From Patescibacteria group bacterium (GTDB lineage Bacteria; Patescibacteriota; Patescibacteriia; PEXW01), in assembly GCA_038063455.1 (NCBI GenBank), contig JBBTVB010000006.1, positions 39,234 to 103,233 on the forward strand: a stretch of 64,000 nucleotides of DNA, in the 5' to 3' direction. This document shows positions 1 through 64,000 of this stretch, piece by piece. Below the pieces are notes generated by a model. It did no database searches. It was not told where the DNA came from and saw only the letters and a program-made list of their open reading frames with translations. How positions within the stretch are numbered: the first letter of the stretch is position 1; the number at the start of each line of letters is the position of its first letter. The position numbers and the translations under genes are program-made.

Positions 1-1466
1 CATTCTTCTGCCGGGCACGCTCCGTAGCAATCTCCACCTCTTTTTGCAGTTTAACGTTGAAGAGTCGAATCTCTTCGTACAGTCGCGCCTTTTCTAATGC
101 GCTGGCAAGCTGCGGGCCCAGAAGCTGGAGCAAATTCAGGTCGTCGTTGCTGTAGGGGTCGCCAGAGAGTTTGCCGCCCAGCAGCAGGATTGCAGCGATG
201 CGACCTTCGGTGATAACCGGCGACAAGACTGCGGCATTCAATGTATCGAGCTCAGCTTTTGAACGTTCGAGCTCTGACCTATCGTTTGCATTGGTAGTAT
301 CTTCTATACGTCGCTCAAGCGCTTCCAGAACCACAATACGTTTTTCCCGGCTCAGGTAGCGCACCAGTGAACTTGTATGGTCAAGGACGGTTTCTTTAAC
401 ACTGTCAGGCTTTTCTTGAACAAATATAGTGCCACCTTCATCAGGCAAGAGTATGCGCGCGGACTGGATTTTAAGATCACTATCAAGCCGAGCACTCACT
501 TCGGCAAGGAGCTTCTTCAAATCGATTTCTTTGTTGATTATTTCACTTAGCTGCTGGAGGGCTTTGTCGTAGTCTATGGTGGCTTTGAAAAATATTTTAT
601 CTGATATTTTTGCAAAGCTTCTTTTTAAGGGATCTAAAATGAGAACAACAAGTATACTAATAAGTAATATAGAAATATACTGATACACTTTTTCTTGGAC
701 TAATTGAGGAATTACAAATGAACTTCCAACAATCAGCGCGGAAACAATTAGAACCACTAAAGAATATGTGATTGTACGCAATACGATTAATCGTATTTCC
801 ATGAACCTATGTTTTGTTATCGCATAGGCCGTAAAGCCAACAAAAAATAATGTGGAATAACTCCCAAGATTGCTCAAATCAGAATAACCAAGTAAAGGAA
901 GAAGTAGATTTGTTATTATACCAAAAATAATAGATAATACAGTGCCAAAGAAGAGATACTTTATTTGTATCCTCTGAAGACCACTAGTTTTTCTAAAACT
1001 TGAAGCCAGCAAAAAGATGGAAATAAGAATATAAAAAATAAAGTACGCTACAAAAATGTAATAACCCTGGCTAAATATTGGTGCGATTGGGTGAATATTG
1101 ATATCGCCAACACCTGATATAATCTGATTATTAATCGTCAATAACAGAAGTAGTACTGCGGGAATAAATATTAAAAAAAATGTAAACTTTCGAATTCTTC
1201 TTTGAATTGGGAATGTTGCAGTAAATAGCAATAAAAATGTGGGAATGAAAAATGACCATACAAATGTGAGCTTTGTCCACAATAATGCATTTACATTTGT
1301 GCGCGTTTGGTCGACAATGTAATTGCTTACCGTCCAAAGAACAACAGAGACAACAAAACCAAATAAAACGCGGTTAGCTATACTTTTTTTGTTTCTCAAA
1401 AAAACCAAAAGACCAACAAGAAAATTCAAACCAGCTGAAAGAATTAAAACAAACAAATCAAGCATC
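1..1466 (-). CDS. Sensor histidine kinase, N-terminal ~490 aa only (multi-pass membrane sensor domain + GAF; dimerisation/ATPase core lies beyond the left window edge)
   Basis: Minus-strand frame is open from the ATG at 1466-1464 (MLDLFVLILSAGLNFLVGLLVFLRNKK...) to position 1. About 300 aa of hydrophobic helices are followed by a GAF-like segment (...ELDTLNAAVLSPVITEGRIAAILLLGGKLSGDPYSNDDLNLLQLLGPQLASALEKARLYEEI). A coiled-coil HisKA-like start (RLFNVKLQKEVEIATERARQKN) runs to the edge. The architecture resembles PEP-CTERM-system kinase PrsK (TIGR02916), from memory only. Confidence 0.6.
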
Positions 1467-2249
1467 TTAAGCTATATATTTTTTTTCAAATAAGTCTATC
1501 GCAATTACTTCTGGAATCACAGATGACTTCCGTTTACCTAATAAGATGAAAAATGATTCCGCAATCATGATGCTCGAAGCTAGGGTCTGCGCGAGTGCAA
1601 TATTTGGAATCGCAATTTTTTTCATGACCACCTTCTCTATGGTTTCTTGTTGAATGTAACTAGTTCTGATAGGTGCATATTTTTCTGCTGGAACATTTAC
1701 TGCATTTACTTCTTCTCTGTTCATACCATCTTTTAAGCCAAGGAACTCATTAAATGAAAGACCCCTGGGATCAAATATTAATACGGATGCGCCATAGCCA
1801 ATCGCTTGTGGAGCGAGTACAAATTTGTTCTGTTTACGCGCTTCACTAGTAAGAATGTATGAGTAATACAATTCGTTATAATCAATACAATCGTAAATAA
1901 TGTCGGCCTTTGCAACTATTTCAGATACATTCTTTTCTGTAAGACCTTCCGAGTAAACCTTAATACTCGCGGCAGGATTAATATCATTCAAAGTCTCTCC
2001 GACAACTTCTGCTTTATTTCTTCCTATTGTACTTTTAAATGCACAAAACTGGTTATTGATGTTGACATCGTTATATTTATCAAAATCAGCAATAATTAAA
2101 GACTCGATACCAGACCGTGCGAGTATCTGAGAAGAGATGCTACCCATACCACCACAACCTAATACAGCGACCGCCTTTTTACGTAAAGTTTGTTGTTCAG
2201 TTTCAGAAAAAATTCCAATATTGCGGTCAAACATTTCTTCGTAATTCAT
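1467..2249 (-). CDS. ThiF/MoeB/HesA-family E1-like adenylyltransferase
   Basis: 260 aa. Rossmann motif VAVLGCGGMGS and the E1 signature DFDKYNDVNINNQF (D-x-D-x-V-x-x-N-x-N-R/Q) are present. The length is typical of standalone ThiF-like proteins. Confidence 0.8.
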   Translation of the reverse strand: MNYEEMFDRNIGIFSETEQQTLRKKAVAVLGCGGMGSISSQILARSGIESLIIADFDKYNDVNINNQFCAFKSTIGRNKAEVVGETLNDINPAASIKVYSEGLTEKNVSEIVAKADIIYDCIDYNELYYSYILTSEARKQNKFVLAPQAIGYGASVLIFDPRGLSFNEFLGLKDGMNREEVNAVNVPAEKYAPIRTSYIQQETIEKVVMKKIAIPNIALAQTLASSIMIAESFFILLGKRKSSVIPEVIAIDLFEKKYIA

Positions 2250-2255
2250 ATATTT

Positions 2256-2732
2256 CTAATTAAATAGTGTAAGTATAACTTTCAAACCGCCAGAATAAAT
2301 CATAATCCATACAAGAAAGAATAACACATTGTTAGTAAGAACTAAAATAATTCTTTCTTTGGGTGGAAAATCTACCAAAGATATATAAACCGTTGTTGGA
2401 AGCGGACCAATTGTAACAGCTAAAATTAGGGTCGAAATGACCTTCCCATATTTTACGAAACTTTCACGTTTTCTTAATAACTCTTCTTCTTTCCGTTTTA
2501 TCCAACCCTGAGTGAGTACTACGATCTTATTTCCTGAAATTATTTTATTTTGGTAAAGGTACAATATGAAAAAAGAAAGAAGAATAAAAACTATTGAAAA
2601 AATACAAAAGGTGTAGATACTTCCAATGAGTACAATTGAAGATATCAGAAGACCCTCACCAAAGATTACCAACAGTACAGAGCCAATTATTGCAACTAAC
2701 GTCCCTGAAATTTTTACTATGTATCGTATCAT
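2256..2732 (-). CDS. Small integral membrane protein (4 predicted TM), unknown function
   Basis: 158 aa and highly hydrophobic. There is a 4-nt overlap with the upstream acyltransferase gene and a 6-nt gap to the ThiF-like gene, so it is likely co-transcribed. Confidence 0.45.
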   Translation of the reverse strand: MIRYIVKISGTLVAIIGSVLLVIFGEGLLISSIVLIGSIYTFCIFSIVFILLSFFILYLYQNKIISGNKIVVLTQGWIKRKEEELLRKRESFVKYGKVISTLILAVTIGPLPTTVYISLVDFPPKERIILVLTNNVLFFLVWIMIYSGGLKVILTLFN

Positions 2733-3424
2733 GAAATTGAATACCCCTTCTTTTGCTCATCAAATTTAATTGTCGCGTCTTGTAAATACATAAATAGTCG
2801 AGGATTGTTCCTTTGCAAACTTACTTCGAAATCCTTGACACTCAATATACATGGAAAGGTAAGCCCTTGATACAGACTAGGTTGCCCAATTTTTTTAAAT
2901 GGTATACCTATTTTTAGGACTACTGGAAGTAATCGCTCATCCATCACAGAAAATATATTTTTAATATTGTGCTTCTTTACGTACAAAAAAATCCCCTTTA
3001 TTAAAACCAACATTAGATGATGGCGTCTAAATTCTTTAGCTACGATAAGCCTTGAAATTTCAGCTGACTCATTCCTTTGATAATTGTTAACGTTAATGTC
3101 AATATTGAAATGTTTTTCGATCGGAAACCCATTGGGTGAATCAAGTATAAGTCTTACAGTCGCAGCAATTTCCTTCTTTAAATCTCGAATCACAAAATGT
3201 ACCGAAAAAGAATCCCAATTATCTTTTTCACGACCATTTTCTGAAAGATTTTTGTCAATATACTTATACTCCTCAATATAAACTTGATATCTAAGGCGAT
3301 GAAGTTCATCTAACTCATCAGGGTTTTTGGTGGTATAGAATGTAAATTTTTGATAAAAACTTTTATAAAACCACCAGAATTCAATTTCTCTTCGAATTTT
3401 TTTTACCCAGGGGAAAATTATCAT
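2729..3424 (-). CDS. GNAT-fold N-acyltransferase of the N-acyl amino acid synthase / LuxI-like family (Acetyltransf_5, PF13444-like)
   Basis: 231 aa. The segment LHRLRYQVYIEEYKYID...GREKDNWDSFSVHFVIRDLKKEIAATVRLIL matches the conserved RLRyeVF..E.gw....g.E.D.fD...hHlv.....G..RL core of FeeM/exosortase-associated acyltransferases. This is from recall of the family, not a search. Confidence 0.6.
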   Translation of the reverse strand: MIIFPWVKKIRREIEFWWFYKSFYQKFTFYTTKNPDELDELHRLRYQVYIEEYKYIDKNLSENGREKDNWDSFSVHFVIRDLKKEIAATVRLILDSPNGFPIEKHFNIDINVNNYQRNESAEISRLIVAKEFRRHHLMLVLIKGIFLYVKKHNIKNIFSVMDERLLPVVLKIGIPFKKIGQPSLYQGLTFPCILSVKDFEVSLQRNNPRLFMYLQDATIKFDEQKKGYSIS

Positions 3425-3441
3425 TGTTTTCTATACTTTTA

Positions 3442-4854
3442 TTATATTGCTAATTGCTCATCAGCATTATTTCTTAGTTTCAGCATATTTTCTGACAAAA
3501 TCACCCCTAGTAGAACGGGAATAATTTTCACCTGCGCCTCACGTAAAGATAGAAACAAATCGCTGTCTAACCTAACTTTATTACCGCTTAACAGCGCGAA
3601 ACCCAAAATATCCTCGCCTTTCCCAAATGGGGTAACAATATCAATCTTTTTTGCCTTAAGGTACTTGTAGGCAACAGCACACTCTTTACGCTCGTTAGAT
3701 AGCCCCTCCTCGCTACGCAGGGCTAATTCTTCGGTTACCAATATTTGCCCTGTCCGTTTTAAAATCTTAATGAATACCTGGCTATTATTAATCTTCTCAG
3801 TAGATGAGAAAGCTGTAAAGTTTAAGTTTGTCTTATCGACAAAATATACGACAGAACTACTAAAATGATACTCTTCTCTAAAGATTTTCTCTAGGCCCAT
3901 GATAAATTCTTTTACTGAAGTTTTTTGTACTATCTTAGGCAATACTAACATGGATTCAATCCGCCTCTCCTCGTGTGTTCGTAAAAAGTTCTGTGCCTTG
4001 GAAATAACTGTAGGTATGGTAAGTAATGCAAAAATTGCCGAGAGCGCAGATGGCATCAAGACTCTTATAAATGCATCTTTTGTTGCAACAACAGCATGCA
4101 AAACCATAAAGAGGATAGCGTATGCAATGCCAACCAAAATATACAGCGCCAGCGTAGCAACTGATGTGCGAAAAATTAGACGTATGCCCAAAAAGCGATA
4201 CCGCGTAATTGCATAGGCAGCAAGTCCTACAAAAATACAAGAAAATGTTGAGTCTAGAACATTCACCTGCACACTGTTTGCGAGCATGGGAAGAACAAAG
4301 TCAACAAAAATTACAGGGGCTACCGGCAACAGTAATGCAAGGGTAACTAATCCGAATTGTTTTCTTCTCAATCCATTTTCTCGATGCCATGCTTTTGCAA
4401 TATGATAAATTGCCAGAAGAAGCAGACCGGCCACCCAGAAAGCGTAGATAGAAAATAGCGGCCCTAATTCACCATACGAGGCACTTTCTTGCGCTGTCTG
4501 TAAGAAAGACTGCACCATTAAACCTGGTACAAATGTAAACAGCGCAATCAAAAAGGTTACAACGAGTACGCAAAAAATTAAAAATTTGCTTAGCGGCCGT
4601 TGAATCAACGATCTTATCCAAATATAATTGAATCCGGCTACTAAAGAACCTAACGCAAATGTCAACGCGAGAAAGGTAAATGAATTTACTTGGTATAAAC
4701 TTAAAAAACTCGCAAAAGCCCAGGTGCTTATGGTAAACGCTACCAGTGCAAACCACCTCCTATAGGCCACGCCCTTTGCGCGTGTTGCTACAAAAATACC
4801 TAGACTAAGATTGGCTACACTGGAAAGAAGGGCAAAAAATTGGATGATGTTCAT
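3442..4854 (-). CDS. Multi-pass membrane sensor + C-terminal GAF protein (kinase-less paralog of the histidine kinase at 1-1466)
   Basis: 470 aa with about 8 hydrophobic helices. It ends in a GAF-like stretch (KIDIVTPFGKGEDILGFALLSGNKVRLDSDLFLSLREAQVKIIPVLLGVILSENML), and the stop comes right after the GAF with no HisKA/HATPase. Confidence 0.6.
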   Translation of the reverse strand: MNIIQFFALLSSVANLSLGIFVATRAKGVAYRRWFALVAFTISTWAFASFLSLYQVNSFTFLALTFALGSLVAGFNYIWIRSLIQRPLSKFLIFCVLVVTFLIALFTFVPGLMVQSFLQTAQESASYGELGPLFSIYAFWVAGLLLLAIYHIAKAWHRENGLRRKQFGLVTLALLLPVAPVIFVDFVLPMLANSVQVNVLDSTFSCIFVGLAAYAITRYRFLGIRLIFRTSVATLALYILVGIAYAILFMVLHAVVATKDAFIRVLMPSALSAIFALLTIPTVISKAQNFLRTHEERRIESMLVLPKIVQKTSVKEFIMGLEKIFREEYHFSSSVVYFVDKTNLNFTAFSSTEKINNSQVFIKILKRTGQILVTEELALRSEEGLSNERKECAVAYKYLKAKKIDIVTPFGKGEDILGFALLSGNKVRLDSDLFLSLREAQVKIIPVLLGVILSENMLKLRNNADEQLAI

Positions 4855-4855
4855 A

Positions 4856-6292
4856 CTAAGTTGATACCTGCTTCTGTGCTGCTACAATCGCGTTGTAATA
4901 CATAACCGAGGTTTGAATATGCGGAAACAAATCTTTACGGATTTTGCGCGCAAAGGCAACATCTTCTTCGCTATAAATATTACCACCCTTTCTTTTGCCT
5001 AATACAATTGCCCCAAAAAACTGATCGCCCACTCCAAATGGAATAAGCATGCTTATGTTATTTTTCTCTAAAATTCCATAAATCTTTTGCAAAAGAATTG
5101 CTTCTTCATCATTTAACCCTTCCGCTTCCAGAATTATTTCTTCTGCAATACGTACATCCTCAAATTGTCTTAGGCACTGGAAAAAAGGGTCCTGATACGA
5201 AAACACAGATTTATACGCATGACCCGCAAAAGGCTCTAAAAAACCAGTCTTGCGGTTATACCAAATAAAACCCATCTCTTTAACTTGGAACTGCTTTTGT
5301 ATTTGTGGCAATGCTTCGGCCATAAGCTTTTGTAAGGGTAGCTCGGGCTTCCCTTTAAGGATCGGTGCATCAACTTTAGGTGCTTTATACAGGGGCGGAA
5401 AAATAACAGTTGTAAACAAATACTGAATACCTTGGCGCAGAAGAAACGCCAAACCAATCCCAAATATAAAAAGAATGCTAAATGCAGCCTCACTATTCAA
5501 ACTTACAGTTTCAACAAGGTACCTAAATGTTTGAAGTAAAGATATAAGCAATATTCCACCTGCCCCACCGTAAAAAATTGTGTATACAAATGCTCGACCC
5601 ACTGCTTGTCGAAGGTTCAATAATCTATAGCGGAAAATTGCCCGTATACTAAGTAAGCTAAACAACAAGCCTGTGTTTGAAAAAAATATATACGCATCTG
5701 GGCTAATAGGACTCACTATTGATACGTATGCGCTAAGAATTACCAAAAAAACCATTGGTAACAAAAAACCAAGTGCAACATACTCTAGTTGCTTTTTTTT
5801 AATACCTGTCGAAGCTTTGTAATTTTTAAAAATTCCCATACAACCCAATACTACTATGATGCTTATTCCAGAAATGTAAATCGCGTAGTAACTTGGAGTA
5901 AAGCTCAAAAACTCATCTTTATTTGGAAAAAAATCGGTAACAAATGGTAGTACTATTACAACGCCCGTAACAAAAAACTGTAGGAACGAAAAAAAATTTG
6001 ATTTTATGATTTTAACAGGAAAACGCCAGCTAAATTGTGTGAATGAAAAGGCGACGAGTACAGCTGCGATAAGATCGATGGCAGATAAAATTGAATTCAC
6101 CCTTCCACCGGAGACAACTAGTGCGTCGACATTCACGGACAAAAGCCAAAGGAACGAAAATAATATTACAAAAAAATAATACCTGCCTCCAATATTTTTC
6201 CTCCAACCTTTTATGGCTAAATATCCAACAAACACAAAAAGTCCGACGTTAACGGCGGACAGCAGGTAAATTGCCAGGCGGATTGAGTTCAT
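4856..6292 (-). CDS. Multi-pass membrane sensor + C-terminal GAF protein (second kinase-less paralog)
   Basis: 478 aa with the same architecture. The GAF-like C-terminus reads ISMLIPFGVGDQFFGAIVLGKRKGGNIYSEEDVAFARKI. The gene stops 1 nt before the next gene's start at 4854. Confidence 0.6.
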   Translation of the reverse strand: MNSIRLAIYLLSAVNVGLFVFVGYLAIKGWRKNIGGRYYFFVILFSFLWLLSVNVDALVVSGGRVNSILSAIDLIAAVLVAFSFTQFSWRFPVKIIKSNFFSFLQFFVTGVVIVLPFVTDFFPNKDEFLSFTPSYYAIYISGISIIVVLGCMGIFKNYKASTGIKKKQLEYVALGFLLPMVFLVILSAYVSIVSPISPDAYIFFSNTGLLFSLLSIRAIFRYRLLNLRQAVGRAFVYTIFYGGAGGILLISLLQTFRYLVETVSLNSEAAFSILFIFGIGLAFLLRQGIQYLFTTVIFPPLYKAPKVDAPILKGKPELPLQKLMAEALPQIQKQFQVKEMGFIWYNRKTGFLEPFAGHAYKSVFSYQDPFFQCLRQFEDVRIAEEIILEAEGLNDEEAILLQKIYGILEKNNISMLIPFGVGDQFFGAIVLGKRKGGNIYSEEDVAFARKIRKDLFPHIQTSVMYYNAIVAAQKQVST

Positions 6293-6408
6293 AGGCAGCA
6301 GTTCATCAGAAGTGCCCAGATTTTGGGCAGTCCCCTAACTGGGGAATGGTTGACGTTTGCCGCCTACATTATGCAAGATTTTGGGGGAAAGGGCAAATTG
6401 TAAAACGG

Positions 6409-7134
6409 CTATTGTGAGCCTGTACCCCTACTAACCTGAATTCTTGGAATCGATCCAGAAAAAACGACATGAAGGTTGTGGTAGCTCCCTTTTTCACTCC
6501 TCCAAACATTAAAAAAATTAAACTTACTCCAGGTCCAAACCGCCACTGCATGGCCCTTACAGGCACCATTATCCTGATATGAACCTTCAAGTACAATCAA
6601 ATCATCTTGACCATCTGCATCTGCATCGGTAATAGCCAGCGAACAATTAGGGGTGTCCAAATTTGAAGATTGCCAAGCCGGAAAAAGACCAGTTTCAGTT
6701 ACGTTGTAAACAAACAGGTGATTCTTAACGGAGATATCGTTCTCTTCCTCTTTCACCCAAAATGGCCGCGACGCGCCATAGTCACCTGGCTTCCATATAA
6801 CCATAACAAGTTGCTGGCCCAAACCCATAACATTGCCAAAAGCCATTGCAGTTACTTGCCAATCCTTTGGTGAAGACCATTTTTGAATGCCAGACTCACC
6901 AACGGTAAGTAAACCATTACGCAATGTATACGTTTCTTCTTTGCCATTCCCATTCAGGTCAGCTTGCGTCTTACTAGGTGCAGCCGTTCGATTCCCGGGT
7001 CGTACCTCATGGAATTTTTGTTGAGTGTTGTTCCATTGCCAAGCGGTCTCTTTGGGCTGGGTGCTTGATAGAAAGCGAATCATCAACAGAACAACAGCAC
7101 TTACAACTAGTAAAGGCCATTTTTCGCACGGCAT
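6409..7134 (-). CDS. Secreted FG-GAP/VCBS-repeat protein with N-terminal signal anchor
   Basis: 241 aa with an N-terminal hydrophobic segment. Ca-binding FG-GAP-like motifs DLNGNGKEE and ITDADADGQDDLIVLEG are present. Confidence 0.5.
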   Translation of the reverse strand: MPCEKWPLLVVSAVVLLMIRFLSSTQPKETAWQWNNTQQKFHEVRPGNRTAAPSKTQADLNGNGKEETYTLRNGLLTVGESGIQKWSSPKDWQVTAMAFGNVMGLGQQLVMVIWKPGDYGASRPFWVKEEENDISVKNHLFVYNVTETGLFPAWQSSNLDTPNCSLAITDADADGQDDLIVLEGSYQDNGACKGHAVAVWTWSKFNFFNVWRSEKGSYHNLHVVFSGSIPRIQVSRGTGSQ

Positions 7135-7137
7135 CAG

Positions 7138-9390
7138 CTACTGTGCAGAAATACTCTGCAACCACTTATCAACTGCGGGAACGCTAGATTGATTTTCATA
7201 GCGCTTATTAAGAATTTCTCGCCAAGTCGTATCGGTGAGCCGATCTTTGGCCGGATGAATGAACTCATAGTGCGAGTACACTCCACCCTTTGCAAGCCGA
7301 AGCTTGCCTTCTACCGGGACGACGACATAGATTGATAGGATGTCGCCAGTTGCCTCTTGTAATACTGTGCCATTCGGGTCCGTTGCTACATCAGAAACGA
7401 GTGCCGCGGGATTTTGATCCAAGTAGTTTATTTGATCAATTCCAGCCTTTTTCATCTCCTCGCGGTTTGCTTCAAGCCAAAAGTGCTCCAGAGATCCACC
7501 GAACGTACGGATAAACTCATAATCCTCCTTAGATATTTGAGCGCCATTAAGCTCCTTTTCCGCAATACTCTTAAGACGACGGCTGAGCGTTTCTAATCGA
7601 GTTAGATTTTCCGCAAAGGCAGAGCTTATTAAGCCTCGGATTTGCAGCCCCTCCTTTGTGAAAAGCGCCAGTGAAGCAAGTCGCGCAAAAACTTCGGGCT
7701 CGGGTTCCACGTAACCGCGATCATCGAGTTCATCCGGTGGGCCGCCACCTAGCTCAGAGTACGCCTGCTTTGCGTATAAAACCGTATCATGCTTTAGCTC
7801 TGTCCAACTACTTAAGTAAGTATTCAGATTCTTCCATTGCCACGCAGTGGATCGCATGAAGCTTGGGTAGCCGTAATCACGCTCCAGCGTAAGGGGCTGA
7901 AGCGCATACAGCCAACTCCAGTACAAATTCTGCGTCCAATGCTCAACTCTAATTTTGCTGGTGTAGTCTCGCATAACTTGTATCTGCTCTGGGTACAATT
8001 TGTACTCCGTCTCACCCATGTTCGTCAGCAATTCTAGTGCGGCGTCTGAACCCATAGCTGCGGGGATGTCCAAGGCTTTGGGCAGCATGCGTGATTCTGG
8101 CACATTACCCCCGCACTTCATGGACCCACTTTTTGTGCCGACCTCACGACAGATAAGACGTTGAAAAATGGAGGCATCCAAAGTAAACCGCTGGCCCATG
8201 AAGCGAAAACCTTTAATACTTTCTTCCCGATTACTATTCGGATCTACAGAAGGAGCTAAGATCGGAATGGAGTTAATCTGGGGCGGTGCTAGTTTTTTAG
8301 CGTCGCTAACGAACGCTGAAAATACCGCATCATTTCCGGCTACCTTCAAAATATCAAAAGATTTGTAGTGTTTGTTTATTAGGTTAAAAAAATCAATATA
8401 TGTGATGTCGTCGCTCTCGCCAACAAAAAATTTCGTCGGTTCATAAATTGTGTTCCAGAGTTTTGCATTCTTTTCATCTTGCATTGCTAGAGTTATAAGG
8501 ACGGCCGAACGAACTTCTTCCGGATTTTTTACAAGAAAGGTCAACCGACCGTACCACATCATCGTTTTAAAGTAAGTTTTGAGCAGATCCGTTTTATCAT
8601 AGTGACCTCGGGGAACGTATTGCGTAAAATCCTCCATCGTCGAATTCTGATTGCCAAGCTGCATGACTGCTGAATACCCATCTGCTCTCTCATGCGCTGA
8701 TATACTCTCAAGGTCCGCAATAATGGCGGATGTAGGCGCAGTTGAAGGCAGCGCAGCATTTGAATCGAGCAGGCGGGCGGCTACTCCAAAGAAACCAGCA
8801 TTACGGGTGGCCGCATTTTCCCACCCAGTGCCTTTAAGTTGTGTTGCATATTTGTCGGAGGTGGAAAGAAGGTTCGCGGTAAGTTCTTTTAGCGCCGAAT
8901 GTAGATGATCTTCTTCAACTCTCTTTAGAAGGTAGTCGTAGAAAACGTGGTACGTATGGAGCACCGAATCTGTCGTGACAAAACTGGGGGCATACCCATA
9001 ACGATTTCTTTCATAGATTGGATAAAATTCATCTTGCCCAAAACCCTCTGCGATTACAAAGTCATTCTTTTCAACCAAAGCCTTCTGGGCATCAGAAAGC
9101 TCAAATTGTGTTCTATTAGTAACATTTGTTAAGTCTTTCTCGACTTTATATTCTTTTACAAGCGGTTTTACGTTAGTCGATGTTGGCTTGTAGGTAGCGA
9201 AATTTGATGCCTGTGCTTTTGGAATAGAAAGGGGGGCCGGCTTGGTTATGTTCTCATCTGTAGCCTCCGCTGTTACCGAAGAGCCCTCGCGGGCATCCTC
9301 GTGCTTTAAATAGGAACTCAATATAGAGCCGCCGCTTACTAAGATGAGCAGTACGACAGCTAATAGAAAAAATTTCTTACTTAAGTACAT
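7138..9390 (-). CDS. Large secreted / membrane-anchored protein of unknown function (possibly DUF3160-like)
   Basis: 750 aa. An N-terminal signal anchor (FFLLAVVLLILVSGG) is present. The stop is 4 nt before the downstream FG-GAP gene start. The family assignment is from memory only. Confidence 0.45.
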   Translation of the reverse strand: MYLSKKFFLLAVVLLILVSGGSILSSYLKHEDAREGSSVTAEATDENITKPAPLSIPKAQASNFATYKPTSTNVKPLVKEYKVEKDLTNVTNRTQFELSDAQKALVEKNDFVIAEGFGQDEFYPIYERNRYGYAPSFVTTDSVLHTYHVFYDYLLKRVEEDHLHSALKELTANLLSTSDKYATQLKGTGWENAATRNAGFFGVAARLLDSNAALPSTAPTSAIIADLESISAHERADGYSAVMQLGNQNSTMEDFTQYVPRGHYDKTDLLKTYFKTMMWYGRLTFLVKNPEEVRSAVLITLAMQDEKNAKLWNTIYEPTKFFVGESDDITYIDFFNLINKHYKSFDILKVAGNDAVFSAFVSDAKKLAPPQINSIPILAPSVDPNSNREESIKGFRFMGQRFTLDASIFQRLICREVGTKSGSMKCGGNVPESRMLPKALDIPAAMGSDAALELLTNMGETEYKLYPEQIQVMRDYTSKIRVEHWTQNLYWSWLYALQPLTLERDYGYPSFMRSTAWQWKNLNTYLSSWTELKHDTVLYAKQAYSELGGGPPDELDDRGYVEPEPEVFARLASLALFTKEGLQIRGLISSAFAENLTRLETLSRRLKSIAEKELNGAQISKEDYEFIRTFGGSLEHFWLEANREEMKKAGIDQINYLDQNPAALVSDVATDPNGTVLQEATGDILSIYVVVPVEGKLRLAKGGVYSHYEFIHPAKDRLTDTTWREILNKRYENQSSVPAVDKWLQSISAQ

Positions 9391-9456
9391 AAATAATATT
9401 CATACTACGAAATTTGACTTTGGGGATACTGAATATTCCTCCCATTCCAGAGTTCA

Positions 9457-10065
9457 CTAGTAAAAATTGAAAGAACTGAGAGTTTTATTGTACTCCTCTT
9501 CAAATGTTTCAAAGGCGCTCTTTGCGCCAACACTACCTGTTATTTGAATTGCAACATTTCCCTTCTTAACACTTGCAACAACAAAAGGAAATGTAAAAAA
9601 CTCCGATACTGTGCGTATCGCCTCTTGACCATCAACTACGACCGCTTTTTGAGATCGAATTGTATTGTCCTGCACCCCCTCCGCTGCAAGAGTTTGAAGA
9701 CTTACGCTGGGATCAATGTGTTTGGCGGCTATCGTGAACTTTAGTCCAGCCAGCAATTCAGTATCAACATTTTGTACTGCCGCGATCGGGTCAAGAAAGG
9801 AAATCACTTCGCTGTTTGCGAATGGTTCAAGCGTCCATGAGGCGGGAATGGAAATACTATACCTATAGTTGGTATTTGTTAAAACATTTTTCTCTTTGCC
9901 TATAGAGTACACTACCGATGATACCTGGCTCTCAACTTGAGTTCCCTGTTTATCTTTCTTCGTCAACCAAAAAGCCGTCCCAATAGCACCTATTGCAAAG
10001 AAGGCTGTGATAAGAACATAGTGCACGCTGCGGTATGAGAATGAAAGGTGAAATGTATTTTGCAT
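9457..10065 (-). CDS. Membrane-anchored hypothetical protein
   Basis: 202 aa with one N-terminal TM helix (VLITAFFAIGAIGTAFWL) and a soluble C-terminal domain. Confidence 0.4.
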   Translation of the reverse strand: MQNTFHLSFSYRSVHYVLITAFFAIGAIGTAFWLTKKDKQGTQVESQVSSVVYSIGKEKNVLTNTNYRYSISIPASWTLEPFANSEVISFLDPIAAVQNVDTELLAGLKFTIAAKHIDPSVSLQTLAAEGVQDNTIRSQKAVVVDGQEAIRTVSEFFTFPFVVASVKKGNVAIQITGSVGAKSAFETFEEEYNKTLSSFNFY

Positions 10066-10149
10066 ATGATAGGAGTTGAGTATAGTAATATTTTTAATAA
10101 GGGGGAGGCAATAATGTCTTACCTCCCCTAGTATAGCAAGTGAAGTGAC

Positions 10150-10836
10150 CTACTGCGTACTCATACATAATTGGTTGGATGAGTAGTAACTATTAATTAA
10201 CAGGGGGTCCTTTCCAGAAATACCATTCTGTATCACGGAAGACCCTTTCCTATACACCACAAAATGGATATGCGGTGTAGTGGTTCCAGTATTTCCGACT
10301 TGACCCAAATATTGCCCTTGAGAAACCCATTGCCCAACGCTTACAGCAATACTGAGCATATGGGCAATGCGGTATCTATATCCATTGCCCGCATCTACAA
10401 GGATGAAATGGCCATAACCTGTCCAACCGCGAACAACTTGGATAACAGTGCCATTCGCCGGAGCAGGAATAGCGTGACCATAATCTTGCCAACCAGGCAA
10501 GCTCCAATCAACAGCGTTATAGTCAGACCCCGTATGATAGGATGACCCACCATTAGGCCCATACCCTGCAGAAATGTAGTAACTTCCACAGAAGGGAAAC
10601 TTCCAACCACCAGGATACGCATTGTAACTCGCCGTCGCCATCCCCTGCCGCTGGTCGCGCGTGCCAGTGATGGAATCGGTTGAGGTCTGGGTATTGTCCA
10701 TTGCCGCAGCAACAGACTCGATCGGGTTGGAAGATTTCTCTTCCGAGCAGCCAACCAGCAGGTTAGTTGCGTAGATGCCAGCCACGAGGGCCAGCGTGAG
10801 CACGAGGGTGTTCCTCGATTTCATGATGTAGTCCAT
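10150..10836 (-). CDS. M23 (LytM-type) metallopeptidase lipoprotein
   Basis: Lipobox LLVGCS is present. The M23 motifs are HTGSDYNA (HxxxD) and GNTGTTTPHIHFVVY (HxH), with a conserved GYGHFILVDAGNGYRYRIAHM core. Confidence 0.85.
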   Translation of the reverse strand: MDYIMKSRNTLVLTLALVAGIYATNLLVGCSEEKSSNPIESVAAAMDNTQTSTDSITGTRDQRQGMATASYNAYPGGWKFPFCGSYYISAGYGPNGGSSYHTGSDYNAVDWSLPGWQDYGHAIPAPANGTVIQVVRGWTGYGHFILVDAGNGYRYRIAHMLSIAVSVGQWVSQGQYLGQVGNTGTTTPHIHFVVYRKGSSVIQNGISGKDPLLINSYYSSNQLCMSTQ

Positions 10837-11048
10837 TCTGCAAGCCCTCGAGGCTTGCGGGTGTTGTGTTTGTACTCAGACAGTTGTTTTTCCTCGTGTT
10901 CGCGGTACACGGGCACCGGTGGTAGGTCTGCCAGCCTTTCCAGTTCTAGCAGAATGCACCTCACTTTCTTGGGAATGTACGTTGTGGGTTTATGAGGGAC
11001 TATTCCCTCGGGTGTTTGTTTACAAATGTAGGCTAACACGAATATTTA

Positions 11049-11097
11049 GTGTTTTTTCCTGAGTTATCCACGACAGAACAGCGCCGTCGCGACGGCG
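11049..11097. repeat. Intergenic repeat, copy 1: T-run + DnaA-box-like TTATCCACG + perfect 16-bp palindrome CGCCGTCGCGACGGCG
   Basis: Sequence is gtgttttttcctgagttatccacgacagaacagcgccgtcgcgacggcg. The second copy at 14468-14517 is about 85% identical. It sits between two minus-strand genes. Confidence 0.7.
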
Positions 11098-11133
11098 ACT
11101 ATCCCTCGTCAGTAAAATGCCTAAAGCCCAATA

Positions 11134-11724
11134 TTATCGCTTTTTCCAGCCCTCATCCTGGTCTACCAAGCGGTCTTTAATGACCTTGCGCAGGTAGTCC
11201 GCCTTCTTCAGTTTCGCTTTCTTCGCCCGCCAATCCAGGTAGTCATTGAGCTCTTTGGTTAAGCGGAAGGTAAATTTAATGGTCGGCAATTCCTGCGTCT
11301 GCTCTGCCTCGAGTGCGTTTACAAAATCCGTCACCATTTTTTGTGCTTGATTGCCGCCGTAGCTGTGTACTTTAATTGTGCTGGAGATGTTTTTCCCTTC
11401 CAAAAATTTTAGGACTCCGCGGTTCGAAATGTCTTTATCATACAAGTACAACGTCGGACGGCGCTGGCTTATGGCGTAGGCCAGCAAGTAGCCCAGGTCG
11501 GCATCTGGCGTGGAGCCTTCAATAATGAACGCGTCCATCTTGTCCAGCAAGCTGCCGCCCTTTTCCGCAATTTCATCCATCTCGGCTTTGGGCATGTCCA
11601 AACTATTCTGCCCGTCGTTCGTAATAAAAAAGGTGTGTCGGTCTTTCAGCACACCAAGCAAATCCTGGCGCACATTGGCCAGTCGCTCTTTGCTGCTCGG
11701 AGCTTGGAAGTAGTACACGCGCAT
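11134..11724 (-). CDS. Nucleoside 2-deoxyribosyltransferase-like domain fused to C-terminal ribbon-helix-helix DNA-binding domain
   Basis: The N-terminus has VYYFQAP...DAFIIEGSTPDADLGYLLAYAISQRRPTLYLY, an NDT-like Rossmann core (D..GT.fElGyA...gKP). The C-terminus KFTFRLTKELNDYLDWRAKKAKLKKADYLRKVIKD is a CopG/Arc-type RHH. Confidence 0.55.
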   Translation of the reverse strand: MRVYYFQAPSSKERLANVRQDLLGVLKDRHTFFITNDGQNSLDMPKAEMDEIAEKGGSLLDKMDAFIIEGSTPDADLGYLLAYAISQRRPTLYLYDKDISNRGVLKFLEGKNISSTIKVHSYGGNQAQKMVTDFVNALEAEQTQELPTIKFTFRLTKELNDYLDWRAKKAKLKKADYLRKVIKDRLVDQDEGWKKR

Positions 11725-11726
11725 AC

Positions 11727-12737
11727 CTAGGTGGGGCTAACTACTTCCCCGGCCTGGTCGGCCAGCATGAAGGTCCTCAGCTTAGCCAGGGGTAGTTTTG
11801 CGCCTAACCCCCACATGAGTTTGACCAGCGTCACTTCCATGCTCATGCGGTTGATAAAAACCCGATTTGGGCCAGAGACAGGTGGCGACGACACACCCCG
11901 GCTGTAAATGACAACTGGCACAGACCCATCTATGCGACTATCGAGCATACTGAGAAACCGCAGGAGTGTGCCGAGGTCGGCATACCGCACCACAAAGCCG
12001 TGCGCGCGCTGCAAATCCATACGCTCAAAGGTATGCAAATCTACACCGGGTTGCAGGTCGATAAGCTGCACGCGGTCATCAGCGGCGACTTTAATGGCGG
12101 GTAACGTGGAATTGCGTTTTGGCGCAGTTGGCAGTAAACGAACCCCTAAGGTGAGCGAGCCAACGTACTCATCGCCAAGCGCGTCAAAGAAGTTCGTCGA
12201 CACATCGTCCGAGCGCACAGCCCGTACCGCCTTGAGCAAACGATTACCAAACATAATAAGCACGCCCGAAACATCGAGCGTGGCGGTTTGGATGGCGTTG
12301 AGTAAATGGACTTTATAGCCGAGCTGGCCAAATTGGTCTAAAAATGAATCCAGCTTTACGGCCACTTTCGAAACGAGATTTGCCCCAGAGGCTGTGAGTA
12401 CTACCGGTTTGCCCAACCCGCGGAACATCATGGCCAGCATGCTGCCGGTGTAGGCCATGGTTTCCAGGTCATGGATGACGACAAAACCATCATACCGACG
12501 CAAGCCACTGCGCAACACGCTTCCCAGGCGTACCCAGTTTTCCGCCGACGTTACCGGCCCTTCGGTTGGCACGAATTGTACATCGACATTGGCTAGCACC
12601 TGCAACTCCGCATGTCTTTTTGCCCAGGTGTCTAACACTTGTCGTTTTGGGTTTTTTGTACGTATGCCAAGGTCAGGCAGGATTGAGCTGCCGAATAACA
12701 GAATTGCGACTTTTTTCCGGGCTACGATCTTTGCCAT
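11727..12737 (-). CDS. L-asparaginase-like family protein (catalytic Thr of the TGGTIAG motif apparently absent)
   Basis: 336 aa. VAILLFGSS...YDGFVVIHDLETMAYTGSMLAMMFRGLGKPVVLTAS aligns to the asparaginase/GatD N-domain (HGTDTMaytA...KPVVlTGS). Its stop abuts the start codon of the 11134-11724 gene, with only a 2-nt gap. Confidence 0.55.
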   Translation of the reverse strand: MAKIVARKKVAILLFGSSILPDLGIRTKNPKRQVLDTWAKRHAELQVLANVDVQFVPTEGPVTSAENWVRLGSVLRSGLRRYDGFVVIHDLETMAYTGSMLAMMFRGLGKPVVLTASGANLVSKVAVKLDSFLDQFGQLGYKVHLLNAIQTATLDVSGVLIMFGNRLLKAVRAVRSDDVSTNFFDALGDEYVGSLTLGVRLLPTAPKRNSTLPAIKVAADDRVQLIDLQPGVDLHTFERMDLQRAHGFVVRYADLGTLLRFLSMLDSRIDGSVPVVIYSRGVSSPPVSGPNRVFINRMSMEVTLVKLMWGLGAKLPLAKLRTFMLADQAGEVVSPT

Positions 12738-12816
12738 TGGTATTAGGGTACTGCGACGGCTAGCTGTTGGTCAATAAAATGTATACCTCGGGTATCCCCT
12801 ACGATTTACTGGTTCC

Positions 12817-12871
12817 CTCCCCTCCTTATCTAAGGAGGGGCAAAAAATTACCATTACTTAATGCGTAAGAC
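12817..12871. repeat. Left flank of DUF559 cassette: hairpin CCCCTCCTTA-TC-TAAGGAGGGG plus inverted 9-mer ATGCGTAAG
   Basis: A perfect 10-bp-stem hairpin lies at 12817-12838. 'atgcgtaag' at about 12859-12867 is the reverse complement of 'cttacgcat' at about 13365-13373. Confidence 0.6.
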
Positions 12872-12917
12872 TTTTTCTGCGACTACTCTGCTCACCGTCA
12901 AGCTCCTGGGGTGGTAA

Positions 12918-13325
12918 CTACGGACAAGGGTGTTGCAACGCACAACGTATGTAGTCTAAAGCGCCGTACTGGTTAACGCTAATCGATCGGGCAGAGAGGC
13001 GTATTACACGAAGCCCGAGTTGCTCCAAATATCGGTCGCGCAATCTGTCTTTTTGTATTTTGCCTGGCTCTCCGTGCTGGTCACCATCAACTTCAATGAC
13101 GAGGCGTTTTGCTGGACAATAGAAGTCAACAATATACCTGCCAATACTATGTTGACGTCTAAATTTTGCACCGAGTCCTTTGCCTTTGAGATGCGCCCAA
13201 AGTACAACTTCTGGCGGCGTCATATTTTTGCGCAGTTGCCTGCGGTACATTGCTAACCGGGTATGATTATGTATAGCTTGGGTCATAATAATTACCACCC
13301 CGGCTCCCGCTGTGGCGGGATCCAC
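12918..13325 (-). CDS. DUF559 / Vsr-like (PD-(D/E)xK) endonuclease-domain protein
   Basis: RRQHSIGRYIVDFYCPAKRLVIEVDGDQH fits the DUF559 core. The true start is probably one of the internal Met codons at 13286 or 13250. Confidence 0.6.
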   Translation of the reverse strand: MDPATAGAGVVIIMTQAIHNHTRLAMYRRQLRKNMTPPEVVLWAHLKGKGLGAKFRRQHSIGRYIVDFYCPAKRLVIEVDGDQHGEPGKIQKDRLRDRYLEQLGLRVIRLSARSISVNQYGALDYIRCALQHPCP

Positions 13326-13329
13326 CCCT

Positions 13330-13375
13330 CCTTATGCAAGGAGGGGAAGGGTAAGTTACATCCAAATAGCTTACG
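13330..13375. repeat. Right flank of DUF559 cassette: hairpin CCCCTCCTTA-TG-CAAGGAGGGG plus 9-mer CTTACGCAT
   Basis: Same hairpin stem as at 12817-12838, with a 2-nt loop difference, followed by the inverted 9-mer. Confidence 0.6.
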
Positions 13376-13379
13376 CATA

Positions 13380-13799
13380 CTACTTAGTACGCAAATGCAT
13401 CGTTCGACGAAAAATATCTTGTACTAGGACGAGGATAAAACCGGTTAGCCATGCGGCGATTACGATTATGAGTCCAAACCAAGGGTAAAGAGCATCCATG
13501 TCATAGCGGCTATAGGCTGATCCGGCGGGTGTCGTTTGTGTCACCCAATACTTGAAAGCGAATGGGGAAAGAGCACTCAAGATGACGAAAAAACTTCCCA
13601 GCATTATTCCGAGCCGAAAGAATTTTTGCTTCATCGTGCCAGATATGAACGCAAAGACCACGGCAAGGAGAACTGGCAGGATGACCTGGGCGAATGTTTT
13701 TACTGTTCCGGTATCGCCAATGTCCTTACGGAAATAGATGAGCGCTGCAGACAGTATTGCACCGAACACGCCTATGACGATGGGGAAATATTTTTTCAT
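13380..13799 (-). CDS. Small integral membrane protein (4 TM), unknown function
   Basis: 139 aa and hydrophobic, on the same strand as its neighbours. Confidence 0.45.
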   Translation of the reverse strand: MKKYFPIVIGVFGAILSAALIYFRKDIGDTGTVKTFAQVILPVLLAVVFAFISGTMKQKFFRLGIMLGSFFVILSALSPFAFKYWVTQTTPAGSAYSRYDMDALYPWFGLIIVIAAWLTGFILVLVQDIFRRTMHLRTK

Positions 13800-13887
13800 A
13801 CTCGAGGGATAAATTGAGATGCCGCCGCGTCCTTTAGGGAGTTGACTGGCATAGAAGGTCGTCCAAAAGTATGGACGACCCGAAGAA

Positions 13888-14361
13888 CTAGTACTGCAAA
13901 CGGTAGCTGCTCGGACTACTTGTACAGGCGGCGGGTATTTTGGTACCCATAAATATCATGATGCGAAAACCTGATGAGGTCCAGCGGGCATCATGCAACT
14001 TAACTAAAGGGTAACCAAATGGCTGCCACTGCCCGGTACGTAATCGACCATAGAAATACACGGTCCCAGGATTGTACGGAAGGTAGAATACGGCCATCCA
14101 GTCGTCATCCCCTTCGATGTTGTCATGCCACGGGATAACCCCATATGCGTGCGTCGCACCCAAGACTGTGGCTTCGGGTCGAGGGCGTTCCTGATGACCG
14201 ACGGTATCAACCACGCCAAGGACGATAGGCTCGGTAACCATACCTGCCAGTGAATCAGACTGGTTTGTGGTCCCAGCTGAAGTGGGCTGTACCGGTGAGG
14301 TATTACACCCCACCAACCCCATGACGAGCAATACTGCTGCAGTTGCGAGAATCCGTTTCAT
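13888..14361 (-). CDS. Lipoprotein, unknown function
   Basis: The likely start is MKRILATAAVLLVMGLVGCN, a signal peptide with lipobox LVGC. The ORF-track start at 14388 is 9 codons further upstream. Confidence 0.5.
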   Translation of the reverse strand: MKRILATAAVLLVMGLVGCNTSPVQPTSAGTTNQSDSLAGMVTEPIVLGVVDTVGHQERPRPEATVLGATHAYGVIPWHDNIEGDDDWMAVFYLPYNPGTVYFYGRLRTGQWQPFGYPLVKLHDARWTSSGFRIMIFMGTKIPAACTSSPSSYRLQY

Positions 14362-14467
14362 GGGATTCTCCTTTCTTTGAAAGAACATTATGGATTGTGC
14401 TACTCACCTCCTTTCCAGGTTAGATGAATAGCGTTTGTTGTTAGTTACAGGCTACCAGGTATTTTTG

Positions 14468-14517
14468 GTGTTTTTTGCTCACTTATCCACGACAAAAGCG
14501 CGCCGTCGCGACGGCGC
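14468..14517. repeat. Intergenic repeat, copy 2: T-run + TTATCCACG + palindrome (GCG)CGCCGTCGCGACGGCG(C)
   Basis: Sequence is gtgttttttgctcacttatccacgacaaaagcgcgccgtcgcgacggcgc. It lies 24 bp downstream of the DUF2207 gene stop. Confidence 0.7.
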
Positions 14518-14543
14518 TGGTTTCATAAAAAACCTCTCAATTG

Positions 14544-16238
14544 CTACCACCCTCCTCCCCCGCCTCCGCCAAACCCACCCCCAGAGAAGCCACCCCCGCC
14601 CGCCCCAGAACTGCTCGGAGCGGTTGCGAGTGCACTGTGTACGTCGCTAGAAAAACCGCCAATGCTGTTGGCAAAGAGTAACGCGTTAAAGGTCCCTAGG
14701 TTGTCGCTATACCAGCCCGGTTGCGGAATAGCCAGGTCTGCAAACTGCCCTGCCCACTCTTTTTCCACGCCTAGGGCCACGGCGTAGGGCAAAAATTCCA
14801 TAAACTGCTCGGGCTTGCGCGCTGGGGCATTGTGAAACTTTAAGCGTTCGGCTTCCGTCACGGAGAGAAACCATGTAAACCCTTGGACCTCTTCCAATAT
14901 CTCTGCGCCTAGTTTGGTACGCGCTGGCATCAGCAGGCCATAGATGACGACAATAAGCGCCGAGCCTAATGCCGCCAAGAATGGCACGACAAGCAGCGTC
15001 CCTTGTTGCAGGATGGCAAAGAGCAGGCATGTGCCTACCCCAAGCAAGCCCAGACCTATGCTGGCCGCTTGCACCATGCGCGGGTCGCGTGCGTAGACAC
15101 CTTGCGTTACCAATTGGTTGCGGGCATCAGCGATGACGGCTTGATACGTTGTGGCAAATTTGTATTTTAGCGATTGCGTTGTTACTACGGTGCCGTCTTT
15201 GAAGAGCCCTTCGAGTAAAGTTTTTTCGTATGCCTGCAACTGCTGGTCTGGCGCCTTACGCCGCGTGAATTCATAGTTGTGTTTGTTCCCTAGCATGCCG
15301 GCTTGGCCCAGGTCTTGTATGCTTAGGTAGCCGCGGATGGCAAGGTGCAGGATAGTCGCAGCAAACTCTTTAGCGCCAACTTGGTTGTCGGCAACCGCAC
15401 CAACCACCGCCGGGAACATGCCGCGCGGACTTTCGTACTGCGGAATTACGGTGCCCCGGCCTTTGGGGTCCCGCCCGCGTTTGTGCCACTGCCAGTGCAT
15501 AATGATGAGTGCCAGCAATGGCAAGAGCACAATCCAGTTGTCTTGCACAAAATAGCCAACGCGGGTTTGCGTGGTTTCCGTGGCAACGGTTCCTGCCGGG
15601 AGCCGCGCCGCTATGGTTAGGCCTTCACCGGTCGCTAGCGCTTCCGCGGAAAATGTGACGACGCTATGCTCGCCAGCCTTTACCGTACAATCCTGCGCGG
15701 TGGAACTCAGCACGCCCGTGTAGCAGGAAGGCTGAAGCGCCTCGGCATCATTGTGTAGCGTGAGGGTTGCTGAGGCAACAGCAATCGGCACATCCCACCC
15801 ATTACCAGTTACATTCCAGTACACTTCATCCTGCCCATCAAACTGGGGCAACGCACGTTTAACTGTGTACTGAATAATGTACGTGTGCGCTCCAGTTACA
15901 GTTACGTCAGGATCGCCAATGCGGATGCGTAACTGGCCGCTCGGGTGTTGAAGTTTATAGGGCTGCGGTGTTGACACACCATCGGTCACCCTCTGTATGT
16001 CGTAACGGACAGTAAATCGCTGGCCGCTTTTTTTGTACGTCACTGGCAAGTCGCGGTAGATACCATGGTGGGACACGTTCGCAAAATCGTACGCAATATG
16101 CTCGACCACCTGGATGGTGCGGTCAGGCCGCACGGTAAGCTCTGCCCGGAAGTTGGTAATATGCTCACCACCATTCCCTTGAGCCAGCGCTGGCCAAGGG
16201 AACAGGATAAACGCAGCAATAAGGAGCCAACGTCGCAT
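14544..16238 (-). CDS. DUF2207-family membrane protein with C-terminal Gly-rich tail
   Basis: The likely start is MRRWLLIAAFILFPWPALAQG (signal). It has an extracellular domain, TM helices and a terminal GGGGFSGGGFGGGGGGGW tail typical of DUF2207. The ORF-track start at 16505 adds 89 poorly conserved codons. Confidence 0.65.
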   Translation of the reverse strand: MRRWLLIAAFILFPWPALAQGNGGEHITNFRAELTVRPDRTIQVVEHIAYDFANVSHHGIYRDLPVTYKKSGQRFTVRYDIQRVTDGVSTPQPYKLQHPSGQLRIRIGDPDVTVTGAHTYIIQYTVKRALPQFDGQDEVYWNVTGNGWDVPIAVASATLTLHNDAEALQPSCYTGVLSSTAQDCTVKAGEHSVVTFSAEALATGEGLTIAARLPAGTVATETTQTRVGYFVQDNWIVLLPLLALIIMHWQWHKRGRDPKGRGTVIPQYESPRGMFPAVVGAVADNQVGAKEFAATILHLAIRGYLSIQDLGQAGMLGNKHNYEFTRRKAPDQQLQAYEKTLLEGLFKDGTVVTTQSLKYKFATTYQAVIADARNQLVTQGVYARDPRMVQAASIGLGLLGVGTCLLFAILQQGTLLVVPFLAALGSALIVVIYGLLMPARTKLGAEILEEVQGFTWFLSVTEAERLKFHNAPARKPEQFMEFLPYAVALGVEKEWAGQFADLAIPQPGWYSDNLGTFNALLFANSIGGFSSDVHSALATAPSSSGAGGGGFSGGGFGGGGGGGW

Positions 16239-16323
16239 GCGAACAGTATAGCTTGCAAACAGCGAAAACAAAAAAGGCCGTACTGTATGTACGACCCTTG
16301 TGGAAAATCTACTCCCAGCTGGG

Positions 16324-16491
16324 CTAGGGCCGCAGCATAATATGCTTGCAGCCTGGGCAGGTAAAGGTGGTTTTTTGGTCTGCCTGTATTCCGCAGCGGG
16401 TATCAAATGTTGCATTACATTCGATACATTTAAAGTACTTAAGCTCATCGGTAACTGCCCGGCAGTGTACACAGGGGCCATGCTGCGGCAT
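16324..16491 (-). CDS. Small zinc-ribbon protein (Cys pairs CVHC...CIEC...CPGC)
   Basis: MPQHGPCVHCRAVTDELKYFKCIECNATFDTRCGIQADQKTTFTCPGCKHIMLRP. An alternative upstream start at 16599 would include the tandem repeat as coding. Confidence 0.4.
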   Translation of the reverse strand: MPQHGPCVHCRAVTDELKYFKCIECNATFDTRCGIQADQKTTFTCPGCKHIMLRP

Positions 16492-16545
16492 AGGGATAGC
16501 TGCACCGACTGGCCCTTCAGCAGCTGCTACGAGAAAGTTAGGCAT

Positions 16546-16591
16546 GCGCTCGGGTGCAAAGTCAGGCATGCGCGCGGGTACAAAGTAACCT
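16546..16591. repeat. Tandem direct repeat, 2 x ~23 bp (aggcatgcgctcgggtgcaaagtc / aggcatgcgcgcgggtacaaagta)
   Basis: It lies in the divergent region between the zinc-ribbon gene (-) and the DedA gene (+). Confidence 0.5.
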
Positions 16592-16688
16592 TTACTCACA
16601 AAAAGTCCTTTCGCTTTGGTGTATATGTTTTGTAATACCAGAGTCTATACGTCTGCTCGGTGAATGTCAAGCAGTGTATACTGCCCCT

Positions 16689-17348
16689 ATGGCAAAAACT
16701 ATCCGGGCACAGGATATTGGCATCATCATTTTTACCTTGGCCGCCGCTATCCTGTTTGTGGTGTGGGAACCCACACTGCCATCGCAGGCTACGGTAACGC
16801 AGTGGGTGCAGCGCTTTGGCGCAGCGGGCCCTTTAGCAGTTATTGGCCTGGTGGTGGTTGAAGTAGTTATTGCGCCTATCCCCGGCAGTTTTATTCCTAT
16901 TACCGTCGGCGCGCTCTTCGGCGTCTGGCCGGGCGTGCTCTATACCTGGGTCGGCAATGTCATTGGCGCGGTGATTGCTTTTTGGCTGGCGCGCCGCATT
17001 GGCCGGCCGCTCGTGATCCACTTCGTCAAACCTGCCACCCTCGATCGCTTGGATACCTTTATCCACCGAAACCCGCGCTTGCTCTGGTTGGTCTACATCC
17101 TGCCGGTCTACCCCATTGACCTCATAACTTTTGCCGTTGGGCTTTCCAGAATGAGTTTCAAGCGCTTTATGGTTATGATGACCATAAGCTTCTCTTTGCA
17201 CCAGCTCATTCTTACGGCAGTGGGCGAAAGACTCTTGGCAGCCACTGGCGGCACTCGCATCCTGATAGCGAGCTTGGCCGTGCTGCTGGTGCTTGGCACT
17301 CTAGGGGTGGAACGGCACTTTACGACAAAAGAAAAAACCACCGGCTAA
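16689..17348 (+). CDS. DedA/TVP38-family membrane protein
   Basis: PIPGSFIPITVGALFGVWPGVLYTWVGNVIGAVIAFWLARRIGRP matches the DedA core. The start is chosen at MAKTIRAQDIG; the ORF track begins at 16554. Confidence 0.65.
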   Translation: MAKTIRAQDIGIIIFTLAAAILFVVWEPTLPSQATVTQWVQRFGAAGPLAVIGLVVVEVVIAPIPGSFIPITVGALFGVWPGVLYTWVGNVIGAVIAFWLARRIGRPLVIHFVKPATLDRLDTFIHRNPRLLWLVYILPVYPIDLITFAVGLSRMSFKRFMVMMTISFSLHQLILTAVGERLLAATGGTRILIASLAVLLVLGTLGVERHFTTKEKTTG

Positions 17349-17363
17349 ACACCTCCGAGGTTT

Positions 17364-18650
17364 TTATATCCAGGGCCGGTACTGTCGCGTCAGCAACTCC
17401 CCCGCCCGTTCAGGCTCCGCCATTATTTCTTTTATCACTTTTTCGCAGCGCGTACCTTGCGAGGCTTTTACCAGGATCAGGTCGCCGGGGTGCAGTCGGT
17501 CTTGCAAGAAGTTACCGACGCCTTCGGGTTTGTCAAAACTGAATACCGTATCCTGATTCATACCCGCGGCTGTGGCAGTGTTAGCTATGTGCTTGGCTTG
17601 CTCCCCCACGGTTATCAGGATGTCAACTTTGCCCACAACATACCGCCCAATTTTTTGGTGCTCAGCATCGCTCACACTACCCAGCTCGCGCATGTCGCCG
17701 AGGATTGCATACTTTCGGCCGGCGGTGTGGAGCTCGTGGAGTGTATCCAGCGCCGCCACTGCTGCGGCGGGTGAGGAGTTGTAGGTGTCGTCAATAATCA
17801 CGGTCTGCTTGATGCCTTTGATAATCCGCATGCGCCCGGCTGGTGGTTGGTAACTTGCCAGCTGGCCAGCCACTGCCGCTAGGTTGAGCTTGAGCGCGTG
17901 TGCCACACCAAAGGCTGCACCAACGGCAGTTAATGAATGGCGGCCGAGCGTATCTCGTATCACTATAGGTAAGGTGCTGCCAGCGACTTCCACTTTCGCA
18001 GTAATGCCCTGCACATCTTGCGCTGTTGAGCCAAGAATTGCCGCGTGGGTAAGTTGCACGTCGGCCGATTGTACCTGGCTAAAGGTCACTACCTTGCCAG
18101 GGGCGGAAGCTTTTGCCGAAAGCACTTCGGGGTCGTCCGCGTTGATAACCGCAGTTGCCGTTGCGGGCAACAAAGTGACCATCTTTCGCTCTTCCTCGGC
18201 CGCGGCTTGCACGCTCCCAAAAAATTCCACGTGCTCCACGGTGGCGGCCGTCAGCACGCCCACCGTTGGGTGGATCCACGCGAGGAGTCGGTCAATATCC
18301 CCTACCTTGTCTGCGCCCAACTCCAGCACGAGCAGGTTCGGGTACGTAGCGTTGCGGCGACCAAAAGCTAGTAGCCAGCCGCGCTGCAAAATGCCGAACC
18401 ATTTCCAGAGTGATCGATAGCCGGTCTCTTCCCGCAGGATAGAGAGCGGTACGCCAAGCTCTTGGTTATAGCTCCGCAAGGTTTGACCCACGCGGTAATC
18501 CTTACCCAGAGCTAAGGCGATTGCTTGGACTGCCGAGGTCTTGCCTACCGAGCCAGCCACGCCAACAATGACCGGCGCGTAGCGCGCCAGGACGCGCTTG
18601 GCCAAAAAGGTGAGTTTCCACTGGAGGATGCGAAGGGCAAGAGTTTTCAT
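17364..18650 (-). CDS. murF: UDP-N-acetylmuramoyl-tripeptide--D-alanyl-D-alanine ligase (Mur ligase family, MurF-like, short N-terminus)
   Basis: It carries the Mur ligase P-loop VIVGVAGSVGKTS plus central and C-terminal Mur ligase domains. It sits next to ftsI in the dcw cluster. Confidence 0.75.
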   Translation of the reverse strand: MKTLALRILQWKLTFLAKRVLARYAPVIVGVAGSVGKTSAVQAIALALGKDYRVGQTLRSYNQELGVPLSILREETGYRSLWKWFGILQRGWLLAFGRRNATYPNLLVLELGADKVGDIDRLLAWIHPTVGVLTAATVEHVEFFGSVQAAAEEERKMVTLLPATATAVINADDPEVLSAKASAPGKVVTFSQVQSADVQLTHAAILGSTAQDVQGITAKVEVAGSTLPIVIRDTLGRHSLTAVGAAFGVAHALKLNLAAVAGQLASYQPPAGRMRIIKGIKQTVIIDDTYNSSPAAAVAALDTLHELHTAGRKYAILGDMRELGSVSDAEHQKIGRYVVGKVDILITVGEQAKHIANTATAAGMNQDTVFSFDKPEGVGNFLQDRLHPGDLILVKASQGTRCEKVIKEIMAEPERAGELLTRQYRPWI

Positions 18651-18687
18651 ACACAGAAGCTAGCAGGGATTGTGCGGATTGTCAGGT

Positions 18688-20433
18688 TTAGTTCAAGCTG
18701 CGAGTCGGTGCCACGTCGTAGTATTTCAACAGGAAGTCCATCACGTCGCCAAACAGCGGCGCCGCCGAACTCTCGGCAAACTGGACATCTTTAGGCACGT
18801 CGATGCGCGTCAGCATGACAAACCGCGGGTGTTCGACCGGTGCAAAGCCGGCAAACGAACCAATAGTTTTGTGGGCGTCATACCCGCTGCCGGTGGTGGC
18901 GCGTATCTGTGCGGTTCCGGTTTTGCCCGCCACGTAGTAGCCCGCTACGCCGGCGCGCTTGCCATGGCCTTTTTCTACGACATTCACCAGCATGGCAGCC
19001 AACGTGGCGGCCGTATCTTGCTGCAGCACTTGCCGCACCACTTGCGGCTCGTGGACTTCTTCCCGCCCGTCAGGGTAGTCCACGCGTTCCACCATGTACG
19101 GGTGCATCAGCTTGCCGCCGTTTGCAATGGCGCCAAACGCCGCCACCAGCTGGATGGGCGTCGCCGTAATCCCCTGCCCGAACGATGCGGTGGCCAGAAA
19201 AATATCGCCACTCTTTTGCAGCGCCGCCAAGTTCCCGCCGACTTCGCCAGACATCTCTACGGCCGTTTTTTCGCCAAACCCAAAGTTGTGCACGTAGCGA
19301 CTGAACGTTCCCAACCCCACCTGCTGGGCCGCATGCATTGCCCCGGTGTTGAGGGATTTTTCCAACACGTCATTCATGGTTTGCCGGCCGTGGGCTTCTA
19401 GGTCGGAGTTACGGATAGTAAAAGCGCCAATTTTTTCCGCGCCGGTGTCCACGTACGTGCTCTGCGGTGTTACCTTGCCTTGGTCCAGGGCGGCGGCCAT
19501 GGTTATAGGTTTAAAAATCGAACCGGGTTCGTATGCCCCAAAAACTACCGGATTGTTAAACGCACTGGGGTTTTCGGTTTTGGCGTAGGTGTTGGGGTCA
19601 AAGTCTGGCTGGCCGCACACGGCCAAGAGTTTTCCGGTCTGGACTTCCATAATGACCAGCGCGCCACCATCCGCGCCGTGCTTGGCAACCGCGTCTTTGA
19701 GTTTGCTGCAGGCTTGGTACTGCACCGTGTGGTCAAGGGTGAGCGTAACGCTGGCGCCATTGGTGGCTTCGGTTAAAAAATTCCCACCCACCGAGACTTT
19801 ACCCTGGTTGCCCGAACCTAAGTTAAGCTGACCCTTTTTCCCGGCAAGCGCGTCGTTGAGCGCAGCTTCCACGCCGTACAGGCCGCGCTTCTCATCACCG
19901 CTGTAGCCCACAAAACCCACGGCGTGGCTGGCAAACGCACTCTCGGGGTAGTAGCGCCACTGTTCGTCTTCAAAACGAATGCCCGTCAGTTTGAGCGCTT
20001 CAATCGCGGCCCGCTCCTCAGGCGTCAGTCGCCGCTTCAGCACTTCGTACACATCTTTATCCTTGGTGAGTTTTGGCAGCAACTCCTCGGGGGTTAAACC
20101 CAGAATCGGGCTCAGCGCGCGGGCCGTGCCTGTGGCATCGGTAATGGCTTTTGGCACAGCATACACCAGCGGCTCGTTGCGGTTGGTGGCCAGCGGGAAT
20201 TTCACACTGGTGCTGGCATGGTCACGCACGAAAATGTCACCCCGCTTCGGGGTGAGCTTGGCGGCCAGGTTGTACTGATTTTCGGCCACTGCTGCGTAGG
20301 CCTTGTGCTGCACCACTTGCAGGATGAACAAGCGGATAACCAACCCGCTGGCAAACGCAACCACGACCGCCTGGATTACCCAGAGTCGGTCGCGGGTGCG
20401 AGTGGTGGGCCGGGGTCGCGTCCGGTGCACCAT
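18688..20433 (-). CDS. ftsI: Peptidoglycan D,D-transpeptidase FtsI / class B penicillin-binding protein
   Basis: N-terminal TM, SxxK (GSIFKPIT), and KTG (AGKTGTAQ) are present. It lies downstream of ftsL. Confidence 0.85.
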   Translation of the reverse strand: MVHRTRPRPTTRTRDRLWVIQAVVVAFASGLVIRLFILQVVQHKAYAAVAENQYNLAAKLTPKRGDIFVRDHASTSVKFPLATNRNEPLVYAVPKAITDATGTARALSPILGLTPEELLPKLTKDKDVYEVLKRRLTPEERAAIEALKLTGIRFEDEQWRYYPESAFASHAVGFVGYSGDEKRGLYGVEAALNDALAGKKGQLNLGSGNQGKVSVGGNFLTEATNGASVTLTLDHTVQYQACSKLKDAVAKHGADGGALVIMEVQTGKLLAVCGQPDFDPNTYAKTENPSAFNNPVVFGAYEPGSIFKPITMAAALDQGKVTPQSTYVDTGAEKIGAFTIRNSDLEAHGRQTMNDVLEKSLNTGAMHAAQQVGLGTFSRYVHNFGFGEKTAVEMSGEVGGNLAALQKSGDIFLATASFGQGITATPIQLVAAFGAIANGGKLMHPYMVERVDYPDGREEVHEPQVVRQVLQQDTAATLAAMLVNVVEKGHGKRAGVAGYYVAGKTGTAQIRATTGSGYDAHKTIGSFAGFAPVEHPRFVMLTRIDVPKDVQFAESSAAPLFGDVMDFLLKYYDVAPTRSLN

Positions 20434-20451
20434 GGCAAAAGAAGGTTACGG

Positions 20452-20796
20452 TTAGCGCCGCGCCACGTCGGCGGTCGGCGAAGTTAGGTACTCCACATTG
20501 GTGCTAGCCACCAATTGCGAGACCACGGGCGAGGCTTCCAAGTTCGTCAGTGCGGTAAGTTCGGCTTGCTGCAACTCCAAATCCCGCCGCTGATCCATGA
20601 GCGCGTCATGCTTTTCGACCAACGCCCGCACGGTAAAGTGCTTGGTGGCACTGCGGTTTACCTGCACCAGGTAGGTTGCGCCGAGCAGCACAATCAGCGC
20701 GCCAAGCACCACCGGCAAATTTGACGGTGATACGACCCGCTGTCGATGCTGAGTTTTTTCGGCCGAGCGTTTGAAGAATTGAGAGAACTTTGACAT
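20452..20796 (-). CDS. ftsL: Cell division protein FtsL-like (single TM + coiled coil)
   Basis: 114 aa with a TM helix PVVLGALIVLLGATYLV followed by a coiled coil. It is located between rsmH and ftsI. Confidence 0.6.
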   Translation of the reverse strand: MSKFSQFFKRSAEKTQHRQRVVSPSNLPVVLGALIVLLGATYLVQVNRSATKHFTVRALVEKHDALMDQRRDLELQQAELTALTNLEASPVVSQLVASTNVEYLTSPTADVARR

Positions 20797-20802
20797 ATGT
20801 TT

Positions 20803-21792
20803 TTAGAGTTTTTTTAGGGCGCGGAGTTTACCGCTGCGCGCTCTGGGGTTGTGTTGAATTTCTTGGGGTGAAGGTGAGAGGGGTTTGCGGGTAAGCAGTT
20901 CAGCCGCCGGGATGCGGTCGCACGTACACTGCAGTTGTTCGGGCGGGCAGGAGCAGCGCTTGGCCAGCTGCTGGAAGTACTGCTTTACTAAGCGGTCTTC
21001 CAACGAGTGGAACGAGACAATGGCGAGCCGGCCGCCAGGGGCCAAGAGTTCGAACGCTTGCGGCAGCAATGCTGCTACTTGCCCAAGCTCGTCGTTGACG
21101 GCAATGCGTAAGGCTTGGAAAGTGCGCGTGGCCGGGTGCAAACCCCGCTGCAGCCAGAGCTTGCGCCCAGCAGGTGCCCGTAAGATGCTACGGTACGTAT
21201 CATCAATCAGCTGGACCAATTCGCTGGTGCGAGTCAGCGGCTGCTGGTCGCGCTTTACGACAACTGCTTGTGCAATAGCTCGGCTGTGTGGCTCTTCGCC
21301 AAATTTTTTCAAAAGGGTTTCCAGCTCGCGTTCCGACATGTGGTTCACTAGGTCGGCAGCGGTCTGCCCTTGCGACTGGTCCATCCGCATGTCCAGCGGA
21401 CCATCCTGTAAAAAACTGAAGCCGCGCGCTGGTGCGTCGAGGGCAACGCTCGAGAGTCCAAGGTCCGCGACGATGCTATTGGGTCGGGGAAAATCCTTGG
21501 CCACACTCGCGAGCGTTGCGAACGAGGCATGCACACCCTGGAAGCGCTGGCCGTACTGAGCAAGTTCGGCTTTGGCAAGTTCCAGCGTTTCGGCGTCGCG
21601 GTCAATGCCCAGCAATCGGCCGTCGGGAGCAGTGGCGTCCAGGAACTGGCGGGCGTAGCCGCCCATGCCCAGCGTGCAGTCGATAACCGCGTCCCCTGGT
21701 CGCGGGGCCGTGGCGTGCAAAACAGCTTCTAAAAGAACCGGAGTATGGCCAGGTGCAGCAGGTCCTTGGCGACGGAGAGTATGAGTGTCCAC
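20803..21792 (-). CDS. rsmH: 16S rRNA (cytosine1402-N4)-methyltransferase RsmH (MraW)
   Basis: SAM-MTase motifs are present (IDCTLGMGGYA, DLGLSSVALD). The probable GTG start (VDTHTL...) is 8 nt after the mraZ stop, and the ORF-track extension would overlap mraZ. Confidence 0.8.
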   Translation of the reverse strand: MDTHTLRRQGPAAPGHTPVLLEAVLHATAPRPGDAVIDCTLGMGGYARQFLDATAPDGRLLGIDRDAETLELAKAELAQYGQRFQGVHASFATLASVAKDFPRPNSIVADLGLSSVALDAPARGFSFLQDGPLDMRMDQSQGQTAADLVNHMSERELETLLKKFGEEPHSRAIAQAVVVKRDQQPLTRTSELVQLIDDTYRSILRAPAGRKLWLQRGLHPATRTFQALRIAVNDELGQVAALLPQAFELLAPGGRLAIVSFHSLEDRLVKQYFQQLAKRCSCPPEQLQCTCDRIPAAELLTRKPLSPSPQEIQHNPRARSGKLRALKKL

Positions 21793-21799
21793 ATGGGTG

Positions 21800-22231
21800 C
21801 TAGACGCCAAGCGAACCGAGTGCTTCAGCAATCGTGGCAGAAGACTTTTCCGTGCCGGTGCGGTACTTGGCCCAGGCCGCGGCATCCCAAATTTCCAAGC
21901 GGTTGTAGAGTCCGGCAATAACCACTTTTTTCTTGACCCCGGCGTAGCCGCGCAAGTAGTCCGGCAAAATGACGCGGCCTTGTTTGTCTACTTCCAACTC
22001 CATGGCGCCGGCGAGCATGAGGCGGGCAAACGCCCGGGTATTCGCTTGGGCTATTGGCAGTTTCGCCAGCTTGTCTGCCAGCTGGGCCCAATCGCGTGCC
22101 GGGTACACGCTCAAGCAGCGGTCGAGTCCCCTGGTGACCACCGCACCGTGGCTTAAACGTTCACGAAACTTTACCGGGATGGCTACCCGGCCTTTGTCGT
22201 CTATTCCGTGGTGGTATTCACCGATGAACAT
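21800..22231 (-). CDS. mraZ: Transcriptional regulator MraZ
   Basis: 143 aa starting MFIGEYHHGIDDKGRVAIPVKFRERL, with duplicated MraZ/SpoVT-AbrB-like halves. It is the first gene of the dcw cluster. Confidence 0.85.
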   Translation of the reverse strand: MFIGEYHHGIDDKGRVAIPVKFRERLSHGAVVTRGLDRCLSVYPARDWAQLADKLAKLPIAQANTRAFARLMLAGAMELEVDKQGRVILPDYLRGYAGVKKKVVIAGLYNRLEIWDAAAWAKYRTGTEKSSATIAEALGSLGV

Positions 22232-22295
22232 ATTCTTCTTTACTTTGAGGGCTGGCCGTGGATCCGAGTCCCGCCTAGCGGGACGAGAGGTTCAC

Positions 22296-22466
22296 GGTTA
22301 TCCACAGGACTAAAGGCTTATCCCCACTTTTATCCACTTTTCACCGTGTAAAGCCATTTTACACCACTTTCCTACTCTGGTCAACCACTTGGCACAAAGC
22401 GGGCTTACGAAAGGCACAACAAAAGCAGGCCTTTTTGGCAAGGCTTGTACTGGGTTGTGGATAAAT
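22296..22466. promoter_or_regulatory. Cluster of DnaA-box 9-mers upstream of mraZ: TTATCCACA (22298-22306), TTATCCCCA (22318-22326), TTATCCACT (22330-22338), and TTATCCACA on the minus strand (22456-22464)
   Basis: These are direct matches to the consensus DnaA box TTATCCACA. Two are perfect and two have one mismatch, all within about 170 bp of the mraZ/HD-gene intergenic region. Confidence 0.6.
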
Positions 22467-22467
22467 C

Positions 22468-22500
22468 AAAAACCCCACACTCGTCGCATGGGGTTTAAAA
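22468..22500 (-). terminator. Rho-independent terminator of the HD-domain gene
   Basis: On the minus strand the hairpin AAACCCCA-N11-TGGGGTTT is followed by TTTTGATTT. Confidence 0.6.
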
Positions 22501-22504
22501 ATAG

Positions 22505-23794
22505 CTAGGAAACTCTCACCTGGGCTTTGGGCAGCAACTCGCTCTCGAAGTATCCAAGAAAATCAAATTGCGCACACTGCTCAGCGTAGCCTGGGTCCAC
22601 CGCCACCCGGATAAAGAACCCGCGTTGGCGTGCCTCTTGCAAAGTACGCAAATGACTAGGCACTCGGTCAAACAGCGATGTAAACCGCTTTTCGTGAACG
22701 GAAAACAAAGCTACGTCTTTTGGCAGAATTGAATCGTAGCCGTTTGGCTGGACAATTGCCAAATGATGGCGCGGAATGTGCAAATAATTCTCCAGAGCTT
22801 CTTCAGCCGCCAGGACGCGTTGAGGGTCATCAAGGTATGCACTCAGTACCCGTACTGCTTCTTCTGGCAAACCCATGACCGAGTAATAACGGTGAGCTAT
22901 CCGTTCTTCGCGCTCGCATCCTTCTACTTTCAACACCCAAGTCGTTTTGAAGAGCCTACGATCATGTAGCCGAAGCATGAGGGGATGGTGAGCAAGGAGG
23001 GCCATTACCTGGGTATCGGTCATGCCCCAAATGCTTCCACTATCCTCGGGATGCTCCAGCAAATGTTCGGTTAACGCTCGCTGGTACAAGCGAGCCAGTT
23101 GTTTGGAGGTCTTATCCAAGTACACCCTGAGGTACATAGTCAAAAAGCTGTGCTGGAATCGAATGACCTCCTCTTTAACTTTTTCTTCCACGCCCAGCGT
23201 TGTACCGTCAAATTGTAGGTAGGTTAAGATTGTGCTGGTGTTCAAACCTAGCTCATACCCGGTGTGGTGTGCGTCACGCGCCAGGTAATCAATCTTGTCC
23301 GCGCCCAAGTTCTTATCATGCACTAGCGCGCTCAGCGGGTCGCGCTGGGTAAAGAGCGCTTCCACCAGGTCGAAGTCAGCAACCTGGCTAATGACCGAAC
23401 GCATGTCGTGCAAATGTCGGCGGCCAATGTCCTTGTGATTCTCTTGTAAGACTTGTTCAGTCTCATGAGAGAATGGGCCATGACCGTGGTCGTGGATAAA
23501 GGCGTGTACCTCAAGTGCTCGAAACAACGCCGGGTCCTGAATGCCTAGGCGCTGTGCAGCCAAACGAACGTTATGCAATACGCCTAAGGCATGTTCAAAA
23601 CGCTTATGAGCGCCGCCCGGTTTAACCCGCCAGGCCAACCCAAGTTGCGCGGTGTCGAGTAACCGTTGCGAGTACGGATGGTTGATGAGCGGAATGAGTT
23701 CACTCACATCCACTCTGCCCGCAAGCGGTATGAGAATCGCCTTTGCAGGCACGTACAAACCCTTTGTGGCGCGAGGTCCGGCTTGTGTAGCCAT
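22505..23794 (-). CDS. HD-domain phosphohydrolase (dGTPase-like family)
   Basis: The HD motif is KRFEHALGV...HAFIHDHGHGPFSH...DKIDYLARD. Confidence 0.7.
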   Translation of the reverse strand: MATQAGPRATKGLYVPAKAILIPLAGRVDVSELIPLINHPYSQRLLDTAQLGLAWRVKPGGAHKRFEHALGVLHNVRLAAQRLGIQDPALFRALEVHAFIHDHGHGPFSHETEQVLQENHKDIGRRHLHDMRSVISQVADFDLVEALFTQRDPLSALVHDKNLGADKIDYLARDAHHTGYELGLNTSTILTYLQFDGTTLGVEEKVKEEVIRFQHSFLTMYLRVYLDKTSKQLARLYQRALTEHLLEHPEDSGSIWGMTDTQVMALLAHHPLMLRLHDRRLFKTTWVLKVEGCEREERIAHRYYSVMGLPEEAVRVLSAYLDDPQRVLAAEEALENYLHIPRHHLAIVQPNGYDSILPKDVALFSVHEKRFTSLFDRVPSHLRTLQEARQRGFFIRVAVDPGYAEQCAQFDFLGYFESELLPKAQVRVS

Positions 23795-23884
23795 TGCTTC
23801 TCCTTATGGTAAAAAATTTTTCATGTACAATATTTCCCTCACCTTAGGTAAGGCGACGGTTACTGTCAAACGATCGGGGTTAGG

Positions 23885-24304
23885 CTACCGCTTCCCTTGA
23901 ATCACCTGCACAATCTGCGAATCCGGGCGCAGGTCTTGCACGTACAGAATATGCTCGCGATTTATGAAGAGCTTATCCTGCGGGCCAGTCGCCTGCTCGC
24001 TCAATTTCACTAGCAGGAATTTCGGCTGGGTCGTATCTTTGGTTGCGGTATCGCTCGCCGCTTGGGCGTAGTACACGTCCGTGAGGAGCACTTCGTTGTG
24101 GCCCCACGAGCGCAGGTGGCCATAGTACACTTGGTCGTTCGTTAGAAACACTGCCTGGTAGTATTGCCGACGCTGGTGCTTTTGCCAGGCATGCTGGAGG
24201 CACAGCGAGCCGAGACTCAGGACAATGACTACGAGCAGCAAAAACACGAGCCAAGGTAAGCCGAGTGGCTTTTTCGATGATGCAGGATTTGCAGAAGGTT
24301 CCAT
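23885..24304 (-). CDS. Membrane-anchored hypothetical protein
   Basis: 139 aa with one TM helix (LPWLVFLLLVVIVLSLGSLCL) and a soluble C-terminal domain. Confidence 0.4.
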   Translation of the reverse strand: MEPSANPASSKKPLGLPWLVFLLLVVIVLSLGSLCLQHAWQKHQRRQYYQAVFLTNDQVYYGHLRSWGHNEVLLTDVYYAQAASDTATKDTTQPKFLLVKLSEQATGPQDKLFINREHILYVQDLRPDSQIVQVIQGKR

Positions 24305-24673
24305 AACGGAATCGTACCAACTCTGTTTCCCTTTGTCACCTTGCTACTACTTGCGCAGGCTGGAGAGCCTGCACTCGGCCTGCGAGCAGGAGCCCTGCGC
24401 AGTCCCGCCTATGCGGGACGGAGCAGTCGTGGCCAGGGTAGGGGGTGCCGGAGCTGGAAACCGGACGAGGTTTCCAGCGGGGGTGGCCTTCGAAACTCTG
24501 AACCCCCTGGCCCCTGGTGGAAAAACGTGACTGACCGACGGGATCAGAATAAATGTGACTTCGTTGTCACGAAAAAATGCGAGATTCCTCGCGGAGTTCA
24601 TCCCGCCCGGTGGCGGACTCGGAATGACAAGGTGGACAAAGCAAGCTCTGCCCCTACGCTCGGTAGTAAACCT

Positions 24674-25825
24674 CTACAACTTCCCTTTCGGCTTCCAGGC
24701 GTAGGACACGCCGTACGCAATAATGCCGACCAGCAGAATGATGACCGACGTAAACAGTAGGTGCTGGAGCAACTGGTTGCCCAAGTTGCGGCCAACTGGT
24801 TCAAAAATACTCAACATAGCCTGCCCGAGTTGGTCGGCAGGTTGCGGTAGGTCACTCTTCATCAGCGAGCGTGCTTCCAAGGCAAGCACGACGTTCAGCA
24901 GGCCGGCAATAGCAACACCCACGCCGAACCAACGGAAGCTCGAACGTAATCTCGGCAGGAAGATAAGGAACGCGCCCAAGAAAAATGCCGCTGAAAGCAA
25001 AGTGAGCAAGAGGTGGAGTTGGAAACCAGTAGCCAGGCCATCCTGCGCTTGGTTCAATTTTGCCGCAATGTCTGGCGGAGCCTCGCACGACGTCGTATTG
25101 GTGACGCTATTGGTAAATGCCGTTGCCTGGAACTGGCCACTTGGGCAGGGCTGCTGCTTGTCCGCGGACTTTTTGATTTCCGCCACCAGGTCGATGGTAT
25201 CGGGTACAGCCTTGGTAATTTCCCGGACAGGCACGGAGGCCGTAACCAACGCTCGCACGTCCAGGCCTTTGGGCTTGCACGGCGGCAGCGCACCATCTAA
25301 AGCTTTGCGCTGCTCGTAGGCTTTGCTCTGTGCATCGGTGCAGGTGGGCAACGCTTGAACCTTTTTCATCAGCAAGTCTTGAGCTTCAATTGGCGCGCGC
25401 CGTTTTATATCCTGCAGCGGCACCACCAGCGTAGCATTGGCCCACTGGGTTTCGTTACGGACCAACATGAACGCCAAATCCAAACTGCGCTCAACCGTGT
25501 CTTGTAGCAAGCTGGCCGGCACAATGGCCTGCACCGCCCCAGCCATATCTGCGGCAGAAAGCGGGGTGGAGGCAATGGCCTGGCCCAAGTCTTTTTGATT
25601 GCTCAAAATAACCACGGGCAACTCGTCCAGTGCTCGCTCGTAGACGCGCGCCTCAACCAACGCGGCCTTCCAGGGCTGGCTGGTAAGCAACGTACCGCGA
25701 ACCGACCATAGCACCAGTACAGGCATGCTGGTTAACACGCCAAGCATAATCAAGATAACCCCCAAGAATTTACGCATGGCTATAGTGTATCGCTGGTTGA
25801 ACCGCTTGACTAGCACCCTGTACAA
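24674..25825 (-). CDS. Integral membrane protein, unknown function
   Basis: 383 aa with an N-terminal TM, a large extracytoplasmic Cys-containing domain and C-terminal TM helices. Confidence 0.45.
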   Translation of the reverse strand: MYRVLVKRFNQRYTIAMRKFLGVILIMLGVLTSMPVLVLWSVRGTLLTSQPWKAALVEARVYERALDELPVVILSNQKDLGQAIASTPLSAADMAGAVQAIVPASLLQDTVERSLDLAFMLVRNETQWANATLVVPLQDIKRRAPIEAQDLLMKKVQALPTCTDAQSKAYEQRKALDGALPPCKPKGLDVRALVTASVPVREITKAVPDTIDLVAEIKKSADKQQPCPSGQFQATAFTNSVTNTTSCEAPPDIAAKLNQAQDGLATGFQLHLLLTLLSAAFFLGAFLIFLPRLRSSFRWFGVGVAIAGLLNVVLALEARSLMKSDLPQPADQLGQAMLSIFEPVGRNLGNQLLQHLLFTSVIILLVGIIAYGVSYAWKPKGKL

Positions 25826-25869
25826 GCCTACAGTCTAAAAAAATACACTACACTAACAGAAAGGACACC

Positions 25870-26586
25870 ATGTTCCTGCACCTGCTCTTTCCCATTCTTA
25901 TTTGCATGACGCCAGAACTCAACGGCGAAAGGATTAATTCTACCCTTGGACCTCACGCAAACAGCCTTATTGCATCTTTACCACGAACGGACAGTACGTA
26001 CTTCACGTTAGGGTCACTCTTTGCCAACCGGGTCTTTGTGAAAGAATCCACAAACAACAAACAGGATGCCGACTCTGCGATCTACTACTTAGGCAAAGCA
26101 AAGGTGCTTTGCCCGAACAATGCCGTCATTGCTGCGTACATTGCCATTGCAACAGCCATGCGAGCCAAGGAGACTGGCCTGTTCCAATTTATTTCTGGAA
26201 AAATGGTAGAAAATGGACATGTTGCATTTGTATGCATGGACTCGGTGCGAAAAGCCAACCCGGAAAATCTGGCGGTACAATTCTTAAGCGCGAGTTTATT
26301 TGCTGAAGCTTCTGCATTCTTCAGCGATAAAAAAATGTTCCGCTTGCAAAGCATGTCAACTTTCCAGTCGCTTCACCTGCAGGCAATTGAGGGTAGCAAC
26401 CCGACATTTTTTCAAGATGAAGTGCAAGCACACATTCTGCTGAGTCTGGCTTTACTCGAAAAAAAACTTGATAACAGGAGGGAGAGTAGGGCTCTTCAGT
26501 GCCAGTACTTTGAACAAATCCAAATAGCATACAAAGAGACGGCAGCTGCTCGCTTCGTAGAGAGAAAAAAGTTAGCCTGCAATTAA
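25870..26586 (+). CDS. Hypothetical protein (lower-GC gene on opposite strand to neighbours)
   Basis: 238 aa. It is followed by a hairpin + T-run terminator at about 26590-26625. Confidence 0.4.
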   Translation: MFLHLLFPILICMTPELNGERINSTLGPHANSLIASLPRTDSTYFTLGSLFANRVFVKESTNNKQDADSAIYYLGKAKVLCPNNAVIAAYIAIATAMRAKETGLFQFISGKMVENGHVAFVCMDSVRKANPENLAVQFLSASLFAEASAFFSDKKMFRLQSMSTFQSLHLQAIEGSNPTFFQDEVQAHILLSLALLEKKLDNRRESRALQCQYFEQIQIAYKETAAARFVERKKLACN

Positions 26587-26619
26587 GTTTCCTCAGTGTC
26601 TACCAATCTACGGTAGGCG

Positions 26620-28116
26620 CTATTTTTTTACCCGATATTTTTCCGTGACGTTAAAGCCCAGGTACTTGCCCAGCATCAGCCGGGTAAGCGCTTCGGTAGC
26701 CGGGATGGAACCAAACGCCACCATGGTAATGGGAAACACTAGCCACTGCACGAACATGGTTACCCAGTGCCAGCGCGGCACGCTCGCTGGGCGCTTCGGC
26801 ACCAAGGTTAAGCTCAACACGGCGGAGGCAACCAAACCAATCAGTGACACGGTCATCATGACGGACAAGATGTAGGGCGTGTCCTGCACCAGTGCTGACG
26901 TGATCCCCTGATGGTTAGCGACCGCAATGGGCAGCCGACCCAGGATGAAAATGAGAATAGGCGTGGTGCACCACGAGAACGAACCTTCCAGCTGGTTAAA
27001 CAGGTAGCGTAATTTTTTTAACCTTGGAATTTTCGGGTTGCCCCAAAAATTCCAAACCATAAACGGAAAATTCTCAATGCCGTAGGCCCACCGACGTTGC
27101 TGCTTGTACTGGTTCTTCAGGCTCTGCTTCAGAGTTTGGCTCATGACCGTGTCCATAGACAAAGGAATAAAGAGCGGCACCACCCGGTAATCCCCGTCGT
27201 ACTCTATAAGACCCTGCACGAAAATCCGGGAATCCTCGGTGACAATATCGCTCTGCCAGAAGCCCACGTCGACCAGGGCTTTAAACGGCATAGAGTGGGA
27301 AGAAAACGTGAACAAGCGCTCGGGCCGCATCTGCTCGGTCATCAGCCAAAAGGTGGTGGACATGGCCACCACGCGCATCAAAAATGGTGACTCCCAGACG
27401 TTATTGTTGTACACCGCCAGTGGCTGGTAGCTGGCGCGGGTGGGGTTGGGCACGGTTAGGTAGTGGTACGCGAGGCAGGCAAAATACTGGGGGTGCACCA
27501 CGGTGTCCACGTCAAAACTCGATACGACAATGTGTTCGTACGGAATGCCGAGCGCGTCGATCTCCTGCTTGGCTAACCGTCCTGCGTAAGCCGTATTTGA
27601 ACCTTTACCGGTTACTTCCCCTGGCACGTTGGCCGGGTGCACGGTAACCAAAAACTTGAAAAACTTGTTCCCATACTGCGCTTCCATCTTGGTTGCAATT
27701 GTCCGAAAATTCGCTTCGTCTTTTGCTTCGCCGCACAGCACCACAAAAAGCTTTTCGGCCGGGTACTGCACCTGAGTTAAGCCTTCCAAGGTTTGAGCAA
27801 TTACCGCTTCAGGCTCTTTATAGGTCGGCAGGAAAATGAGATGCACCAGGTCCTGAAAACCTGGCTGCGCCTTGGCCAGAGCGTACCAATCTTTGCGGCT
27901 ATCCCGGTGGTGCCGCCGGGCCGACACCAACAGGTACACTAAAAGGTACGAAATCCGAATAAGCCACAGCGTATCGAACACGATAATGAAGCCAATAACC
28001 CACAGTGGCTGAAAAAAAGACAAAATAATAGCCAGCGCAAAAGCCGTCCACACCAGCGCACCCGGAATTATTTCCAGGAAACGATAGAGGCGGTAATCGG
28101 CGCGGGAAGCAGACAT
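26620..28116 (-). CDS. Family-2 glycosyltransferase, processive type (cellulose/chitin-synthase-like) with QxxRW motif
   Basis: The D,D,D / QQRRW motif is present (NQYKQQRRWAYG) and TM helices flank the GT2 domain. Confidence 0.7.
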   Translation of the reverse strand: MSASRADYRLYRFLEIIPGALVWTAFALAIILSFFQPLWVIGFIIVFDTLWLIRISYLLVYLLVSARRHHRDSRKDWYALAKAQPGFQDLVHLIFLPTYKEPEAVIAQTLEGLTQVQYPAEKLFVVLCGEAKDEANFRTIATKMEAQYGNKFFKFLVTVHPANVPGEVTGKGSNTAYAGRLAKQEIDALGIPYEHIVVSSFDVDTVVHPQYFACLAYHYLTVPNPTRASYQPLAVYNNNVWESPFLMRVVAMSTTFWLMTEQMRPERLFTFSSHSMPFKALVDVGFWQSDIVTEDSRIFVQGLIEYDGDYRVVPLFIPLSMDTVMSQTLKQSLKNQYKQQRRWAYGIENFPFMVWNFWGNPKIPRLKKLRYLFNQLEGSFSWCTTPILIFILGRLPIAVANHQGITSALVQDTPYILSVMMTVSLIGLVASAVLSLTLVPKRPASVPRWHWVTMFVQWLVFPITMVAFGSIPATEALTRLMLGKYLGFNVTEKYRVKK

Positions 28117-28160
28117 GTAAAGAAAGCTGACCTTAGGGCATCCGGGTCAGGCGGTCAATG

Positions 28161-28565
28161 CTACTCGTAGGTAAACCCATCCTGCAATGAGGAGGTTGGG
28201 CCGGTTTCGTTCTTCAGGGTAATATCAACCTTCCCCTTCGTGCCGGCTGGAGCAGTGACGGTTATTTCCTTCGCACTCTTTACCTGCACGTCCTTACCTT
28301 CGGTTTGGCCAAAAAGCACTTTGGGAGAGCCGGTAAAACCTTCACCGGTTATAGTAAGTTTGGTGCCGCCGGCAACAGGCCCTTTGGCCGGCGTAACATT
28401 AAAAATAAGCCCGGGGTTTGCTAGGGCGTTCACCAGCGTACCCTGTACGTTGGTAGTTGTAGTATTCGTATTCGCCGCATCCTTCTTGAATACAAAATAC
28501 CCACCCGTCCCAAGCGCGAGGATAACGAGTGCAATAATGATGAAAATGTTGCGTCGCATACGCAA
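28161..28565 (-). CDS. Membrane-anchored IPT/TIG-domain protein
   Basis: N-terminal TM followed by GPVAGGTKLTITGEGFTGSPKVLFG (IPT/TIG). Confidence 0.55.
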   Translation of the reverse strand: MRMRRNIFIIIALVILALGTGGYFVFKKDAANTNTTTTNVQGTLVNALANPGLIFNVTPAKGPVAGGTKLTITGEGFTGSPKVLFGQTEGKDVQVKSAKEITVTAPAGTKGKVDITLKNETGPTSSLQDGFTYE

Positions 28566-28576
28566 GTACTATACCA

Positions 28577-28903
28577 CTACAAGTAGTAGTCCACCAGAAA
28601 CTGCCCTAACTTCTCGTCAAAGGTGGCTTTGGTGGCTTCGGCCTTTTCCTGCTGCTGTTTAGAAAGCTCGGTCGGGAAGGCAAAAGTAAATATCAGGTTT
28701 CTGTTCACGTCTTCGGCATACCACAACTCCGCTTTTAACTCGTCGCCAGTTGCGGCAGGAACAATATAGCGTTTTACCTCGCCGGCTAGTGCGGTACGAA
28801 TGTCGGCCTCGGTCGGTGGCCGGCGTTCAACAAGCCCAACAACATCGGCAAAAATGCCGTACACGTCGTCTACTATTTTCTGGTTGAGATCGAACAAAAT
28901 CAT
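28577..28903 (-). CDS. Hypothetical protein
   Basis: 108 aa. It overlaps xseB by 4 nt, suggesting translational coupling. Confidence 0.35.
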   Translation of the reverse strand: MILFDLNQKIVDDVYGIFADVVGLVERRPPTEADIRTALAGEVKRYIVPAATGDELKAELWYAEDVNRNLIFTFAFPTELSKQQQEKAEATKATFDEKLGQFLVDYYL

Positions 28904-29109
28904 TCGCCGGTTTTGTACTTGGCTTTAATGGTCTCGACTTTCTGTTCGACGTTCTTTAGCCGGTCCTTGAGCTGCTTAGCCAAAGCCATCCCCCGTTCAA
29001 AATCGGCTAAGCCTTCTTCCACGTCAAACGCGCCGGCCTCAAATTTCTGGGCGAGCTTTTCCAGTTCGGCAAAGTCTTTGGCAAAGGTGGATGAGGTTTT
29101 CTTGGGCAT
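28900..29109 (-). CDS. xseB: Exodeoxyribonuclease VII small subunit
   Basis: 69 aa. FEAGAFDVEEGLADFERGMALAKQLKDRL matches the XseB helix pattern. It lies directly downstream of xseA. Confidence 0.75.
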   Translation of the reverse strand: MPKKTSSTFAKDFAELEKLAQKFEAGAFDVEEGLADFERGMALAKQLKDRLKNVEQKVETIKAKYKTGE

Positions 29110-29118
29110 AGACTTTAC

Positions 29119-30276
29119 TTAGGTAACAGTGGAGTCAATAGTGCCACGCTTTAAGCGGGTGTGCAAGCGGCTGCCCTTTTTTACGCTGGCTGCATCTTTT
29201 ACCACCGTATTTCCAACCATGGTTAGCGAATAGCCGCGTTCCAGAGTTGCCGTGGGCGACAGGGTTTGGACGAGCTTTGCGGCATTGAACAAATCCGTCC
29301 GCGTGCGCTCCAGAGCAAAAATAAATGCCTGCAAAAGCTGTTGGCGCAGGGATATTACGCGCTGGACTGTCCCCTGCACCACGTCCGCCAGGTCGCGGGT
29401 CAGGTGATGCAAGCGGTCATGCAGTTCGCCTAAGAGTTGTCGCCAGCCATCGTCAAAAAATCCTGCCAGCATGTCGATGTTCATTTGCACCTGGCCAATA
29501 TCCGGGCTCACGAGCTCGGCGGCATTGCTGGGCGTAGCGGCGCGTACATCAGCGACAAGGTCGGCAATGGTCCAGTCCCGTTCATGACCCACACCGCACA
29601 CGATTGGTACGGTGCACGAGAACATTGCTCTCGCCACCAGCTCACTGTTAAACGCTTGCAAATCTTCTAAGCTCCCGCCGCCGCGCGTCAAAATGACAGC
29701 GTCTAGGTCATAGTGGATGCACCTTTCTAGTGCGCCAACAATACTGGCGATTGCCCCACTCCCCTGCACGCCCACGGGGAAAAAGACGATGGTGGCAAAC
29801 GGCCAACGGTTTTTCAGCACGCGCAACACATCGGTCCGCGCCGCCGCATCCGCAGAGGTGATAAGTCCAATCCGCTCTGGATACGCCGGTAACGTACGCT
29901 TTCGTTCCGTTGCAAATAGACCTTCGGCTTCCAATTTTTTCTTGGTTTTTTCTAAGGCCTGCTGCAGCGCGCCTTGGCCAACCAATTCGATCTTGTTCAC
30001 GCGCAAGTGCAGCCCGCCGTTCTTCACGAAAACTGACGGCGTGCCGGTCACGCGCACGGCCAAGCCATCGGCCAAGTCGCAATCCAATTCGTGCGCCAGC
30101 ATGAAACAGCGCAACCGGCTGCCTTCATCTTTGATCTCAAAAAAGACCAGGGTTTCTCGGCTAAACCCCCGAAAATCCGCAACCTCCCCTTCCACCACAA
30201 CTTCACCCAGCCGGCCTAAATGGACTTTGAGGGTCTGGACGAATTCCGAAACGGAAAAGATGGGTTGGTCGCTCAT
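29119..30276 (-). CDS. xseA: Exodeoxyribonuclease VII large subunit
   Basis: OB-fold N-terminus, the catalytic region GLITSADAAARTDVLRVL...IVCGVGHERDWTIADLVADVRAATPSNAAE, and a coiled-coil C-terminus are present. Confidence 0.8.
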   Translation of the reverse strand: MSDQPIFSVSEFVQTLKVHLGRLGEVVVEGEVADFRGFSRETLVFFEIKDEGSRLRCFMLAHELDCDLADGLAVRVTGTPSVFVKNGGLHLRVNKIELVGQGALQQALEKTKKKLEAEGLFATERKRTLPAYPERIGLITSADAAARTDVLRVLKNRWPFATIVFFPVGVQGSGAIASIVGALERCIHYDLDAVILTRGGGSLEDLQAFNSELVARAMFSCTVPIVCGVGHERDWTIADLVADVRAATPSNAAELVSPDIGQVQMNIDMLAGFFDDGWRQLLGELHDRLHHLTRDLADVVQGTVQRVISLRQQLLQAFIFALERTRTDLFNAAKLVQTLSPTATLERGYSLTMVGNTVVKDAASVKKGSRLHTRLKRGTIDSTVT

Positions 30277-31190
30277 CTGCCTCCCGCCATCAGCCACGCA
30301 CCCAATGCCGGACGCAGCTTTGGCCGCACAAACTGGACCTTTGGCGCAGCCTTCCGCACGACCTTATAAAAGTGGGCAGGCAAAACAATGGGGCACTTAA
30401 AAATCCCGCCAACGGTAACCAGCGGAAAAACCTTATGTTGCAAACCGCTCTTTTGTATAATCGTAGTGGCAAGTAAGGCGAGTTCTTTGGCTGCATCAAG
30501 AAGAATATTTTTCGCCACTGCATCCCCTCTTTCCGCCGCAAACTGGACGTAGGGTGCGAGCGCCGCAATCTGCGGTTTTCCGAACGCCGGTTCGTACACA
30601 ATCGGAATAAGCCCATCTATGTTACGAATCTTAAAGTGTTCCAGAACGTATTTCGTTAACAACGTTTTTGGCCCGCGACCATCTGCAGCTTTGGTCACGG
30701 CATGCAGCGCAACACTGCCCTGCGCAAAACCCGAACCTTCATCGGCTAAGCGATGCCCACGGCCCCCTGCCCGCGCAATGCCCTTTGGTCCACGAGCATA
30801 AGCATTCGATCCTGTTCCAGAAATAATGACTGCCGCGTGTTTGGCGTCGGTGCCAGAACGTAGCGCAATGATAATATCGTTTACCAGCTTCCAGCCCGGC
30901 GCCACAATCCCGCGCAATTCTTTGGTGAGGGCACGACGCATGGTGGACACATCCTTGGGCGTATCCATGCCTGCCAAACCAATGACTGCAGGATACGGCC
31001 GCTTACGACCGAGTTGTCGTTCTGCAGCGAGAATTGCCGCTTTGACATTTTTTGCGGCAGCAGCAACTCCGACGGCATGCGGGTTTGAGGGGCCAGCTTT
31101 GCCCCAGACGAGATTTTTTCCAGCGCCAAGCAGGGCTTCGGTTTTCGTGCCGCCACCATCAATGCCAAGAAACCACTGTGTATGTTGCAT
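30273..31190 (-). CDS. BadF/BadG/BcrA/BcrD-type ATPase (N-acetylglucosamine kinase-like)
   Basis: The N-terminal motif is LGIDGGGTKTEALL (ASKHA phosphate-1). It is 305 aa. Confidence 0.6.
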   Translation of the reverse strand: MQHTQWFLGIDGGGTKTEALLGAGKNLVWGKAGPSNPHAVGVAAAAKNVKAAILAAERQLGRKRPYPAVIGLAGMDTPKDVSTMRRALTKELRGIVAPGWKLVNDIIIALRSGTDAKHAAVIISGTGSNAYARGPKGIARAGGRGHRLADEGSGFAQGSVALHAVTKAADGRGPKTLLTKYVLEHFKIRNIDGLIPIVYEPAFGKPQIAALAPYVQFAAERGDAVAKNILLDAAKELALLATTIIQKSGLQHKVFPLVTVGGIFKCPIVLPAHFYKVVRKAAPKVQFVRPKLRPALGAWLMAGGR

Positions 31191-31797
31191 ACCAATAGTG
31201 TAGCACTAAGCGATTTTGGATAAAAAAAATAGGGGCACATGCAAGCATGCACCCCTAGAGAAAATCGGTAGTCTGGACATCAGCCGTGAAGCTGGAAAAG
31301 AGTGGGCAGGCAATCCTACCTGCTAGGCATCGATACTTGATCAATGAGCGATTACGCAGGTTCCTTTCGGAGCCGGCAAGCAACTGATCGGTGCACGGTA
31401 TCTAATCGTGCGTATGAGTGCTCTAGGAGCCAGGGTCCTTGCGGTGAGGCAAGAGCTTTGCGGGATTGGTGCAGCTTTCTGCGGGAACGTGTCGACACGT
31501 AGATGACCATGTTATGGTCGACTTGCTGCGCCCTTACTCACAGAACTACCGAGTTTTCAATTTTGCCTCTACTAGAGAGGCTTTGTACGAAAGTACTTTC
31601 TTTTTGTTGGATTGCAATCTTAGCACGTATATCACGGCTGTCAAGGGTACTTGTCCACATTTCCTTGATTTTTAAGCCAAAGAACTTCTAAAAAATACTG
31701 CTTATTCGCTATGTTGAGCCAAAAAGTTATCCACACCCATAAAATATTCAATGCATAAATCTTCTATAAACCCCAGGAAAAAGTGGGTGGGCATGTT

Positions 31798-31826
31798 GCA
31801 TTTCGGCTTTCCTTCGGGTATAATCC
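31798..31826 (+). promoter_or_regulatory. Sigma70-like promoter of lexA: TTGCAT-N17-TATAAT
   Basis: Sequence is ttgcatttcggctttccttcgggtataat, about 10 bp upstream of the lexA ATG. Confidence 0.5.
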
Positions 31827-31834
31827 CCTGACCT

Positions 31835-32455
31835 ATGCCCCCTATCCTCCACAAGCAAAAACGCGCCATCCTCAAATTCCTGCAAGAATACATCCGGGAA
31901 AATGGGGCTGCGCCAACGCTTACCGAAATCGCCAAAGTTTTTAAGCTTTCTTCGTTAGCCACAGTTCACGAGCACTTGGCGTTTTTAGAACAGGCCGGTT
32001 TTATTAAACGGGACCGGAACAATACGCGCGGAATAGAACTAGTTGAACCTGAGCAGGACACAGCCTTCACCGCTGCCTCCATGCTGTTGCCTTTGGTTGG
32101 CACCATTGCGGCTGGCTCCCCTATCGAAGCCGTAGAAGACAAGCAAGAAATGATTTCTGTGCCGCAAGAATTAGTTGGCAAGAAAAACGCTTACATTCTT
32201 AAAGTCCGCGGCGACTCGATGATTGAAAGCTTGGTTGCAGACGGCGACTACGTGGTGGTGGAAAAGAGCGAGTTAGCACACGATGGCGACATGGTGGTGG
32301 CGATGCTCGATGATGGCACGGCAACGCTAAAAAAGTTTTTCCGAAAGAAAAATTTTATTCGCTTGCAACCGGCCAATACCAACTACAAACCCATTGATGT
32401 AAAGAACGTTACGATTCAGGGTAAAGTTATTGGCGTGATTCGGAAATACGCCTAA
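31835..32455 (+). CDS. lexA: LexA repressor
   Basis: It has a wHTH N-terminus, the AAG autocleavage site (GTIAAGSP) and the S24 peptidase Ser/Lys dyad (GDSM ... K). Confidence 0.85.
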   Translation: MPPILHKQKRAILKFLQEYIRENGAAPTLTEIAKVFKLSSLATVHEHLAFLEQAGFIKRDRNNTRGIELVEPEQDTAFTAASMLLPLVGTIAAGSPIEAVEDKQEMISVPQELVGKKNAYILKVRGDSMIESLVADGDYVVVEKSELAHDGDMVVAMLDDGTATLKKFFRKKNFIRLQPANTNYKPIDVKNVTIQGKVIGVIRKYA

Positions 32456-32466
32456 GTACACCCAGC

Positions 32467-32549
32467 ACCACCTATGAAGCGAAACCTGCACAGTAATACT
32501 CAACCCTCAACCACGGATCTATTGGTAGGTGGTGCTGGGTAAATTTTTT
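32467..32549 (+). terminator. Long-stem hairpin (16-bp stem ACCCAGCACCACCTAT / ATAGGTGGTGCTGGGT) followed by AAATTTTTTT
   Basis: It lies directly after the lexA stop. It may terminate or attenuate read-through into the next gene. Confidence 0.5.
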
Positions 32550-32579
32550 TACTTTCCTCTTTCGGTTTTATTTCGGCTC

Positions 32580-33386
32580 ATGCACTTCTTCACTAAACTT
32601 TTTAAAGACCACCAGCACAGCGGCACAAATGTAGCGTACGTACGGCTGTGGCACATGGTGGCTAGCGTAGAGCAGGCAGTGCAACCTACGTTGCGCAGCG
32701 CGCCATTTATAGTTACTGATGCCCGACACACTCCCCTGCGCATAGTGGATGCCAATGAACTTGCACGCACACTTGGCATAAAACCCGGCATGGACGTGCA
32801 GCACGTTCGTCGTCGCTTCCCGCACGTCCAAGTGCGTGGACTCAATGTAGAGCGGCTGCAAGGCTTCATCAGCGCCTTCCACTGCATTGCCAAAAAGTGG
32901 GGCCGTGTTACCAGCACGACGCAAGATGGCCAAGGGCTAACTGTCTTGATACCGGCCGTGGATGCGCTGCAACGCGCGGCTGTCTTCCTACATATCCAAG
33001 AAGCTTGCTGGAAAGAACTGGAATGTAACGTGGCAGTGGGCGTTGGGCCTAGCGTAGATTTTGCGCACCTGGCAGCCATGGCTTGCCCCGAGCCGGGTTT
33101 CCGCTACCTAGACCGGCAGGAGCAGCAGAGCTTGAACACCTTACCTGTAAGTATTATCCCAGGTATTGGCAAACGCACTGCAAGAGCGCTCGTGGAGCTG
33201 GATGTCGCCACGGTCTGGCATTTTATGCAGCTTGATCTAACCACCATTGGTGAACTGGGCGGCCGGTCACTGGTGCGCATTGCCAACCGCTACATACCGG
33301 CGGCAAGTCTGCCACTCACCCCACAATATCAAGTCCCTGGCCAGCTCGTGGGCTTAAACGTATTTGCGGCAAATCACAACCTTTGA
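32580..33386 (+). CDS. Y-family DNA polymerase-like protein lacking catalytic Asp residues (ImuB-like)
   Basis: YVRLWHMVASVEQAVQPTLRSAPFIV aligns to the DinB N-terminus (hvDMDcFFAsVE), but Val/Trp replace the catalytic Asp residues. The HhH motif IPGIGKRTARAL is present. It is only about 270 aa. Confidence 0.5.
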   Translation: MHFFTKLFKDHQHSGTNVAYVRLWHMVASVEQAVQPTLRSAPFIVTDARHTPLRIVDANELARTLGIKPGMDVQHVRRRFPHVQVRGLNVERLQGFISAFHCIAKKWGRVTSTTQDGQGLTVLIPAVDALQRAAVFLHIQEACWKELECNVAVGVGPSVDFAHLAAMACPEPGFRYLDRQEQQSLNTLPVSIIPGIGKRTARALVELDVATVWHFMQLDLTTIGELGGRSLVRIANRYIPAASLPLTPQYQVPGQLVGLNVFAANHNL

Positions 33387-33518
33387 TACCCTTTTCGTAG
33401 TAATAAGCTCTTTTCGAATCCGCAGGTAGAGGTGCATTGCGACTCTTATCTGTACCAAGGGACCTCCTGGCTGTTATCTGGGAGGTCTTTTTAATTTATG
33501 TATTCCTAATGTTACGCA

Positions 33519-34373
33519 CTAGGCTTTTCGCAGGCCACGGCGGTGGAGAATATCTGCCGCTCGCCGAATAATGGGCAAGAGGTCTGGGTAAATATGACCA
33601 TTTTTCTGCGCGCGCTCTGGGTTAAGCCAGAGATTTTTTAGGTTACGCACTTCGCTAGTAGCAGATCGTTTTACCGTAGCCTTGCTGCCGCGCAGGAATA
33701 AAAAATTGTGCTGCTTTTTCTCGTGCAATTTTGCCTGCTCGGCAAAGCGGAAGGTGATGCTGTCGAGCGTGGCAAGAAACGTAAGGTTGGTGATGCCGGT
33801 TTCCTCGGCAATTTCTCGCTTGGCCGTTTCGATGAGTGTTTCGCCTTTTTCTTGGTGGCCTTTGGGCAGGCCAATACGCTTGGAATCGAGACGCTGGATG
33901 AAAAGAAAAGCATCTTGGCTGCGGTCGTACACAATGCCGCCAGCAGTGGTGTGGTACTCGGCTACCTGCTTGCCGGGTTTGGTAATGTTCGGCTTAGCCA
34001 AGTAGTGCGGCGCAGCCCAACGTGGGTGGGGTTTACGCGCGGCAGCCAGGCCAGCGGTAATAAGCGCATGCGCATCGAGCACACCACCCGTGACTGGAAC
34101 TTGCACCACCGGGCAGCCGACGACGGCACTTAAAGCGTTGGCGGTGGTAAGCAGCGCGCGCGTTTGTGAGAACGATGGCACATGCACGGCCACGACAATA
34201 AGCCGCAGTTCGTGCAAGCGCGGCGGCGGGGCTACCCGCGCAACAGCCGCAAGCAGCCTCGAATCGCGTTGCACGTGCAACGTCAATTTTGCCAGTGCAA
34301 TGCGGCGGTCATACTGGCAGGCCACCAGTGCGTCGCTCCCGCTGGCGGCGATGAGTAACGTAGGGCTAGTCAT
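33519..34373 (-). CDS. Fusion protein: TsaB/YeaZ-like (inactive Kae1 paralog) N-domain + NUDIX hydrolase C-domain
   Basis: The N-terminus MTSPTLLIAASGSDALVA... is TsaB-like. The C-terminus carries the NUDIX box LPKGHQEKGETLIETAKREIAEETGI. Confidence 0.6.
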   Translation of the reverse strand: MTSPTLLIAASGSDALVACQYDRRIALAKLTLHVQRDSRLLAAVARVAPPPRLHELRLIVVAVHVPSFSQTRALLTTANALSAVVGCPVVQVPVTGGVLDAHALITAGLAAARKPHPRWAAPHYLAKPNITKPGKQVAEYHTTAGGIVYDRSQDAFLFIQRLDSKRIGLPKGHQEKGETLIETAKREIAEETGITNLTFLATLDSITFRFAEQAKLHEKKQHNFLFLRGSKATVKRSATSEVRNLKNLWLNPERAQKNGHIYPDLLPIIRRAADILHRRGLRKA

Positions 34374-34930
34374 TTTTTGTACTTGTCGACCAGTACGATT
34401 TTTCGATTTTCCAAAATATCGTACAGAAAACGATCGGTAATGTCTTTACGGTACTGGTATTCTTTTTGCGTCAGCACGGTGTAGCGCAGGTCATGGTCCA
34501 TTTCCCGCTGGAACCGGCGCACCATGCGGCGCAGCTTCAATCGGTTAACGGTGCCGACTATAAAAATGTCTGTGCGGGCTTCGGGCACGTTGGTAAAGAA
34601 GCCGGTGAGAATGGCCAGGCGCACTCGGCCAATAGTTTGAATCTTCTTGCCAAAGTCGTACTCGGTAAGAATTTGGGCTTTTAAAAAGAGCGCGCGGAGT
34701 TCGGGGAAGAGTTGGGCGTTCGGGTTCATTCGAAAAGTCCGCACGCCGTTTTCTTCCTGCTGCACGAGCAGCCCAAGGGGCGCCAAGCGTCGTAATTCTG
34801 CTCGCAAGGTTTGCGGCCGGATGCGGGTTTTCTTGCCTACCTCCGCCAGCGTGTAGACCCGGTCGGGATTGAACACGAAAAGCCGCAGGAAAGCGTAGCG
34901 AATTTCTGAGCCAAGGAGTGCGTCCAGCAT
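34370..34930 (-). CDS. Winged-helix transcriptional regulator-like protein
   Basis: The likely start is MLDALLGSEIRYAFLRLF..., with a wHTH (YTLAEVGKKTRIRPQTLRAELRRLAPLGLL). The ORF-track start at 35077 would overlap the divergent gene. Confidence 0.4.
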   Translation of the reverse strand: MLDALLGSEIRYAFLRLFVFNPDRVYTLAEVGKKTRIRPQTLRAELRRLAPLGLLVQQEENGVRTFRMNPNAQLFPELRALFLKAQILTEYDFGKKIQTIGRVRLAILTGFFTNVPEARTDIFIVGTVNRLKLRRMVRRFQREMDHDLRYTVLTQKEYQYRKDITDRFLYDILENRKIVLVDKYKK

Positions 34931-35002
34931 AGGTTTTCCGCCTCGTGTCTGAGGGGTGGCTGTAGTATACTGTGAGCATTTGCTGGACTCAAGGAAACCT
35001 GC

Positions 35003-37255
35003 ATGTCGAGTATAGAAAAACTTCTCATTTTCGATGCCACGCGGAGCCGGACGACCACCCACGTCTTCATTGGTCACCCTAGTCCTGCCGAAGAACGGAG
35101 CCTGGGAAAGCTCGGTTTTGTTGCGGAAATTGCCGGTAGCGACCGCATCTTCCAGGAATTACTGAGCCGGTTGCAGGAATTTGTGAAGACCGCCTACTAC
35201 ACCTCGCCCGAGGCCCATGCCGACGTGGCGTTTGAACACACCATCCAAGCCACCAACCGCTACCTCAGCGAACTGGTGGGTGATTTTGGGGCAGGCTGGG
35301 TAGACCGGTTCTCCATGGTCCTCTTCACGTTTCGCGACGGCGAGGTGCACTTTGCCGATGTCGGGCAGCTTGTCGGCTTCCTGTTTCACGAGAAACAGGT
35401 GGTGGAGTTGCTCGCCGGACGCCAGCGCACCAGCCGGGTAAACCCGCTAAAAATGTTTACCTCGATTGCGACGGGCACTATCAAAGGCCAAGACGCTATT
35501 GTTTTTGGCACGGCCAACTTGCTCGACTACTTCTCCGTCGACAAGCTCCGTCGAACCGTGGTGGAAATGCCATTGGGCGGCGCGGCCCGCCAGTTGGAAC
35601 TAGCGTTACGCAACGACCCTACCCACGCTGCCTTTGCCACGGTCATCTTGCAGACCCAGGCAGTGCCGGTGCAACCCGTGCACTACGAACCCGTACGGCA
35701 ACCAGCAACCCCCGGCGCGCCACAGCGCTCACTCGACAACATGCTGGCGCAGACTGCTCAAACCCAAGCCTTTCTCACCCCCTCGCTGTGGCCGGCAATC
35801 CGCCGAACCCTCAAGCGTGGCGGCCGTCGCGGCTTCGTGCTTTTCCGTGCCTTCGTATTACGAAAGCCCACCCGCGTTTCGCCCGTGCTAGAAAAAAAGA
35901 ACGATGATTTGGACGGGCCGGTGCAACCGCGCGGCTCGAATGTCGTCACTCCGCGCTCACGCGCTGTACAGCTGCTCCCAAAAGGCACGCTCCAAAAAAT
36001 CCCCTCGTTCTTGTGGCAGCGCGGCCAAGCTGTGCTCAAGGCGACCCCTGCTATTGTCGAACGGCTTCGGACTGCTACCCAACGGCTACGCCAAGCCCCC
36101 CGAGCGCTGCCGGCGATTGTGGAAGAGCGCGTCCAAAATGTGCGAGGACTGCCCCAGCGTAACCGCTTGTACTTCTACGGCGCGGCGGGCCTGGCCGTAC
36201 TCTTTGCCATAACCCTCATCGGCGTTGGCATCCAGCGCAACCATAGCGCCACCACCAAAACCCGAGCCGCAGCCATTACAACCATCGAGGAAAAAGTTGA
36301 CCAAGCAGCATCGAGTGTTATCTATGGCGATGAAGACCGCGCCCGCACTTTGCTGCAAGAAGCCCAAACGGCAATTAGCGCCTTGCCAGACAAATCGAAA
36401 AACGACAAAGCCACCCGCAGCCGCCTGATCGGATCGGTAGAAGCCGCCCAAGCGCAAATCCGCCACATCGTTACTACTGCGCCGAGCCCACTCGTATCTC
36501 TGGCCGCAGAGGCTCAACCGGTCGGCCTGGTTTTGCTCGGGTCAGCGCTCTACACTGTTGATACCAAAACCAATGCTTTGCTCAACATCAGCACGAACGA
36601 TAAAAAAGTAACCATTGCAACCACGCTCCCAGGCGACCCGGGCGTGCAAGCCTTAGCCACGTACGGCAGCGGCACGCTCATGGCCTTGGCCGCCAACTTG
36701 GACATCATCGAGCAGCGGCCAGCAGCCAAAACTGGCACGCGATCCGCGCTCGCCACCCCAAGCAGCAACCCCAACCTGGTCGGGTTAACCACCTACAATA
36801 GTGCTGTCTACGTTGCCGATGTGGCTAACAGCGCCCTATTGCGTGCCACCAAACGTGGCGCGGTTTTCCAGGCTGCGGCTTGGCTCAAGCAATCCGCCAC
36901 GCTCAGCAACGCCGTTGACCTGGTGGTCGATGGCTCTATTTACGTGGTTGCCAGCGACGGCACAGTCCAAAAGTTTACCCAGGGCCGGCGCGACCAGTTC
37001 GTCCTCTCGCCCGTTGACCCCGCCCTTAGCAGTGCCACCAAAATTGCCGGGGACGTGAACCTGCAGAACCTGTACATCCTCGACACGGCCAGCAAACGCA
37101 TTGCGGTCTTTACCAAAACCGGCAAGTTCGTTAACCAGTACGTCCACGACAGCCTGCAAAATGTAAGCGCATTTACCGTGGACGAGCGGACGCAAAAAAT
37201 ATACCTGCTTATCGGGAACGAGGCACACGTCTTGGCTATCCAAAAAACCAAATAG
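35003..37255 (+). CDS. Large membrane protein with extracytoplasmic beta-propeller (NHL-like repeats)
   Basis: 750 aa with a central TM (LYFYGAAGLAVLFAITLIGVGI). The C-terminal repeats read ...SAVYVADVANSALL..., ...SIYVVASDGTV... and LYILDTASKRIAVFTKTGKF. Confidence 0.45.
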   Translation: MSSIEKLLIFDATRSRTTTHVFIGHPSPAEERSLGKLGFVAEIAGSDRIFQELLSRLQEFVKTAYYTSPEAHADVAFEHTIQATNRYLSELVGDFGAGWVDRFSMVLFTFRDGEVHFADVGQLVGFLFHEKQVVELLAGRQRTSRVNPLKMFTSIATGTIKGQDAIVFGTANLLDYFSVDKLRRTVVEMPLGGAARQLELALRNDPTHAAFATVILQTQAVPVQPVHYEPVRQPATPGAPQRSLDNMLAQTAQTQAFLTPSLWPAIRRTLKRGGRRGFVLFRAFVLRKPTRVSPVLEKKNDDLDGPVQPRGSNVVTPRSRAVQLLPKGTLQKIPSFLWQRGQAVLKATPAIVERLRTATQRLRQAPRALPAIVEERVQNVRGLPQRNRLYFYGAAGLAVLFAITLIGVGIQRNHSATTKTRAAAITTIEEKVDQAASSVIYGDEDRARTLLQEAQTAISALPDKSKNDKATRSRLIGSVEAAQAQIRHIVTTAPSPLVSLAAEAQPVGLVLLGSALYTVDTKTNALLNISTNDKKVTIATTLPGDPGVQALATYGSGTLMALAANLDIIEQRPAAKTGTRSALATPSSNPNLVGLTTYNSAVYVADVANSALLRATKRGAVFQAAAWLKQSATLSNAVDLVVDGSIYVVASDGTVQKFTQGRRDQFVLSPVDPALSSATKIAGDVNLQNLYILDTASKRIAVFTKTGKFVNQYVHDSLQNVSAFTVDERTQKIYLLIGNEAHVLAIQKTK

Positions 37256-37285
37256 CTCTACTGCTCGGTCGGTACCCAGCACCAG

Positions 37286-38521
37286 TCACTCCATTCCGGT
37301 GCTGGGCGGGAGAATATCCACGCCGACGGTTTTGCGGAACCCAATGCGGTCTGGCGCATGGTGGTCATCCAGGCGCAGCAACTCGCCCTCCACAATCGTC
37401 TCCTCGCCATACTTGTTGTTAATGGCATCCATAGCGCGCGCCAGGGTGCTGGACTTTGGCTGGTGAAAAAGTGAGAGTTGGTTGGTTACCGTTCGCAAGC
37501 GAAAAAGCCCCACAGCATAAAATGTCGGGCAATCGTGTTCCACCCCCGGCTGGAGCATCTGCCACACTGCCCGAAACATCGCCCGTGTACTTGTTAAACC
37601 ATCACCAAGTTTTTTGCTGCCGCCAATGTTACCACGCTGTTCCAAACGAGCATGCCCGTACACGCCGTGGGCTTCTAGGCCGAGCTCCCGCAAGCGCCGA
37701 CCGGCCCGCTCGCACAGCCGCGCCACCAGACCTTTGTGGTAGTGCATATCCCGCGTCCGCAGCCGCAGCACGTGACTGTGGCCAATAGACTTTGGTTGTC
37801 GCGGCGTTTCCAGCTCACCCATTTCCACACCGTTTACATTGGCCCACAGCTCATAGCCCCGAATACCCAGGCTCTCCAGCATATTTACCGGCGACGCAGC
37901 CATGAGCTGGTCCAGAGTAAAAATGCCGAGCGCATGTAACCGGGCAGCTGTGGCCCCGGCAATCCCCCAAGCTTCCTGCACGTCACGGCCTTTCAGGTAC
38001 GCGGCAATATTCCCGCGGTGCAAAATAACCAGGTCGCCTTTCGGCGCAGTGTCACCACCAAATTTCGCCAACCAGCGCGTAGTGGCCACACCCATAGAAC
38101 ACGTCAGCCACTCACCTACTTCATCTATAATCCGCTGCTTGATTTCATAGCCGAGTTGGGCCGCGGCTTCCAGCGATGGGACCGATCCGGTGAGGTCAAG
38201 AAAGGCCTCATCAATGGAATAGGCTTCCATGGCTTCGCTATACTCGGCCAGAATCTGAAAAATCCGCTTGGTGGTGCTGCGGTACTTAGCTGGGTCGACT
38301 TCGACAAATTTTATGTGCGGGCAGCGCTGCCTTGCTTCATCGGCCCGCACCCCCGTACGGATACCAAAGGGTTTTGCCTCTTTTGAGGAAGCAAGCACGC
38401 AACCTTGCACGGTCATAGTGGCGAGCACCGCCACCGGCTTGCCACGCAAAAATGGATTCGCCTGCTGTTCCACCGAGGCGAAATATGAATTCATGTCTAA
38501 ATGGAGGATGACACGTTGCAT
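37286..38521 (-). CDS. dinB: DNA polymerase IV (Y-family, catalytically intact)
   Basis: The N-terminal motifs HLDMNSYFASVE, SIDEAFLD and the HhH motif identify it. It is 411 aa. Confidence 0.8.
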   Translation of the reverse strand: MQRVILHLDMNSYFASVEQQANPFLRGKPVAVLATMTVQGCVLASSKEAKPFGIRTGVRADEARQRCPHIKFVEVDPAKYRSTTKRIFQILAEYSEAMEAYSIDEAFLDLTGSVPSLEAAAQLGYEIKQRIIDEVGEWLTCSMGVATTRWLAKFGGDTAPKGDLVILHRGNIAAYLKGRDVQEAWGIAGATAARLHALGIFTLDQLMAASPVNMLESLGIRGYELWANVNGVEMGELETPRQPKSIGHSHVLRLRTRDMHYHKGLVARLCERAGRRLRELGLEAHGVYGHARLEQRGNIGGSKKLGDGLTSTRAMFRAVWQMLQPGVEHDCPTFYAVGLFRLRTVTNQLSLFHQPKSSTLARAMDAINNKYGEETIVEGELLRLDDHHAPDRIGFRKTVGVDILPPSTGME

Positions 38522-38605
38522 AGGCTATGCTAGCTTATAAGTAACCCTGTCTTTCACGGGATACCCTTGAACGGGTTGGGGGTCTGCATTCTACGGAATG
38601 CAGAC

Positions 38606-38640
38606 CTATTTTATTGGTCACAACCCCCCATCAAGAGCTA
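38606..38640 (+). terminator. Plus-strand hairpin GGTCTGCATTC-TACG-GAATGCAGACC + TATTTTATT (orphan terminator-like)
   Basis: It is a perfect 11-bp stem. No plus-strand CDS lies upstream. Confidence 0.4.
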
Positions 38641-38764
38641 CCCCAGTGCTCGCATTTGTACTATACTTTCTTTATAAAGCTCTTCCGTACTACCGGGAAA
38701 ACTTGAGTATCTTAACGAGGGGAAGGATCCTCAACAAACAACTTTAGTCAGGGAAGACGTGGCG

Positions 38765-38800
38765 TGGATGCAATTGTGTCCACGCCTTTTTTATTGGCCC
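38765..38800 (+). terminator. Plus-strand hairpin GGCGTGGA-N10-TCCACGCC + TTTTTTATT (orphan terminator-like)
   Basis: It has a strong U-tract, and no plus-strand CDS lies upstream. Confidence 0.45.
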
Positions 38801-39099
38801 TGCACCTCCTCCAGTATCCACTCCAGGCTTTCGGGGTTGTAGGCCAGCACGTAGCTATTCGCTGCATCTGACACGGCAAAGCACCAGTCATAGCCCTTTC
38901 CCCGCCGCCGCTGGTACACCAGGTTCACGCTAGCCACGTCGTAGCGCCGGCCACCCCAAAAGAAAGCTTTGGGCTGGATCTGCTTGCCGTTGAAGTCAAC
39001 GAAGACCCGAACCGGCGCATGGGGTTGTTCGTGGAAAACCAGCATATATGTGCCTTCTAGCATAACCGAATAAAAGCCGAAAGTCAAGAATAACAACAT
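38791..39099 (-). CDS. Hypothetical protein
   Basis: 102 aa ORF with an N-terminal hydrophobic segment. Confidence 0.3.
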   Translation of the reverse strand: MLLFLTFGFYSVMLEGTYMLVFHEQPHAPVRVFVDFNGKQIQPKAFFWGGRRYDVASVNLVYQRRRGKGYDWCFAVSDAANSYVLAYNPESLEWILEEVQGQ

Positions 39100-39207
39100 T
39101 ACTCCTAAACCCCAGAAAAAAATAAAGTAACTCGCTAAAAATCTAGACTATTGCTACTATTGAAGCAAATAGACAAGGCCAAAAATCTTTGAAAAGGAGT
39201 GTTATGA

Positions 39208-39678
39208 ATGAAACCTGAACGAGGCTTATTAGTTATTCCCTACTGGCTATATGCCCTGGTAGAGGCTGGCGGTTACTGGCTATTTGGATTCACGATCCTC
39301 GCCTCAATTTCGTTAGTGCCAGATTTTAACGCATGGCCCGCGGGGCCCTCAATAGGAGAAGGAGCTACTCTCTTATCGGTTTCGGGGCTGATGGCTCTAG
39401 GGTTTATTGGGCCCCCAATGATCGCGGGACTGCTTGTGGAGAAAGTTCTTCAAACCAAAAATGTGTGGTACTACAGACTAAGAAAAATAGTATTGCTAAT
39501 ACTATTTTGTATCTGTGCGTGTGTTTGGCTACTACTCATAGGTCATGATCCCATCGACATTAATTTTTTGATGCTGAGGGGGCTGATCACATTGCTTATT
39601 GGCATTTTCATGACAGGCAGACTACTACGCCTTATGGTGCCAGACCAAGGTTGGAGAGCTTCTATTGCTATTTTTTAG
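39208..39678 (+). CDS. Integral membrane protein, unknown function
   Basis: 156 aa with 4-5 TM helices. The RBS is aaaaggagtg. Confidence 0.45.
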   Translation: MKPERGLLVIPYWLYALVEAGGYWLFGFTILASISLVPDFNAWPAGPSIGEGATLLSVSGLMALGFIGPPMIAGLLVEKVLQTKNVWYYRLRKIVLLILFCICACVWLLLIGHDPIDINFLMLRGLITLLIGIFMTGRLLRLMVPDQGWRASIAIF

Positions 39679-39682
39679 AATC

Positions 39683-39715
39683 AAAAAGCCATCTCTGTAT
39701 GAGATGGCTTTTTCT
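39683..39715. terminator. Bidirectional rho-independent terminator (AAAGCCATCTC-N5-GAGATGGCTTT + TTCTATTTG)
   Basis: It lies between convergent genes 39208-39678 (+) and rplL (-). Confidence 0.6.
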
Positions 39716-39729
39716 ATTTGACGGAATAC

Positions 39730-40140
39730 TTACTTCAGCGTTACTGTGGCGCCGGCTTCTTCGAGCTTCTTCTTCAGCTCGTCAGCTTCTTCCTTGGTAG
39801 CATTCGCTTTCACGACCTTCGGCGCGGCGTCGGCCATGTCCTTGGCTTCTTTCAAGCCCTGGCCCGTAGCTTCACGGAGCACCTTGATGACGGCAATCTT
39901 GCTGCCACCGGCGCTGGTGAGCTCCACATTGAACGTGGACTTCTCTTCGCCAGCTTCAGCAGCTGCACCACCGGCGGCCGGCATAGCACCCATCATCATG
40001 GGGGCGGCAGCGGACACACCAAACTTCTCTTCCAGCACTTTCACGAGTTCAGAGAGGTCTAGCACGGAGAGCTTTTCAATTTGCTCTACCAGGGCTTTGA
40101 ACTTCTCCGGCACTTCGACGACTTTCTGTTCATCGGACAT
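39730..40140 (-). CDS. rplL: 50S ribosomal protein L7/L12
   Basis: It has an Ala/Gly-rich hinge and a C-terminal domain (...[27 protein letters not shown]...). Confidence 0.9.
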
Positions 40141-40176
40141 ACGAGTATGGGTTAATGAGTGAATGAATGAGTAAAA

Positions 40177-40701
40177 TTATGCAACCTTCTCCGCTTTGCC
40201 CTTGAGCACCTGAACAAACCCGCGCATGGGGCCAGCCAGCACATTGGCAAAGCTGGTGAGCGGCGCCTTGATGGTCCAGACAACTTTGGCAATGAGTTCT
40301 TGCTTGCTGGGTAGCTTGGCCAGACTCGTCACTTGCGCGGCGGTCATCCAGCTGCCGTTGAGAATACCGGCAACAAACTTGAGACTCTTGTTGGTCTTGG
40401 CAAAGGCGTGCAGGATGCTGGCGGGCTGGACTTCGTCTTCCACCCCGAAAGCGACACCGACGTTGCCACGGAAAGCCGCGAGCGGCGCGACATCCAGCTT
40501 CTGCGCTTCCAGTGCTTTCTTAAGAATGGTTTTCTTTATCCCGATAAAGGTAATATTTGCGGCGCGCAGATTCTTGCGCAGCACGGTAATATCTTTGACC
40601 GTAATACCATCAACCGCGGTGAACACGGCAACTTTCATGCTACCAAGATTGTCTTGGAAGACCTTGAGGCTGACTTCTTTTTGCTGGCGGGATTTTGCCA
40701 T
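40177..40701 (-). CDS. rplJ: 50S ribosomal protein L10
   Basis: It is the L10 family, upstream of rplL, with the start chosen at MAKSRQQKEV. Confidence 0.85.
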   Translation of the reverse strand: MAKSRQQKEVSLKVFQDNLGSMKVAVFTAVDGITVKDITVLRKNLRAANITFIGIKKTILKKALEAQKLDVAPLAAFRGNVGVAFGVEDEVQPASILHAFAKTNKSLKFVAGILNGSWMTAAQVTSLAKLPSKQELIAKVVWTIKAPLTSFANVLAGPMRGFVQVLKGKAEKVA

Positions 40702-40997
40702 AGTGTGGGATAAAAAAATCTGGGGTTGGACCACAGACGTTGTAACAAGCCGCCCTGAGGGTGGCTCGTGGCATGTCCTGCGTAGGATTTCCGCCCCTTT
40801 TCTCTGGGGCTACCGTACGGTCTGTGGCTGCCAAAAAGACTGTACCAGGTGTTCCAGCGACTGTCAAATAATGAGCCCCCGCTTACATGCCGAACCTTAA
40901 TTGCATGCAGCCAGGGGCTTACCTGTTATTGCAATAAACAGGTACGTTCGTAGTGAACGCACCTCGAGCCTAACATACACTACAACAGGGTCAAGCA
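40702..40997 (-). promoter_or_regulatory. rplJ 5' leader (candidate L10 autoregulatory leader)
   Basis: About 290-bp noncoding leader upstream of rplJ. By analogy to L10(L12)4 leaders in other bacteria; the structure was not verified. Confidence 0.3.
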
Positions 40998-41690
40998 TTA
41001 CTCAATAGTTGTCCCTTTGGCGGGCTGCCCAACAAAATGTTTCTTCAAGTTTGCCAGGTCTGAACCCCGGGTAATAATCACCTTCATCCCCCATTGGGCG
41101 GCCCACTTGCTGGCCACGGGGTCAAACGGCACATGTGCGCCTGGGTCCCAGTGCGTGCCCACGAGTTTGACCAAGGTCTTCCAGCTCATGCGCTTGATAG
41201 GCTTGGCATTTTTTTTCTTGCGCGGGTCGGCATCGTAGACCCAGTCGATATTCGATAGGTTTAAAATAGTCTGCGCGCCATAGGCTTTGGCCAGCAGGAC
41301 GGCATCGTAGTCGGTTGATGAACCTGGCTTAAAACCGGCGGCAACAATTATTTCCGAGCGAATTTTTGGATTAATTTTTTTACGGTCCGTAATAATCTGC
41401 GGGTAGGCATGTTTGCGAAAAATAGTACGCAACAAGTGGGCGTTAAGCCGCGTGGCGTGGATGCCGAGCCAGTCTAAATCGATAGGCGTAAGCGTGCTAA
41501 TTTTTCGCGCTGCATGCTGGTAGCGCCGGGCCGTGCGGCCGCCGCCGATGATGAGGATAAAGCGCTGACCGCGCCGCAGCTGCTGTTCAATCAACTTTTT
41601 AAAAGCCTTCAGAAAACCTACTTCGATCTCTTCCGGCACGACAAGTGAGCCGCCCAGGGAAATGACAATCGGTGGTTTTGGTGTTGGCAT
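40998..41690 (-). CDS. Amino-acid-kinase-family protein, UMP kinase (PyrH)-like
   Basis: IVISLGGSLVVP...ILIIGGGRTARRY...IVAAGFKPGSSTDYDAVLLA has the AAK fold characteristic of uridylate kinase. Confidence 0.55.
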   Translation of the reverse strand: MPTPKPPIVISLGGSLVVPEEIEVGFLKAFKKLIEQQLRRGQRFILIIGGGRTARRYQHAARKISTLTPIDLDWLGIHATRLNAHLLRTIFRKHAYPQIITDRKKINPKIRSEIIVAAGFKPGSSTDYDAVLLAKAYGAQTILNLSNIDWVYDADPRKKKNAKPIKRMSWKTLVKLVGTHWDPGAHVPFDPVASKWAAQWGMKVIITRGSDLANLKKHFVGQPAKGTTIE

Positions 41691-41692
41691 AG

Positions 41693-42718
41693 TTATTGCA
41701 AGTACTTACGCTTATTGACTAGGTGCTCCTCGTAGGTTTTGCTAAAAATTGTTTCGCCTTCCGGAGTCGTAAGAAAAAACAGGTAGGCCGACGCCTGGGG
41801 GTTTGCCGTGGCACGAATGGCGGACAGGCTGGGGTTGCCAATTGGCCCCGGAGGCAGACCTCGATGTTTGTAGGTGTTGTACGCCGAATTTGCCGAAAGG
41901 TCTGCAAGGGTTGGCTGCAGCGCCTGTTTGCCGGTAACGTAGTTGACCGTGGCATCGGACTGCAAGGCAATGCCCAGGCGCATGCGCTCCAGGAAGATAC
42001 CGGCGGCGATGCGTCGGTCAACATCTGTGCGGACCTCCTGGTCCACGATACTGGCCAGGGTAAGGACGTCAAAAATCGTCCGGCGTTGGGTGCGAATATC
42101 TGCCAGGATGGTGCTGGAAACTTTGGCTTCAAAATTATCCAGAAATTTGGTCACGACGTGCGCCGCCGTAGCATCGGTGAAAAAACGGTAGGTATCGGGG
42201 AAGAGATAGCCCTCCAGGGTTGCACTGGCGGGTTTATCGCGTAGGAAATCGTAGGTGCGGTCGGGCGCCACGGTGCGCGAGTCGGTAGTTTGCACCGCAG
42301 CTAAAAAATCGGCAGCTGGAAGCACGTCGGCTTTTTCCAGCAGGACGGCAACTTCCTTGGCGGTAGCAGATTCCGGCACACGCACGCTCACTTCTTCGGC
42401 AGCGGGCGTTGTAGTCAGCAGGTTGATGATAGCGCGCGTGCTGGCAGCCGGCGGGATGGTAAAGTCCCCGGTGAGAAAATTGCTGCGCGCCCCATCGAAA
42501 TACACGTGGGCTTTAAAAATAGTTATGGAACGAATAAGCTTCTGGCTTTCTAGACGTTTGGCAATGTCGGTCACACTTTCGCCGCTGGCAATAGTAAACG
42601 TGGTTGGTGCGGCGCTAGCGCCCGGCGCGTCAACCAAGCGGAGAAAACCAATAACAATCAGCGCAAAGAGTATGAGGAGAGTGTACGAGAGGTGAAAAAA
42701 AACGCGCTTGGCGGTCAT
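41693..42718 (-). CDS. mltG: Endolytic murein transglycosylase MltG (YceG-like)
   Basis: It has an N-terminal TM and the C-terminal motif YNTYKHRGLPPGPIGNPSLSAIRATANP. Confidence 0.75.
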   Translation of the reverse strand: MTAKRVFFHLSYTLLILFALIVIGFLRLVDAPGASAAPTTFTIASGESVTDIAKRLESQKLIRSITIFKAHVYFDGARSNFLTGDFTIPPAASTRAIINLLTTTPAAEEVSVRVPESATAKEVAVLLEKADVLPAADFLAAVQTTDSRTVAPDRTYDFLRDKPASATLEGYLFPDTYRFFTDATAAHVVTKFLDNFEAKVSSTILADIRTQRRTIFDVLTLASIVDQEVRTDVDRRIAAGIFLERMRLGIALQSDATVNYVTGKQALQPTLADLSANSAYNTYKHRGLPPGPIGNPSLSAIRATANPQASAYLFFLTTPEGETIFSKTYEEHLVNKRKYLQ

Positions 42719-43788
42719 AGTAGTTTTTTCAGTTTCCGTGCCTTCAGCTCATCAACCAGCTTCTTCACATCCTGCGCGCGGTCAGCCGGGACCACCAGCA
42801 AGGCGTCGTCCATATCCACGATAATCAAATCTTGCACGCCGGCGGTGGCGATAATCCGTTTGGTGTAGCTGTAAATAAGCGAGTTTCTCGCCGTGCCAAT
42901 GTGGTTGCCACGAATGACGTTGACCTTCTTGCCACCTTGCAGCACGTCGCGCACGGTGCGCCAGTGGCCCACGTCGGCCCAGCCCAAATCTACCGGCAGC
43001 ACGTACATGTGCTTGAGTTTTTCCATAATGCCGTAGTCAATGGAAATGGGTGCCATCTTCGGGAACTCACGCTTGATGACAGCCGCCTGGCTGGGTGTGC
43101 CAAGGGCCCTCTGGATGCGCATGAGCACGGCGTAGTGCTTGGGCAAGTGCTGCTGGAAAAGGTCGAGCAAGGTTTGCGCGCGCCAGACGAACATAGCCGG
43201 ATTCCACAAGTACTCCCACTGCTTCAAATATTTTTGCGCGGTTGCCAGGTCAGGTTTTTCAATAAATGCACCAACGTGAAACACTTCCTGCTTGCCCACG
43301 CGCATGGCCGAGCGACCCATTTTAATGTAGCCGTAGCCCGTCTCGGGGTAGGTTGGGTTCACACCCAGCAGCGTCACCGTGTGCGGGTGGGCCCGGACGA
43401 CCTTTTCTGCCGCCTTGAGTGCAGCATGGAAGGCGGCGTCTTTTTCGATGTAGTGGTCGACGTTGGCGGTAACAAAAATGGCTTCGGGGTTCCGCTTGGC
43501 CAGCCAGGCCGCAGCTAAGCCAAGTGCTGGCGCAGTATCACGCTTGGCTGGTTCAATAATGTAGTGGCTGGCTGGGACCTTGGGCAGCTGCCGGGCAATG
43601 AGCTTTTGCTGGGTGCTATTGGTCGAAACAAAAATATGGCTTGGCCCAAAACCTTTGCGCATGCGCTGGTAGGTTTTTTCGAGCAAGGTGTGCTTGCCCA
43701 AGAACGGCTGGAACTGCTTGGGGTTTGCCGTGCGTGAGACGGGCCACAACCGCGTGCCGCCGCCGCCGGCGAGTATAACAACGTCCAT
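42715..43788 (-). CDS. Mannose-1-phosphate guanylyltransferase (NTP-transferase family)
   Basis: MDVVILAGGGGTRLWPVSRTANPKQF gives the sugar-nucleotidyltransferase G-rich loop. The ORF-track N-terminal extension is not conserved-looking. Confidence 0.7.
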   Translation of the reverse strand: MDVVILAGGGGTRLWPVSRTANPKQFQPFLGKHTLLEKTYQRMRKGFGPSHIFVSTNSTQQKLIARQLPKVPASHYIIEPAKRDTAPALGLAAAWLAKRNPEAIFVTANVDHYIEKDAAFHAALKAAEKVVRAHPHTVTLLGVNPTYPETGYGYIKMGRSAMRVGKQEVFHVGAFIEKPDLATAQKYLKQWEYLWNPAMFVWRAQTLLDLFQQHLPKHYAVLMRIQRALGTPSQAAVIKREFPKMAPISIDYGIMEKLKHMYVLPVDLGWADVGHWRTVRDVLQGGKKVNVIRGNHIGTARNSLIYSYTKRIIATAGVQDLIIVDMDDALLVVPADRAQDVKKLVDELKARKLKKLL

Positions 43789-43792
43789 AAAT

Positions 43793-44425
43793 TTAGAGGT
43801 GATGGTCGTGGGAGACGAGCGGGACGAATTGAAAACCCGGGTGATGCTCTTCGTGCAAGGGGCCGTTGTCTGGCTTGGTAACCACCACCAAATCTTGCAG
43901 GTCGCCCCCGATAGGAATGACGAGCCGGCCACCGCGCACCAACTGCGCGGTGAGCGCCGAGGGCACACTCGGCGCGGCGGCCGACACAATGATTCGGTTG
44001 TAGGGGGCATGCCGCGGCAAACCCTGCCAGCCGTTCCCCCATCGCACATCGACGTTCTTCAGGTGGTAGGGCTGCAAGTGCTCTTTGGTAAGATCGACGA
44101 GTTCTGGCAGCACGTCAATGGCATACACTTGCCCGGTGGTGCCGGCCAGCGCGGCGAGGAGCCCGGTGAGCCACCCTGACCCGCAGCCAACTTCGAGAAT
44201 CCGATCGCCAGGTTGCACCTGCAGCAGCTCCAGCATTATGGCCACCGTCGATGGCTGGGAAATTGTTTGGTTGTAGCCAATTGGCAGCGGTGCATCTTCG
44301 TAGGCATTAGCTTGCAATTCTTCATGGACAAAGTCATTGCGCCGAATGCTGTTGAACGCGGCAATAACCGGGTCGGTGTGGAGCACGCCCTGGCCAATGA
44401 GTTCGCGAACAAGCTTCTCTTGCAT
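43793..44425 (-). CDS. pcm: Protein-L-isoaspartate O-methyltransferase
   Basis: NQTISQPSTVAIMLELLQVQPGDRILEVGCGSGWLTGLLA are the PCMT motifs. The start is chosen at MQEKLVRELI. Confidence 0.8.
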   Translation of the reverse strand: MQEKLVRELIGQGVLHTDPVIAAFNSIRRNDFVHEELQANAYEDAPLPIGYNQTISQPSTVAIMLELLQVQPGDRILEVGCGSGWLTGLLAALAGTTGQVYAIDVLPELVDLTKEHLQPYHLKNVDVRWGNGWQGLPRHAPYNRIIVSAAAPSVPSALTAQLVRGGRLVIPIGGDLQDLVVVTKPDNGPLHEEHHPGFQFVPLVSHDHHL

Positions 44426-44513
44426 GAGGGCAGTATACCATGCGGATATTGACGCCAAGATACACTTGTAATACTGCTGATTGTTCGTTACACTCCTATC
44501 GCACAATTCCTAC

Positions 44514-44587
44514 TCCGGGATCGTCTAATGGTAGGACATGGGCCTTTGAAGCCCAGTATCTTGGTTCGAGTCCAAGTCCCGGAACCA
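44514..44587 (+). tRNA. tRNA-Gln (anticodon UUG)
   Basis: Cloverleaf: acceptor TCCGGGA/TCCCGGA, anticodon stem-loop TGGGC-CTTTGAA-GCCCA, T-arm CTTGG-TTCGAGT-CCAAG. CCA is encoded. Confidence 0.8.
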
Positions 44588-44675
44588 AGACAATTGACCT
44601 CTACACATTTAGAGTGCAATCGCCTTGATACAACAGAAACCAAAAAAACTCAAAAAATGGAGGGGAGAAAATTGA

Positions 44676-44924
44676 GTGAGCACAGATCAAGAAAAGATCA
44701 ACCTAGAATTATCACACCTGGACGAAAATCAAAAACGCTTATATGCAGAGGCTCTTGCTGAGGGCTATAAAGACAAAGTGTGTTCAGAGTGCGGGATAGT
44801 GCTACTGGCTTTCCATCATTTCATAAGATGCGGGTCAGAAACTTGTCCGGAAAAAATTCGTGGTGCTGATGGAAAGGCGCAAAGCTTACTAGATATGGCT
44901 TTGAAACCTGATGCAAAAAGCTGA
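44676..44924 (+). CDS. Small Cys-containing hypothetical protein (low-GC gene adjacent to tRNA-Gln)
   Basis: 82 aa with a GTG start after the RBS GGAGGGG. It has CxxC...C..C. Confidence 0.3.
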   Translation: MSTDQEKINLELSHLDENQKRLYAEALAEGYKDKVCSECGIVLLAFHHFIRCGSETCPEKIRGADGKAQSLLDMALKPDAKS

Positions 44925-44944
44925 TAAACCAAAAACATAGAAGC

Positions 44945-44975
44945 GAGACCCGCGATAGCATCAAGGGTCTTTTTT
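44945..44975. terminator. Hairpin GAGACCC-N13-GGGTCTT + TTTTTAC
   Basis: It lies between convergent genes. Confidence 0.45.
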
Positions 44976-44992
44976 ACGAGATGAAAATGGAC

Positions 44993-45919
44993 CTACACTT
45001 TCAAGTACCGCCGCGTGGCAATGGTCGAACTTAGCGTGCTCAACAGCAAAGCACCCAAGAATTGCCAGCCGACAATAGACCACAGGTTCTGCTGCAGCAC
45101 CGTGCCCAAGTTGACGGTGGTATCTTTGAAAAAGAATGCATGCAGCGCGGGGGCTGCGCTTTGCCAAATAAGCACGATAACGGTAATGGCAATGCCTGCG
45201 CCGATAATGCTGTAGAGAATACTTTCGATGATGAATGGTGAGCGAATGAAGGCGTTCGACGCGCCTACCAGACGCATGATGCCAATTTCTTCGCGATGGG
45301 TGTAGATGGCAATGCGAATGGTGTTGAAGACGACGATAAGCGAGAGGAAGGCAAACACACTACTGACCAGCAGGCCAATATCACGCACGCGATTGGTTAA
45401 GGTGGTCAGCTTTTCAATGACCAGTTGGCTATCTTTAAAATCTCGTTTGCTGTCGGCAACCAACTTGGCATTCTCGTCCAAATCCACGAATGCGAGAATA
45501 CTGTCGTAATTGGCAATATTCTTCGCCTTCAGGGTCACACTGGCAGGCAGCGGGTTGTCCGTGAGCTCAGCGAGCAAGTTTTGAATATTCGGGTCGCCGG
45601 CATGATTTTGCTTGAACGTCTCAAGCGCGTCGACCTTGCTCTGGTACACCACGCTCGCTACGAGGGGCTGCTCTTGCAGGCGTTCGATAAATGCCGTCGT
45701 ATCTGCGTCCGAAATATCCGGGACCAGCTCCAGGGTGACGTCAACCCGCTGCTCAACCGTTGCGAGCGCTCGGTGGCCAAGCACGTTGATGGCCGCCACC
45801 AGGCTAACGGAAAACACCGCCACCGCCACAATGATAATAGTCATGATGGACAGCCAGAGATTCCGTCGGAAATTCTGGAGGGCAAACCGGAAGGCGCGCG
45901 TAGTTTGGAGCAGGATCAT
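44993..45919 (-). CDS. ftsX: Cell division permease FtsX
   Basis: It has 4 TM helices with a large periplasmic loop. It overlaps ftsE by 4 nt. Confidence 0.85.
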   Translation of the reverse strand: MILLQTTRAFRFALQNFRRNLWLSIMTIIIVAVAVFSVSLVAAINVLGHRALATVEQRVDVTLELVPDISDADTTAFIERLQEQPLVASVVYQSKVDALETFKQNHAGDPNIQNLLAELTDNPLPASVTLKAKNIANYDSILAFVDLDENAKLVADSKRDFKDSQLVIEKLTTLTNRVRDIGLLVSSVFAFLSLIVVFNTIRIAIYTHREEIGIMRLVGASNAFIRSPFIIESILYSIIGAGIAITVIVLIWQSAAPALHAFFFKDTTVNLGTVLQQNLWSIVGWQFLGALLLSTLSSTIATRRYLKV

Positions 45920-46596
45920 AGGCGGTACTTCCCAGTAGCTTGGTCGGACACGAGGTGGCCGCGATCCAGGGTGATAACACGCTTGCGCAAGCTATTCACG
46001 ATTTCCCGGTTATGCGTCACCAGCACCACCGTGGTGCCAAAGGAATTTATTTTAAGCAGGAGTTCAATAATCTCGTTGGCGTTAATAGCGTCTAAGTTGC
46101 CCGTCGGCTCGTCGGCGAGGAGAATTTTTGGTCGGTGCACTAGGGCGCGGGCAATAACCGTACGCTGCTGCTCGCCGCCGCTTACCTCCCGCGGGAAACG
46201 ATGCATCTTCTGCTCCAGCCCGACAATCTTGAACACCTGCGGCACAATCTGCTGGATTTTTGAGGGCAGCGCGCCAGACACTTCAAGGGCAAACGCGACA
46301 TTCTCGAACAAGGTTTTCTGGGGCAAGAGTTTGAAATCTTGAAAAACCACGCCAATCTGCCGGCGCAGCAACGGCACGTCGGCCATGGGAATATTCGTAA
46401 TGTCCCAGTCACCAATAATCACGCGTCCTTCGCTGACGTGTTCTTCGGCAATAATCAGTTTGGCAAAGGTAGTCTTGCCTGTCCCCGACTGGCCAACAAT
46501 GGACACAAACTCACCCGCCTCAATACTCACGCTCACATCTTTAAGCGCGTTGACCCCGTGCGGGTAGAATTTTGAAACGCGCTCAAAAGTAATCAT
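45916..46596 (-). CDS. ftsE: Cell division ATP-binding protein FtsE
   Basis: ABC ATPase motifs: Walker A GQSGTGKTT, signature LSGGEQQR, Walker B ILLADEPT. Confidence 0.9.
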   Translation of the reverse strand: MITFERVSKFYPHGVNALKDVSVSIEAGEFVSIVGQSGTGKTTFAKLIIAEEHVSEGRVIIGDWDITNIPMADVPLLRRQIGVVFQDFKLLPQKTLFENVAFALEVSGALPSKIQQIVPQVFKIVGLEQKMHRFPREVSGGEQQRTVIARALVHRPKILLADEPTGNLDAINANEIIELLLKINSFGTTVVLVTHNREIVNSLRKRVITLDRGHLVSDQATGKYRL

Positions 46597-48560
46597 TTGA
46601 GGTTTGCAAAACCAATGCTAAGGGCTTTTTCTGTGTCTGCATACTGTTTCGCTGCCGATGCGGCACCCAGCACGACAGTGACGATTGTTCGGCCCGTGGT
46701 TTTACCTTTTACTTGTGTAATTAAGCAATTACCAGACTCTTCGATGTAGCCGGTCTTAATGCCCGTAACCTGCCAGTCAGTCTCCAGCATTTTATTTCGG
46801 TTCTTAATGGTGTGGGCTTTTTTCGTATTGAGCGTACTAAAACTGTAACTGGTTTTTACTGCGACTTTGGCAATCTGTGGCTTACTCAAAGCTATTGCAG
46901 CCAGTTTTGCCATATCGGCCGCCGACCCTTGGTTGGCAGGGTCGAGACCGGTTGGGTCGGCAAAGGTGAGTGAATCGAGTCCTAAGGCTTTGGCCTTATC
47001 GTTCATGAGCTTCACAAACTGCGCTTCGGTAAGCTTCGTCGAGCGAGCCAGTGCCCGGGTAGCATTGTTTGCCGAACCAATAAGCATGGCATGCCACAAG
47101 TCGTTGGTAGTCATGGTTTCGCCCACGCTCACGTACAGGCACGAACAAATGGCGCCGTCGGTCTTTTGGTAGGTAACAATATTTTTAAACGATGGGTTGC
47201 GATCAAGGTAAACCAATGCCGTCATGAGTTTCGTTAGGCTGGCTACTGGGTGTCGCTCGTCAATATTTTTGCCTGCCACCACCATACCTTTGTCGACATC
47301 GTAGGCAATGGCCGCTGTGCTACTTACGGGCAATGCTACTAGAGCAGTGCTACCGGGATCCGTCGGTGGTAGGGTCGGCTGCGAGGCATCAATCGATTCT
47401 CCTAAAACTTTAGGATCTACGACAGCCACCTTCACCTGGGCTAAGCCGCCATTCTTGCCCTTAATCTTTTTAAAGGCTGTGGAGACAAGGTCAATCACCC
47501 GCCCGCGGACGTACGGCCCGCGCGAAACCACCTTGACCACGGTGGATTTATTATTCTCTAGGTTAGTAACCTTGAGCTTCGTCCCCATGGGGTAACGGTT
47601 GTGCGCCACGCCGTCCGGGTACTTGCGGCTAGCGTACCAGCTGGCAATCCCAATTTCCTCGCCCAGGTCATCCACCACCACCACGTAACCCGCAACGTAC
47701 ACCGTGTTGCCTTGCGTGAGTTCCCACACCTTCTTGGCTGGATTGTAGAAGAGTACGCGCTGGCGCAAAAAACCTTTTTGCGAAACTTTGGGTTGTATAA
47801 CCGCGCCCTTGGCCATCCGCATTAGCACGCCTGCATCTGTGCGAAATGCCAAGAATGCTGCAGGGCTTCTTTGGCTGTAGCGTATTGGGAGTGGTGCCGG
47901 TAGCGCTAGGTCGGGAGTCAAAATAAAAGCCGCTGGTTCAACCAAGGCTTGTGCCCGTAGCGTGTAGGTTGCGGTTGCAGTCGCGGTGCTCATGGCTAGC
48001 GAACCCACGGGTACGGGCAGTATTTGCGTTTGAGGCGTAACCGCAACATCCGGCCCAAGCGCACTGGGCGCCGTTGCGGTGTCAGTAACCGGGACCAGCG
48101 TGGTGTGGAGCCAGCGTGTCGTGCCAATCATCATGTTGGCCGCATCAAGTTTTGTGCCTACAATATTCCACATGTTTGCCACTGGGTCGTACCCCAGCAA
48201 AACCGTAGCGGTGCTTGGCACCGGCGTAGCTTTTACCTTTAGCCAAAGTGTGTTACTCGCTTGGGTTTCGGAGGCGACAGTATCAATCTGCAAACGAAAG
48301 ACCGTCCCGGCTGCAAGGTAGCGCGCGGGCAACGGTATAGGAAGGGGCGCATCTGGCGTAATGGTAACGTTTGCCGGCGCGCTAAAAAGGTTGGGGCGCA
48401 AGCCAAGAATAAACTGGTCGCCCACCCGAACTTCCGTACCCTTGGAGGCGTAGTCGGTGGTCAGCTCCCGCACTGTCGGCTCGGCAGCACTGGCTGGCAG
48501 CGCAACTGCAAGCAACGCGAGGAGACTAAGTGTTATGATAATTTGCGGTCTACTTGTCAT
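46593..48560 (-). CDS. Secreted fusion protein: RlpA-like double-psi beta-barrel domain + D-alanyl-D-alanine carboxypeptidase (S11) domain
   Basis: It has a signal peptide. The RlpA-like core is IGIASWYASRKYPDGVAHNRYPMGTKLKVTNLENNKSTVVKVVSRGPYVRGRVIDLS. The S11 motifs are SLTK (SxxK), SAN (SxN) and KTGY (KTG). Confidence 0.65.
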   Translation of the reverse strand: MTSRPQIIITLSLLALLAVALPASAAEPTVRELTTDYASKGTEVRVGDQFILGLRPNLFSAPANVTITPDAPLPIPLPARYLAAGTVFRLQIDTVASETQASNTLWLKVKATPVPSTATVLLGYDPVANMWNIVGTKLDAANMMIGTTRWLHTTLVPVTDTATAPSALGPDVAVTPQTQILPVPVGSLAMSTATATATYTLRAQALVEPAAFILTPDLALPAPLPIRYSQRSPAAFLAFRTDAGVLMRMAKGAVIQPKVSQKGFLRQRVLFYNPAKKVWELTQGNTVYVAGYVVVVDDLGEEIGIASWYASRKYPDGVAHNRYPMGTKLKVTNLENNKSTVVKVVSRGPYVRGRVIDLVSTAFKKIKGKNGGLAQVKVAVVDPKVLGESIDASQPTLPPTDPGSTALVALPVSSTAAIAYDVDKGMVVAGKNIDERHPVASLTKLMTALVYLDRNPSFKNIVTYQKTDGAICSCLYVSVGETMTTNDLWHAMLIGSANNATRALARSTKLTEAQFVKLMNDKAKALGLDSLTFADPTGLDPANQGSAADMAKLAAIALSKPQIAKVAVKTSYSFSTLNTKKAHTIKNRNKMLETDWQVTGIKTGYIEESGNCLITQVKGKTTGRTIVTVVLGAASAAKQYADTEKALSIGFANLK

Positions 48561-48599
48561 ACGTGCAATGATTGGTTACACTCGATTTCGCGGTACCTG

Positions 48600-48673
48600 C
48601 GGGTATAGTACAGTGGTAGTATGCGTCCTTCCCATGGATGAGATACGGGTTCGATTCCCGTTACCCGCTCCAG
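48600..48673 (+). tRNA. tRNA-Gly (anticodon CCC)
   Basis: Acceptor GCGGGTA/TACCCGC, anticodon loop TTCCCAT, T-arm ACGGG-TTCGATT-CCCGT. CCA is encoded. Confidence 0.8.
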
Positions 48674-48743
48674 AGGTAAGCTTGCCAATTTGGAGTCTTA
48701 GACTGAACAGAGGTTTATACTTTGAATAGACAGAGGGAATCGA

Positions 48744-48857
48744 ACGGGTGCGACCCATTGGGAGCACCCCGGCCCACAGGGCGATTCCCGTTACCCGCTC
48801 CAGCTCGTTTCGCGCTTCGTGCTCGCGTACGCTGCGCACCTGTCGCGCGGGGACCCC
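48744..48857. repeat. Degenerate tRNA fragments: inverted copy of motif GGGGTGCTCCCRATGGGTCGCACCCGT (48744-48770), then a duplicated tRNA-Gly 3' end (T-arm + acceptor + CCA) fused to a truncated trailer element ending GGGGACCCC
   Basis: gattcccgttacccgctcca at 48783-48802 repeats the tRNA-Gly 3' 20 nt. The following ccagctcgtttcgcgc...cgcggggacccc parallels the trailers after the other tRNAs. Confidence 0.6.
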
Positions 48858-48878
48858 AGGGGAAAGTTTGAAAGATGT

Positions 48879-48954
48879 GCCGATGTAGCTCAGCTGGTAG
48901 AGCAATGCTTTCGTAAAGCATGGGTCGGAGGTTCGAATCCTCTCATCGGCTCCA
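48879..48954 (+). tRNA. tRNA-Thr (anticodon CGU)
   Basis: Acceptor GCCGATG/CATCGGC, anticodon loop TTCGTAA, T-arm GGAGG-TTCGAAT-CCTCT. CCA is encoded. Confidence 0.8.
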
Positions 48955-49097
48955 GCTCGTTACGGGCGTCGGGTTCCGCGTCCCCGCATCCGCGAGGCCG
49001 CTGCACCCTCAACCCGCAACTTCGCTTGACCCCACGACCGCGTGCTCGTCGTCCCGCGCAAGCGCGTGACTCCTGCGCGCCACGCTCGTGGGGACCC
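48955..49097 (+). repeat. Conserved tRNA 3'-trailer element, copy A (core 49023-49097: CGCTTGACCCCACGACCGCGTGCTC...GCGCGCCACGCTCGTGGGGACCCC)
   Basis: It starts immediately after the CCA with GCTCGTTACG. Copies also follow tRNA-Trp and tRNA-Thr(GGU), and there is internal dyad symmetry (CCCCACGA...TCGTGGGG). Confidence 0.65.
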
Positions 49098-49104
49098 CGG
49101 GAAG

Positions 49105-50214
49105 CTATTCCTGCGTGTTTGTATTTGCGTCAGCTTCAGGGTCACAGGCAGGCTCGGTTTTTGCTTGCACGCCGCACTCGGCTTCCCACCGGAATCGGGG
49201 TTCGAACAGCATTACCCGGCTTTCCTTCACTTTCGTATTTACCGTATCTTGTAGCCAGGTGTTAAAGTTGGGGGCTTTCAAAATTCGGCGCAGCGTGTAC
49301 ATCGTGCCATCGGCCTTCTTGGCGGCAGCTTCGGTTTTTTCCACCTGTACAATTTCGTAGCCGCGTGTGGTTTCCAGCACCTCGCTCACCTGCCCGGCCT
49401 TTAAGGCTTTCAGGGCTGTTGCTGCATCCCCGTACGCTTCTTCAAGCTGCTTGGTATTCAAAGCATCGAGCAAGCCACTCTTGGCTGCCGAGGCATCGTC
49501 GCTCTTCGCTTTAGCCACATCACCAAAAGTCTTGGCGTCTTTGGCAACGCCGTCCCGAATCCCCTGCGTTTCTTTCTTGGCGTCTGCATAAAACCCCGCC
49601 GCAATCTTATCCTGCACCACTTGCGGTTTTATGAGTTTGGCTTTGAACTGTGCCACGTCCCAGCCGTAAAGCTGCTGGATGTACTTTTCAACCTCCGTGG
49701 CATTGCCCGACTGCTCGACATAACTGTCGTAGGTTGCATCAATATCGGCTTGCGTAACGGTAATATTTTTTTCCTCAGCAATTGTGTTAAGTACGCTTTC
49801 CCCGACCATCTTATTTAAAATAATCCGGCGCGTGTATACATCCTGGCTCAGACCCAGTTTATCGGCAGCGTCAGGGGCAGCATTGCGTTCCAAAAAGCTA
49901 GAAATGTTTGGCACGTCGGTCTGGTATTCGTGGTACGACAGCCAATCCCCGCCCACCACGGCCACCGGGAATGGGATGTACTTGGCTAGCCACAGCAATG
50001 CATCATTTTGCCAGCTAAAACGCATGTAGCCTACGGCAAAAACCAAAACAATTGCCACAATACCTGCCCCAACCCACAGGCCAATACGCTTGAGCCAATG
50101 AATGTGTGGCGGGGGCAGTTGCTTGAGTTCTGGGTGGGCAGGATTTGGCAGCTCATGCTCTGGCTTGCTGAGTTCGCTGCGGACGGCTTCGTGATCGGGG
50201 TGGATGTCTGGCAT
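49105..50214 (-). CDS. Membrane-anchored SurA/PrsA-like chaperone-domain protein
   Basis: It has an N-terminal TM (IGLWVGAGIVAIVLVFAVGY) and a SurA-N-like helical domain. The assignment is weak. Confidence 0.4.
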   Translation of the reverse strand: MPDIHPDHEAVRSELSKPEHELPNPAHPELKQLPPPHIHWLKRIGLWVGAGIVAIVLVFAVGYMRFSWQNDALLWLAKYIPFPVAVVGGDWLSYHEYQTDVPNISSFLERNAAPDAADKLGLSQDVYTRRIILNKMVGESVLNTIAEEKNITVTQADIDATYDSYVEQSGNATEVEKYIQQLYGWDVAQFKAKLIKPQVVQDKIAAGFYADAKKETQGIRDGVAKDAKTFGDVAKAKSDDASAAKSGLLDALNTKQLEEAYGDAATALKALKAGQVSEVLETTRGYEIVQVEKTEAAAKKADGTMYTLRRILKAPNFNTWLQDTVNTKVKESRVMLFEPRFRWEAECGVQAKTEPACDPEADANTNTQE

Positions 50215-50219
50215 GGGAA

Positions 50220-50630
50220 TTAGTTACGGGCGGGCCTAAAGAAGAATTTCCACCAACGCTGAGAGTTCGACGTACCGCCAGCATCGGTGTGAGTTGCAAC
50301 TTCGGAATCGGTTGTAGAAAGTTGTCGGGTTTCGGGCAAGATGAGCAGGGATTCCCCGGGGCGCTGCACGTTCAGCCGCTTGCGGGCTTCCCGCTCGCGA
50401 AAGCTATCGGTGTTAATCGAGGCGACGTACTCGCCTAACGTTCGGTTTTGCGCTTCCAACTCGGCGATCTGCTGTTCCAGGGTAGCAACTTCTTCTCGAA
50501 GGGAAAGCCTGCGCACCACTTCTTTGGTAATGCCGACCACCAAAAAAGCGATAAGCAGTATTTCAAAAACGATCACGCCTCGAGACGTCAGCGCGCGCCG
50601 TAATGCTCGTTTGCGTTCTTGATTTCTCAT
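50220..50630 (-). CDS. Septum formation initiator FtsB/DivIC-like
   Basis: 136 aa with one TM (VIVFEILLIAFLVVGI) then a coiled coil (LREEVATLEQQIAELEAQNRTL). Confidence 0.55.
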   Translation of the reverse strand: MRNQERKRALRRALTSRGVIVFEILLIAFLVVGITKEVVRRLSLREEVATLEQQIAELEAQNRTLGEYVASINTDSFREREARKRLNVQRPGESLLILPETRQLSTTDSEVATHTDAGGTSNSQRWWKFFFRPARN

Positions 50631-50713
50631 GGCAGGACATTGGTTTTACGCTTGTACATTGTCACACAATCGTCTGTGTTCGTCAACCCAGGACCACTTT
50701 GCACCTGTTACAA

Positions 50714-51397
50714 CTAGACTATTTCCTCACGCGTAACCTCGCGTGCATCACCGGGGGCGAGCGCACCAAGCACAAGCCTGTTAATACGCACTCGAGTAAG
50801 ACGCAGAACATCCACCTGGACCCGCCCAAACATGCGACGGATTTGCCGCTTCCAGCCCTGGTGTAAAACCACGCGATAGGTCTTTGGTCCGACCTCTTCT
50901 AGCTTGTCAAAATAGGCCCGACCCTCTTGGAGCTTTACCCCTTGCCGCAGCTCGGCCAGTGCATCAGCATCCAAATGGTGCGACGTGCCAATTTCGTACT
51001 CTTTTTCGTGCTGGAAGCGCGGGTGGGTTAGCTCATTTGCAAGCGCGCCGTCATTGGTCAGCAGCATGAGCCCCTCGGAGTCCTTGTCGAGGCGGCCGGC
51101 AATAACTAGGTCGCGCACGCCTGGGATGATGTCATAAATGGTTCGCTCACTTTTGTACTGCGCCCGCGTCGAAACCACGCCAACAGGTTTGTTGACGGCA
51201 AGATACCGAAACGTCGTAGGTGGTTTTAAGTCGATCCCATCCACCCGCACCGTATCTTTTTCCGGGTCAATACTGGTGCCGAGCTTGGCGACTTGCAAGC
51301 CATTTACAAAAACTTTCCCAGCCGAAATCAGCGTCTCGGCTTTCCGCCGTGACACTATGCCGGTACTGGCAATGAATTTATGGAGACGGGTCAACAT
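50714..51397 (-). CDS. Pseudouridine synthase, RsuA/RluB family
   Basis: It has an S4 domain (KFIASTGIVSRRKAETLISAGKVFVNG) and the catalytic motif GRLDKDSEGLMLLTNDG. Confidence 0.8.
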   Translation of the reverse strand: MLTRLHKFIASTGIVSRRKAETLISAGKVFVNGLQVAKLGTSIDPEKDTVRVDGIDLKPPTTFRYLAVNKPVGVVSTRAQYKSERTIYDIIPGVRDLVIAGRLDKDSEGLMLLTNDGALANELTHPRFQHEKEYEIGTSHHLDADALAELRQGVKLQEGRAYFDKLEEVGPKTYRVVLHQGWKRQIRRMFGRVQVDVLRLTRVRINRLVLGALAPGDAREVTREEIV

Positions 51398-51407
51398 AGC
51401 TATGCTT

Positions 51408-51541
51408 GGGGTCCCCGTGAGCGTGGCGCGCACGAACGCAGTGAGGAGCACGCGGTCATGGGGTCAAGCGAGGCTTCGTCCCCGACTGCGGAGCGGGTTC
51501 GGCGCTGGCGGATACGCGGAGCGAAGAGGGGCGAAACGAGC
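51408..51541 (-). repeat. Conserved tRNA 3'-trailer element, copy B (downstream of tRNA-Trp)
   Basis: On the minus strand the sequence after the CCA reads GCTCGTTTCGCCCC...CGCTTGACCCCATGACCGCGTGCTC...GCGCGCCACGCTCACGGGGACCCC. Confidence 0.65.
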
Positions 51542-51616
51542 TGGCGGGGGCACTAGGATTCGAACCTAGAATAACGGTTTTGGAGACCGTTGTGATAACC
51601 GTTTCACCATGCCCCC
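51542..51616 (-). tRNA. tRNA-Trp (anticodon CCA)
   Basis: Minus-strand cloverleaf: acceptor GGGGGCA/TGCCCCC, anticodon loop CTCCAAA, T-arm CTAGG-TTCGAAT-CCTAG. CCA is encoded. Confidence 0.8.
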
Positions 51617-51622
51617 AAGTTG

Positions 51623-51868
51623 TTAAGCAATAGCGAGACGTTTCTTCAATGCTTGCAATGCGGAGCCATATGCTTTCAATTTCTGTTCTCGCACCCTTGC
51701 CAAAGCTTCGTTATTATAAGCTTCATAATACACCAGCTCTGGCTTATCCATGTGGCGCGTTGTTTGCGTCTGACCTTGCGCGTGTTCAGCGAGGCGACGC
51801 TGAAGATTGTTGGTCGAGCCAATATAATTTCGACCCTGTGCATCCTTTAGTAAATAGACGTAATACAT
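51623..51868 (-). CDS. GIY-YIG nuclease-domain protein (UPF0213-like, ~81 aa)
   Basis: MYYVYLLKDAQGRNYIGSTNNLQRRLAEHAQG is a textbook GIY-YIG motif (YxVYxL...G..YIGsT.NL.rRL.eH). The ORF-track start at 51937 lies inside an upstream hairpin. Confidence 0.7.
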   Translation of the reverse strand: MYYVYLLKDAQGRNYIGSTNNLQRRLAEHAQGQTQTTRHMDKPELVYYEAYNNEALARVREQKLKAYGSALQALKKRLAIA

Positions 51869-51939
51869 AGTGGTTTTGGACCCAGCCCTTCGCGAAGGGC
51901 TGGGTAGAGACCGCTGCCTGCCCAGCCATGCGCGCATGG

Positions 51940-51965
51940 CTGGGTGATAGCCGTTTCACCATGCC
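51940..51965 (-). repeat. Duplicated 5' fragment of tRNA-Trp (acceptor 5' strand + D-arm; 24/26 identical) upstream of the GIY-YIG ORF
   Basis: The minus strand has GGGGGCATGGTGAAACGGCTATCACC, against GGGGGCATGGTGAAACGGTTATCACA in the intact gene. Two GC-rich hairpins follow. Confidence 0.65.
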
Positions 51966-51995
51966 CCCATAGGGTGTAAACGCGTTGTAAAGACG

Positions 51996-52151
51996 TTATT
52001 TCGTTTCCTTATGCAACGTATGCTTGCCGCACCAGGTGCAGTGTTTCTTCAACTCTAAGCGACCCTTGAGGGTCTTCTTATTTTTTTTCGAATGGTAGTT
52101 TACGTGCTTGCAAACTGTGCACTCGAGATTTATCAGGTTGTCTTGGGACAT
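51996..52151 (-). CDS. rpmG: 50S ribosomal protein L33
   Basis: [51 protein letters not shown] shows the Zn-ribbon L33 pattern. Confidence 0.8.
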
Positions 52152-52190
52152 ACTATTATGAGTAATGAAGAAATGTATTAAATATTTCGC

Positions 52191-52266
52191 TGGAGCCACC
52201 CGTCGGATTCGAACCGACGACCTTCGCTTTACAAAAGCGTTGCTCTACCAGCTGAGCTAGGGTGGC
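52191..52266 (-). tRNA. tRNA-Thr (anticodon UGU)
   Basis: Acceptor GCCACCC/GGGTGGC, anticodon loop TTTGTAA, T-arm GTCGG-TTCGAAT-CCGAC. CCA is encoded. It lies 39 nt upstream of rpmG. Confidence 0.8.
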
Positions 52267-52287
52267 CTAGGTTCTGGTAACCGAGGT

Positions 52288-52360
52288 GCCGGAGACCCCG
52301 CCGTGGCGGGGCGACCTTCGCTTTACAAAAGCGTTGCTCTACCAGCTGAGCTACTCCGGC
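52288..52360 (-). pseudogene. tRNA-Thr(UGU)-derived pseudo-tRNA: own acceptor stem (GCCGGAG/CTCCGGC), intact D- and anticodon arms identical over ~42 nt to tRNA-Thr(UGU), T-arm replaced by GC hairpin CCCCGCC-GTG-GCGGGG
   Basis: Minus-strand read: GCCGGAGTAGCTCAGCTGGTAGAGCAACGCTTTTGTAAAGCGAAGGTCGCCCCGCCACGGCGGGGTCTCCGGC. There is no TΨC loop. Confidence 0.55.
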
Positions 52361-52440
52361 AAGATTTTGAAGAACTACGAGGATCCCGCGTCCGCCTCCA
52401 TAGTAGCAGCAAACGGGCGGGACAAAAGCGTTGCTCTTCC

Positions 52441-52557
52441 GGGGTGCTCCCGATGGGTCGCACCCGTCCCGCCTACGGCGGGACCCAGCTGAGTCCCGAC
52501 ACCGCGTTGCGGTGTCGCGGATCCTCGCCCCGACGATGCTACGTCGTGGGCGGGACT
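52441..52557. repeat. Composite repeat block: GGGGTGCTCCCGATGGGTCGCACCCGT motif, hairpin GTCCCGCC-TAC-GGCGGGAC, and ~65-nt element GAGTCCCGAC-hairpin-GGATCCTCGCCCCGACG...CGTCGTGGGCGGGACTA (second copy at 52887-52950)
   Basis: All motifs recur elsewhere in the window: 48744-48770 (inverted), 22268-22284, 24402-24419 and 52887-52950. Confidence 0.6.
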
Positions 52558-52622
52558 ATCCCGGCAAATTTTGAAAGTCAGTTGAGTGACATAGTCGTAC
52601 TTTTCAAGAATCTTCTCGGGGA

Positions 52623-52763
52623 TTCCCCACGAGCGTGGCGCGCAGGAGTCACGCGCTTGCGCGAGACGACGAGCACGCGGTCGTGGGGTCAAGCGAGGCT
52701 TCGTGCGATGGGCGCAGTGGGCTGCCGAATGGCGGCACACGGAGCTCGGAGCGCGAAACGAGC
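52623..52763 (-). repeat. Conserved tRNA 3'-trailer element, copy C (downstream of tRNA-Thr GGU)
   Basis: Minus strand after the CCA: GCTCGTTTCGCGC...CGCTTGACCCCACGACCGCGTGCTCGTCGTCTCGCGCAAGCGCGTGACTCCTGCGCGCCACGCTCGTGGGGAATC. It is about 97% identical to copy A over the 75-nt core. Confidence 0.65.
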
Positions 52764-52839
52764 TGGAGCCGATGGCCGGAATTGAACCGGCGACCTACTC
52801 CTTACCATGGAGTTGCTCTACCAGCTGAGCTACATCGGC
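52764..52839 (-). tRNA. tRNA-Thr (anticodon GGU)
   Basis: Acceptor GCCGATG/CATCGGC, anticodon loop ATGGTAA, T-arm GCCGG-TTCAATT-CCGGC. CCA is encoded. Confidence 0.75.
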
Positions 52840-52886
52840 ATAATGTTTGGAAAACGTTTGTCAGGTTCAAGGTGCAAGGCCTCGCT

Positions 52887-52950
52887 GAGTCCCGACCCCG
52901 TAGGGGTCGTGGATCCTCGCCCCGACGCTGCTGCGTCGTGGGCGGGACTA
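52887..52950. repeat. Second copy of the GAGTCCCGAC-hairpin-GGATCCTCGCCCCGACG...GGGCGGGACTA element, followed by a duplicated 13 nt of the tRNA-Thr(GGU) 5' end (CTACATCGGCATA)
   Basis: Compare 52491-52557. ctacatcggcata also occurs at the 5' end of the tRNA-Thr(GGU) gene (52829-52845). Confidence 0.6.
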
Positions 52951-52980
52951 CATCGGCATATAGATTGGGAACCTACGACT

Positions 52981-53871
52981 CTACAATTCTTTCACGGCTT
53001 GTGCAAGTTCCTCAAGTTTTTGATTCTCTGGGTTAGCGGCTTGTAGTTTTTCGAGTGCTGCTTTTGCGAGATTTTTTCGTTTGCTAGTTAGTGCAAACTG
53101 GAGCAACGCATCGAGATACTTTGGGTTTGCCGGTTCCAGTTTAACGGCTTCTTGGTACGCAGTCTCGGCTTTGTCGATGTTGCCCAGGTTTTCTTCGGTG
53201 ACACCCAGTTCATAGTGCGTACCTGCAGTGAGGGCGTTGAGGCTCACAGACTTTAAATAGTCGGCTTCCGCTTCGGCAAACTTCCCTTCCTGGGTGTCAA
53301 TATTACCCAACCGCGCGTAGGCAACATCGCTATCTTGCTGCAACTTGAGTACGAACTTCAGAGCTTCGCGAGCATTGACGTAATCTTTGCGGGCAGTTGC
53401 AGCATCGGCCAATCCCAGGTACGCGTCAATATTCTTAGGGTCTAAGCTGACGACATCCACAAAGTGCTGCTCGGCCCGGGGCCAATCCCCTGCCGCAACC
53501 GCAGTTTGCGCTTCGGTGAGGGCGGCGGCAACTTTTGCGCGCAGCGCATCCGGGTCGTCAATGGCTTGCTGCACCACAATCTTCCGACGATACTCGCGTT
53601 CTAACTGCGTCAATTTTGTAAAAATGTTTTGTCCGGTGGTGCGCACGCCGCGGAAAAAACTAGCAAACCCCTTGGCAATAACCGCTTCCACATTCCCGAG
53701 CTTCTGCTGCAGGCGCTTATCTAAAATTTGCTGTTTGCGAAGTTGATGCTGGTGCTTCGGTATAGCTTCAATGCGGATGCTAGCCAACTGCGGCAGCTTA
53801 CGCCACACAACCACCGCGCAGGCAGCCACGCTAGCGGCAAACACTCCTAGTAAAATCCAATCAACAAGCAT
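52981..53871 (-). CDS. Membrane-anchored TPR-repeat protein
   Basis: It has an N-terminal TM and multiple TPR units (AYLGLADAATARKDYVNAREALKFVLKL..., AYARLGNIDTQEGKFAEAEADYLKSV..., THYELGVTEENLGNIDKAETAYQEAVKLEP). Confidence 0.6.
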   Translation of the reverse strand: MLVDWILLGVFAASVAACAVVVWRKLPQLASIRIEAIPKHQHQLRKQQILDKRLQQKLGNVEAVIAKGFASFFRGVRTTGQNIFTKLTQLEREYRRKIVVQQAIDDPDALRAKVAAALTEAQTAVAAGDWPRAEQHFVDVVSLDPKNIDAYLGLADAATARKDYVNAREALKFVLKLQQDSDVAYARLGNIDTQEGKFAEAEADYLKSVSLNALTAGTHYELGVTEENLGNIDKAETAYQEAVKLEPANPKYLDALLQFALTSKRKNLAKAALEKLQAANPENQKLEELAQAVKEL

Positions 53872-53872
53872 A

Positions 53873-54457
53873 CTAGACCGTCACCCGCACAAATTCTTTC
53901 ACCTGAATATTTTCACCCATACGCTGGACTGCTTCATGCACCACCGAGGCTACGGTCTTGGAATCATCCTTGAAAAACTTTTGCTCCAGCAGGCAGTTGT
54001 CCTCCGCAAATTTCTTAACCTTGCCTTGCACAATACTCTCTACAATATTTGCAGGCTTGCCGGCAGCCTGGGTGCGGGCAATCTCCTCTTCTTGGGCCCG
54101 AACCTCGGCAGGAATGTCTTCGGCCGCTAAATACGTTGGGTTGGCCGCAGCCACGTGCATGGCCAGGTCGTGGGCCAAGGTTTGGAAATCCTCGGTCCGA
54201 GCGACAAAGTCGGTTTCACACGCCACCGATACCAGTGTTACCAATTTCTTGTTGGAATGTTCGTACACCCCCACCACCCCTTCGTGCGTGGCGCGGCTAG
54301 CCTTTTTGTCGGCAACTTTCTTACCGCCCTTGCGCAGTGCCGTGATGGCCGCTTCAATATCGCCGCCACTTTCTTCGAGCGCGCGTTTGGCATCCATCAT
54401 GCCAACGCCGGTACGCTCACGCAGCGTTTGAATATCGCTCACGGGAATATTCGCCAT
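53873..54457 (-). CDS. tsf: Elongation factor Ts (short form)
   Basis: UBA-like N-terminus (IQTLRERTGVGMMDAKRALEESGGDIEAAITALRK). It lies directly downstream of rpsB. Confidence 0.85.
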   Translation of the reverse strand: MANIPVSDIQTLRERTGVGMMDAKRALEESGGDIEAAITALRKGGKKVADKKASRATHEGVVGVYEHSNKKLVTLVSVACETDFVARTEDFQTLAHDLAMHVAAANPTYLAAEDIPAEVRAQEEEIARTQAAGKPANIVESIVQGKVKKFAEDNCLLEQKFFKDDSKTVASVVHEAVQRMGENIQVKEFVRVTV

Positions 54458-54461
54458 ATGT

Positions 54462-55223
54462 TTATGCTGCGGGGGTTACGGGGGCTGCGGGTGGGGTTTG
54501 GGTAGCTGCCGGGGCAGTCGCGGCTTTATGCTTGATACCTGCACTGATTGCTTCGGCCAGGAAACCAGCAATAAAGTCGACAGACTTCGTGGCATCGTCA
54601 TTGGCAGGAATTGGGTACTGCACTAAATCCGGATTGGTGTTGGAGTCGCAGAGCGCGATAATCGGCACTTTCATAGTCCGTGCTTCACGAATAGCCGTAC
54701 GCTCCTTAGCGGCGTCAATAACGAACAAGGCCTGCGGAATCTTGTCGACCATTTCTATACCGCCAATTTCGGTTTGCAGTTTTACAATCTCTTTCTGAAT
54801 GCCCACCTGCTCTTTCTTGGTGTAGCGGTCCAGCAAACCAGCGGCTTGCTCGCTCTTCAGGCGGCGCAATTTTTTAATGAGTTCATGAATGGTGGTGAAG
54901 TTCGTCAACGTGCCACCCACCCAGCGTTCGGTCACAAACGGCATGCTGCAGGCTTCGGCGTGCTTGCGCACAATCGCTTTCACCTGGCGCTTGGTGCCCA
55001 CAAACAAAATCGTGCCGCCGGCTTGGGCCGTGGCTTCTGCAAACTGCACTGCAATGGCGAGCTTGTCCCGCGTCGCCTCCAGGTTCAAAATGTGCACCCC
55101 GTTGCGGGACGTAAAAATGTAGGGCTTCATCTTTGGATTCCACCGAGATTCCTGGTGGCCAAAGTGCACGCCCTTTTGGAGCATTTCGAGCAAAGAAACT
55201 TCACGCATATATGGTCCTTTCAT
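54462..55223 (-). CDS. rpsB: 30S ribosomal protein S2
   Basis: LLEMLQKGVHFGHQESRWNPKMKPYIF...ILFVGTKRQ is the S2 signature. Confidence 0.9.
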   Translation of the reverse strand: MKGPYMREVSLLEMLQKGVHFGHQESRWNPKMKPYIFTSRNGVHILNLEATRDKLAIAVQFAEATAQAGGTILFVGTKRQVKAIVRKHAEACSMPFVTERWVGGTLTNFTTIHELIKKLRRLKSEQAAGLLDRYTKKEQVGIQKEIVKLQTEIGGIEMVDKIPQALFVIDAAKERTAIREARTMKVPIIALCDSNTNPDLVQYPIPANDDATKSVDFIAGFLAEAISAGIKHKAATAPAATQTPPAAPVTPAA

Positions 55224-55533
55224 TAATTGCCGCTACGTCGGTTACGGCGCGCAGGGTGCTGCAGGGCAGGACCAGGATGCGCGTCGTTTTCCTGCAGTGC
55301 AGGAATGGGACGTATGTGAGATAGAGAACCCGATGACTGTACCATAGGGAGAGTAATTGGGCAAGGGTATGGAAGCAGGTGAGGTTATAGGGTTTATGGT
55401 ATGGAGGCTAGTTTGGTCAAAGGGTTTGGAAACCAGTAAGCAGACTTCCTCAGACCCTCCTTCCACACCCAAACCAGCCTCCATACCCACATCCTATTGA
55501 CTTATTTTCATTCCATGGTATAGTTTCCGAACT

Positions 55534-55791
55534 ATGAAAGTCTCAATCCACCCCGCCTACCACCACGACGCTACCGTTACCTGCGGTTGCGGCAACCACT
55601 TCGTTACCGGCTCGACCATGCAGGACATCCGCACGGAAGTCTGTTCCAATTGCCATCCGCTCTACACTGGCAAGCAGAAAGTCATGGATAGCCAGGGCCG
55701 CGTCGACCGCTTCAAACGCCTTAAAGAAAAGTCTTCGGCCAAAGTAACAGCGAAGCTGACTACCAAGAAAGCGAATAAAGTTAAGAAGTAA
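55534..55791 (+). CDS. rpmE: 50S ribosomal protein L31
   Basis: [49 protein letters not shown] is the L31 Zn-ribbon type. The promoter TTGACT-N16-TATAGT lies at about 55496-55525. Confidence 0.85.
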
Positions 55792-55832
55792 ACGCTTTTC
55801 GAACTCCCCTGGCCACCCAGGGGATTTTTCGT

Positions 55833-56891
55833 ATGGACATCCACACCCTGAAGGCCAAACTCGAACAGCTCGAACACCAACTGCAAACTGCGGCCGGTGC
55901 GGGTGATGCTGCGGAATTGCAAAAACTCTCACGCGAGCACAAACACCTTACCGAGCACGTCACGCTGCTGCAGCAAAAAATGGACCTAGAGAAGCAGCTT
56001 GTCGAAGCCAAAGCCGCCCAGCAGGATGAAGACCCCGACATGCTGCGCCTGGGGCAGGAAGAAGAAACGCGCGTGCGAGCAGAATTAACCGACGTCGAAG
56101 CCCGACTTATGGATATTGAGAAACCGCGCGACCCCATGGACTTTCGGAACGCGCTGGTTGAAATTCGGGCAGGCGCAGGGGGCGACGAATCTGGCCTCTT
56201 CGCCGCCGAACTGGCCCGTATGTACACCCGCTACGCCGAACGCCGCGGGTGGACCGCCGTGATTGTGGAGGCCAGCCGCACGGGCATTGGCGGCTACAAA
56301 GAAGTGATATTTGAAATCCATGGTGACGGTGCGTACGGCAGCTTACGTAGCGAGTCCGGTGTCCACCGTGTGCAGCGCGTGCCAGAGACGGAAAAAAGCG
56401 GGCGCGTGCACACCTCCACGGCCACGGTCGCGGTCATTCCCATTGTGGAAGAAACCGACATTGTTATTAAACCGGAAGACATTAAAATCGAAGCTACTAC
56501 CTCATCTGGCCATGGCGGCCAGTCGGTGAACACCACGTACTCTGCTATCCGCATGACCCACTTGCCAACCGGCGTGATGGTGAAAATGCAAGACGAGCGT
56601 TCGCAAAAGCAGAACAAAGCAAAAGCTATGGATATTCTCCGCGCCCGGGTATATGCCCTGGAGCAGGAAAAAAAGATGCAAAGCGCCTCCGTGCTACGGA
56701 AGAGCCAAATTGGCACCGGCGACCGCAGTGAAAAAATTCGGACGTATAACTTCCCCCAAGACCGCATGACCGAACACCGGCTCAAAGAGAACTACCACAA
56801 TCTATCCGCGATTATGGATGGCGACATTGAGCCGCTTATCCAAGCGCTGGCCAAAGCCCGCCGTGATGCCGCTGCGCAAGCAACAGTCTAA
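55833..56891 (+). CDS. prfA: Peptide chain release factor 1
   Basis: It has the GGQ motif (SSGHGGQSVNTTYSAIRMTHLPTGV), a PCRF domain and an RF1-type tripeptide region. Confidence 0.9.
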   Translation: MDIHTLKAKLEQLEHQLQTAAGAGDAAELQKLSREHKHLTEHVTLLQQKMDLEKQLVEAKAAQQDEDPDMLRLGQEEETRVRAELTDVEARLMDIEKPRDPMDFRNALVEIRAGAGGDESGLFAAELARMYTRYAERRGWTAVIVEASRTGIGGYKEVIFEIHGDGAYGSLRSESGVHRVQRVPETEKSGRVHTSTATVAVIPIVEETDIVIKPEDIKIEATTSSGHGGQSVNTTYSAIRMTHLPTGVMVKMQDERSQKQNKAKAMDILRARVYALEQEKKMQSASVLRKSQIGTGDRSEKIRTYNFPQDRMTEHRLKENYHNLSAIMDGDIEPLIQALAKARRDAAAQATV

Positions 56892-57702
56892 TCTTGCTGA
56901 ACTACTCCTAAAGGCAAGACTCGACCCGCGCGAGAGCCGAGACCTTTTGGCTTTTGTGCTCCAAAAATCAACGGCCTACTTGGTGGCCCACCCCGAAACG
57001 CAACTCTCCCCTACTCAACAAAAAACTTTTCGGGCACTCGCCGCCAAACGTCGCCGCGGCGTGCCCTTTGCGTACCTGACTGGCCGCCAAGGTTTTTACG
57101 GTTTAGATTTTTTCGTTTCCAACGCCGTCCTTATCCCCCGCCCCGAGACTGAACAATTGATTGATTGGACACTGGCAAACATTGACCGAAAAAATCCTAC
57201 AACGATTGTTGACGTTGGTACCGGCTCCGGGTGCATTGCCGTAACGCTCGCAAAATACCTGCCGGCTGCAAATATCATTGCCTCAGACGTAAGCGACAAA
57301 GCGCTAACCGTGACCAAGAAAAATGCCAGGCTACACAAAGTATCAAACCGCATTACCTTCCGCCGCGGCTCCCTGCTATCAGTTCTCAAACCCAGCGAAC
57401 AGCCGGACATTGTGGTTGCTAATCTCCCCTACCTTACCAAACCCCAACTTAAAAATGTCCCGCACGAACCCAAGCTGGCCCTGCATGGCGGCACGCGGGG
57501 GCTGGAACTTATTGAAAAACTTATTCAACAACTTGCTGAACGAGGAATTTCTCGGGCTATTCTCGAAATCGATCCGCAGCAAGAACGGTGGCTTACGGCA
57601 ACCGCTTACCGCCTGAAAAATTACCAGTACGAAATCCTTAAGGATCTAAGCGGGCGGGCACGATTTCTTACGCTCAACCAGCGCGTAGCCAGGATTCCCT
57701 AA
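56866..57702 (+). CDS. prmC: Release factor glutamine methyltransferase PrmC (HemK)
   Basis: VDVGTGSGCIAVTLA is the SAM motif I and VVANLPY a variant of the NPPY substrate motif. The start is chosen at MPLRKQQ, a 26-nt overlap with prfA. Confidence 0.75.
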   Translation: MPLRKQQSNLAELLLKARLDPRESRDLLAFVLQKSTAYLVAHPETQLSPTQQKTFRALAAKRRRGVPFAYLTGRQGFYGLDFFVSNAVLIPRPETEQLIDWTLANIDRKNPTTIVDVGTGSGCIAVTLAKYLPAANIIASDVSDKALTVTKKNARLHKVSNRITFRRGSLLSVLKPSEQPDIVVANLPYLTKPQLKNVPHEPKLALHGGTRGLELIEKLIQQLAERGISRAILEIDPQQERWLTATAYRLKNYQYEILKDLSGRARFLTLNQRVARIP

Positions 57703-57835
57703 TCCTGGCCTGGCGGGAATAGGGATTCCCGCCTACGCAGAAGGATTGTAGTGACTAACCATTGACAGTCCTACGACGATCCATTCACAAAAATTCCTAG
57801 CGACTTAAGTCGCGTAGAACAAACAGGGCAAACTT

Positions 57836-57870
57836 TGACAAAGAAAGAAGTCCCCTGTTAAAATTTGCAC
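57836..57870 (+). promoter_or_regulatory. Near-consensus sigma70 promoter TTGACA-N17-TAAAAT upstream of small membrane-protein gene
   Basis: Sequence is ttgacaaagaaagaagtcccctgttaaaat. It is followed by the RBS GGAGG and a GTG start at 57913. Confidence 0.5.
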
Positions 57871-57912
57871 AAAGAAAATGGGACCTAACAAAAATAGAGA
57901 AGGAGGCCTAAA

Positions 57913-58173
57913 GTGGACATTGAAATCATTGGACTCATAGTTCTATCATTAGTAATTGCTGCTCGGGTGTTGTGGGTTCGGCGCCCATTCAAAAGGAATG
58001 AACGAGTAACGTTCCGTAGTGATAAGGATTTTGATACCTACGGTATAAAACCTACGGACTTCATGTTCATTACGCGCATCATCATGGGGAATGGACCCAT
58101 GGCAAAAATTGAAGGTATTAAAGAGTACGTACCTGTAAAAAAATTGAAACGATGGCCGAGTTGGAAAGTATAA
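57913..58173 (+). CDS. Small membrane protein, unknown function
   Basis: 86 aa with an N-terminal TM (IIGLIVLSLVIAARVLWV) and a strong RBS. Confidence 0.4.
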   Translation: MDIEIIGLIVLSLVIAARVLWVRRPFKRNERVTFRSDKDFDTYGIKPTDFMFITRIIMGNGPMAKIEGIKEYVPVKKLKRWPSWKV

Positions 58174-58180
58174 AGTAAAG

Positions 58181-58210
58181 ACGTGCCCATCGGCACGTCT
58201 TTTTATTATC
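58181..58210 (+). terminator. Rho-independent terminator AGACGTGCC-CATC-GGCACGTCT + TTTTATT
   Basis: A perfect 9-bp stem, directly after the 57913-58173 gene. Confidence 0.65.
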
Positions 58211-58240
58211 TACGCCTTCCGCTCTGTAAGTATCAAAATT

Positions 58241-58501
58241 TCAAAATATGGGTGGCATTAGAAGTGCTACGAGCACAAAGCCTAGTGCGTACAAAAATAG
58301 AGTGAGCCAGGTAGCTCCAAACGACTTCCATAACCCGACATGTTTTCTCATTATCCAAACTGTAAGTATTACCGGTGATAAAATTGCTACAGTTAAAGTA
58401 ACTATTGCACTACTTTCTTGGAAACTGTACACAAGTAGCGCACTAACTACCCCGGAGATAAATCCTACATATGTGAAGATTCTAATAAGTCTCATAATCA
58501 T
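58241..58501 (-). CDS. Small integral membrane protein
   Basis: 86 aa with 3 TM helices, in an AT-rich context. Confidence 0.35.
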   Translation of the reverse strand: MIMRLIRIFTYVGFISGVVSALLVYSFQESSAIVTLTVAILSPVILTVWIMRKHVGLWKSFGATWLTLFLYALGFVLVALLMPPIF

Positions 58502-59015
58502 AGTAATGATGCTCGCAAATTGTATCTGGTTCTATAATAAATGCTGCTTGATCTAAATCTGATCTAAAAACAGGTCGTTTTAGGGATCTTCGGCATTTTT
58601 GATAATCATATTTGTATGATATCCACCTATGACACGAGCCTAAAATATAGCCGTCTGTAGAAACAAGAGGTTCTTTTAGAACAACAACTGGTCTAAGTCT
58701 ACTAAAAATTAATTTTCCTGTTGGATCACATATTTTAGTAGTACATTCACTGTTTTGCTTGCACGCTACACCTGCATCAGGAGCCAATTTGCTACATGCC
58801 GCAATCGAGGGTGAGAAAGACTTACCTTGAAGAGGGCAGAAAACTTTCTTGAGTATCCCTACCCGAATTGAACTAGTCGGGTTAGCTATACTAAAGGTCA
58901 GATAAAATACTGCAATCACCGGTATAGCAGACAAAAAAACTACTAGTGCTATTCTAAAAAACTTACTTTGCACTTTTGGCTGCGGATTACTTGGTTGTGA
59001 TTTGGGTGTCTCCAT
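58482..59015 (-). CDS. Membrane-anchored Cys-rich secreted protein
   Basis: 177 aa with an N-terminal TM (FFRIALVVFLSAIPVIAVFYLTF) and about 10 Cys in the ectodomain. Confidence 0.35.
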   Translation of the reverse strand: METPKSQPSNPQPKVQSKFFRIALVVFLSAIPVIAVFYLTFSIANPTSSIRVGILKKVFCPLQGKSFSPSIAACSKLAPDAGVACKQNSECTTKICDPTGKLIFSRLRPVVVLKEPLVSTDGYILGSCHRWISYKYDYQKCRRSLKRPVFRSDLDQAAFIIEPDTICEHHYYDYETY

Positions 59016-59027
59016 AGATCAATTTTA

Positions 59028-61490
59028 TCACGCCTTCCGCTCCGCCACCATGGGTGGTGGCGCGGCCACGCCGAGCTGGGAGCGGTCTAAGATTTCTTGT
59101 TCAACTTCGGCCCGAACTTTACCGTATTGCTGGCGCGATTGCTGCACCAGCTGCTCGGCTAGGCCGGGCGTGGGCGAGGCTAACGGCAGGGTCTGCATGG
59201 TAAATGGCTTGGATGCCGTATTGTCGATGAGAAGTTTAACAATGGCCTCGTACTTCTCGATATTCGTCACATCGTACTGGCTAAAGGTTGGTGCAAAGGC
59301 CTGGGCAAAAATTTCGGCATCTTCCACGCCCACGCGGAAGGCGGCAATAGTACCCACGTTGCCAAACACGGCATCACGAATCTTTGTGTCTTGCTTCTCG
59401 ACCAGCTGGCCCACGTACTGGTGCGCAATGGTCAGGTTGAGTCGGTACTTTCGCGCTTCGGATAAAATCGTTGCCACGGAATCGGTGACGAAATTCTGGA
59501 ATTCGTCCACGTACAGGAAAAAGTCTTTGCGCTGCTCTTGAGGCAGACTCGCCCGGCGCAAGGCCGCCATTTGGAGTTTGGCAACGATAATCAAACCAAG
59601 CAGATTGGCATTCACCTCGCCCGTGCTTCCCTTGGCCAAGTTCACAAGGAGGATTTTGCCGTCATTCATTATCTGCTGGAAATTGAAGCCGCTCTTGGAC
59701 TGGCCAATGACGTTGCGCATCATGCTGTTTTCCACGAAGCGGCCAACTTTGCTAATGAGGTAGCCGAGCATTTCGGACTTGTGGAAGTCACTGGTCTTGG
59801 CCATTTCTTTTTCCCAGAACGCACGGACAATGGGGTCGGTGACTTTGGCGACCTTGGCCTTTTGGAACGCCGGGTCGGTAAACATGCGCGGGATCTCCAC
59901 AATCGTGCCCGGGTTTTCCCGGTCCGCCATGAGCGTGAGCATGACGTTGCGCATGTTGTGCTCGAACATCGGGCCGATGACTTCGGGCGGGAAAAGCTTC
60001 ATGAAAATGGCAATCATTTCCTGCACCGCAAAATCCTGCGCGTCTGGTGTTTCGGCATCCAGCATGTTGAGGCCTACGGGAAACTCAACGTCGGATGGAT
60101 TGAAGTGGATAACATCTTTCCAACGATGTTCAGGGATGCGCGCCAAAATATCTTGGATGAGATCACCGTGCGGGTCCACCACGCAGACGCCGTCGCCATT
60201 GGCAATATCCTGCAACGCCATATTGGCAATGAGCACAGACTTGCCGACGCCAGATTTCCCAATGACGTACACGTGACGACGACGGTCTTCCCGGCCGATG
60301 CGAATTTGGGTTTCCGCTCCGCGGAAATTACTGACACCCATGAGCACGCCTTCCTTGGGTGCGTTGACCGGTGGGGGCGCACTGCGAGACATGACCCAGG
60401 CGATGTTCGGTGTTTCGGTGCTTGGTAAAGGCAAGTGCCACAAGCTGGCTACCTCTTCCACGCTCAACACAGAACTGCGACCACCATCAAACGCGCGATA
60501 GATGAAGTCGTGAATGAGTCGGTCTTTTTTAAACGGGTCTTTCCGTTCAAAACCGTTACCCGTGTCAAACGCATTGTACTGGCCAAAGGCATCCTGAATA
60601 TTTTTGAGACGGATAAGCGCCGCTTGTTGCGTGGCGCTAGAAACCACAATACGGACATTCACGTCCAACCCCGCCTTGCTATTTTTCTCTTGCACGCGTT
60701 GCACCAGCACCTCCTGGGCGGGGTTCAACTGCTTGGGCATATCTGACATGGCGTCTTTCTTCTTACCGCTGCTAAAGAACATGCCAAAAATTTCTTTGGC
60801 AATATTTTTGGCCATGGAGTTGGAAACTGTGCCGCCGCTGCGCAAGCTGTGAATAGTACTGGTGGCACGGCTATGCCAGCGCGGGTTGGAAGACCGGCAG
60901 ACGTACTGGATGACCGCACCTTCTTCCGGGCTCAATTTGGACAGTGCATTGGTTAGGCCGGAAAGCGGATCCACGTCCATGCGCCGGTACGACAAGATTG
61001 GTAGCACCGTATTTTTCTTAAGTCGCAAATTCGCCGCCACCACGTGCGAGGTTGGCCGAAAGGGGTTGTACTCGGTGGTCTGGGTAATGTCGGAGGATGG
61101 GTACTGGGCGTGCAGCTGCTGCTCCATGAACTCGCGCATGGGTTCGGGCACGATAATGTAAAAACGAATTTCCCCGCGGTCCGCAACGATTTCTAACGTA
61201 AAGTGGTCGTCCCGCCCGCGGCCGAGCGTTTGGTACCAGCGTTGCGCCCGCATATTGCCCAAAAATGACAGGAATGATTCGCCAACGCTAATCTGCTCTT
61301 GCAGCTGCTGGATGCGCGACGCGCCTTGGCCGCTCTCTTCTTCCTGCTGCTCTTTGGGCAGCATCACCTGGAGGCAGACGTGCTGCACCGGGGCTGCGCT
61401 TCGACTTCGCTTCCGGAACACAAGCATAACCGCCGCGCCGATAACCAGCAGGCCGAGGGTTGCGAAAAGGATAATAGAGATGAGCGGCAT
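59028..61490 (-). CDS. Membrane-anchored FtsK/HerA-superfamily ATPase, TraG/TraD/VirD4 coupling-protein-like
   Basis: It has an N-terminal TM (MPLISIILFATLGLLVIGAAVMLV) and an N-terminal domain of about 400 aa of unknown function. Walker A is VIGKSGVGKSVLIANM and Walker B is FFLYVDEFQNF, the TraG/TraD-type DEF motif. The start is chosen so its ATG sits 1 nt after the upstream gene's stop. Confidence 0.55.
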   Translation of the reverse strand: MPLISIILFATLGLLVIGAAVMLVFRKRSRSAAPVQHVCLQVMLPKEQQEEESGQGASRIQQLQEQISVGESFLSFLGNMRAQRWYQTLGRGRDDHFTLEIVADRGEIRFYIIVPEPMREFMEQQLHAQYPSSDITQTTEYNPFRPTSHVVAANLRLKKNTVLPILSYRRMDVDPLSGLTNALSKLSPEEGAVIQYVCRSSNPRWHSRATSTIHSLRSGGTVSNSMAKNIAKEIFGMFFSSGKKKDAMSDMPKQLNPAQEVLVQRVQEKNSKAGLDVNVRIVVSSATQQAALIRLKNIQDAFGQYNAFDTGNGFERKDPFKKDRLIHDFIYRAFDGGRSSVLSVEEVASLWHLPLPSTETPNIAWVMSRSAPPPVNAPKEGVLMGVSNFRGAETQIRIGREDRRRHVYVIGKSGVGKSVLIANMALQDIANGDGVCVVDPHGDLIQDILARIPEHRWKDVIHFNPSDVEFPVGLNMLDAETPDAQDFAVQEMIAIFMKLFPPEVIGPMFEHNMRNVMLTLMADRENPGTIVEIPRMFTDPAFQKAKVAKVTDPIVRAFWEKEMAKTSDFHKSEMLGYLISKVGRFVENSMMRNVIGQSKSGFNFQQIMNDGKILLVNLAKGSTGEVNANLLGLIIVAKLQMAALRRASLPQEQRKDFFLYVDEFQNFVTDSVATILSEARKYRLNLTIAHQYVGQLVEKQDTKIRDAVFGNVGTIAAFRVGVEDAEIFAQAFAPTFSQYDVTNIEKYEAIVKLLIDNTASKPFTMQTLPLASPTPGLAEQLVQQSRQQYGKVRAEVEQEILDRSQLGVAAPPPMVAERKA

Positions 61491-61491
61491 G

Positions 61492-62001
61492 CTAGCGCGG
61501 CGGCAAAAGGCTGACGAGTTTTTGGGCTTTGATCTTTGCTTCTTGTTCCACAAAAAATTTGTTCACGCCGGGAATCGATGAGAGCCAGCGCCGGATGACA
61601 TCGACGATGGCCGAAACCTTCACTTTGACCTGGCCAAGTAGGTTGTTGACTTCTTGCGCAGCCTGCTCCCCTGCCACTTTGAATTTCTGCTGCTCGGCCG
61701 GCGGCAACGCTTTAAAAATATCTTCCAAGCCTTCGGCCAGCACCTGCTCAACCTGCTGCAACTGCTGCTCCGTGGCGTTTATCGGCAAGGGCATGGCGGG
61801 CACTGGCGGTGCCACAGCCGGTGTTTCTTTTACCTGGCTTGGCACTTCGGGATGTTGCTCAAAACGCTCACCGTGTTTTTCTAAGGCTTCGCGGACTTTT
61901 TCGGGCCGTACTTCGGGCGGTCGTTCGGGTGCCCGATCGACAAGCTCAAAAATATCGATGGGTTCTTGCTCGGGTTTGGGGGCGGCGGGTTGCGCGGTCA
62001 T
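61492..62001 (-). CDS. Hypothetical protein, Pro-rich N-terminus (possibly partner of the TraG-like ATPase)
   Basis: The start is chosen at MTAQPAAPKPEQE. Its stop codon abuts the ATG of the ATPase gene (TAGCATG on the minus strand). Confidence 0.4.
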   Translation of the reverse strand: MTAQPAAPKPEQEPIDIFELVDRAPERPPEVRPEKVREALEKHGERFEQHPEVPSQVKETPAVAPPVPAMPLPINATEQQLQQVEQVLAEGLEDIFKALPPAEQQKFKVAGEQAAQEVNNLLGQVKVKVSAIVDVIRRWLSSIPGVNKFFVEQEAKIKAQKLVSLLPPR

Positions 62002-62049
62002 GCTCGTAGTATACCACTGTATTACGATTATTTGTGCTACTATACGCCA

Positions 62050-63186
62050 ATGGAAAAAATCACACCGACACCAGCGAAGGCCCCCATGAACGCAAAAATA
62101 TTTGCGGTGTTCTTGCTGGTCTTTACCGGCATCCTGGTTGCCTTGCACATTGCCTTGGCAATCGGCTGGGTATGGACGTTTGAAGTTGAAAACGCCAGGC
62201 GGACCTGGCTGATTTTTATCCTGCTGGGCATGAGCTTCCCAGTTATGTCGGCGGTGGTATTCTGGCGGGAAACCCGCTTTACCAATAGCCTGTACACCCT
62301 CACTTCGGTGTGGCTGGGCTTCTCGCTCTACGTGGCCATAGCAGTTATCCTGGGCGTGCTCGCCGGCATTGCCGAACTACTCTTTGGCTGGCAACTAACG
62401 CTTGGGAACATTATGATCGGCCTGCTGGCACTGGCCACTGCCTACGCCAGCTACGGCTTGTGGAATGCCTGGCACCCGGTGGCAAAAAGAATTACGGTTC
62501 AGATTCCCAATTTGCCTACAGCTTGGCAAGGGAAAAGAGTAGTCCAACTTTCGGATATCCACCTTGGGCCAATCCATCGGGAGCGCTTTGCCAGCATGGT
62601 GGTAAAAATGACGAACGCGGAAAACCCGGCCGCGGTCTTTGTAACCGGCGATTTGTTTGACGGGGGCGGCTTGGAACTGCATAAACTCGCTGACCCATTG
62701 AATGGCTTGCAAAGTGAACACGGCACCTTCTACATTACCGGCAACCACGAAACCTATGTAGGGGTTGACCGCTCGCTGGAAGCCCTTAAAAATATTCCCA
62801 TGAAAATCCTGCGGGATGAAAAAGTCGACGTGGCAGGACTGCAGATCTTGGGTATTGAATACCCCCTGCCCAACCAGAAAAAAGACGTCGCCCCCGCGCT
62901 TGCCCTCCTGGACCGGAACCGGCCGAATATTGTACTGTACCACGAACCCAAGTTTATCAATGAATTCCGCGCGGCCGGCGCACACCTGGTGCTCTGCGGC
63001 CACACGCACGTGGGACAAATGTGGCCGTTTAACTACATCACCCGCAAAGTGTACCGCGGCTATGACTACGGCCTGCACACCGAAGGGACCTTCAACCAGT
63101 ACACCTCTTCTGGCGTGGGCACCTGGGGCCCGCCCATGCGTACGGGCAACCGACCAGAGATTGTGGTGATTACGCTGGAAGCATAG
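62050..63186 (+). CDS. Membrane-anchored metallophosphoesterase (calcineurin-like)
   Basis: It has 5-6 N-terminal TM helices and MPP motifs D-x-H (LSDIHLGP), GDLFDGG, GNHE and GHTH. Confidence 0.75.
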   Translation: MEKITPTPAKAPMNAKIFAVFLLVFTGILVALHIALAIGWVWTFEVENARRTWLIFILLGMSFPVMSAVVFWRETRFTNSLYTLTSVWLGFSLYVAIAVILGVLAGIAELLFGWQLTLGNIMIGLLALATAYASYGLWNAWHPVAKRITVQIPNLPTAWQGKRVVQLSDIHLGPIHRERFASMVVKMTNAENPAAVFVTGDLFDGGGLELHKLADPLNGLQSEHGTFYITGNHETYVGVDRSLEALKNIPMKILRDEKVDVAGLQILGIEYPLPNQKKDVAPALALLDRNRPNIVLYHEPKFINEFRAAGAHLVLCGHTHVGQMWPFNYITRKVYRGYDYGLHTEGTFNQYTSSGVGTWGPPMRTGNRPEIVVITLEA

Positions 63187-63203
63187 TTGAACGGGTGGGG
63201 ATG

Positions 63204-63230
63204 AGAAAAAACCCCACGAAATTTCGTGGG
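63204..63230 (-). terminator. Rho-independent terminator for the 63249-63644 gene (CCCCACGAAA-TTTCGTGGGG + TTTTTTCT on minus strand)
   Basis: A perfect hairpin with the U-run on the minus strand. Confidence 0.55.
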
Positions 63231-63248
63231 GTCGTAGTCATGCAGCTG

Positions 63249-63644
63249 CTACACAATGTGTTTCAAGATACAATTTCTGACCTTTTCGGAAATATCATCT
63301 CCATTAAAGGCAAGGGAGTACCTAATATCCACAAGATAACTTCTTAAGGTAATCGAGACTATGCCCTTAATCCGAAAAAGTTCCTGTACGATTTTCGGTT
63401 GTTTTTCAACTTGATGATTTGGACCACCGAAAGTCAGAACATCATAGGTGGTTATGAGCTCGCTTAGATGGAATTCCACTGAACCATCAAAACACTTTTT
63501 GATAACGACGGTTGGCGCATGGACTTTTGATCCTTCTTCGATAGCAAAATCCATTCTTGCTTTTTTGAGCAACCACATGGCAAATCTTTGCATCAGTGTT
63601 GCCTGCTGTGGAACCGTGAATCTCATCGTTTGTGAAAGAGACAT
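63249..63644 (-). CDS. Hypothetical protein (AT-rich gene)
   Basis: 131 aa with no recognisable motif. Confidence 0.35.
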   Translation of the reverse strand: MSLSQTMRFTVPQQATLMQRFAMWLLKKARMDFAIEEGSKVHAPTVVIKKCFDGSVEFHLSELITTYDVLTFGGPNHQVEKQPKIVQELFRIKGIVSITLRSYLVDIRYSLAFNGDDISEKVRNCILKHIV

Positions 63645-63952
63645 GTACCTCCGTGCCTTGCGTTGTTGGTTGGTTGGCTATCTTTTCGCAAGGCGGCGCA
63701 TTGGGCAAGATAGATAAATCCCAATGGCCATATTTCTACAACCCCAGCCTATGGGCATTACCGTGGAATGTCAATAGCAAGTACTGCCCACTAAACGCGA
63801 GACAGAAGCACTAAAATAATACCAGCACCGGCTGAAGATTGTGCCAATTACAATTACCAGCTAGGGCGGTTTACAAGGCTTGACAAGACTCCTATTTGAG
63901 GTAAGCTTGGGCGAAATTGAACTTTACAAACCTAGGAAAGGGTTGAAGAAAT

Positions 63953-64000
63953 GTATGTGGGAAAACGTGAAAAACTGCGGATGCAGTTTCAACGAGAACA
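63953..64000 (+). CDS. Possible start of a plus-strand gene running off the right edge
   Basis: An ATG preceded by AAGGG (MYVGKREKLRMQFQRE...). Only 16 codons are visible. Confidence 0.15.

Follow-up and report, generated by a model that had tools for sequence, protein, structure and literature searches.

At the left end of the window, by which we mean the whole 64-kb stretch of a Patescibacteria MAG contig analyzed here, lie six tightly packed genes, all on the minus strand according to their ORF coordinates. They encode two kinase-less sensor paralogs, S3 (4856..6292, 478 aa) and S2 (3442..4854, 470 aa); a GNAT with the FeeM/LuxI fold, predicted to be an N-acyl amino acid synthase (2729..3424, 231 aa); a four-helix membrane protein, TM4 (2256..2732, 158 aa); a stand-alone ThiF-like adenylating enzyme (1467..2249, 260 aa); and the 5' part of a sensor histidine kinase (1..1465, aa 1 to 488 of 943). 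The spacings from S3 to the kinase gene are 1, 17, -4 (an overlap), 6, and 1 nt, in agreement with the earlier note, which had described six same-strand genes with gaps of 1 to 17 nt or overlaps. Gene coordinates leave a 116-nt intergenic region upstream of S3 (6293..6408, minus strand), which is likely the operon's promoter region since it is the sole sizeable gap; a single weak -35/-10-like match lies at 6396..6368, and promoter-like matches around the region were no commoner than in shuffled sequence.

The cluster is AT-rich, with a GC content of 0.31 to 0.40 versus ~0.53 in the remaining window. GNAT, TM4, ThiF, and the transmembrane region of the kinase form a single GC3 block (0.26 to 0.30), and GC3 steps up to 0.52 to 0.71 within the kinase gene, at the sensor/cytoplasmic boundary; the same step pattern was seen in five distant genomes. 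The earlier note had called this tract an AT-rich island, and the composition is as described, but it is not a recent foreign island, because distant relatives have a matching AT-rich block in the same syntenic position that also ends within the kinase gene. Nor is the tract a simple case of horizontal acquisition.

On the source contig, the kinase is a 943-aa protein with a 7TM-GAF-GAF-HisKA-HATPase_c layout by Pfam scan. The portion in the window comprises 7TM (HisKA_7TM, 8.4e-16), two more TM helices, and GAF1 (GAF_2, 3.4e-6), and GAF2, HisKA, and HATPase_c fall past the left edge. A full kinase, as first proposed, is therefore present, but it carries two GAF domains, not one, and its HisKA domain could not have been seen in that reading because the window holds only aa 1 to 488. 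Neither the 64 kb nor the flanks of related loci yielded a protein with a receiver domain; the kinase is an orphan, without an adjacent response regulator.

The three sensors are colinear across their full length with pairwise identities of merely 19 to 23% (S2 with the kinase, 3e-15; S3 with S2, 6e-11; S3 with the kinase, 7e-6). S2 consists of a HisKA_7TM region (1.2e-10), two TM helices, and a GAF-like domain, and S3 of ~9 hydrophobic segments (~9 TM helices) and a C-terminal GAF-like domain; neither has a transmitter domain. Pfam recognizes HisKA_7TM in S2 and the kinase only and finds no GAF domain in S2 or S3, S3 being without any above-threshold match, but a profile built from the kinase GAF1 matches the C-terminal domain of S3 at 7.9e-12 and that of S2 at 2.1e-6 (hhalign, 98.9%). 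Judged by these matches, S2, S3, and the kinase are remote paralogs that share a HisKA_7TM region and a GAF-like domain, so that the earlier claim of three membrane-plus-GAF sensors stands on colinearity and profile comparison.

The GNAT matches FeeM (1.9e-16, 60.7 bits) and PF13444 (4.2e-15, 56.7 bits) in Pfam, as had been predicted for PF13444, and its score against TIGR03694 is 132.9 bits, over the cutoff of 111.95; its homologs are nearly all from Patescibacteria. On these scores, it is a FeeM/TIGR03694-type N-acyltransferase. The E1-like assignment of ThiF was equally borne out, with a match to PF00899 at 2.1e-34. The top NCBIfam models for this enzyme are PRK08223, PRK14851, and PRK14852, the last of which matches the GNAT too, and its AF2 model (pLDDT 88) has ThiF (1zfn) and AclA (9egb) as nearest PDB entries. 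We collected its relatives as 520 representative clusters at E ≤ 1e-30 and examined the best 150 of these 520 for fusions, which revealed 12 FeeM-ThiF fusions, one being PilZ-FeeM-ThiF, and ~11 ThiF-nitroreductase fusions with the nitroreductase region C-terminal (13 hits to the nitroreductase query); in a Chitinivibrionales MAG, the FeeM and ThiF genes are adjacent. ThiF and its fusion relatives have an FxRNxG motif in common, whereas NINNQ stands in the window protein where the fusion relatives have NxNRQ; throughout the CPR ThiF clade, Asn replaces the conserved Arg of this motif, and ATP handling may therefore differ.

TM4 and its homologs are small proteins of about four helices with a conserved intramembrane acidic residue and weak matches to VTT_dom and to PF06695, a family of the DedA superfamily (bioRxiv 10.1101/2020.12.18.423352). 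All scores of the window protein are below the gathering thresholds, its AF2 model has plain helices where DedA domains have been described with re-entrant loops, and the fold search gave no informative result; it possibly belongs to the DedA/PF06695 superfamily and is a candidate flippase or exporter for an amphiphilic product. A canonical VTT protein is also encoded in the window, at 16554-17348.

The neighborhood survey of homologs suggested in the earlier note did reveal co-occurrence. The gene order of the cluster recurs, beyond what chance would give, in 7 distinct full loci (GNAT-TM4-ThiF-HK) and ~10 partial or rearranged ones; besides the 7 full loci, 3 have the order TM4-ThiF-GNAT(-HK). 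A HisKA_7TM kinase gene comes after the biosynthetic genes in all 17 of the 17 loci in which the sequence continues. Kinase-less paralogs recur as well, in numbers that vary between loci upstream of the module: two in L005; one each in L012, L016, and L031; and three in L015, all of them 7TM-only. Among loci with TM4 and a NINNQ-type ThiF, sensor domains are 47 to 64% identical, and the GNATs merely 32 to 55%. The converse is seen in L031, where the GNAT is 80% identical to that of the window, TM4 is absent, ThiF is of a different lineage (25% identical), and the kinase is just 21 to 35% identical over aa 1 to 180, climbing to 60 to 98% by aa 380 to 460. In L032, with a GNAT 68% identical, a PaaK-like adenylating enzyme takes the place of TM4 and ThiF, and the sensor is 38 to 39% identical. 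The kinase sensor domain thus seems to co-vary with the tailoring enzymes and not with the GNAT, which suggests that the tailoring genes diversify together with the sensor TM domain as a cassette. TM domains are fast-evolving in general, which counts against reading the co-variation as product sensing. The comparison supports the view that the six genes are one conserved functional unit in which enzymes predicted to make an N-acyl amide are linked to a multi-TM/GAF kinase. Because the kinase follows in 17/17 loci and its sensor co-varies with the tailoring enzymes, the comparative data favor the earlier suggestion of a locus that makes and senses its own product.

The combination of an E1-like enzyme with a GNAT had been thought undescribed; this is not so. 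The N-acyl-oxazolone pathway (OxzAB, TyzACB, TrzAS) consists of an N-acyl amino acid synthase and a ThiF-like cyclase (bioRxiv 10.1101/2020.06.11.147165; PMC10404671; PMC12856293; PMC12479983), the biochemistry of such pairs has been published (PMC10404671, PMC12856293, bioRxiv 10.1101/2020.06.11.147165; reviewed in PMC12596934), and a signaling role of oxazolone-type products was already suspected by the study authors (PMC12856293; bioRxiv 10.1101/2020.06.11.147165). As there, a FeeM-fold synthase adjoins a ThiF-like enzyme at our locus, and among the close relatives of its ThiF are proteins with the OxzB/TrzS (ThiF-nitroreductase) architecture and others fused directly to FeeM. Unlike that pathway, the cluster belongs to a Patescibacteria organism, has a DedA-like 4-TM protein between GNAT and ThiF, and is of a type invariably tied to a 7TM-GAF histidine kinase, often with kinase-less paralogs; no nitroreductase was found in or near any CPR locus; and ThiF, besides its NINNQ motif, scores just 43 bits against the Rv1355c-family model (cutoff, 476). 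Synteny with a kinase is also on record: Bernard et al. (2020) described 18 CPR LuxI homologs adjoining a sensory kinase and put these pairs forward as complete quorum-sensing systems (PMC7567580), probably the same set of loci or an overlapping one. The product was read there as an AHL, and the passages of that paper considered here make no mention of ThiF, the 4-TM protein, kinase-less paralogs, or cassette-like variation. A ThiF partner would need a substrate with a free carboxylate, which fits an N-acyl amino acid and argues for a derivative of it rather than an AHL.

We propose, with a probability of about one half, that the six genes form a conserved Patescibacteria operon whose enzymes would produce a tailored derivative of an N-acyl amino acid, with the product coupled to a membrane sensor kinase dedicated to it. 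From its family membership, the GNAT would N-acylate an amino acid, and ThiF, using ATP, would adenylate the free carboxylate of the product; this role is assigned because the only characterized small-molecule ThiF enzymes (OxzB, TyzB, TrzS) act in this way and because the OxzB/TrzS domain architecture, through which we liken ThiF to these enzymes, occurs among its closest relatives. Cyclization of the acyl-adenylate would then give a 5(4H)-oxazolone (azlactone), unless another nucleophile captures it. Without a nitroreductase-type desaturase, the product would be saturated and more reactive, not a conjugated tyrazolone, and the known end-product class could not be made. TM4 might move or present the amphiphile in the membrane. 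Gene linkage and co-variation suggest that the adjacent orphan kinase uses its HisKA_7TM domain to detect the product within or at the membrane, and the signal would pass through the two GAF domains to HisKA/HATPase_c and on to a response regulator presumably encoded elsewhere. More speculatively, the upstream kinase-less 7TM(+GAF) paralogs could be receptor "solos" for the same or related ligands that modulate the kinase, e.g., by heterodimerizing with it or by titrating ligand. Fatty-acid synthesis is usually missing in Patescibacteria, and the source of the acyl donor counts against the proposal.

The acyl donor is also the starting point of an alternative that we consider unlikely, in which adenylation comes before N-acylation: a scavenged carboxylic acid would be turned by ThiF, or by the PaaK-like enzyme of L032, into the acyl-adenylate or thioester used by the GNAT, and the end product, still sensed by the kinase, would be a simple, uncyclized N-acyl amino acid or amide. 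The replacement in L032 is equally compatible with such an order, as characterized relatives of that PaaK/F390-synthetase-like ANL enzyme produce acyl-CoA donors, and no ACP or other acyl-activating gene was found near the cluster. At PEP-CTERM loci, moreover, the GNAT of the TIGR03694 family occurs together with TIGR03098, an AMP-forming ligase. Against this, the FeeM and nitroreductase fusions among the best 150 of 520 relatives fit a ThiF acting on the GNAT product, all characterized ThiF enzymes that have an N-acyl amino acid synthase as partner act after N-acylation (PMC10404671, PMC12856293), and no ThiF-family enzyme is known that supplies a GNAT with an activated fatty or aryl acid (PMC12596934). 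Somewhat more doubtful is envelope-lipid remodeling under kinase control, with an OlsB-like GNAT making a lipoamino acid, ThiF activating it for attachment to a membrane acceptor, TM4 flipping it, and the 7TM kinase and its paralogs sensing the state of the membrane or envelope instead of the product. OlsB ornithine N-acyltransferase models do match the GNAT (1.9e-9 and 9e-8), but far below their cutoffs of 320 to 350 bits. DedA proteins are lipid-handling proteins, which would suit TM4, but the co-variation of sensor and tailoring enzymes and their shared compositional block are easier to understand as ligand-receptor matching. The C12 tyrazolones of Mycobacterium tuberculosis are regarded as membrane lipids (PMC12856293), in keeping with remodeling.

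LuxI-type AHL quorum sensing with the kinase as receptor, the reading given to the CPR pairs along with their kinase synteny in PMC7567580, appears improbable. The GNAT does exceed the gathering cutoff for Autoind_synth (PF00765; 2.8e-8, 34 bits versus 24), and several homologs carry the JGI label N-acyl-L-homoserine lactone synthetase, but its FeeM, PF13444, and TIGR03694 scores are all higher, TraI AHL-synthase models reach 22 to 24 bits against cutoffs of 250 to 292, no LuxR-type receptor is present, and an AHL would offer the conserved ThiF partner no free carboxylate to adenylate. We give still less weight to a PEP-CTERM/exosortase-associated module with a PrsK-like kinase, the analogy drawn in the earlier note. 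The TIGR03694 score and the kinase layout (a multi-TM, HisKA_7TM-type N terminus, GAF, and kinase core) do recall that system; however, the kinase scores 37.7 bits against TIGR02916 (PrsK; 9.3e-10), where the cutoff is 300, and no PrsR-like receiver protein accompanies it. There is no exosortase among the six scanned multi-TM ORFs of the window outside the cluster; no PEP-CTERM genes were seen, nor any EPS or exosortase genes in the fetched relatives; and where that system has an AMP-forming ligase and ACP set, the cluster has ThiF. The analogy thus fails in the sense of membership in that system. Least probable of all is E1-like modification, in which ThiF would activate a peptide or protein C terminus, either in a RiPP pathway of the MccB/PaaA type or in an anti-phage system of the Cap2/Bil type. 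Such C termini are the usual substrates of the family (PMC12596934), and PADLOC finds ThiF similar to the E1 portion in Cap2 E1-E2 models, but in the generic Rossmann part only and with no match for the five other cluster proteins; genes for an E2, JAB, CD-NTase, or ubiquitin-like protein are absent from the locus, the 260-aa ThiF is without the peptide-clamp domain found in MccB and PaaA, the TM4 C terminus is not conserved, and the fused relatives among the best 150 of 520 carry FeeM or nitroreductase domains.

For the preferred reading, in which the operon makes and senses an N-acyl amino acid derivative, an analogy is offered by agr of Staphylococcus and comQXP of Bacillus. In those loci, the genes for signal maturation and the part of the kinase gene that encodes the membrane sensor domain make up one hypervariable block between conserved stretches, which include the kinase's cytoplasmic part. 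The cluster resembles a signal-receptor cassette of this style in that tailoring genes and kinase sensor domain vary as a block; it differs in that the loci are not homologous, a small acyl-amino-acid derivative would take the place of a peptide as the signal, no response regulator is adjacent, and the variation seen so far is between related lineages rather than within one species. Several features appear to be new: a module with a DedA-like 4-TM protein and no nitroreductase, an orphan 7TM-GAF kinase always following that module (17 loci), kinase-less 7TM paralogs upstream in varying number, a sensor domain that co-varies with the tailoring enzymes instead of the GNAT, and a conserved GC3 step (~0.27 to 0.71) inside the kinase gene. 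The conserved operon offers a testable receptor candidate for a class of bacterial lipids of unknown role.

A run of six tandem minus-strand genes occupies positions 1-6292 of the window, with gaps of 1, 17, -4, 6, and 1 nt: two kinase-less sensor paralogs, S3 (6292..4856, 478 aa) and S2 (4854..3442, 470 aa); GNAT, a predicted N-acyl amino acid synthase (3424..2729, 231 aa); TM4, a four-helix membrane protein (2732..2256, 158 aa); ThiF (2249..1467, 260 aa); and a sensor kinase gene that starts at 1465 and continues past the left window edge. The genes, gaps, and domain matches are essentially as the earlier note had described them. In full, as read on the source contig (L001), the product of the sixth gene is 943 aa long, and a HisKA_7TM domain and two more transmembrane helices precede its GAF-GAF-HisKA-HATPase_c part. 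That note's "full kinase" does carry HisKA (1.3e-15), as well as HATPase_c (4.7e-28), on the source contig; both domains are outside the window, with HisKA beginning about 200 codons past its edge, and GAF is present twice rather than once. Directly upstream of the cluster (6409-9390, minus strand), genes encode a 750-aa protein that matches DUF3160 (2.7e-208) and one of 241 aa in which FG-GAP repeats match weakly; neither adjoins the module in other genomes. Downstream of the kinase gene, the source contig carries a NUDIX gene and then the housekeeping genes PGK, enolase, and iPGM; neither a response regulator nor an exosortase, which the note had proposed to look for left of the window, was found there. 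Promoter and terminator scans gave matches no commoner than in shuffled sequence, and Rfam returned tRNAs only, all distant from the cluster; a seventh Rfam tRNA-like match (44.9 bits), between two tRNA-Thr genes at 52287-52360 (minus strand), was uncalled by ARAGORN.

Identity among S2, S3, and the kinase is 19-23%, and the three align colinearly end to end. Pfam gave no GAF match in S2 or S3; a GAF1 profile from eight orthologous kinases matches their C-terminal domains (S3, 7.9e-12; S2, 2.1e-6; hhalign probability of 98.9%), so the claim of three paralogous membrane-plus-GAF sensors, of which one has a kinase, stands at the level of remote homology. How many kinase-less paralogs lie upstream of GNAT, and of what form, differs among the fetched loci: there are two in the window genome (about 475 aa) and two in L005, a single one in L012 and likewise in L031, three 7TM-only copies in tandem in L015 (about 225 aa each), one 7TM-only copy in L016, and none upstream of GNAT in L003 or L021. 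The part common to all of them is the 7TM domain, not GAF. The three HisKA_7TM-only genes (L015:6150-8816) terminate directly after the domain, and the stretch between the second and third (7506-8159) is rich in stop codons. The kinase resembles those of two-component systems in having HisKA and HATPase_c but differs in having no adjacent response regulator gene; phmmer searches with CheY and PhoB receiver domains found no match in the window or in the Patescibacteria (CPR) loci (10 kb each side).

The six proteins were mapped onto 32 fetched loci carrying relatives of the cluster genes. The order GNAT-TM4-ThiF-kinase was found in seven distinct full loci (L001, L003, L005, L015, L016, L018, and L021), bearing out the suggestion that ThiF, GNAT, and the sensor might be conserved together elsewhere, and three partial loci agree with this order. 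The order is rearranged to TM4-ThiF-GNAT(-kinase) in L025, L029, and L030, and ThiF-kinase is preceded by other genes in L007, L023, L024, and L027. Wherever the sequence continues past the biosynthetic genes, the following gene starts with a HisKA_7TM domain (17/17 loci). In L007, ThiF (44% identical) is preceded by genes for a protein of 263 aa and a membrane protein of 119 aa (L007:8814-9954), with a patatin-like lipase before them; neither protein matches any family, and they may be unrecognised counterparts of GNAT and TM4.

GNAT matches FeeM (1.9e-16), PF13444 (4.2e-15), and Autoind_synth (2.8e-8) and scores 132.9 bits against TIGR03694 ("PEP-CTERM/exosortase system-associated acyltransferase"; curated cutoff, 111.95), which agrees with its earlier description as PF13444-like. 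Its score against PF00765 (34 bits) is above the gathering cutoff of 24 yet below the FeeM and TIGR03694 scores, and the TraI AHL-synthase models gave 22-24 bits (cutoffs, 250-292). No LuxR/autoinducer-binding domain was found in the six cluster proteins or in the called genes of the fetched flanks.

ThiF matches PF00899 at 2e-34, and its top NCBIfam models (PRK08223, PRK14851, and PRK14852) are all uncharacterised; that the 989-position PRK14852 model is matched by GNAT and ThiF alike was the first hint that GNAT-ThiF fusions exist. An exhaustive profile search with an alignment of the CPR ThiF clade returned 520 representative clusters at E<=1e-30, and the best 150 of these relatives contain 12 FeeM-ThiF fusions (one with an N-terminal PilZ), about 11 ThiF-nitroreductase fusions with the nitroreductase at the C terminus, as in OxzB/TrzS (the nitroreductase query matches 13 proteins, two of them outside a C-terminal extension), and fusions of ThiF to methyltransferases and glycosyltransferases. 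A contig scan with the ThiF alignment gave four loci, and the derived patterns were CPR-clade-specific. Because of these fusions, an N-terminal FxRNxG motif common to the window ThiF and its fused relatives, and a Chitinivibrionales MAG in which FeeM and ThiF genes are adjacent, the window ThiF is, as judged from sequence, closely related to ThiF enzymes fused to or paired with N-acyl amino acid synthases. Against NF005901, the Rv1355c-family model, it scores 43 bits (cutoff, 476). Residues 62-68 read VNINNQ in 16/16 CPR-clade proteins and NxNRQ in relatives, including those fused to FeeM and nitroreductase; the Arg of NxNRQ, which we take to be the ATP-phosphate-binding Arg of MoeB/ThiF, would thus be replaced by Asn in CPR ThiF. 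The nearest solved relative, "AclA from Tenacibaculum discolor" (9egb/9egc), is uninformative on function. A 680-aa PilZ-FeeM-ThiF triple fusion from another organism (P0101) implies that the N-acyl-amino-acid/ThiF pathway may be under c-di-GMP control there; the trzAS locus of M. tuberculosis also adjoins c-di-GMP genes (PMC12856293).

A FeeM-fold N-acyl amino acid synthase and a ThiF-like enzyme form the N-acyl-oxazolone pathway of Pseudoalteromonas (OxzA/OxzB; bioRxiv 10.1101/2020.06.11.147165), a pathway also represented in M. tuberculosis by TyzA/TyzB/TyzC (PMC10404671) and TrzA/TrzS (PMC12856293), so the combination of E1 and GNAT is not the undescribed one it had been taken for. The likeness of the CPR module to OxzAB/TyzACB/TrzAS is a FeeM-fold synthase gene near a ThiF gene; here only the TM4 gene separates the two. 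In the known pathway the product is desaturated by a nitroreductase-type flavoenzyme, whereas the CPR module is without one and has TM4 and a linked 7TM-GAF kinase. Phmmer searches with four nitroreductase domains from the fusions among the best 150 found none across the whole window (64 kb) and all fetched loci; a conjugated tyrazolone-type product could therefore not be made by the cluster alone, and the chemically expected product is a saturated 5(4H)-oxazolone or an acyl-adenylate captured by another nucleophile.

The TM4 gene is kept within the module, and in its product a Glu in TM1 is invariant, as are W77, G109, W142, Y146, and S147. Against PF06695, a DedA superfamily member (bioRxiv 10.1101/2020.12.18.423352), the window protein scores 15.6 bits (cutoff, 30.7); 4/9 homologs have sub-threshold PF06695 matches (best E, 1e-3), one matches VTT_dom (1.6e-4), and a more distant homolog in a TM4-ThiF-FeeM triad (P0207) has a precomputed PF09335 match. 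TM4 may plausibly move an amphiphile within the membrane, although the support for this is weak. Structural comparison of an AF2 model (pLDDT 82) was uninformative. TM4 was also considered as a ubiquitin-like or peptide substrate of an E1 and rejected, as its C terminus varies among homologs and lacks Gly-Gly. At 16554-17348 (plus strand), 10 kb away from the cluster, lies the gene for a canonical VTT/DedA-domain membrane protein (PF09335, 2.9e-22), so TM4 is not the sole DedA-like protein of this genome.

Among loci with TM4 and a ThiF carrying the NINNQ motif, the sensor domains are 47-64% identical, but the GNATs merely 32-55%. In L031, GNAT is 80% identical to that of the window (85-98% over residues 1-160 and lower at the C terminus), ThiF, with NLNRQ, is 25% identical, and there is no TM4; residues 1-180 of its kinase are 21-35% identical, rising to 60-98% by residues 380-460. 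In L032, GNAT is 68% and the sensor 38-39% identical, and TM4 and ThiF are replaced, between GNAT and the kinase, by a 574-aa PaaK/F390-synthetase-like adenylating enzyme (L032:1095-2819; PDB 4r1l, 2e-10; TIGR02155, 4.5e-14; no Pfam match at E<=0.1). From these identities, the transmembrane domain of the sensor appears to track the tailoring enzymes and not GNAT or the kinase core. That an unrelated enzyme which also adenylates carboxylates can stand in for ThiF indicates that adenylation is the conserved chemical need. The agr and comQXP loci contain hypervariable blocks, and the cluster resembles these by analogy, not homology.

Cluster GC is 0.31-0.40 versus about 0.53 in the remaining window, and GC3 is 0.26-0.30 in GNAT, TM4, ThiF, and kinase codons 1-290, climbing within the kinase gene to 0.52 over GAF1 and then to 0.71 over the rest of that gene (housekeeping genes, 0.57-0.60). 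The same step inside the kinase gene (window 1-1465; L001:10785-13616) is present in L003, L005, L015, and L021; across loci with the step, GC3 is 0.23-0.32 in codons 1-290 and 0.48-0.73 from about codon 480 on, the latter higher than in PGK and enolase as measured in L001 and L003. Because the step recurs in loci whose PGK and enolase are, where comparable, just 48% identical to those of the window, the AT-rich tract is an old, maintained compositional block with its boundary at the sensor/cytoplasmic junction of the kinase. A recent HGT island was ruled out: an equivalent AT-rich block occupies the equal syntenic site (PGK-enolase-iPGM downstream) in distant genomes, and the low GC sits at third codon positions and ends within the kinase gene. 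The step could possibly reflect a non-recombining variable cassette beside a frequently recombining conserved anchor or, alternatively, selection for AT-rich codons. A second AT-rich patch at 57900-61553 (GC of 0.385 at 58-59 kb), with small membrane-protein ORFs, adjoins a gene for an 841-aa TraG/VirD4-like type IV coupling ATPase (T4SS-DNA_transf, 1.1e-9).

With the family memberships, module conservation, nitroreductase absence, and co-variation as direct observations, the best-supported reading of the module is one of making (GNAT, ThiF, and TM4) and sensing (7TM kinase and paralogs); the kinase linkage in 17/17 loci and the co-variation lend comparative support to the make-and-sense proposal of the earlier note. 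We infer the chemistry, the pairing of ligand with receptor, and what the paralogs do as follows: GNAT would make an N-acyl amino acid, which ThiF would activate and then cyclise; the product would be handled in the membrane by TM4 and sensed by the orphan kinase through its 7TM domain; and the kinase-less paralogs would modulate sensing.

The adenylating enzyme might instead act upstream by activating the acyl donor, as the PaaK-like replacement in L032 suggests, but we regard this as unlikely, and we give somewhat less credence still to a module for lipid remodelling in which the kinase senses the state of the envelope. Since ThiF requires a free carboxylate, an N-acyl amino acid is much more likely as the GNAT product than an AHL, and an AHL system is very improbable. 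According to Bernard et al. (PMC7567580), CPR genomes contain 18 "LuxI homolog / putative sensory kinase" pairs, taken there as AHL systems, a reading of these pairs that would now be revised. A PEP-CTERM-type module, to which the GNAT score above the TIGR03694 cutoff is a likeness, is more improbable again: the kinase is not PrsK (TIGR02916, 37.7 bits for the in-window part; cutoff, 300), a Pfam scan of six multi-TM ORFs from outside the cluster turned up no exosortase, and no PrsR-type receiver was found in the window or in the flanks of the CPR loci, so the earlier PrsK/exosortase framing is not borne out. We attach the lowest probability to an E1-type protein or peptide modification or defence system, as PADLOC gave generic E1 Rossmann similarity only; an anti-phage defence system was rejected on that same evidence.

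Returning to the make-and-sense reading, we tentatively suggest a broader possibility, that small-molecule quorum or partner sensing in Patescibacteria diversifies like peptide pherotype loci. A conserved N-acyl amino acid synthase would be combined with interchangeable tailoring sets: NINNQ-ThiF with a DedA-like protein in some loci, and an alternative ThiF or a PaaK-like ligase in others. To each set would correspond a particular 7TM sensor, carried on a GAF-GAF kinase that is conserved in its other parts, and the kinase-less 7TM(+GAF) "receptor solos", in arrays, would tune related signals or eavesdrop on them. The conserved GC3 break within one gene is an unusual marker that could help to find other co-diversifying signal-receptor cassettes. 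New relative to what is known are an N-acyl-amino-acid/ThiF pathway without nitroreductase, its tie to a 7TM-GAF kinase, the receptor solos, and the cassette-like diversification, all in Patescibacteria. The enzymology of N-acyl oxazolones is established, and their physiological role is called unresolved by authors who speculate on signalling (PMC12856293). If our suggestion is true, N-acyl-amino-acid/azlactone-type molecules would have their first candidate receptor in the HisKA_7TM kinase, and a physiological role would be assigned to orphan oxazolone-type lipids. That the ligand-facing domain of the kinase appears to track the tailoring enzymes makes for a concrete ligand-receptor hypothesis and offers a candidate function for HisKA_7TM, an uncharacterised sensor domain, and more widely for PrsK-like kinases. 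A biosynthetic pair related to Oxz/Tyz/Trz would be wired to a dedicated sensor kinase in host genomes that are among the smallest of bacteria, where the genes that are kept are likely to matter.

What the first reader, a model, noticed from the sequence alone, without database searches (positions are those of the whole stretch)
280..620. Abrupt composition switch inside the sensor kinase gene
Seen in sequence: the minus-strand reading frame is continuous from 1466 down to 1, and I verified the translation through the junction. Nucleotides 1-360 look GC-rich like the rest of the chromosome, while everything from about 540 to 6300 looks strongly AT-rich, both judged by eye. The switch maps within the GAF domain. 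The amino-acid composition of a TM domain alone cannot explain a shift of this size that also covers the following soluble proteins (ThiF, GNAT). Inference: the kinase is a recombinant. A native GC-rich kinase core was joined to a horizontally acquired AT-rich sensor cassette, and the two truncated paralogs are further sensor-only copies.
Basis: partly seen in the sequence, partly recalled or inferred. Interest (0 to 1): 0.55.

Follow-up and report, generated by a model that had tools for sequence, protein, structure and literature searches.

The report
Swappable sensor-and-enzyme cassette in a kinase gene
The sharp GC drop inside this Patescibacteria sensor-kinase gene is real and marks the edge of an AT-rich, replaceable block (the kinase's membrane sensor plus neighbouring small-molecule enzymes) that differs between close relatives, much like the variable signal/receptor loci of quorum-sensing bacteria.

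Summary
GC falls from 0.555 to about 0.30 inside one intact reading frame. At synonymous sites the 943-aa kinase has three zones, with GC3 of 0.26, 0.44 and 0.70 and change points after codons 292 and 412 (window about 589 and 229).

It is not an assembly chimera, and amino-acid content does not explain it. The same step recurs in more than 15 orthologous loci from other Patescibacteria (Kerfeldbacteria-like) assemblies.

Relatives whose kinase cores are 73-95% identical to this one have unrelated 7TM sensors (21-40% identity). They also carry different enzyme genes directly upstream:
- FeeM + ThiF
- FeeM + methyltransferase
- alpha-oxoamine synthase, with or without an SDR
- glycosyltransferase
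- PS decarboxylase, and others

Sensor type predicted enzyme type in two blind checks. Cassette GC3 stays at 0.21-0.38 while host GC3 ranges from 0.33 to 0.71.

However, the cassette belongs to a lineage-wide, old, hypervariable locus. I found no evidence for a recent foreign import.

My best reading of function is inferred, not shown: each cassette encodes a lipid-like signal and its matching receptor module, analogous to agr, comQXPA or cqsA/cqsS.

The parts
2..229 (-). Start of the conserved, host-like (GC3 about 0.70) kinase core: codons 413-488 in the window. It holds the last two beta-strands of GAF1 and the long signalling helix. The gene continues off the window edge through GAF2, HisKA and HATPase_c to codon 943.
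   Evidence: GC3 change point after codon 412. Mean pairwise identity of 0.8-1.0 in the close clade from residue 421 onward. Strands at 413-419 and 422-429 and a helix at 440-487 in the model. Full domain set on L001.
230..589 (-). Intermediate mosaic segment (codons 293-412, GC3 0.44): the juxtamembrane linker plus the N-terminal two thirds of GAF1. This segment type is shared with some relatives (87% L003, 75% L007, 69% L013) but not with others (47-53%).
   Evidence: Homology breakpoints at window 606/615 (L003, L007), 343 (L006) and 210 (L005).
590..1465 (-). Hypervariable AT-rich membrane sensor module of the kinase (codons 1-292, GC3 0.26), a HisKA_7TM-type bundle of about 8 helices.
   Evidence: PF16927 at 58.9 bits against a cut-off of 28.6. 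Helices 2-291 in the AlphaFold model, mean pLDDT 84.9. Identity to the sensors of relatives whose cores are 73-95% identical is 21-40%.
1467..2249 (-). ThiF-family adenylyltransferase (260 aa, GC3 0.30), a cassette enzyme.
   Evidence: PF00899 at 119 bits.
2256..2732 (-). Small 4-TM protein (158 aa, GC3 0.27) of unknown function; a cassette member.
   Evidence: No family hit. A 43% homologue sits in the same position in L024/L035. Hydropathy scan.
2729..3424 (-). FeeM/LuxI-like N-acyl amino acid synthase (231 aa, GC3 0.29), a cassette enzyme.
   Evidence: PF21926 at 60.7 bits. TIGR03694 at 132.9 bits against a cut-off of 111.95.
3442..4854 (-). Sensor-only paralog par470 (7TM + GAF-like, no kinase domains; GC3 0.37). 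It belongs to the conserved framework of the locus.
   Evidence: PF16927 at 42 bits. 23% identity to kinase aa 5-431, E 2e-15. 82% nt identity to the L003 paralog.
4856..6292 (-). Sensor-only paralog par478 (GC3 0.34). Its N-terminal 7TM half is itself replaced relative to L003.
   Evidence: 19% identity to kinase aa 6-463, E 3e-7. blastn homology to L003 covers only the C-terminal half.
606..3515 (-). The block replaced between this genome and its closest sampled relative (L003/L004, kinase core 95% identical). Here it holds FeeM, TM158, ThiF and kinase codons 1-286. There it holds a methyltransferase, an unknown 257-aa protein and a different sensor.
   Evidence: blastn L001 vs L003: homology at 6781-8735 and 11644-14060, none in between. 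Gene lists.
6398..11014 (-). Intermediate-GC indel on the far side of the locus (FG-GAP-like, DUF3160, o202, M23 peptidase). It is absent from L003/L004 between the o196 gene and the paralogs.

Best explanation
SHOWN. The composition switch is the 3' border of a hypervariable, AT-rich cassette embedded in a conserved locus of Kerfeldbacteria-like Patescibacteria.

The order seen in several loci, with lineage-specific genes inserted in others (including this window), is: asparaginase-like gene, o196, one or two sensor-only 7TM-GAF paralogs, 1-3 small-molecule enzyme genes, then a 7TM-GAF-GAF-HisKA-HATPase kinase.

The cassette consists of the enzyme genes plus the kinase's own membrane sensor (codons 1-292). 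In many lineages it also includes most of GAF1 (to about codon 412-420).

The cassette has been replaced many times by recombination. The breakpoints fall in two conserved patches: the TM-to-GAF linker, and the last beta-hairpin of GAF1. The kinase core is inherited with the genome.

Sensor type co-varies with enzyme type.

Cassette GC3 (0.21-0.38) does not track host GC3 (0.33-0.71).

INFERRED.
- Each cassette encodes a matched pair: enzymes that make a lipid-like small molecule, and the membrane sensor module that detects it.
- In this genome the molecule would be an N-acyl amino acid made by the FeeM-like synthase, perhaps cyclised or activated by the ThiF-like enzyme as in mycobacterial tyz/trz oxazolone synthesis.
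- Cassette turnover would then create private signalling channels, as in the agr, comQXPA or cqsA/cqsS systems.
- The constant AT-richness most likely reflects one of two things. Either very divergent alleles escape homologous recombination and GC-biased gene conversion, or the cassettes circulate as a shared mobile pool.
For: Not an artefact.
- An identical 14.7-kb Logan contig spans the junction with 0 mismatches.
- A second GenBank MAG encodes identical ThiF and GNAT proteins and an identical kinase from codon 317 onward, its annotated start being the TTG at codon 316 (consecutive accessions MEK7570508-10).

Decoupled histories.
- The C part has hundreds of roughly 940-aa orthologues, up to 95% identical. 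The N part finds 7 hits, the best at 53%.
- Among 83 full-length orthologues, the 21 pairs with C >= 90% identical have a median N identity of 34%.
- Single-linkage clustering at 45% identity gives 56 sensor types, and 15 types among the 17 closest relatives.
- Diversity in residues 1-210 is the same within the close clade as across the whole family: 0.18-0.33 versus 0.15-0.34.

Breakpoints coincide with the GC steps.
- Nucleotide and amino-acid identity steps fall at codons about 287-300 or about 420.
- GC3 change points fall at 292 and 412.
- In the model these are the end of the last TM helix and the start of the last GAF1 hairpin.

Different enzymes lie directly upstream in each relative.

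Co-variation of sensor and enzymes.
- The query's sensor type (P0034, P0061, P0077, P0080, L024/L035; N 42-54%) is the one found beside ThiF homologues.
- Two predictions made from sensor type alone held. P0087 has an AOS upstream, and P0050 has FeeM + methyltransferase upstream.

Lateral exchange. Some pairs are more similar in the sensor than in the core: P0035-P0087 at 59 vs 49, P0023-P0026 at 93 vs 85.

Composition. Across 13 loci the kinase C part tracks housekeeping GC3 (rho 0.68, p 0.011). The sensor and the enzymes do not.

Chemistry and analogues.
- A FeeM-like synthase plus a ThiF-like cyclase make N-acyl oxazolones in M. tuberculosis (PMC10404671, PMC12856293).
- ComP has a variable N-terminal sensor and a conserved cytoplasmic part, with pherotypes (PMC4008528).
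- agrBDC co-evolve and recombine separately from agrA (PMC8768832).
- CqsA is an AOS-family synthase paired with the membrane kinase CqsS (PMC3285556, PMC3376566).
Against: - No signal, receptor specificity or regulated output has been demonstrated.
- No response regulator is adjacent to the kinase in any locus listed.
- No relative closer than about 82% nt identity was found, even in the metagenome scan. Within-species polymorphism, which defines pherotypes, is therefore untested.
- Some cassette enzymes look like membrane-lipid head-group enzymes rather than signal synthases: PS decarboxylase, PlsC-type acyltransferase, HAD, NAD-synthase-like.
- The tyz/trz desaturase (nitroreductase family) is missing here.
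- Same-type sensors in distant lineages are about as diverged as their cores (N 45-52 vs C 49-61). Long vertical retention with sorting of old alleles therefore explains much of the pattern without frequent transfer.
- For this particular genome, the direction and date of any swap cannot be determined.
Confidence: 0.6

Rival explanations
1. Same mosaic cassette, different function. The enzymes remodel the cell's own or host-derived membrane lipids or envelope, and the co-varying 7TM module monitors that membrane state, or a host lipid during episymbiosis. There is no cell-to-cell signal.
For: Several cassettes encode lipid head-group or acyl enzymes: PS decarboxylase, PlsC acyltransferase + HAD, AOS + a KdsR-like reductase, and a glycosyltransferase. 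FeeM relatives include OlsB-type ornithine-lipid acyltransferases, as weak hits. The tyz/trz oxazolones were described as lipids whose roles are still unknown (PMC10404671, PMC12856293).
Against: This does not by itself explain why more than 50 sensor types are kept, nor why sensor and enzymes are exchanged as one unit. The gene order (synthase genes immediately upstream of the receptor kinase) matches known autoinducer loci.
Confidence: 0.25
2. One reading: a single, fairly recent horizontal acquisition of an AT-rich sensor cassette from a foreign low-GC donor, fused to a native kinase core in this genome only.
For: The GC3 step is 4 SD below the window background. The N and C halves have different nearest relatives.
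Against: The step recurs at every orthologous locus examined that lies in a GC-rich host, with different cassettes; in low-GC hosts it is weak or nearly absent. The best relatives of the cassette proteins are only 51-65% identical, and all are Patescibacteria. There is no integrase, tRNA or flanking repeat.
Confidence: 0.08
3. No exchange at all. The sensor region diverged in place under relaxed or positive selection, with a local AT-biased mutation regime.
For: Third-position identity in the conserved core is only about 50-70% between relatives. An unconstrained segment could therefore reach about 30% amino-acid identity over the same time.
Against: The adjacent genes belong to different enzyme families, which divergence in place cannot produce. 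The same sensor type, with the same enzymes, recurs in lineages whose cores are only 49-61% identical. Some sensor pairs are more similar than their cores.
Confidence: 0.04
4. Artefact: either a chimeric assembly joining two organisms at window about 300-600, or a composition effect of transmembrane amino-acid usage.
For: The window is from a MAG, and reads could not be inspected.
Against: The ORF is intact across the junction, and conserved motifs span it. An independent Logan contig is identical, and a second MAG encodes the same proteins. The same architecture and GC step appear in more than 15 other assemblies. Synonymous codon choice differs for the same amino acids, and the soluble enzymes are equally AT-rich.
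Confidence: 0.01

Closest known systems
Bacillus comQXPA pherotype locus
   Same: A variable block covers the signal-production genes plus the N-terminal multi-TM sensor of the kinase ComP, while the cytoplasmic kinase part is conserved. The genes are adjacent on one strand (PMC4008528).
   Different: The comQXPA signal is an isoprenylated peptide, and the response regulator ComA is adjacent. Pherotypes there are shown within a species and by experiment. Here the neighbours are small-molecule enzymes of many families, no adjacent regulator was found, and variation is documented only between species.
Staphylococcus agr specificity groups (agrBDC variable region)
   Same: The signal-processing genes and the receptor-kinase sensor co-evolve as a unit and recombine independently of the conserved remainder. 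Types do not follow the genome phylogeny (PMC8768832).
   Different: agr uses a peptide thiolactone signal, has four groups, and has an adjacent AgrA. Here there are at least 56 sensor types among 83 proteins, with non-peptide chemistry.
Vibrio/Legionella cqsA-cqsS and lqsA-lqsS alpha-hydroxyketone systems
   Same: An alpha-oxoamine-synthase-family autoinducer synthase is encoded next to a kinase whose multi-TM domain binds the hydrophobic product (PMC3285556, PMC3376566). Several relatives of this locus have exactly an AOS gene directly upstream of the kinase.
   Different: The AOS genes here score 148-202 bits on the CqsA-type model, against a cut-off of 428, and score better on BioF/Kbl models. 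The sensor is HisKA_7TM + GAF, not the CqsS 6-TM type. The cassette in this window is FeeM + ThiF, not AOS.
Mycobacterial tyzACB / trzAS N-acyl oxazolone pathways
   Same: A FeeM-like N-acyl amino acid synthase is paired with a ThiF-like ATP-dependent cyclase (PMC10404671, PMC12856293). The same pair is found here.
   Different: There is no nitroreductase-family desaturase in this cassette. A 4-TM protein sits between the two genes instead. The ThiF scores only 43 bits on the Rv1355c-family model, against a cut-off of 476. No kinase linkage is described for tyz/trz.
PEP-CTERM/exosortase PrsK kinase and TIGR03694 acyltransferase
   Same: The FeeM-like protein passes the TIGR03694 cut-off. The best curated match of the sensor module (aa 12-466) is PrsK, collinear over multi-TM + GAF.
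   Different: The PrsK score is 37.9 against a cut-off of 300. The exosortase/PEP-CTERM context was not looked for, and no hypervariability is described for PrsK.

Membership tests
HisKA_7TM-GAF sensor histidine kinase | N-terminal PF16927 7TM region above the gathering score | tested here: met
   58.9 bits against 28.6. Eight long helices at residues 2-291 in the model.
HisKA_7TM-GAF sensor histidine kinase | GAF, HisKA (H-box) and HATPase_c domains | tested here: met
   GAF_2 at 52.7, HisKA at 57.6 and HATPase_c at 98.3 bits, all above their cut-offs on the full 943-aa protein. The H-box SHQLRTP is visible in the sequence. The model matches solved GAF domains, TMt 0.6-0.74.
Pherotype-type signal/receptor locus (agr, comQXPA) | The variable block spans the signal-production genes and the sensor half of the kinase, with the kinase half conserved | tested here: met
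Pherotype-type signal/receptor locus (agr, comQXPA) | Sensor type co-varies with the production genes | tested here: met
   ThiF type: 6 kinases linked to ThiF homologues by contig or locus tag, plus L024/L035. FeeM+MT type: 3 of 3. The P0011-type AOS: 2 of 2, including two predictions made in advance.
Pherotype-type signal/receptor locus (agr, comQXPA) | Alternative types segregate within one species | tested here: inconclusive
   The closest relative has 82% nt identity in the core. The metagenome scan found none closer.
Pherotype-type signal/receptor locus (agr, comQXPA) | Cognate response regulator encoded in the locus | tested here: not met
   No Response_reg gene appears next to the kinase in any listed locus.
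Pherotype-type signal/receptor locus (agr, comQXPA) | The product of the neighbouring genes specifically activates the cognate receptor | not testable with these tools
   Needs biochemistry.
tyz/trz N-acyl oxazolone biosynthesis | FeeM-type N-acyl amino acid synthase | tested here: met
   PF21926 at 60.7 bits against 27.
tyz/trz N-acyl oxazolone biosynthesis | ThiF-like cyclase of the TyzB/TrzS kind | tested here: inconclusive
   The ThiF domain scores 119 bits. The Rv1355c-family model scores 43 against 476, and PRK08223 scores 184 against 266.
tyz/trz N-acyl oxazolone biosynthesis | Flavin-dependent (nitroreductase-family) desaturase | tested here: not met
   No cassette ORF has such a domain.
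CqsA/CqsS-type alpha-hydroxyketone system (seen in relatives, not in this window) | Synthase reaches the CqsA/LqsA equivalog score | tested here: not met
   NF005526 scores 148-202 bits against 428. BioF/Kbl models score higher.
PrsK / PEP-CTERM system | Kinase reaches the TIGR02916 cut-off | tested here: not met
   37.9 bits against 300.
PrsK / PEP-CTERM system | TIGR03694 acyltransferase | tested here: met
   132.9 bits against 111.95.
PrsK / PEP-CTERM system | Exosortase and PEP-CTERM proteins in the genome | not tested
   Not searched for.
Integrative genomic island | Integrase, tRNA target or flanking direct repeats | tested here: not met
   No tRNA lies before 44.5 kb. There are no significant flanking repeats. 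None of the eight ORFs scanned against Pfam (window 2-9390) has an integrase or transposase domain.

The most novel reading that the evidence does not exclude
Kerfeldbacteria-like Patescibacteria carry a multi-chemistry 'private channel' signalling system. One conserved kinase core is combined with dozens of interchangeable modules. Each module consists of a 7TM(-GAF) receptor and the enzymes for its own lipid-like autoinducer: N-acyl amino acids or oxazolones, their methyl esters, amino-ketones or sphingoid-like bases, glycolipids. The stand-alone sensor-only paralogs would act as extra receptors or decoys.

If true, this would be a small-molecule counterpart of peptide pherotypes in the candidate phyla radiation. 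It would also be a natural library of matched membrane-receptor/ligand pairs.
Probability: 0.35. Interest if true: 0.85.

Novelty: new variant of a known kind. Interest (0 to 1): 0.65.

Why it matters
- Signalling in CPR/Patescibacteria is almost unknown. These cells are tiny, are often episymbiotic, and depend on other cells for lipids.
- A conserved kinase whose membrane sensor is exchanged together with lipid-type biosynthetic genes gives testable candidates for how they recognise kin or hosts.
- It also offers many natural sensor/ligand pairs built on one signalling chassis.
- For genome interpretation, it is a clear case where an intragenic GC step marks a long-lived hypervariable segment rather than a recent foreign import.
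- It is also a case where gene callers appear to truncate the gene at the step.

Tried and rejected
- Literature searches for this locus found no description of it. The terms covered quorum sensing + CPR + histidine kinase, HisKA_7TM, and PrsK + acyltransferase.
- Tortosa 2001 (PMC94899), which I wanted for the GC content of comQXP, is not held.
- The look-up of the contig of the second MAG protein P0008 failed. Only its accessions were recovered.
- The promoter/terminator scan was at shuffle level: 23 sites against 21.5 expected, and 6 against 6.3.
- The repeat search gave only short, chance-level pairs.
- PADLOC gave only generic E1 and HATPase hits, so no defence system was recognised.
- Foldseek hits of the TM bundle to GPCRs have TM-scores of about 0.3. 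I treated them as generic helical-bundle similarity.
- The metagenome scan gave more cassette types but no strain-level relatives.
- I considered that the sensor-only paralogs are silent donor cassettes for gene conversion, in the manner of pilS. I set this aside because they are only 19-23% identical to the kinase.
Full report
**Observation**

The window is the reverse complement of contig CAYIMS010000001.1 (418 kb) of the Patescibacteria MAG GCA_964364675.1. GC in 200-nt windows falls from 0.555 at 1-300 to 0.325 at 501-700. It stays at 0.275-0.44 to about 6300. Most of the remaining window is at 0.50-0.60.

The minus-strand ORF starts at the ATG at 1465 and is open to the window edge. On the contig it is a 943-aa protein with these domains:
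- HisKA_7TM, aa 7-224
- GAF, aa 315-458
- a second GAF, to about aa 665
- HisKA, aa 696-764
- HATPase_c, aa 814-921

Third-position GC has three zones of 0.257, 0.442 and 0.704, with change points after codons 292 and 412 (window about 589 and 229). The log-likelihood ratio is 74, against a permutation maximum of 9.9.

The same amino acids are encoded differently on the two sides. The G/C-ending fraction is 0.33 vs 0.78 for Leu, 0.19 vs 0.88 for Val and 0.22 vs 0.93 for Thr. The soluble FeeM and ThiF genes share the AT-rich usage. Other hydrophobic proteins in the window have GC3 of 0.45-0.68, and the background is 0.604 +/- 0.083.

**Artefact excluded as far as possible without reads**

- A Logan assembly of run ERR3858126 gives a 16-kb contig identical over 14,693 bases across the junction.
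- A second GenBank MAG encodes identical ThiF and GNAT proteins and an identical kinase from codon 317 onward, its annotated start being the TTG at codon 316 (consecutive accessions MEK7570508-10).
- The same intragenic step appears in every orthologous locus fetched from other samples where the host genome is GC-rich. It is weak or nearly absent in the low-GC hosts (L012/L034, L028).

**Two halves, two histories**

Residues 401-943 find hundreds of Patescibacteria proteins of about 920-950 aa, at 95, 91, 91, 87, 81% identity and downward. Residues 1-310 find seven proteins. The best is 53% identical and comes from a Candidatus Kerfeldbacteria MAG.

In an alignment of 83 full-length orthologues:
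- Relatives with cores 73-95% identical to the query have sensors only 21-40% identical.
- The 21 pairs with cores >= 90% identical have a median sensor identity of 34%.
- There are 56 sensor types at 45% single linkage, and 15 types among the 17 closest relatives.

Diversity in residues 1-210 is as high within the close clade as across the whole family. Identity jumps to 0.8-1.0 from residue 421.

Nucleotide homology to relatives begins at window 606 (L003), 615 (L007), 343 (L006) or 210 (L005). Sliding identity steps fall at codons about 290-300 or about 420. These coincide with the two GC3 change points.

In an AlphaFold model (mean pLDDT 84.9), codon 292 is the end of the last membrane helix. 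Codon 412 is the start of the last beta-hairpin of GAF1, which leads into a long helix at 440-487.

Two sequence patches conserved in all types are plausible homology anchors for recombination: residues 211-240 and residues 271-315. No integrase, tRNA or flanking repeat is present.

**The cassette includes neighbouring enzymes**

Directly upstream of the kinase, different relatives carry different low-GC3 genes:

| Locus | Genes directly upstream of the kinase |
|---|---|
| This genome | FeeM-like N-acyl amino acid synthase (passes TIGR03694), a 4-TM protein, ThiF |
| L003/L004 | methyltransferase + unknown 257-aa protein |
| L005, L027, L029 | FeeM + methyltransferase |
| L006, L010, L028, L037 | alpha-oxoamine synthase (AOS) |
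| L007 | AOS + KdsR-like SDR |
| L013 | AOS + amidohydrolase |
| L008 | macrolide-type glycosyltransferase |
| L012/L034 | GNAT-like + methyltransferase |
| L032 | GNAT-like + phosphatidylserine decarboxylase |
| L031 | NAD-synthase-like + dehydrogenase |
| L017 | PlsC acyltransferase + HAD |
| L030 | two unknown ORFs |

Between this genome and its closest relative, the replaced block is window 606-3515.

**Sensor and enzymes travel together**

The query's sensor type is shared, at 42-54% identity, with P0034, P0061, P0077, P0080 and L024/L035. These are the kinases that sit beside the closest ThiF homologues (59-65%). In L024/L035 they sit beside the same FeeM-TM-ThiF trio, at 56, 43 and 59% identity.

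I then predicted from sensor type alone that P0087 would have an AOS upstream and that P0050 would have FeeM + methyltransferase upstream. Both predictions held.

**How old, and from where**

Same-type cassettes in distant lineages are about as diverged as their cores: N 45-52% against C 49-61%. The types are therefore old. For this genome I cannot say whether it kept or gained its cassette.

Some pairs are more alike in the sensor than in the core (59 vs 49; 93 vs 85). This points to some lateral exchange. All relatives are Patescibacteria, and no foreign donor is indicated.

Across 13 loci, cassette GC3 is 0.21-0.38 whatever the host's housekeeping GC3 (0.33-0.71). The kinase core tracks the host, with rho 0.68. 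Third positions in the core are already heavily substituted between relatives. A resident cassette should therefore have drifted toward host composition unless something holds it back. I suggest two candidates, both my inference:
- The cassette escapes homologous recombination, and hence GC-biased gene conversion, because the alleles are too divergent.
- The cassettes circulate as a shared AT-rich pool.

**Sensor-only paralogs**

par470 and par478 align collinearly with kinase residues 5-463 at 23% (E 2e-15) and 19% (E 3e-7). That span is exactly the variable module, and they lack kinase domains.

Comparable proteins of 430-485 aa precede the enzymes in most relatives. par470 is 82% nt-identical to its L003 counterpart. 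The 7TM half of par478 is itself replaced. They are maintained genes, not truncated copies.

**Mechanism proposed (inferred)**

The tight same-strand gene order, with gaps of -4 to 17 nt, suggests a single operon. Combined with the sensor-enzyme co-variation, it fits a matched signal/receptor unit.

A FeeM-type synthase plus a ThiF-type cyclase are known to make N-acyl amino acid-derived oxazolones (PMC10404671, PMC12856293). AOS-family synthases next to membrane kinases are the cqsA/cqsS and lqs design (PMC3285556, PMC3376566). A variable sensor half with a conserved kinase half, co-evolving with the production genes, is the comQXPA and agr design (PMC4008528, PMC8768832).

Points against full membership of these families:
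- no adjacent response regulator
- no peptide signal
- no within-species data
- curated equivalog cut-offs not met for CqsA, PrsK or Rv1355c-type ThiF
- no desaturase

The main functional rival is sensing of the cell's own membrane or of host lipids. The presence of PS-decarboxylase and PlsC cassettes supports that rival.

**Verdict**

The 'acquired island' framing should be replaced by a lineage-wide hypervariable sensor-plus-enzyme cassette. I found no description of this locus in the literature held. I rate it a new variant of a known kind, a polymorphic signal/receptor locus, with moderate-to-high interest.

Noticed in passing
window about 520 (codon 316 of the kinase); proteins P0008, P0019, P0028, P0046, P0049, P0052-54, P0067, P0068: GenBank annotation of a second MAG starts this kinase at a TTG at codon 316 (628 aa, MEK7570508.1), right at the composition switch. 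Many NCBI-annotated orthologues are 588-722 aa instead of about 940. Gene callers may be systematically cutting off the AT-rich sensor.
   Followed up: partly
window 6398-11014: A 4.6-kb intermediate-GC block (FG-GAP-like, DUF3160, a 202-aa protein, M23 peptidase) lies between the o196 gene and the sensor paralogs here. It is absent at that position in L003/L004. A DUF3160 gene is upstream of the paralogs in L028, so this is an indel of uncertain direction.
   Followed up: partly
window 5469-6171 (par478 codons about 41-275): The 7TM half of the sensor-only paralog par478 has no nucleotide homology to its L003 counterpart. Its C-terminal half and all of par470 are 82% identical. This is a second sensor swap in the same locus.
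   Followed up: partly
window 57700-59000: A separate AT-rich islet (GC 0.385 at 58-59 kb). It contains a 177-aa minus-strand ORF (58482-59015) with GC3 0.25, the lowest in the window outside the cassette.
   Followed up: no
L008, L010, L012, L017 record titles: Several MAG records that clearly carry this Patescibacteria locus are titled 'uncultured Gammaproteobacteria bacterium'. One orthologue (P0059) is labelled Izemoplasmatales. These are probably labelling or binning errors.
   Followed up: no
L031, L032, L033, L037 (JGI sample Ga0172379): One metagenome holds at least four different orthologues (77-82% core identity to the query). The three whose upstream region is held (L031, L032, L037) carry different cassettes: NAD-synthase-like + dehydrogenase, GNAT-like + PS decarboxylase, and AOS. 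Related lineages carrying different cassette types therefore co-occur.
   Followed up: partly
window 2729-3424 and kinase aa 12-466: The FeeM-like protein passes the NCBIfam model for the PEP-CTERM/exosortase-associated acyltransferase. The best curated match of the sensor module is the PEP-CTERM kinase PrsK, far below its cut-off. This hints at an old link between this acyltransferase family and multi-TM-GAF kinases.
   Followed up: partly
window 2256-2732: A conserved 4-TM protein of unknown function lies between FeeM and ThiF (43% homologue in L024/L035). It has no family match. It could be an exporter, an immunity factor or a membrane scaffold for the pathway.
   Followed up: no

Follow-up and report, generated by a model that had tools for sequence, protein, structure and literature searches.

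Multi-copy lipoprotein genes with conserved upstream operator regions are known from Borrelia, where the erp and mlp genes show upstream homology, and from Mycoplasma, where this applies to the 5' regions of the vlp and vsp genes. Among palindrome-containing repeats, the REP/BIME and Correia (CREE) families are short, intergenic and multi-copy, and Correia elements may carry promoters and terminators. Both REP and Correia elements are found in either orientation, reside at 3' ends or random TA sites and have terminal inverted repeats. The attC sites (VCRs) of integrons are repeated palindrome-containing sites that lie between consecutive small genes in arrays. Promoters regulated by DnaA include those of nrdAB and dnaA in E. 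coli.

Here, we describe a gene-strand cassette of approximately 85 bp that occurs twice in a stretch of 64,000 nucleotides (hereafter the window) from a Patescibacteria group bacterium and recurs in related genomes. In our assessment, the cassette probably combines a terminator/operator with a promoter that depends on an activator and would define a regulon, mostly of genes for secreted proteins and lipoproteins, in one Patescibacteria lineage. This assessment builds on the directly observed anatomy of the cassette and the distribution, orientation, spacing and conservation of its copies. The cassette resembles the upstream regions in Borrelia and Mycoplasma in that a near-identical promoter/operator and 5' region, partly including the signal peptide, is found across lipoprotein genes with differing mature parts. 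However, sequence and phylum are unrelated and the cassette includes a terminator-like palindrome. Neither a phase-variation tract nor invertase sites were seen at the cassettes.

With REP/BIME and Correia elements, the cassette has in common that it is short, multi-copy, intergenic and contains a palindrome. A first-pass annotation of the window had offered a REP-like element as one reading. This does not fit copies that all face the downstream gene in one and the same orientation, keep a fixed promoter geometry with constant spacing to a -10-like block and are devoid of terminal inverted repeats and target site duplications. A MITE- or Correia-like nature was also rejected: the ends read AGCGCC... 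and ...AAACAAAC, the alignment shows no terminal inverted repeats, and the flanking sequences bear no relation to each other. Like attC sites, the cassettes are repeated palindromic sites clustered between genes, but they reside on the 5' side of genes, come with a predicted promoter and contain a perfect, unbulged palindrome. The GTTRRRY core and the imperfect R''/L''-L'/R' palindrome of attC are missing and an integrase was not found among the neighbouring ORFs scanned.

Two copies of an 84-nt repeat

The palindrome CGCCGTCGCGACGGCG is present twice in the window (Table 1) and nowhere else in it, even when two mismatches are allowed. Only 0.03 matches are expected, and two were reached in none of 100 shuffled sequences. 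The regions 11049-11097 and 14468-14516 can be aligned without gaps with 43 identical positions out of 49 (88%), and TTATCCACGACA is exact in both. The first-pass annotation had described these regions as two similar intergenic copies of an element of about 50 bp with about 85% identity. The two copies are real and their likeness is borne out; the length was underestimated, as the full repeat comprises 84 nt (11014-11097 and 14433-14516, 66/84 identical, 79%). Just beyond it, identity drops to 17-24% and the flanks are unrelated. It also holds for both copies that they follow a minus-strand stop codon (11134-11136 for copy 1, 14544-14546 for copy 2) and precede the next minus-strand gene, the ATG of which is located at 10836 for copy 1 and at 14388 or 14361 for copy 2.

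Table 1 Features of the two cassette copies and of the region between them, listed in gene-strand order.
Feature	Position	Strand	Remarks
Copy 2, palindrome GCGCCGTCGCGACGGCGC, 18-bp perfect	14500-14517	-	starts 26 nt after DUF2207 gene stop; includes CGCCGTCGCGACGGCG at 14501-14516
Copy 2, T-rich tail GCTTTTGTCG	14490-14499	-	abuts hairpin, overlaps start of box
Copy 2, box TGTCGTGGATAAgtg	14480-14494	-	plus-strand reading TTATCCACGACA, DnaA-box-like
Copy 2, variable spacer with two phased A tracts (AAAAAA, then AAAAA)	14458-14479	-	box to TG 24 nt
Copy 2, extended -10-like TGgTAGCCT (TGn + TAnnnT)	14449-14457	-	
Copy 2, predicted start site	near 14442	-	
Copy 2, conserved CAACAAAC	14433-14440	-	
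Copy 2, type B leader	14362-14432	-	hairpins, then lipoprotein gene
Lipoprotein gene downstream of copy 2	13888-14361 (or to 14388)	-	
Promoter of asparaginase-like/RHH operon, TTGACC-N18-TACCCT	12745-12774	-	between the two copies
Gene for 196-aa protein	11134-11724	-	C-terminus weakly RHH-like; N-terminal domain weakly like Rcl/DNPH1
Copy 1, palindrome CGCCGTCGCGACGGCG, 16-bp perfect	11082-11097	-	36 nt after stop of 196-aa RHH-like gene
Copy 1, T-rich tail CTGTTCTGTC	11072-11081	-	weaker than tails of other copies
Copy 1, conserved box TGTCGTGGATAACTC	11061-11075	-	
Copy 1, spacer with A tract	11039-11060	-	box to TG 24 nt
Copy 1, extended -10-like TGtTAGCCT	11030-11038	-	
Copy 1, predicted start site	near 11023	-	
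Copy 1, AAACAAAC	11014-11021	-	
Copy 1, leader, about 180 nt	10837-11013	-	ahead of M23-peptidase lipoprotein gene
M23-peptidase lipoprotein gene downstream of copy 1	10150-10836	-	

Distribution in related genomes

The cassette is not confined to the two sites in the window. We collected 25 distinct copies from five independent datasets of related Patescibacteria (CPR), i.e., the species of the window, a Logan relative, sample Ga0172379, Hainich ERZ1292623 and ERZ21828314. This agrees with the earlier proposal of a dispersed, same-oriented, intergenic regulatory element. Uniqueness to these two sites and absence from relatives, which would have refuted the first-pass annotation, do not apply. 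Most metagenome copies were retrieved with the pattern GGCGCNNTTNTGTCGTGGATAA, which fixes 19 bases, and invariance at these bases is therefore partly given by construction; the copies that are unbiased for this part are those in L033, L004 and L034 along with L026:3403. The copy in L033 was found without any DNA pattern. It is syntenic and keeps the same core, and MurF of this relative is 73% identical to that encoded in the window. A core retained between unrelated flanks speaks for selection. The lineage comprises uncultured groundwater Patescibacteria.

Cassettes can be densely spaced, with three copies within 5.1 kb at one locus and five on a single 24.5-kb contig. For 22 of the 25 copies, an ORF with 60 or more codons begins on the same strand within about 80-320 nt; of the other three, two are cut off by the end of the contig and L026:802 lacks a following ORF of this size. 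A signal peptide or lipobox is present in at least 15 of the 24 products encoded downstream, and M23, C39-like and DUF6973 proteins as well as a small-lipoprotein family are represented among them. On the upstream side, a co-directional ORF ends 20-190 nt before the cassette in most copies. Neither the Rfam, phage, plasmid and E. coli collections nor the literature searched yielded a match to the cassette. Rfam covariance models gave no non-tRNA match at gathering scores, nor any at E≤1 over positions 10700-14700. When six loci were analyzed at E≤0.5, nothing fell on cassettes or leaders, and the only matches were sub-threshold ones to miRNA models on L019 hairpins outside the cassette. The family appears to be undescribed, but the kind of element is familiar.

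A predicted extended -10 promoter

In gene-strand order, the cassette consists of a GC hairpin with a T-rich tail, the box TGTCGTGGATAAC, two phased A/T tracts, TGnTAGCCT and AAACAAAC, and is followed by a structured leader. TGn stands directly before a TAnnnT hexamer in all 25 copies, as is characteristic of extended -10 elements. The distance between box and TG amounts to 24 nt in 20 copies and to 25 nt in the other five. The offsets of the two A/T tracts are fixed as well; five copies show A-to-T strand swaps. This regularity indicates constraint at the DNA level. A -35 hexamer, which is optional in the extended -10 class, was not found 16-18 nt upstream, where variable A/T tracts reside and the best match is 3/6, and a simple sigma-70 scan called no gene-strand promoter in the cassette. 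We read TGnTAGCCT by analogy as a putative -10, because the canonical promoters of the lineage (TTGAC[AC]-N16-18) use similar GC-rich TAnnnT hexamers, e.g., TAGGCT, TAGACT, TAGCTT and TAAGGT. At the asparaginase-like operon, TGCTAGCTT lies 16 nt past a perfect TTGACA.

These features resemble those of sigma-70 promoters of the extended -10 (TGn) type that rely on an activator bound upstream (class II-like): each copy has TGnTAnnnT in the right orientation and at the right distance from the gene, a usable -35 is lacking, and a conserved site just upstream of the -35 position is combined with phased A/T tracts. Unlike such promoters, the cassette is conserved over its whole length of approximately 85 bp, to a degree approaching that of phage promoters, and a hairpin is fused to it; its activator is putative. 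In the mechanism that we favour, the box TGTCGTGGATAAC(TC), which lies at about -52 to -38 relative to the predicted promoter, and the two phased A/T tracts would stand in for the -35, most likely by attracting either an activator or contacts with RNA polymerase. The start of transcription is predicted about 7 nt past the extended -10, within the conserved TG-AAACAAAC. Indirect support for this predicted start comes from the first hairpin of the type A leaders, in which five pairs show compensatory changes; this covarying hairpin begins about 12 nt downstream.

At its 5' end, the transcript would have a structured leader of one of a few conserved types, in which a UGGAAAG loop would be displayed and SD-like sequences paired. 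Leader motifs were found only downstream of cassettes. In the leader of copy 2, the hairpin GCUAUUCAUC...GGUGAGUAGC (14399-14432) displays UGGAAAGG and pairs the SD-like GGAGGUGA, and the real SD is covered by a second hairpin. In the leader of copy 1, GAGGGA...UCCCUC forms a hairpin that corresponds to a shortened type A outer stem, and the type C motif GAGGTGCATTCTGCTAGAACTGGAAAGGCTGGCAG comes after it.

The palindrome as probable terminator and putative operator

The first-pass annotation had stated that no U-tract adjoins the palindrome on either strand and that it does not represent a canonical terminator. On the gene strand, T-rich tails directly adjoin the palindrome in both window copies, and the statement on the U-tract is therefore incorrect, as is the exclusion of a terminator drawn from it. 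Both hairpins were recognized as terminator-like in a consensus scan demanding five T in eight positions. Across the family, the hairpin has a 4-nt loop on a stem of 6-7 GC-rich pairs, or as many as 13 if flanks are counted, and is followed by the U-rich consensus tail UGUUUUGU, which is broken by a G. A hairpin with (C)UGUUUUGU is present in 23 of the 25 copies; the window copies have GCUUUUGU and CUGUUCUGU, the latter being the weak tail of copy 1. The consensus hairpin folds with -22.7 kcal/mol (z -4.2). For copy 2, with a 7-bp GC stem and a 4-nt loop, the whole 61-nt segment folds with -17.9 kcal/mol and a weak shuffle z-score of -1.05, and values for the 66-nt segment of copy 1 are -22.3 kcal/mol and -2.56. 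Probably, the hairpin ends the upstream transcript, and it would insulate the downstream gene.

Intrinsic (Rho-independent, including bidirectional) terminators share with the cassette the GC-rich stem-loop, the immediate U-rich tail, the position 20-40 nt past a stop codon in many copies and, in several, also an upstream A run. In contrast to them, the cassette stem and loop have one and the same sequence in 24 of the 25 copies irrespective of species. Ordinary terminators drift in these genomes, as exemplified by the one upstream of mraZ, which varies between relatives. In L028, the palindrome is kept although its upstream neighbour is a divergent Nudix gene. Furthermore, direct repeats of the half-site exist, from which a hairpin cannot form. 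In three relatives, two exact direct repeats of the half-palindrome are located at the asparaginase-like/RHH promoter. Those of the half-site AGCGCCGTCGC in L035 follow just past the -10 with a period of 17 nt, and L033 and L024 have AGCGCCGTCGC in the opposite orientation. The repeats are absent at the corresponding L022 promoter and degenerate in the window, where the promoter spacer contains one degenerate half-site, GCCGTCGC (12753-12760). The occurrence of half-site direct repeats past a canonical promoter suggests that the palindrome is also a putative operator; its sequence would then, probably, serve a second purpose in binding a DNA-binding protein. This lends support to the palindrome-binding factor surmised in the first-pass annotation. 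As a lead, the 196-aa RHH-like protein is a candidate for the half-site binder.

Alternative explanations

As surmised in the first-pass annotation, DnaA could bind the 9-mer as a functional box, with another factor using the palindrome as its operator. The genes would then be co-regulated by DnaA, e.g., through the level of DnaA-ATP. We regard this as unlikely, although it may be viewed as a special case of the activator step proposed above. The cassette 9-mer TTATCCACG is one mismatch away from the stringent DnaA-box consensus TTATNCACA and matches TTATCCACA at 8/9 positions. Perfect TGTGGATAA(C) boxes, which are conserved across relatives and present at other promoters of the lineage, make up its other intergenic sites; these lie beside mraZ and in the intergenic region on the lexA side. 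The cassette box agrees with them at 9/10 bases. Its flanking C is presumably as in E. coli oriC box R1, and the half-palindrome is operator-like elsewhere. In the window, GTGGATAA is enriched (nine sites versus 1.25 expected); however, the AAAGTGG pattern with 10-nt periodicity that is expected of MraZ operators matches the boxes that follow the mraZ promoter, and part of the enrichment may therefore not be due to DnaA. In addition, each of the 25 copies has cGTGGATAAC as its box, where C, which is G at position 9 of TTATCCACG, always stands in place of the consensus T. This invariance is independent evidence only in the two window copies and L033, as the search pattern fixed this base in the metagenome copies. 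The copy L026:3403, which was found by nhmmer, has the C/G base as well but differs from the core at TATCGTGG, and the sequences of L004 and L034 stop within the 9-mer. Unlike DnaA boxes at regulated promoters, the cassette has a single box, and conservation runs well past the 9 bp on both sides.

Still less probable is a recombination or mobility site, the core of which would mark the boundary for exchange or insertion of promoter, leader and gene units by site-specific or homologous recombination, diversifying the surface proteome. It would be consistent with the dense clustering of copies, at which short-read contigs break, and with a common upstream but different downstream gene when L027 is compared with L016:2464 or L024:7951. 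Moreover, the window contains a cassette and the M23 gene where L033 and L035 pass directly from the RHH gene to HisKA_7TM. However, homology breakpoints do not coincide exactly with the palindrome, neither an integrase nor a recombinase was found among 30 ORFs scanned near cassettes, viral matches were not obtained, and repeats or duplications at the ends are lacking as outlined above. Vertical inheritance is indicated by the synteny of the cassette and the type B lipoprotein gene among the window, L033, L024 and L022.

We consider it highly improbable that the conserved stretch is the gene for a plus-strand small RNA or cis-antisense RNA ending in the palindrome hairpin. A promoter-like plus-strand site, TTTACA-16-AATATT, is present in copy 1, but is not kept in copy 2 or the tract-swapped copies. 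Likewise, an A run before the palindrome would provide an opposite-strand T-tail in some copies, while most are without one. The lack of Rfam matches even at the relaxed threshold also argues against such an RNA, and the A-to-T tract swaps at fixed positions suit DNA geometry, not RNA sequence. Just as little weight is given to a plain intrinsic terminator without promoter or operator function in a neighbourhood that is similar through recent duplication: this would explain a hairpin and T-rich tail directly past stop codons, but the element drifts less than ordinary terminators, is retained without a co-directional upstream gene, has a half-site that recurs outside hairpins and is conserved for about 60 nt past the tail, in blocks around a diverged spacer of fixed length.

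Two copies of a conserved cassette

The cassette element is real, non-random and conserved. Its 16-bp palindrome occurs twice in the window and at no other site, even when up to two mismatches are allowed, whereas 0.03 matches are expected by chance. Over the two spans of about 50 bp in which the first-pass annotation had seen a palindrome-bearing repeat, 43 of 49 positions are identical, and the repeat as such is confirmed. Its length, however, was understated: 66 of 84 positions agree without gaps over the full repeat, and identity falls to 17-24% directly outside it. All genes around both copies lie on the minus strand, and a profile search found no third copy in the window. Exact protein matches assign the locus to a 418-kb contig of MAG GCA_964364675.1, and by its MurF homologues the clade is Patescibacteria/Parcubacteria.

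Locations of the cassette copies and of the features discussed (window coordinates unless a locus of related Patescibacteria, L-number, is named)
Feature	Location	Strand	Remarks
Cassette copy 1	11014-11097	minus	begins 36 nt past the stop of the 196-aa (RHH) gene; M23-peptidase lipoprotein gene downstream
Cassette copy 2	14433-14516	minus	begins 26 nt past the stop of the DUF2207 gene; small lipoprotein gene downstream
16-bp palindrome	11082-11097; 14501-14516		CGCCGTCGCGACGGCG
Leaders	10837-11013; 14362-14432; L016, L020, L023, L028, L030, L031
RHH gene	11134-11724	minus	
Asparaginase-like/RHH promoter	12745-12774		one degenerate half-site
Half-site repeats at this promoter in relatives	L035:17813-17900; L033:17443-17530; L024:2720-2810
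mraZ control region	22232-22504	minus	in order: HD-gene terminator, perfect TTATCCACA box, TTGACC-N17-TAAAAT, AAAGTGGataAAAGTGGgg and third GTGG box
Isolated -10-like element	38528-38600	plus	TGCTAGCTT
Second GC-rich repeat family	48740-49115; 51405-52965		upstream of cassettes in L019, L022, L025, L030-L032
tRNA-Thr duplication	48878-49113; 52605-52840		inverted; 236 nt, 79%
Extra tRNA-like sequence	52287-52360
Paired hairpins	12815-12840; 13325-13350		CCCCTCCTTAnnnAAGGAGGGG
Low-GC block	1-6300		34-39% GC vs ~52%
Small-ORF region	L026:863-1862

The cassette family in related Patescibacteria

A metagenome scan with the pattern GGCGCNNTTNTGTCGTGGATAA yielded 17 loci in two groundwater datasets, several with two to three copies and one 24.5-kb contig with five. 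Two matches, L018 (GC-rich coding sequence) and L021 (AT-rich, from an unrelated organism), were judged to be due to chance and excluded. Together with the window and a syntenic copy in L033, whose MurF is 73% identical to that of the window, 25 distinct copies are available. The invariance of the 19 bases specified in the pattern is partly a matter of construction, but four parts that lie outside it are conserved as well: the palindrome's left arm, the CTCGG that follows the box, the -10 block and AAACAAAC. Among the copies found without the pattern, L033, L004 and L034 match the core over their full extent, and L026:3403 differs in one core base (TATCGTGG). The dispersed element proposed by the first-pass annotation is thus present in related genomes.

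In the close relative L004, the same palindrome and tail follow the DUF2207 gene, and the preceding 40 nt are unrelated. This Logan contig ends 31 nt into the cassette, another (L034) ends 30 nt into it and L002 starts just beyond the repeat, which is consistent with the behaviour of a k=31 de Bruijn assembler at multi-copy sequence. Repetition of the cassette would account for short-read assembly breaks at these points and calls for caution when such genomes are assembled.

Some loci have common upstream genes and different downstream genes, so that recombination may occur at cassettes. Against a mobile or recombination site, no recombinase was present among the neighbouring ORFs scanned, terminal inverted repeats and viral matches are lacking (0 matches in the scan of viral contigs), and the unit of cassette and type-B lipoprotein gene is syntenic in four genomes. 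Megablast of window positions 10000-16000 gave no match to phages, plasmids or E. coli genomes, a genome-contig scan with TGTCGTGGATAAN{4,8}AAAAAACAC returned unrelated Prevotella/Segatella matches only, and literature searches by sequence string and by topic retrieved nothing relevant. This kind of element is familiar. What appears to be undescribed is the particular family, how long and invariant it is, and that its half-site is reused as an operator.

Architecture and predicted promoter

Read on the gene strand, the cassette opens with the palindrome (A)GCGCCGTCGCGACGGCGC(T) and a GTTTTG tail (predicted 3'-end site UGUUUUGU), followed by the box TCGTGGATAACTC, a diverged spacer in which two A/T tracts keep fixed offsets, (C)GTGnTAGCCTA and, after about 6 variable nt, TG-AAACAAAC. 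The distance to the next block is 24 nt in most copies (20) and 25 nt in the other 5, and A-to-T strand swaps occur in the A/T tracts of 5 copies. TGnTAGCCT is credible as an extended -10 element because the lineage's promoters that have a perfect TTGAC[AC] -35 element carry GC-rich TAnnnT hexamers, e.g., TAGGCT, TAGACT, TAGCTT and TAAGGT, and because TGCTAGCTT lies 16 nt downstream of TTGACA at the asparaginase-like operon. The cassette itself has no -35 element, the conserved box spans about -52 to -38 and the region from -35 to -18 is filled by the A/T tracts, which suggests a promoter that needs an activator or a particular DNA shape. Sigma-54, ECF, sigma-28 and Bacteroidetes -33/-7 readings, compared by eye with the cassette consensus, misfit in spacing or key bases. 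A promoter or sRNA running across the cassette on the plus strand is hardly tenable, since its promoter-like site is not shared by the copies. Neither cassette nor leaders match a known RNA family in Rfam at gathering or lenient thresholds. Elsewhere in the window, an isolated -10-like element on the plus strand precedes a GC-rich stretch that may be structured and lacks an obvious ORF.

The palindrome as a putative terminator and operator

From its sequence, we interpret the cassette as a composite terminator/operator-promoter that would mark a regulon, most of whose products are exported, in one Patescibacteria lineage. In favour of a terminator, the scan called both window sites on the gene strand, the consensus hairpin folds with -22.7 kcal/mol (z -4.2), and a co-directional ORF lies upstream of most copies. 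Other observations favour a sequence-specific role. Among relatives, the HD-gene terminator upstream of mraZ keeps its shape and changes in sequence, whereas the sequence of the palindrome is unchanged. In L028 it is intact despite a divergent Nudix gene as upstream neighbour.

The half-site AGCGCCGTCGC recurs in L035 as two direct repeats with a 17-nt period right after the -10 element of the asparaginase-like/RHH operon, and in L033 and L024 in the opposite orientation. Direct repeats cannot fold into the cassette hairpin, and no mode of recognition other than that of double-stranded DNA fits a switch of strand. The case for an operator is limited in that this promoter has a single degenerate half-site in the window and none in L022. 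This makes GCGCCGTCGC a candidate operator motif. The RHH gene, second in this operon, gives weak RHH-family matches in three orthologues, and the N-terminal domain of its product is weakly Rcl/DNPH1-like; a single-sequence structure model (pLDDT 46.6) was too poor for use. Judged by these matches, the RHH-like protein is a lead as candidate half-site binder.

The DnaA-like box and the mraZ region

With nine sites vs 1.25 expected, GTGGATAA is enriched in the window. Intergenic sites outside the cassettes are perfect TGTGGATAA(C); one, which four relatives have kept, lies directly after the terminator that precedes the mraZ promoter, and others reside in the lexA-side intergenic region. The cassette box always reads cGTGGATAAC within a longer conserved stretch. 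Binding of DnaA to it is possible, though not the simplest reading. The GTGGATAA cluster at 22.3 kb was rejected as oriC: its neighbours are an HD-domain gene and mraZ-rsmH-ftsL-PBP-murF, not dnaA, and the window contains the start of the dcw cluster and no replication origin. The control region of mraZ is conserved among relatives, and the AAAGTGGataAAAGTGGgg repeats downstream of the promoter resemble the MraZ operator repeats known from work on Mollicutes and E. coli.

Downstream genes and leaders

Of the 25 copies, 22 have an ORF on the same strand within about 80-320 nt downstream, and a signal peptide or lipobox is present in at least 15 of 24 proteins encoded there. The exported ones include M23, C39-like and DUF6973 proteins and a family of small lipoproteins that share a conserved signal peptide; among the remainder are enzymes of the radical SAM, NTP-transferase and dCTP-deaminase-like types. 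Three types of conserved 5' leader occur after cassettes and never elsewhere. Type A (about 200-250 nt, several hairpins) opens with a nested hairpin that has compensatory changes at 5 pairs, type B forms a 10-bp hairpin in which the SD-like GGAGGUGA is paired, and type C contains a CUGCUAG/CUAGCAG hairpin. Every type displays UGGAAAG in a hairpin and pairs SD-like GAGGUGA. They may represent an undescribed class of cis-regulatory RNA.

In L026, a stretch of about 1 kb with small ORFs only separates one cassette from a radical SAM/SPASM gene and might encode RiPP precursors. HisKA_7TM kinases repeatedly adjoin cassettes in L024, L029, L033 and L035, and two are encoded in the low-GC block of the window along with autoinducer-synthase-like and ThiF-like genes.

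Implications for regulation in the lineage

Patescibacteria (CPR) do not grow alone and encode few regulators, and to our knowledge almost nothing is known about their transcription control. Sharply defined at about 85 bp and used repeatedly before secreted peptidases and lipoproteins, the cassette offers a concrete regulon that can be tested, a prediction of how promoters of the lineage are built, with a GC-rich TAnnnT -10 element, and a practical metagenome marker for co-regulated, probably host-interaction, genes. In a far-reaching reading, which we regard as rather unlikely, the surface and secreted proteome of an episymbiotic CPR bacterium would be under a lineage-specific master switch, with the cassette as its cis-element. 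The palindrome would then be read by a dedicated regulator, for which the nucleoside-deoxyribosyltransferase-like/RHH protein, whose gene lies next to half-site repeats of its own, is a candidate, and DnaA or a DnaA-like reader would recognize the adjacent near-consensus box. If true, expression of lipoproteins and peptidases would be tied to nucleotide or replication status. Additionally or alternatively, the invariant core could be a crossover point that shuffles promoter-gene cassettes.

Other repeats in the window

Another GC-rich repeat family (GGGGTCCCCnnnnnnnTGGCGCG...GAGCACG...GGGG..AAG.G.GGC, about 150-190 nt, with shorter tandem units) adjoins the palindrome of the cassette in 8 or more metagenome copies; in the window, it flanks the tRNA genes. 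It has no match in Rfam and could be an ncRNA or promoter family. The tRNA-Thr gene is duplicated in inverted orientation together with about 160 nt downstream, and an extra tRNA-like sequence (Rfam match, 44.9 bits) was missed by ARAGORN. Two copies of one hairpin lie on either side of a DUF559 endonuclease-like gene, and the equivalent position in L033 is occupied by a GIY-YIG gene, which suggests a small mobile nuclease insertion.
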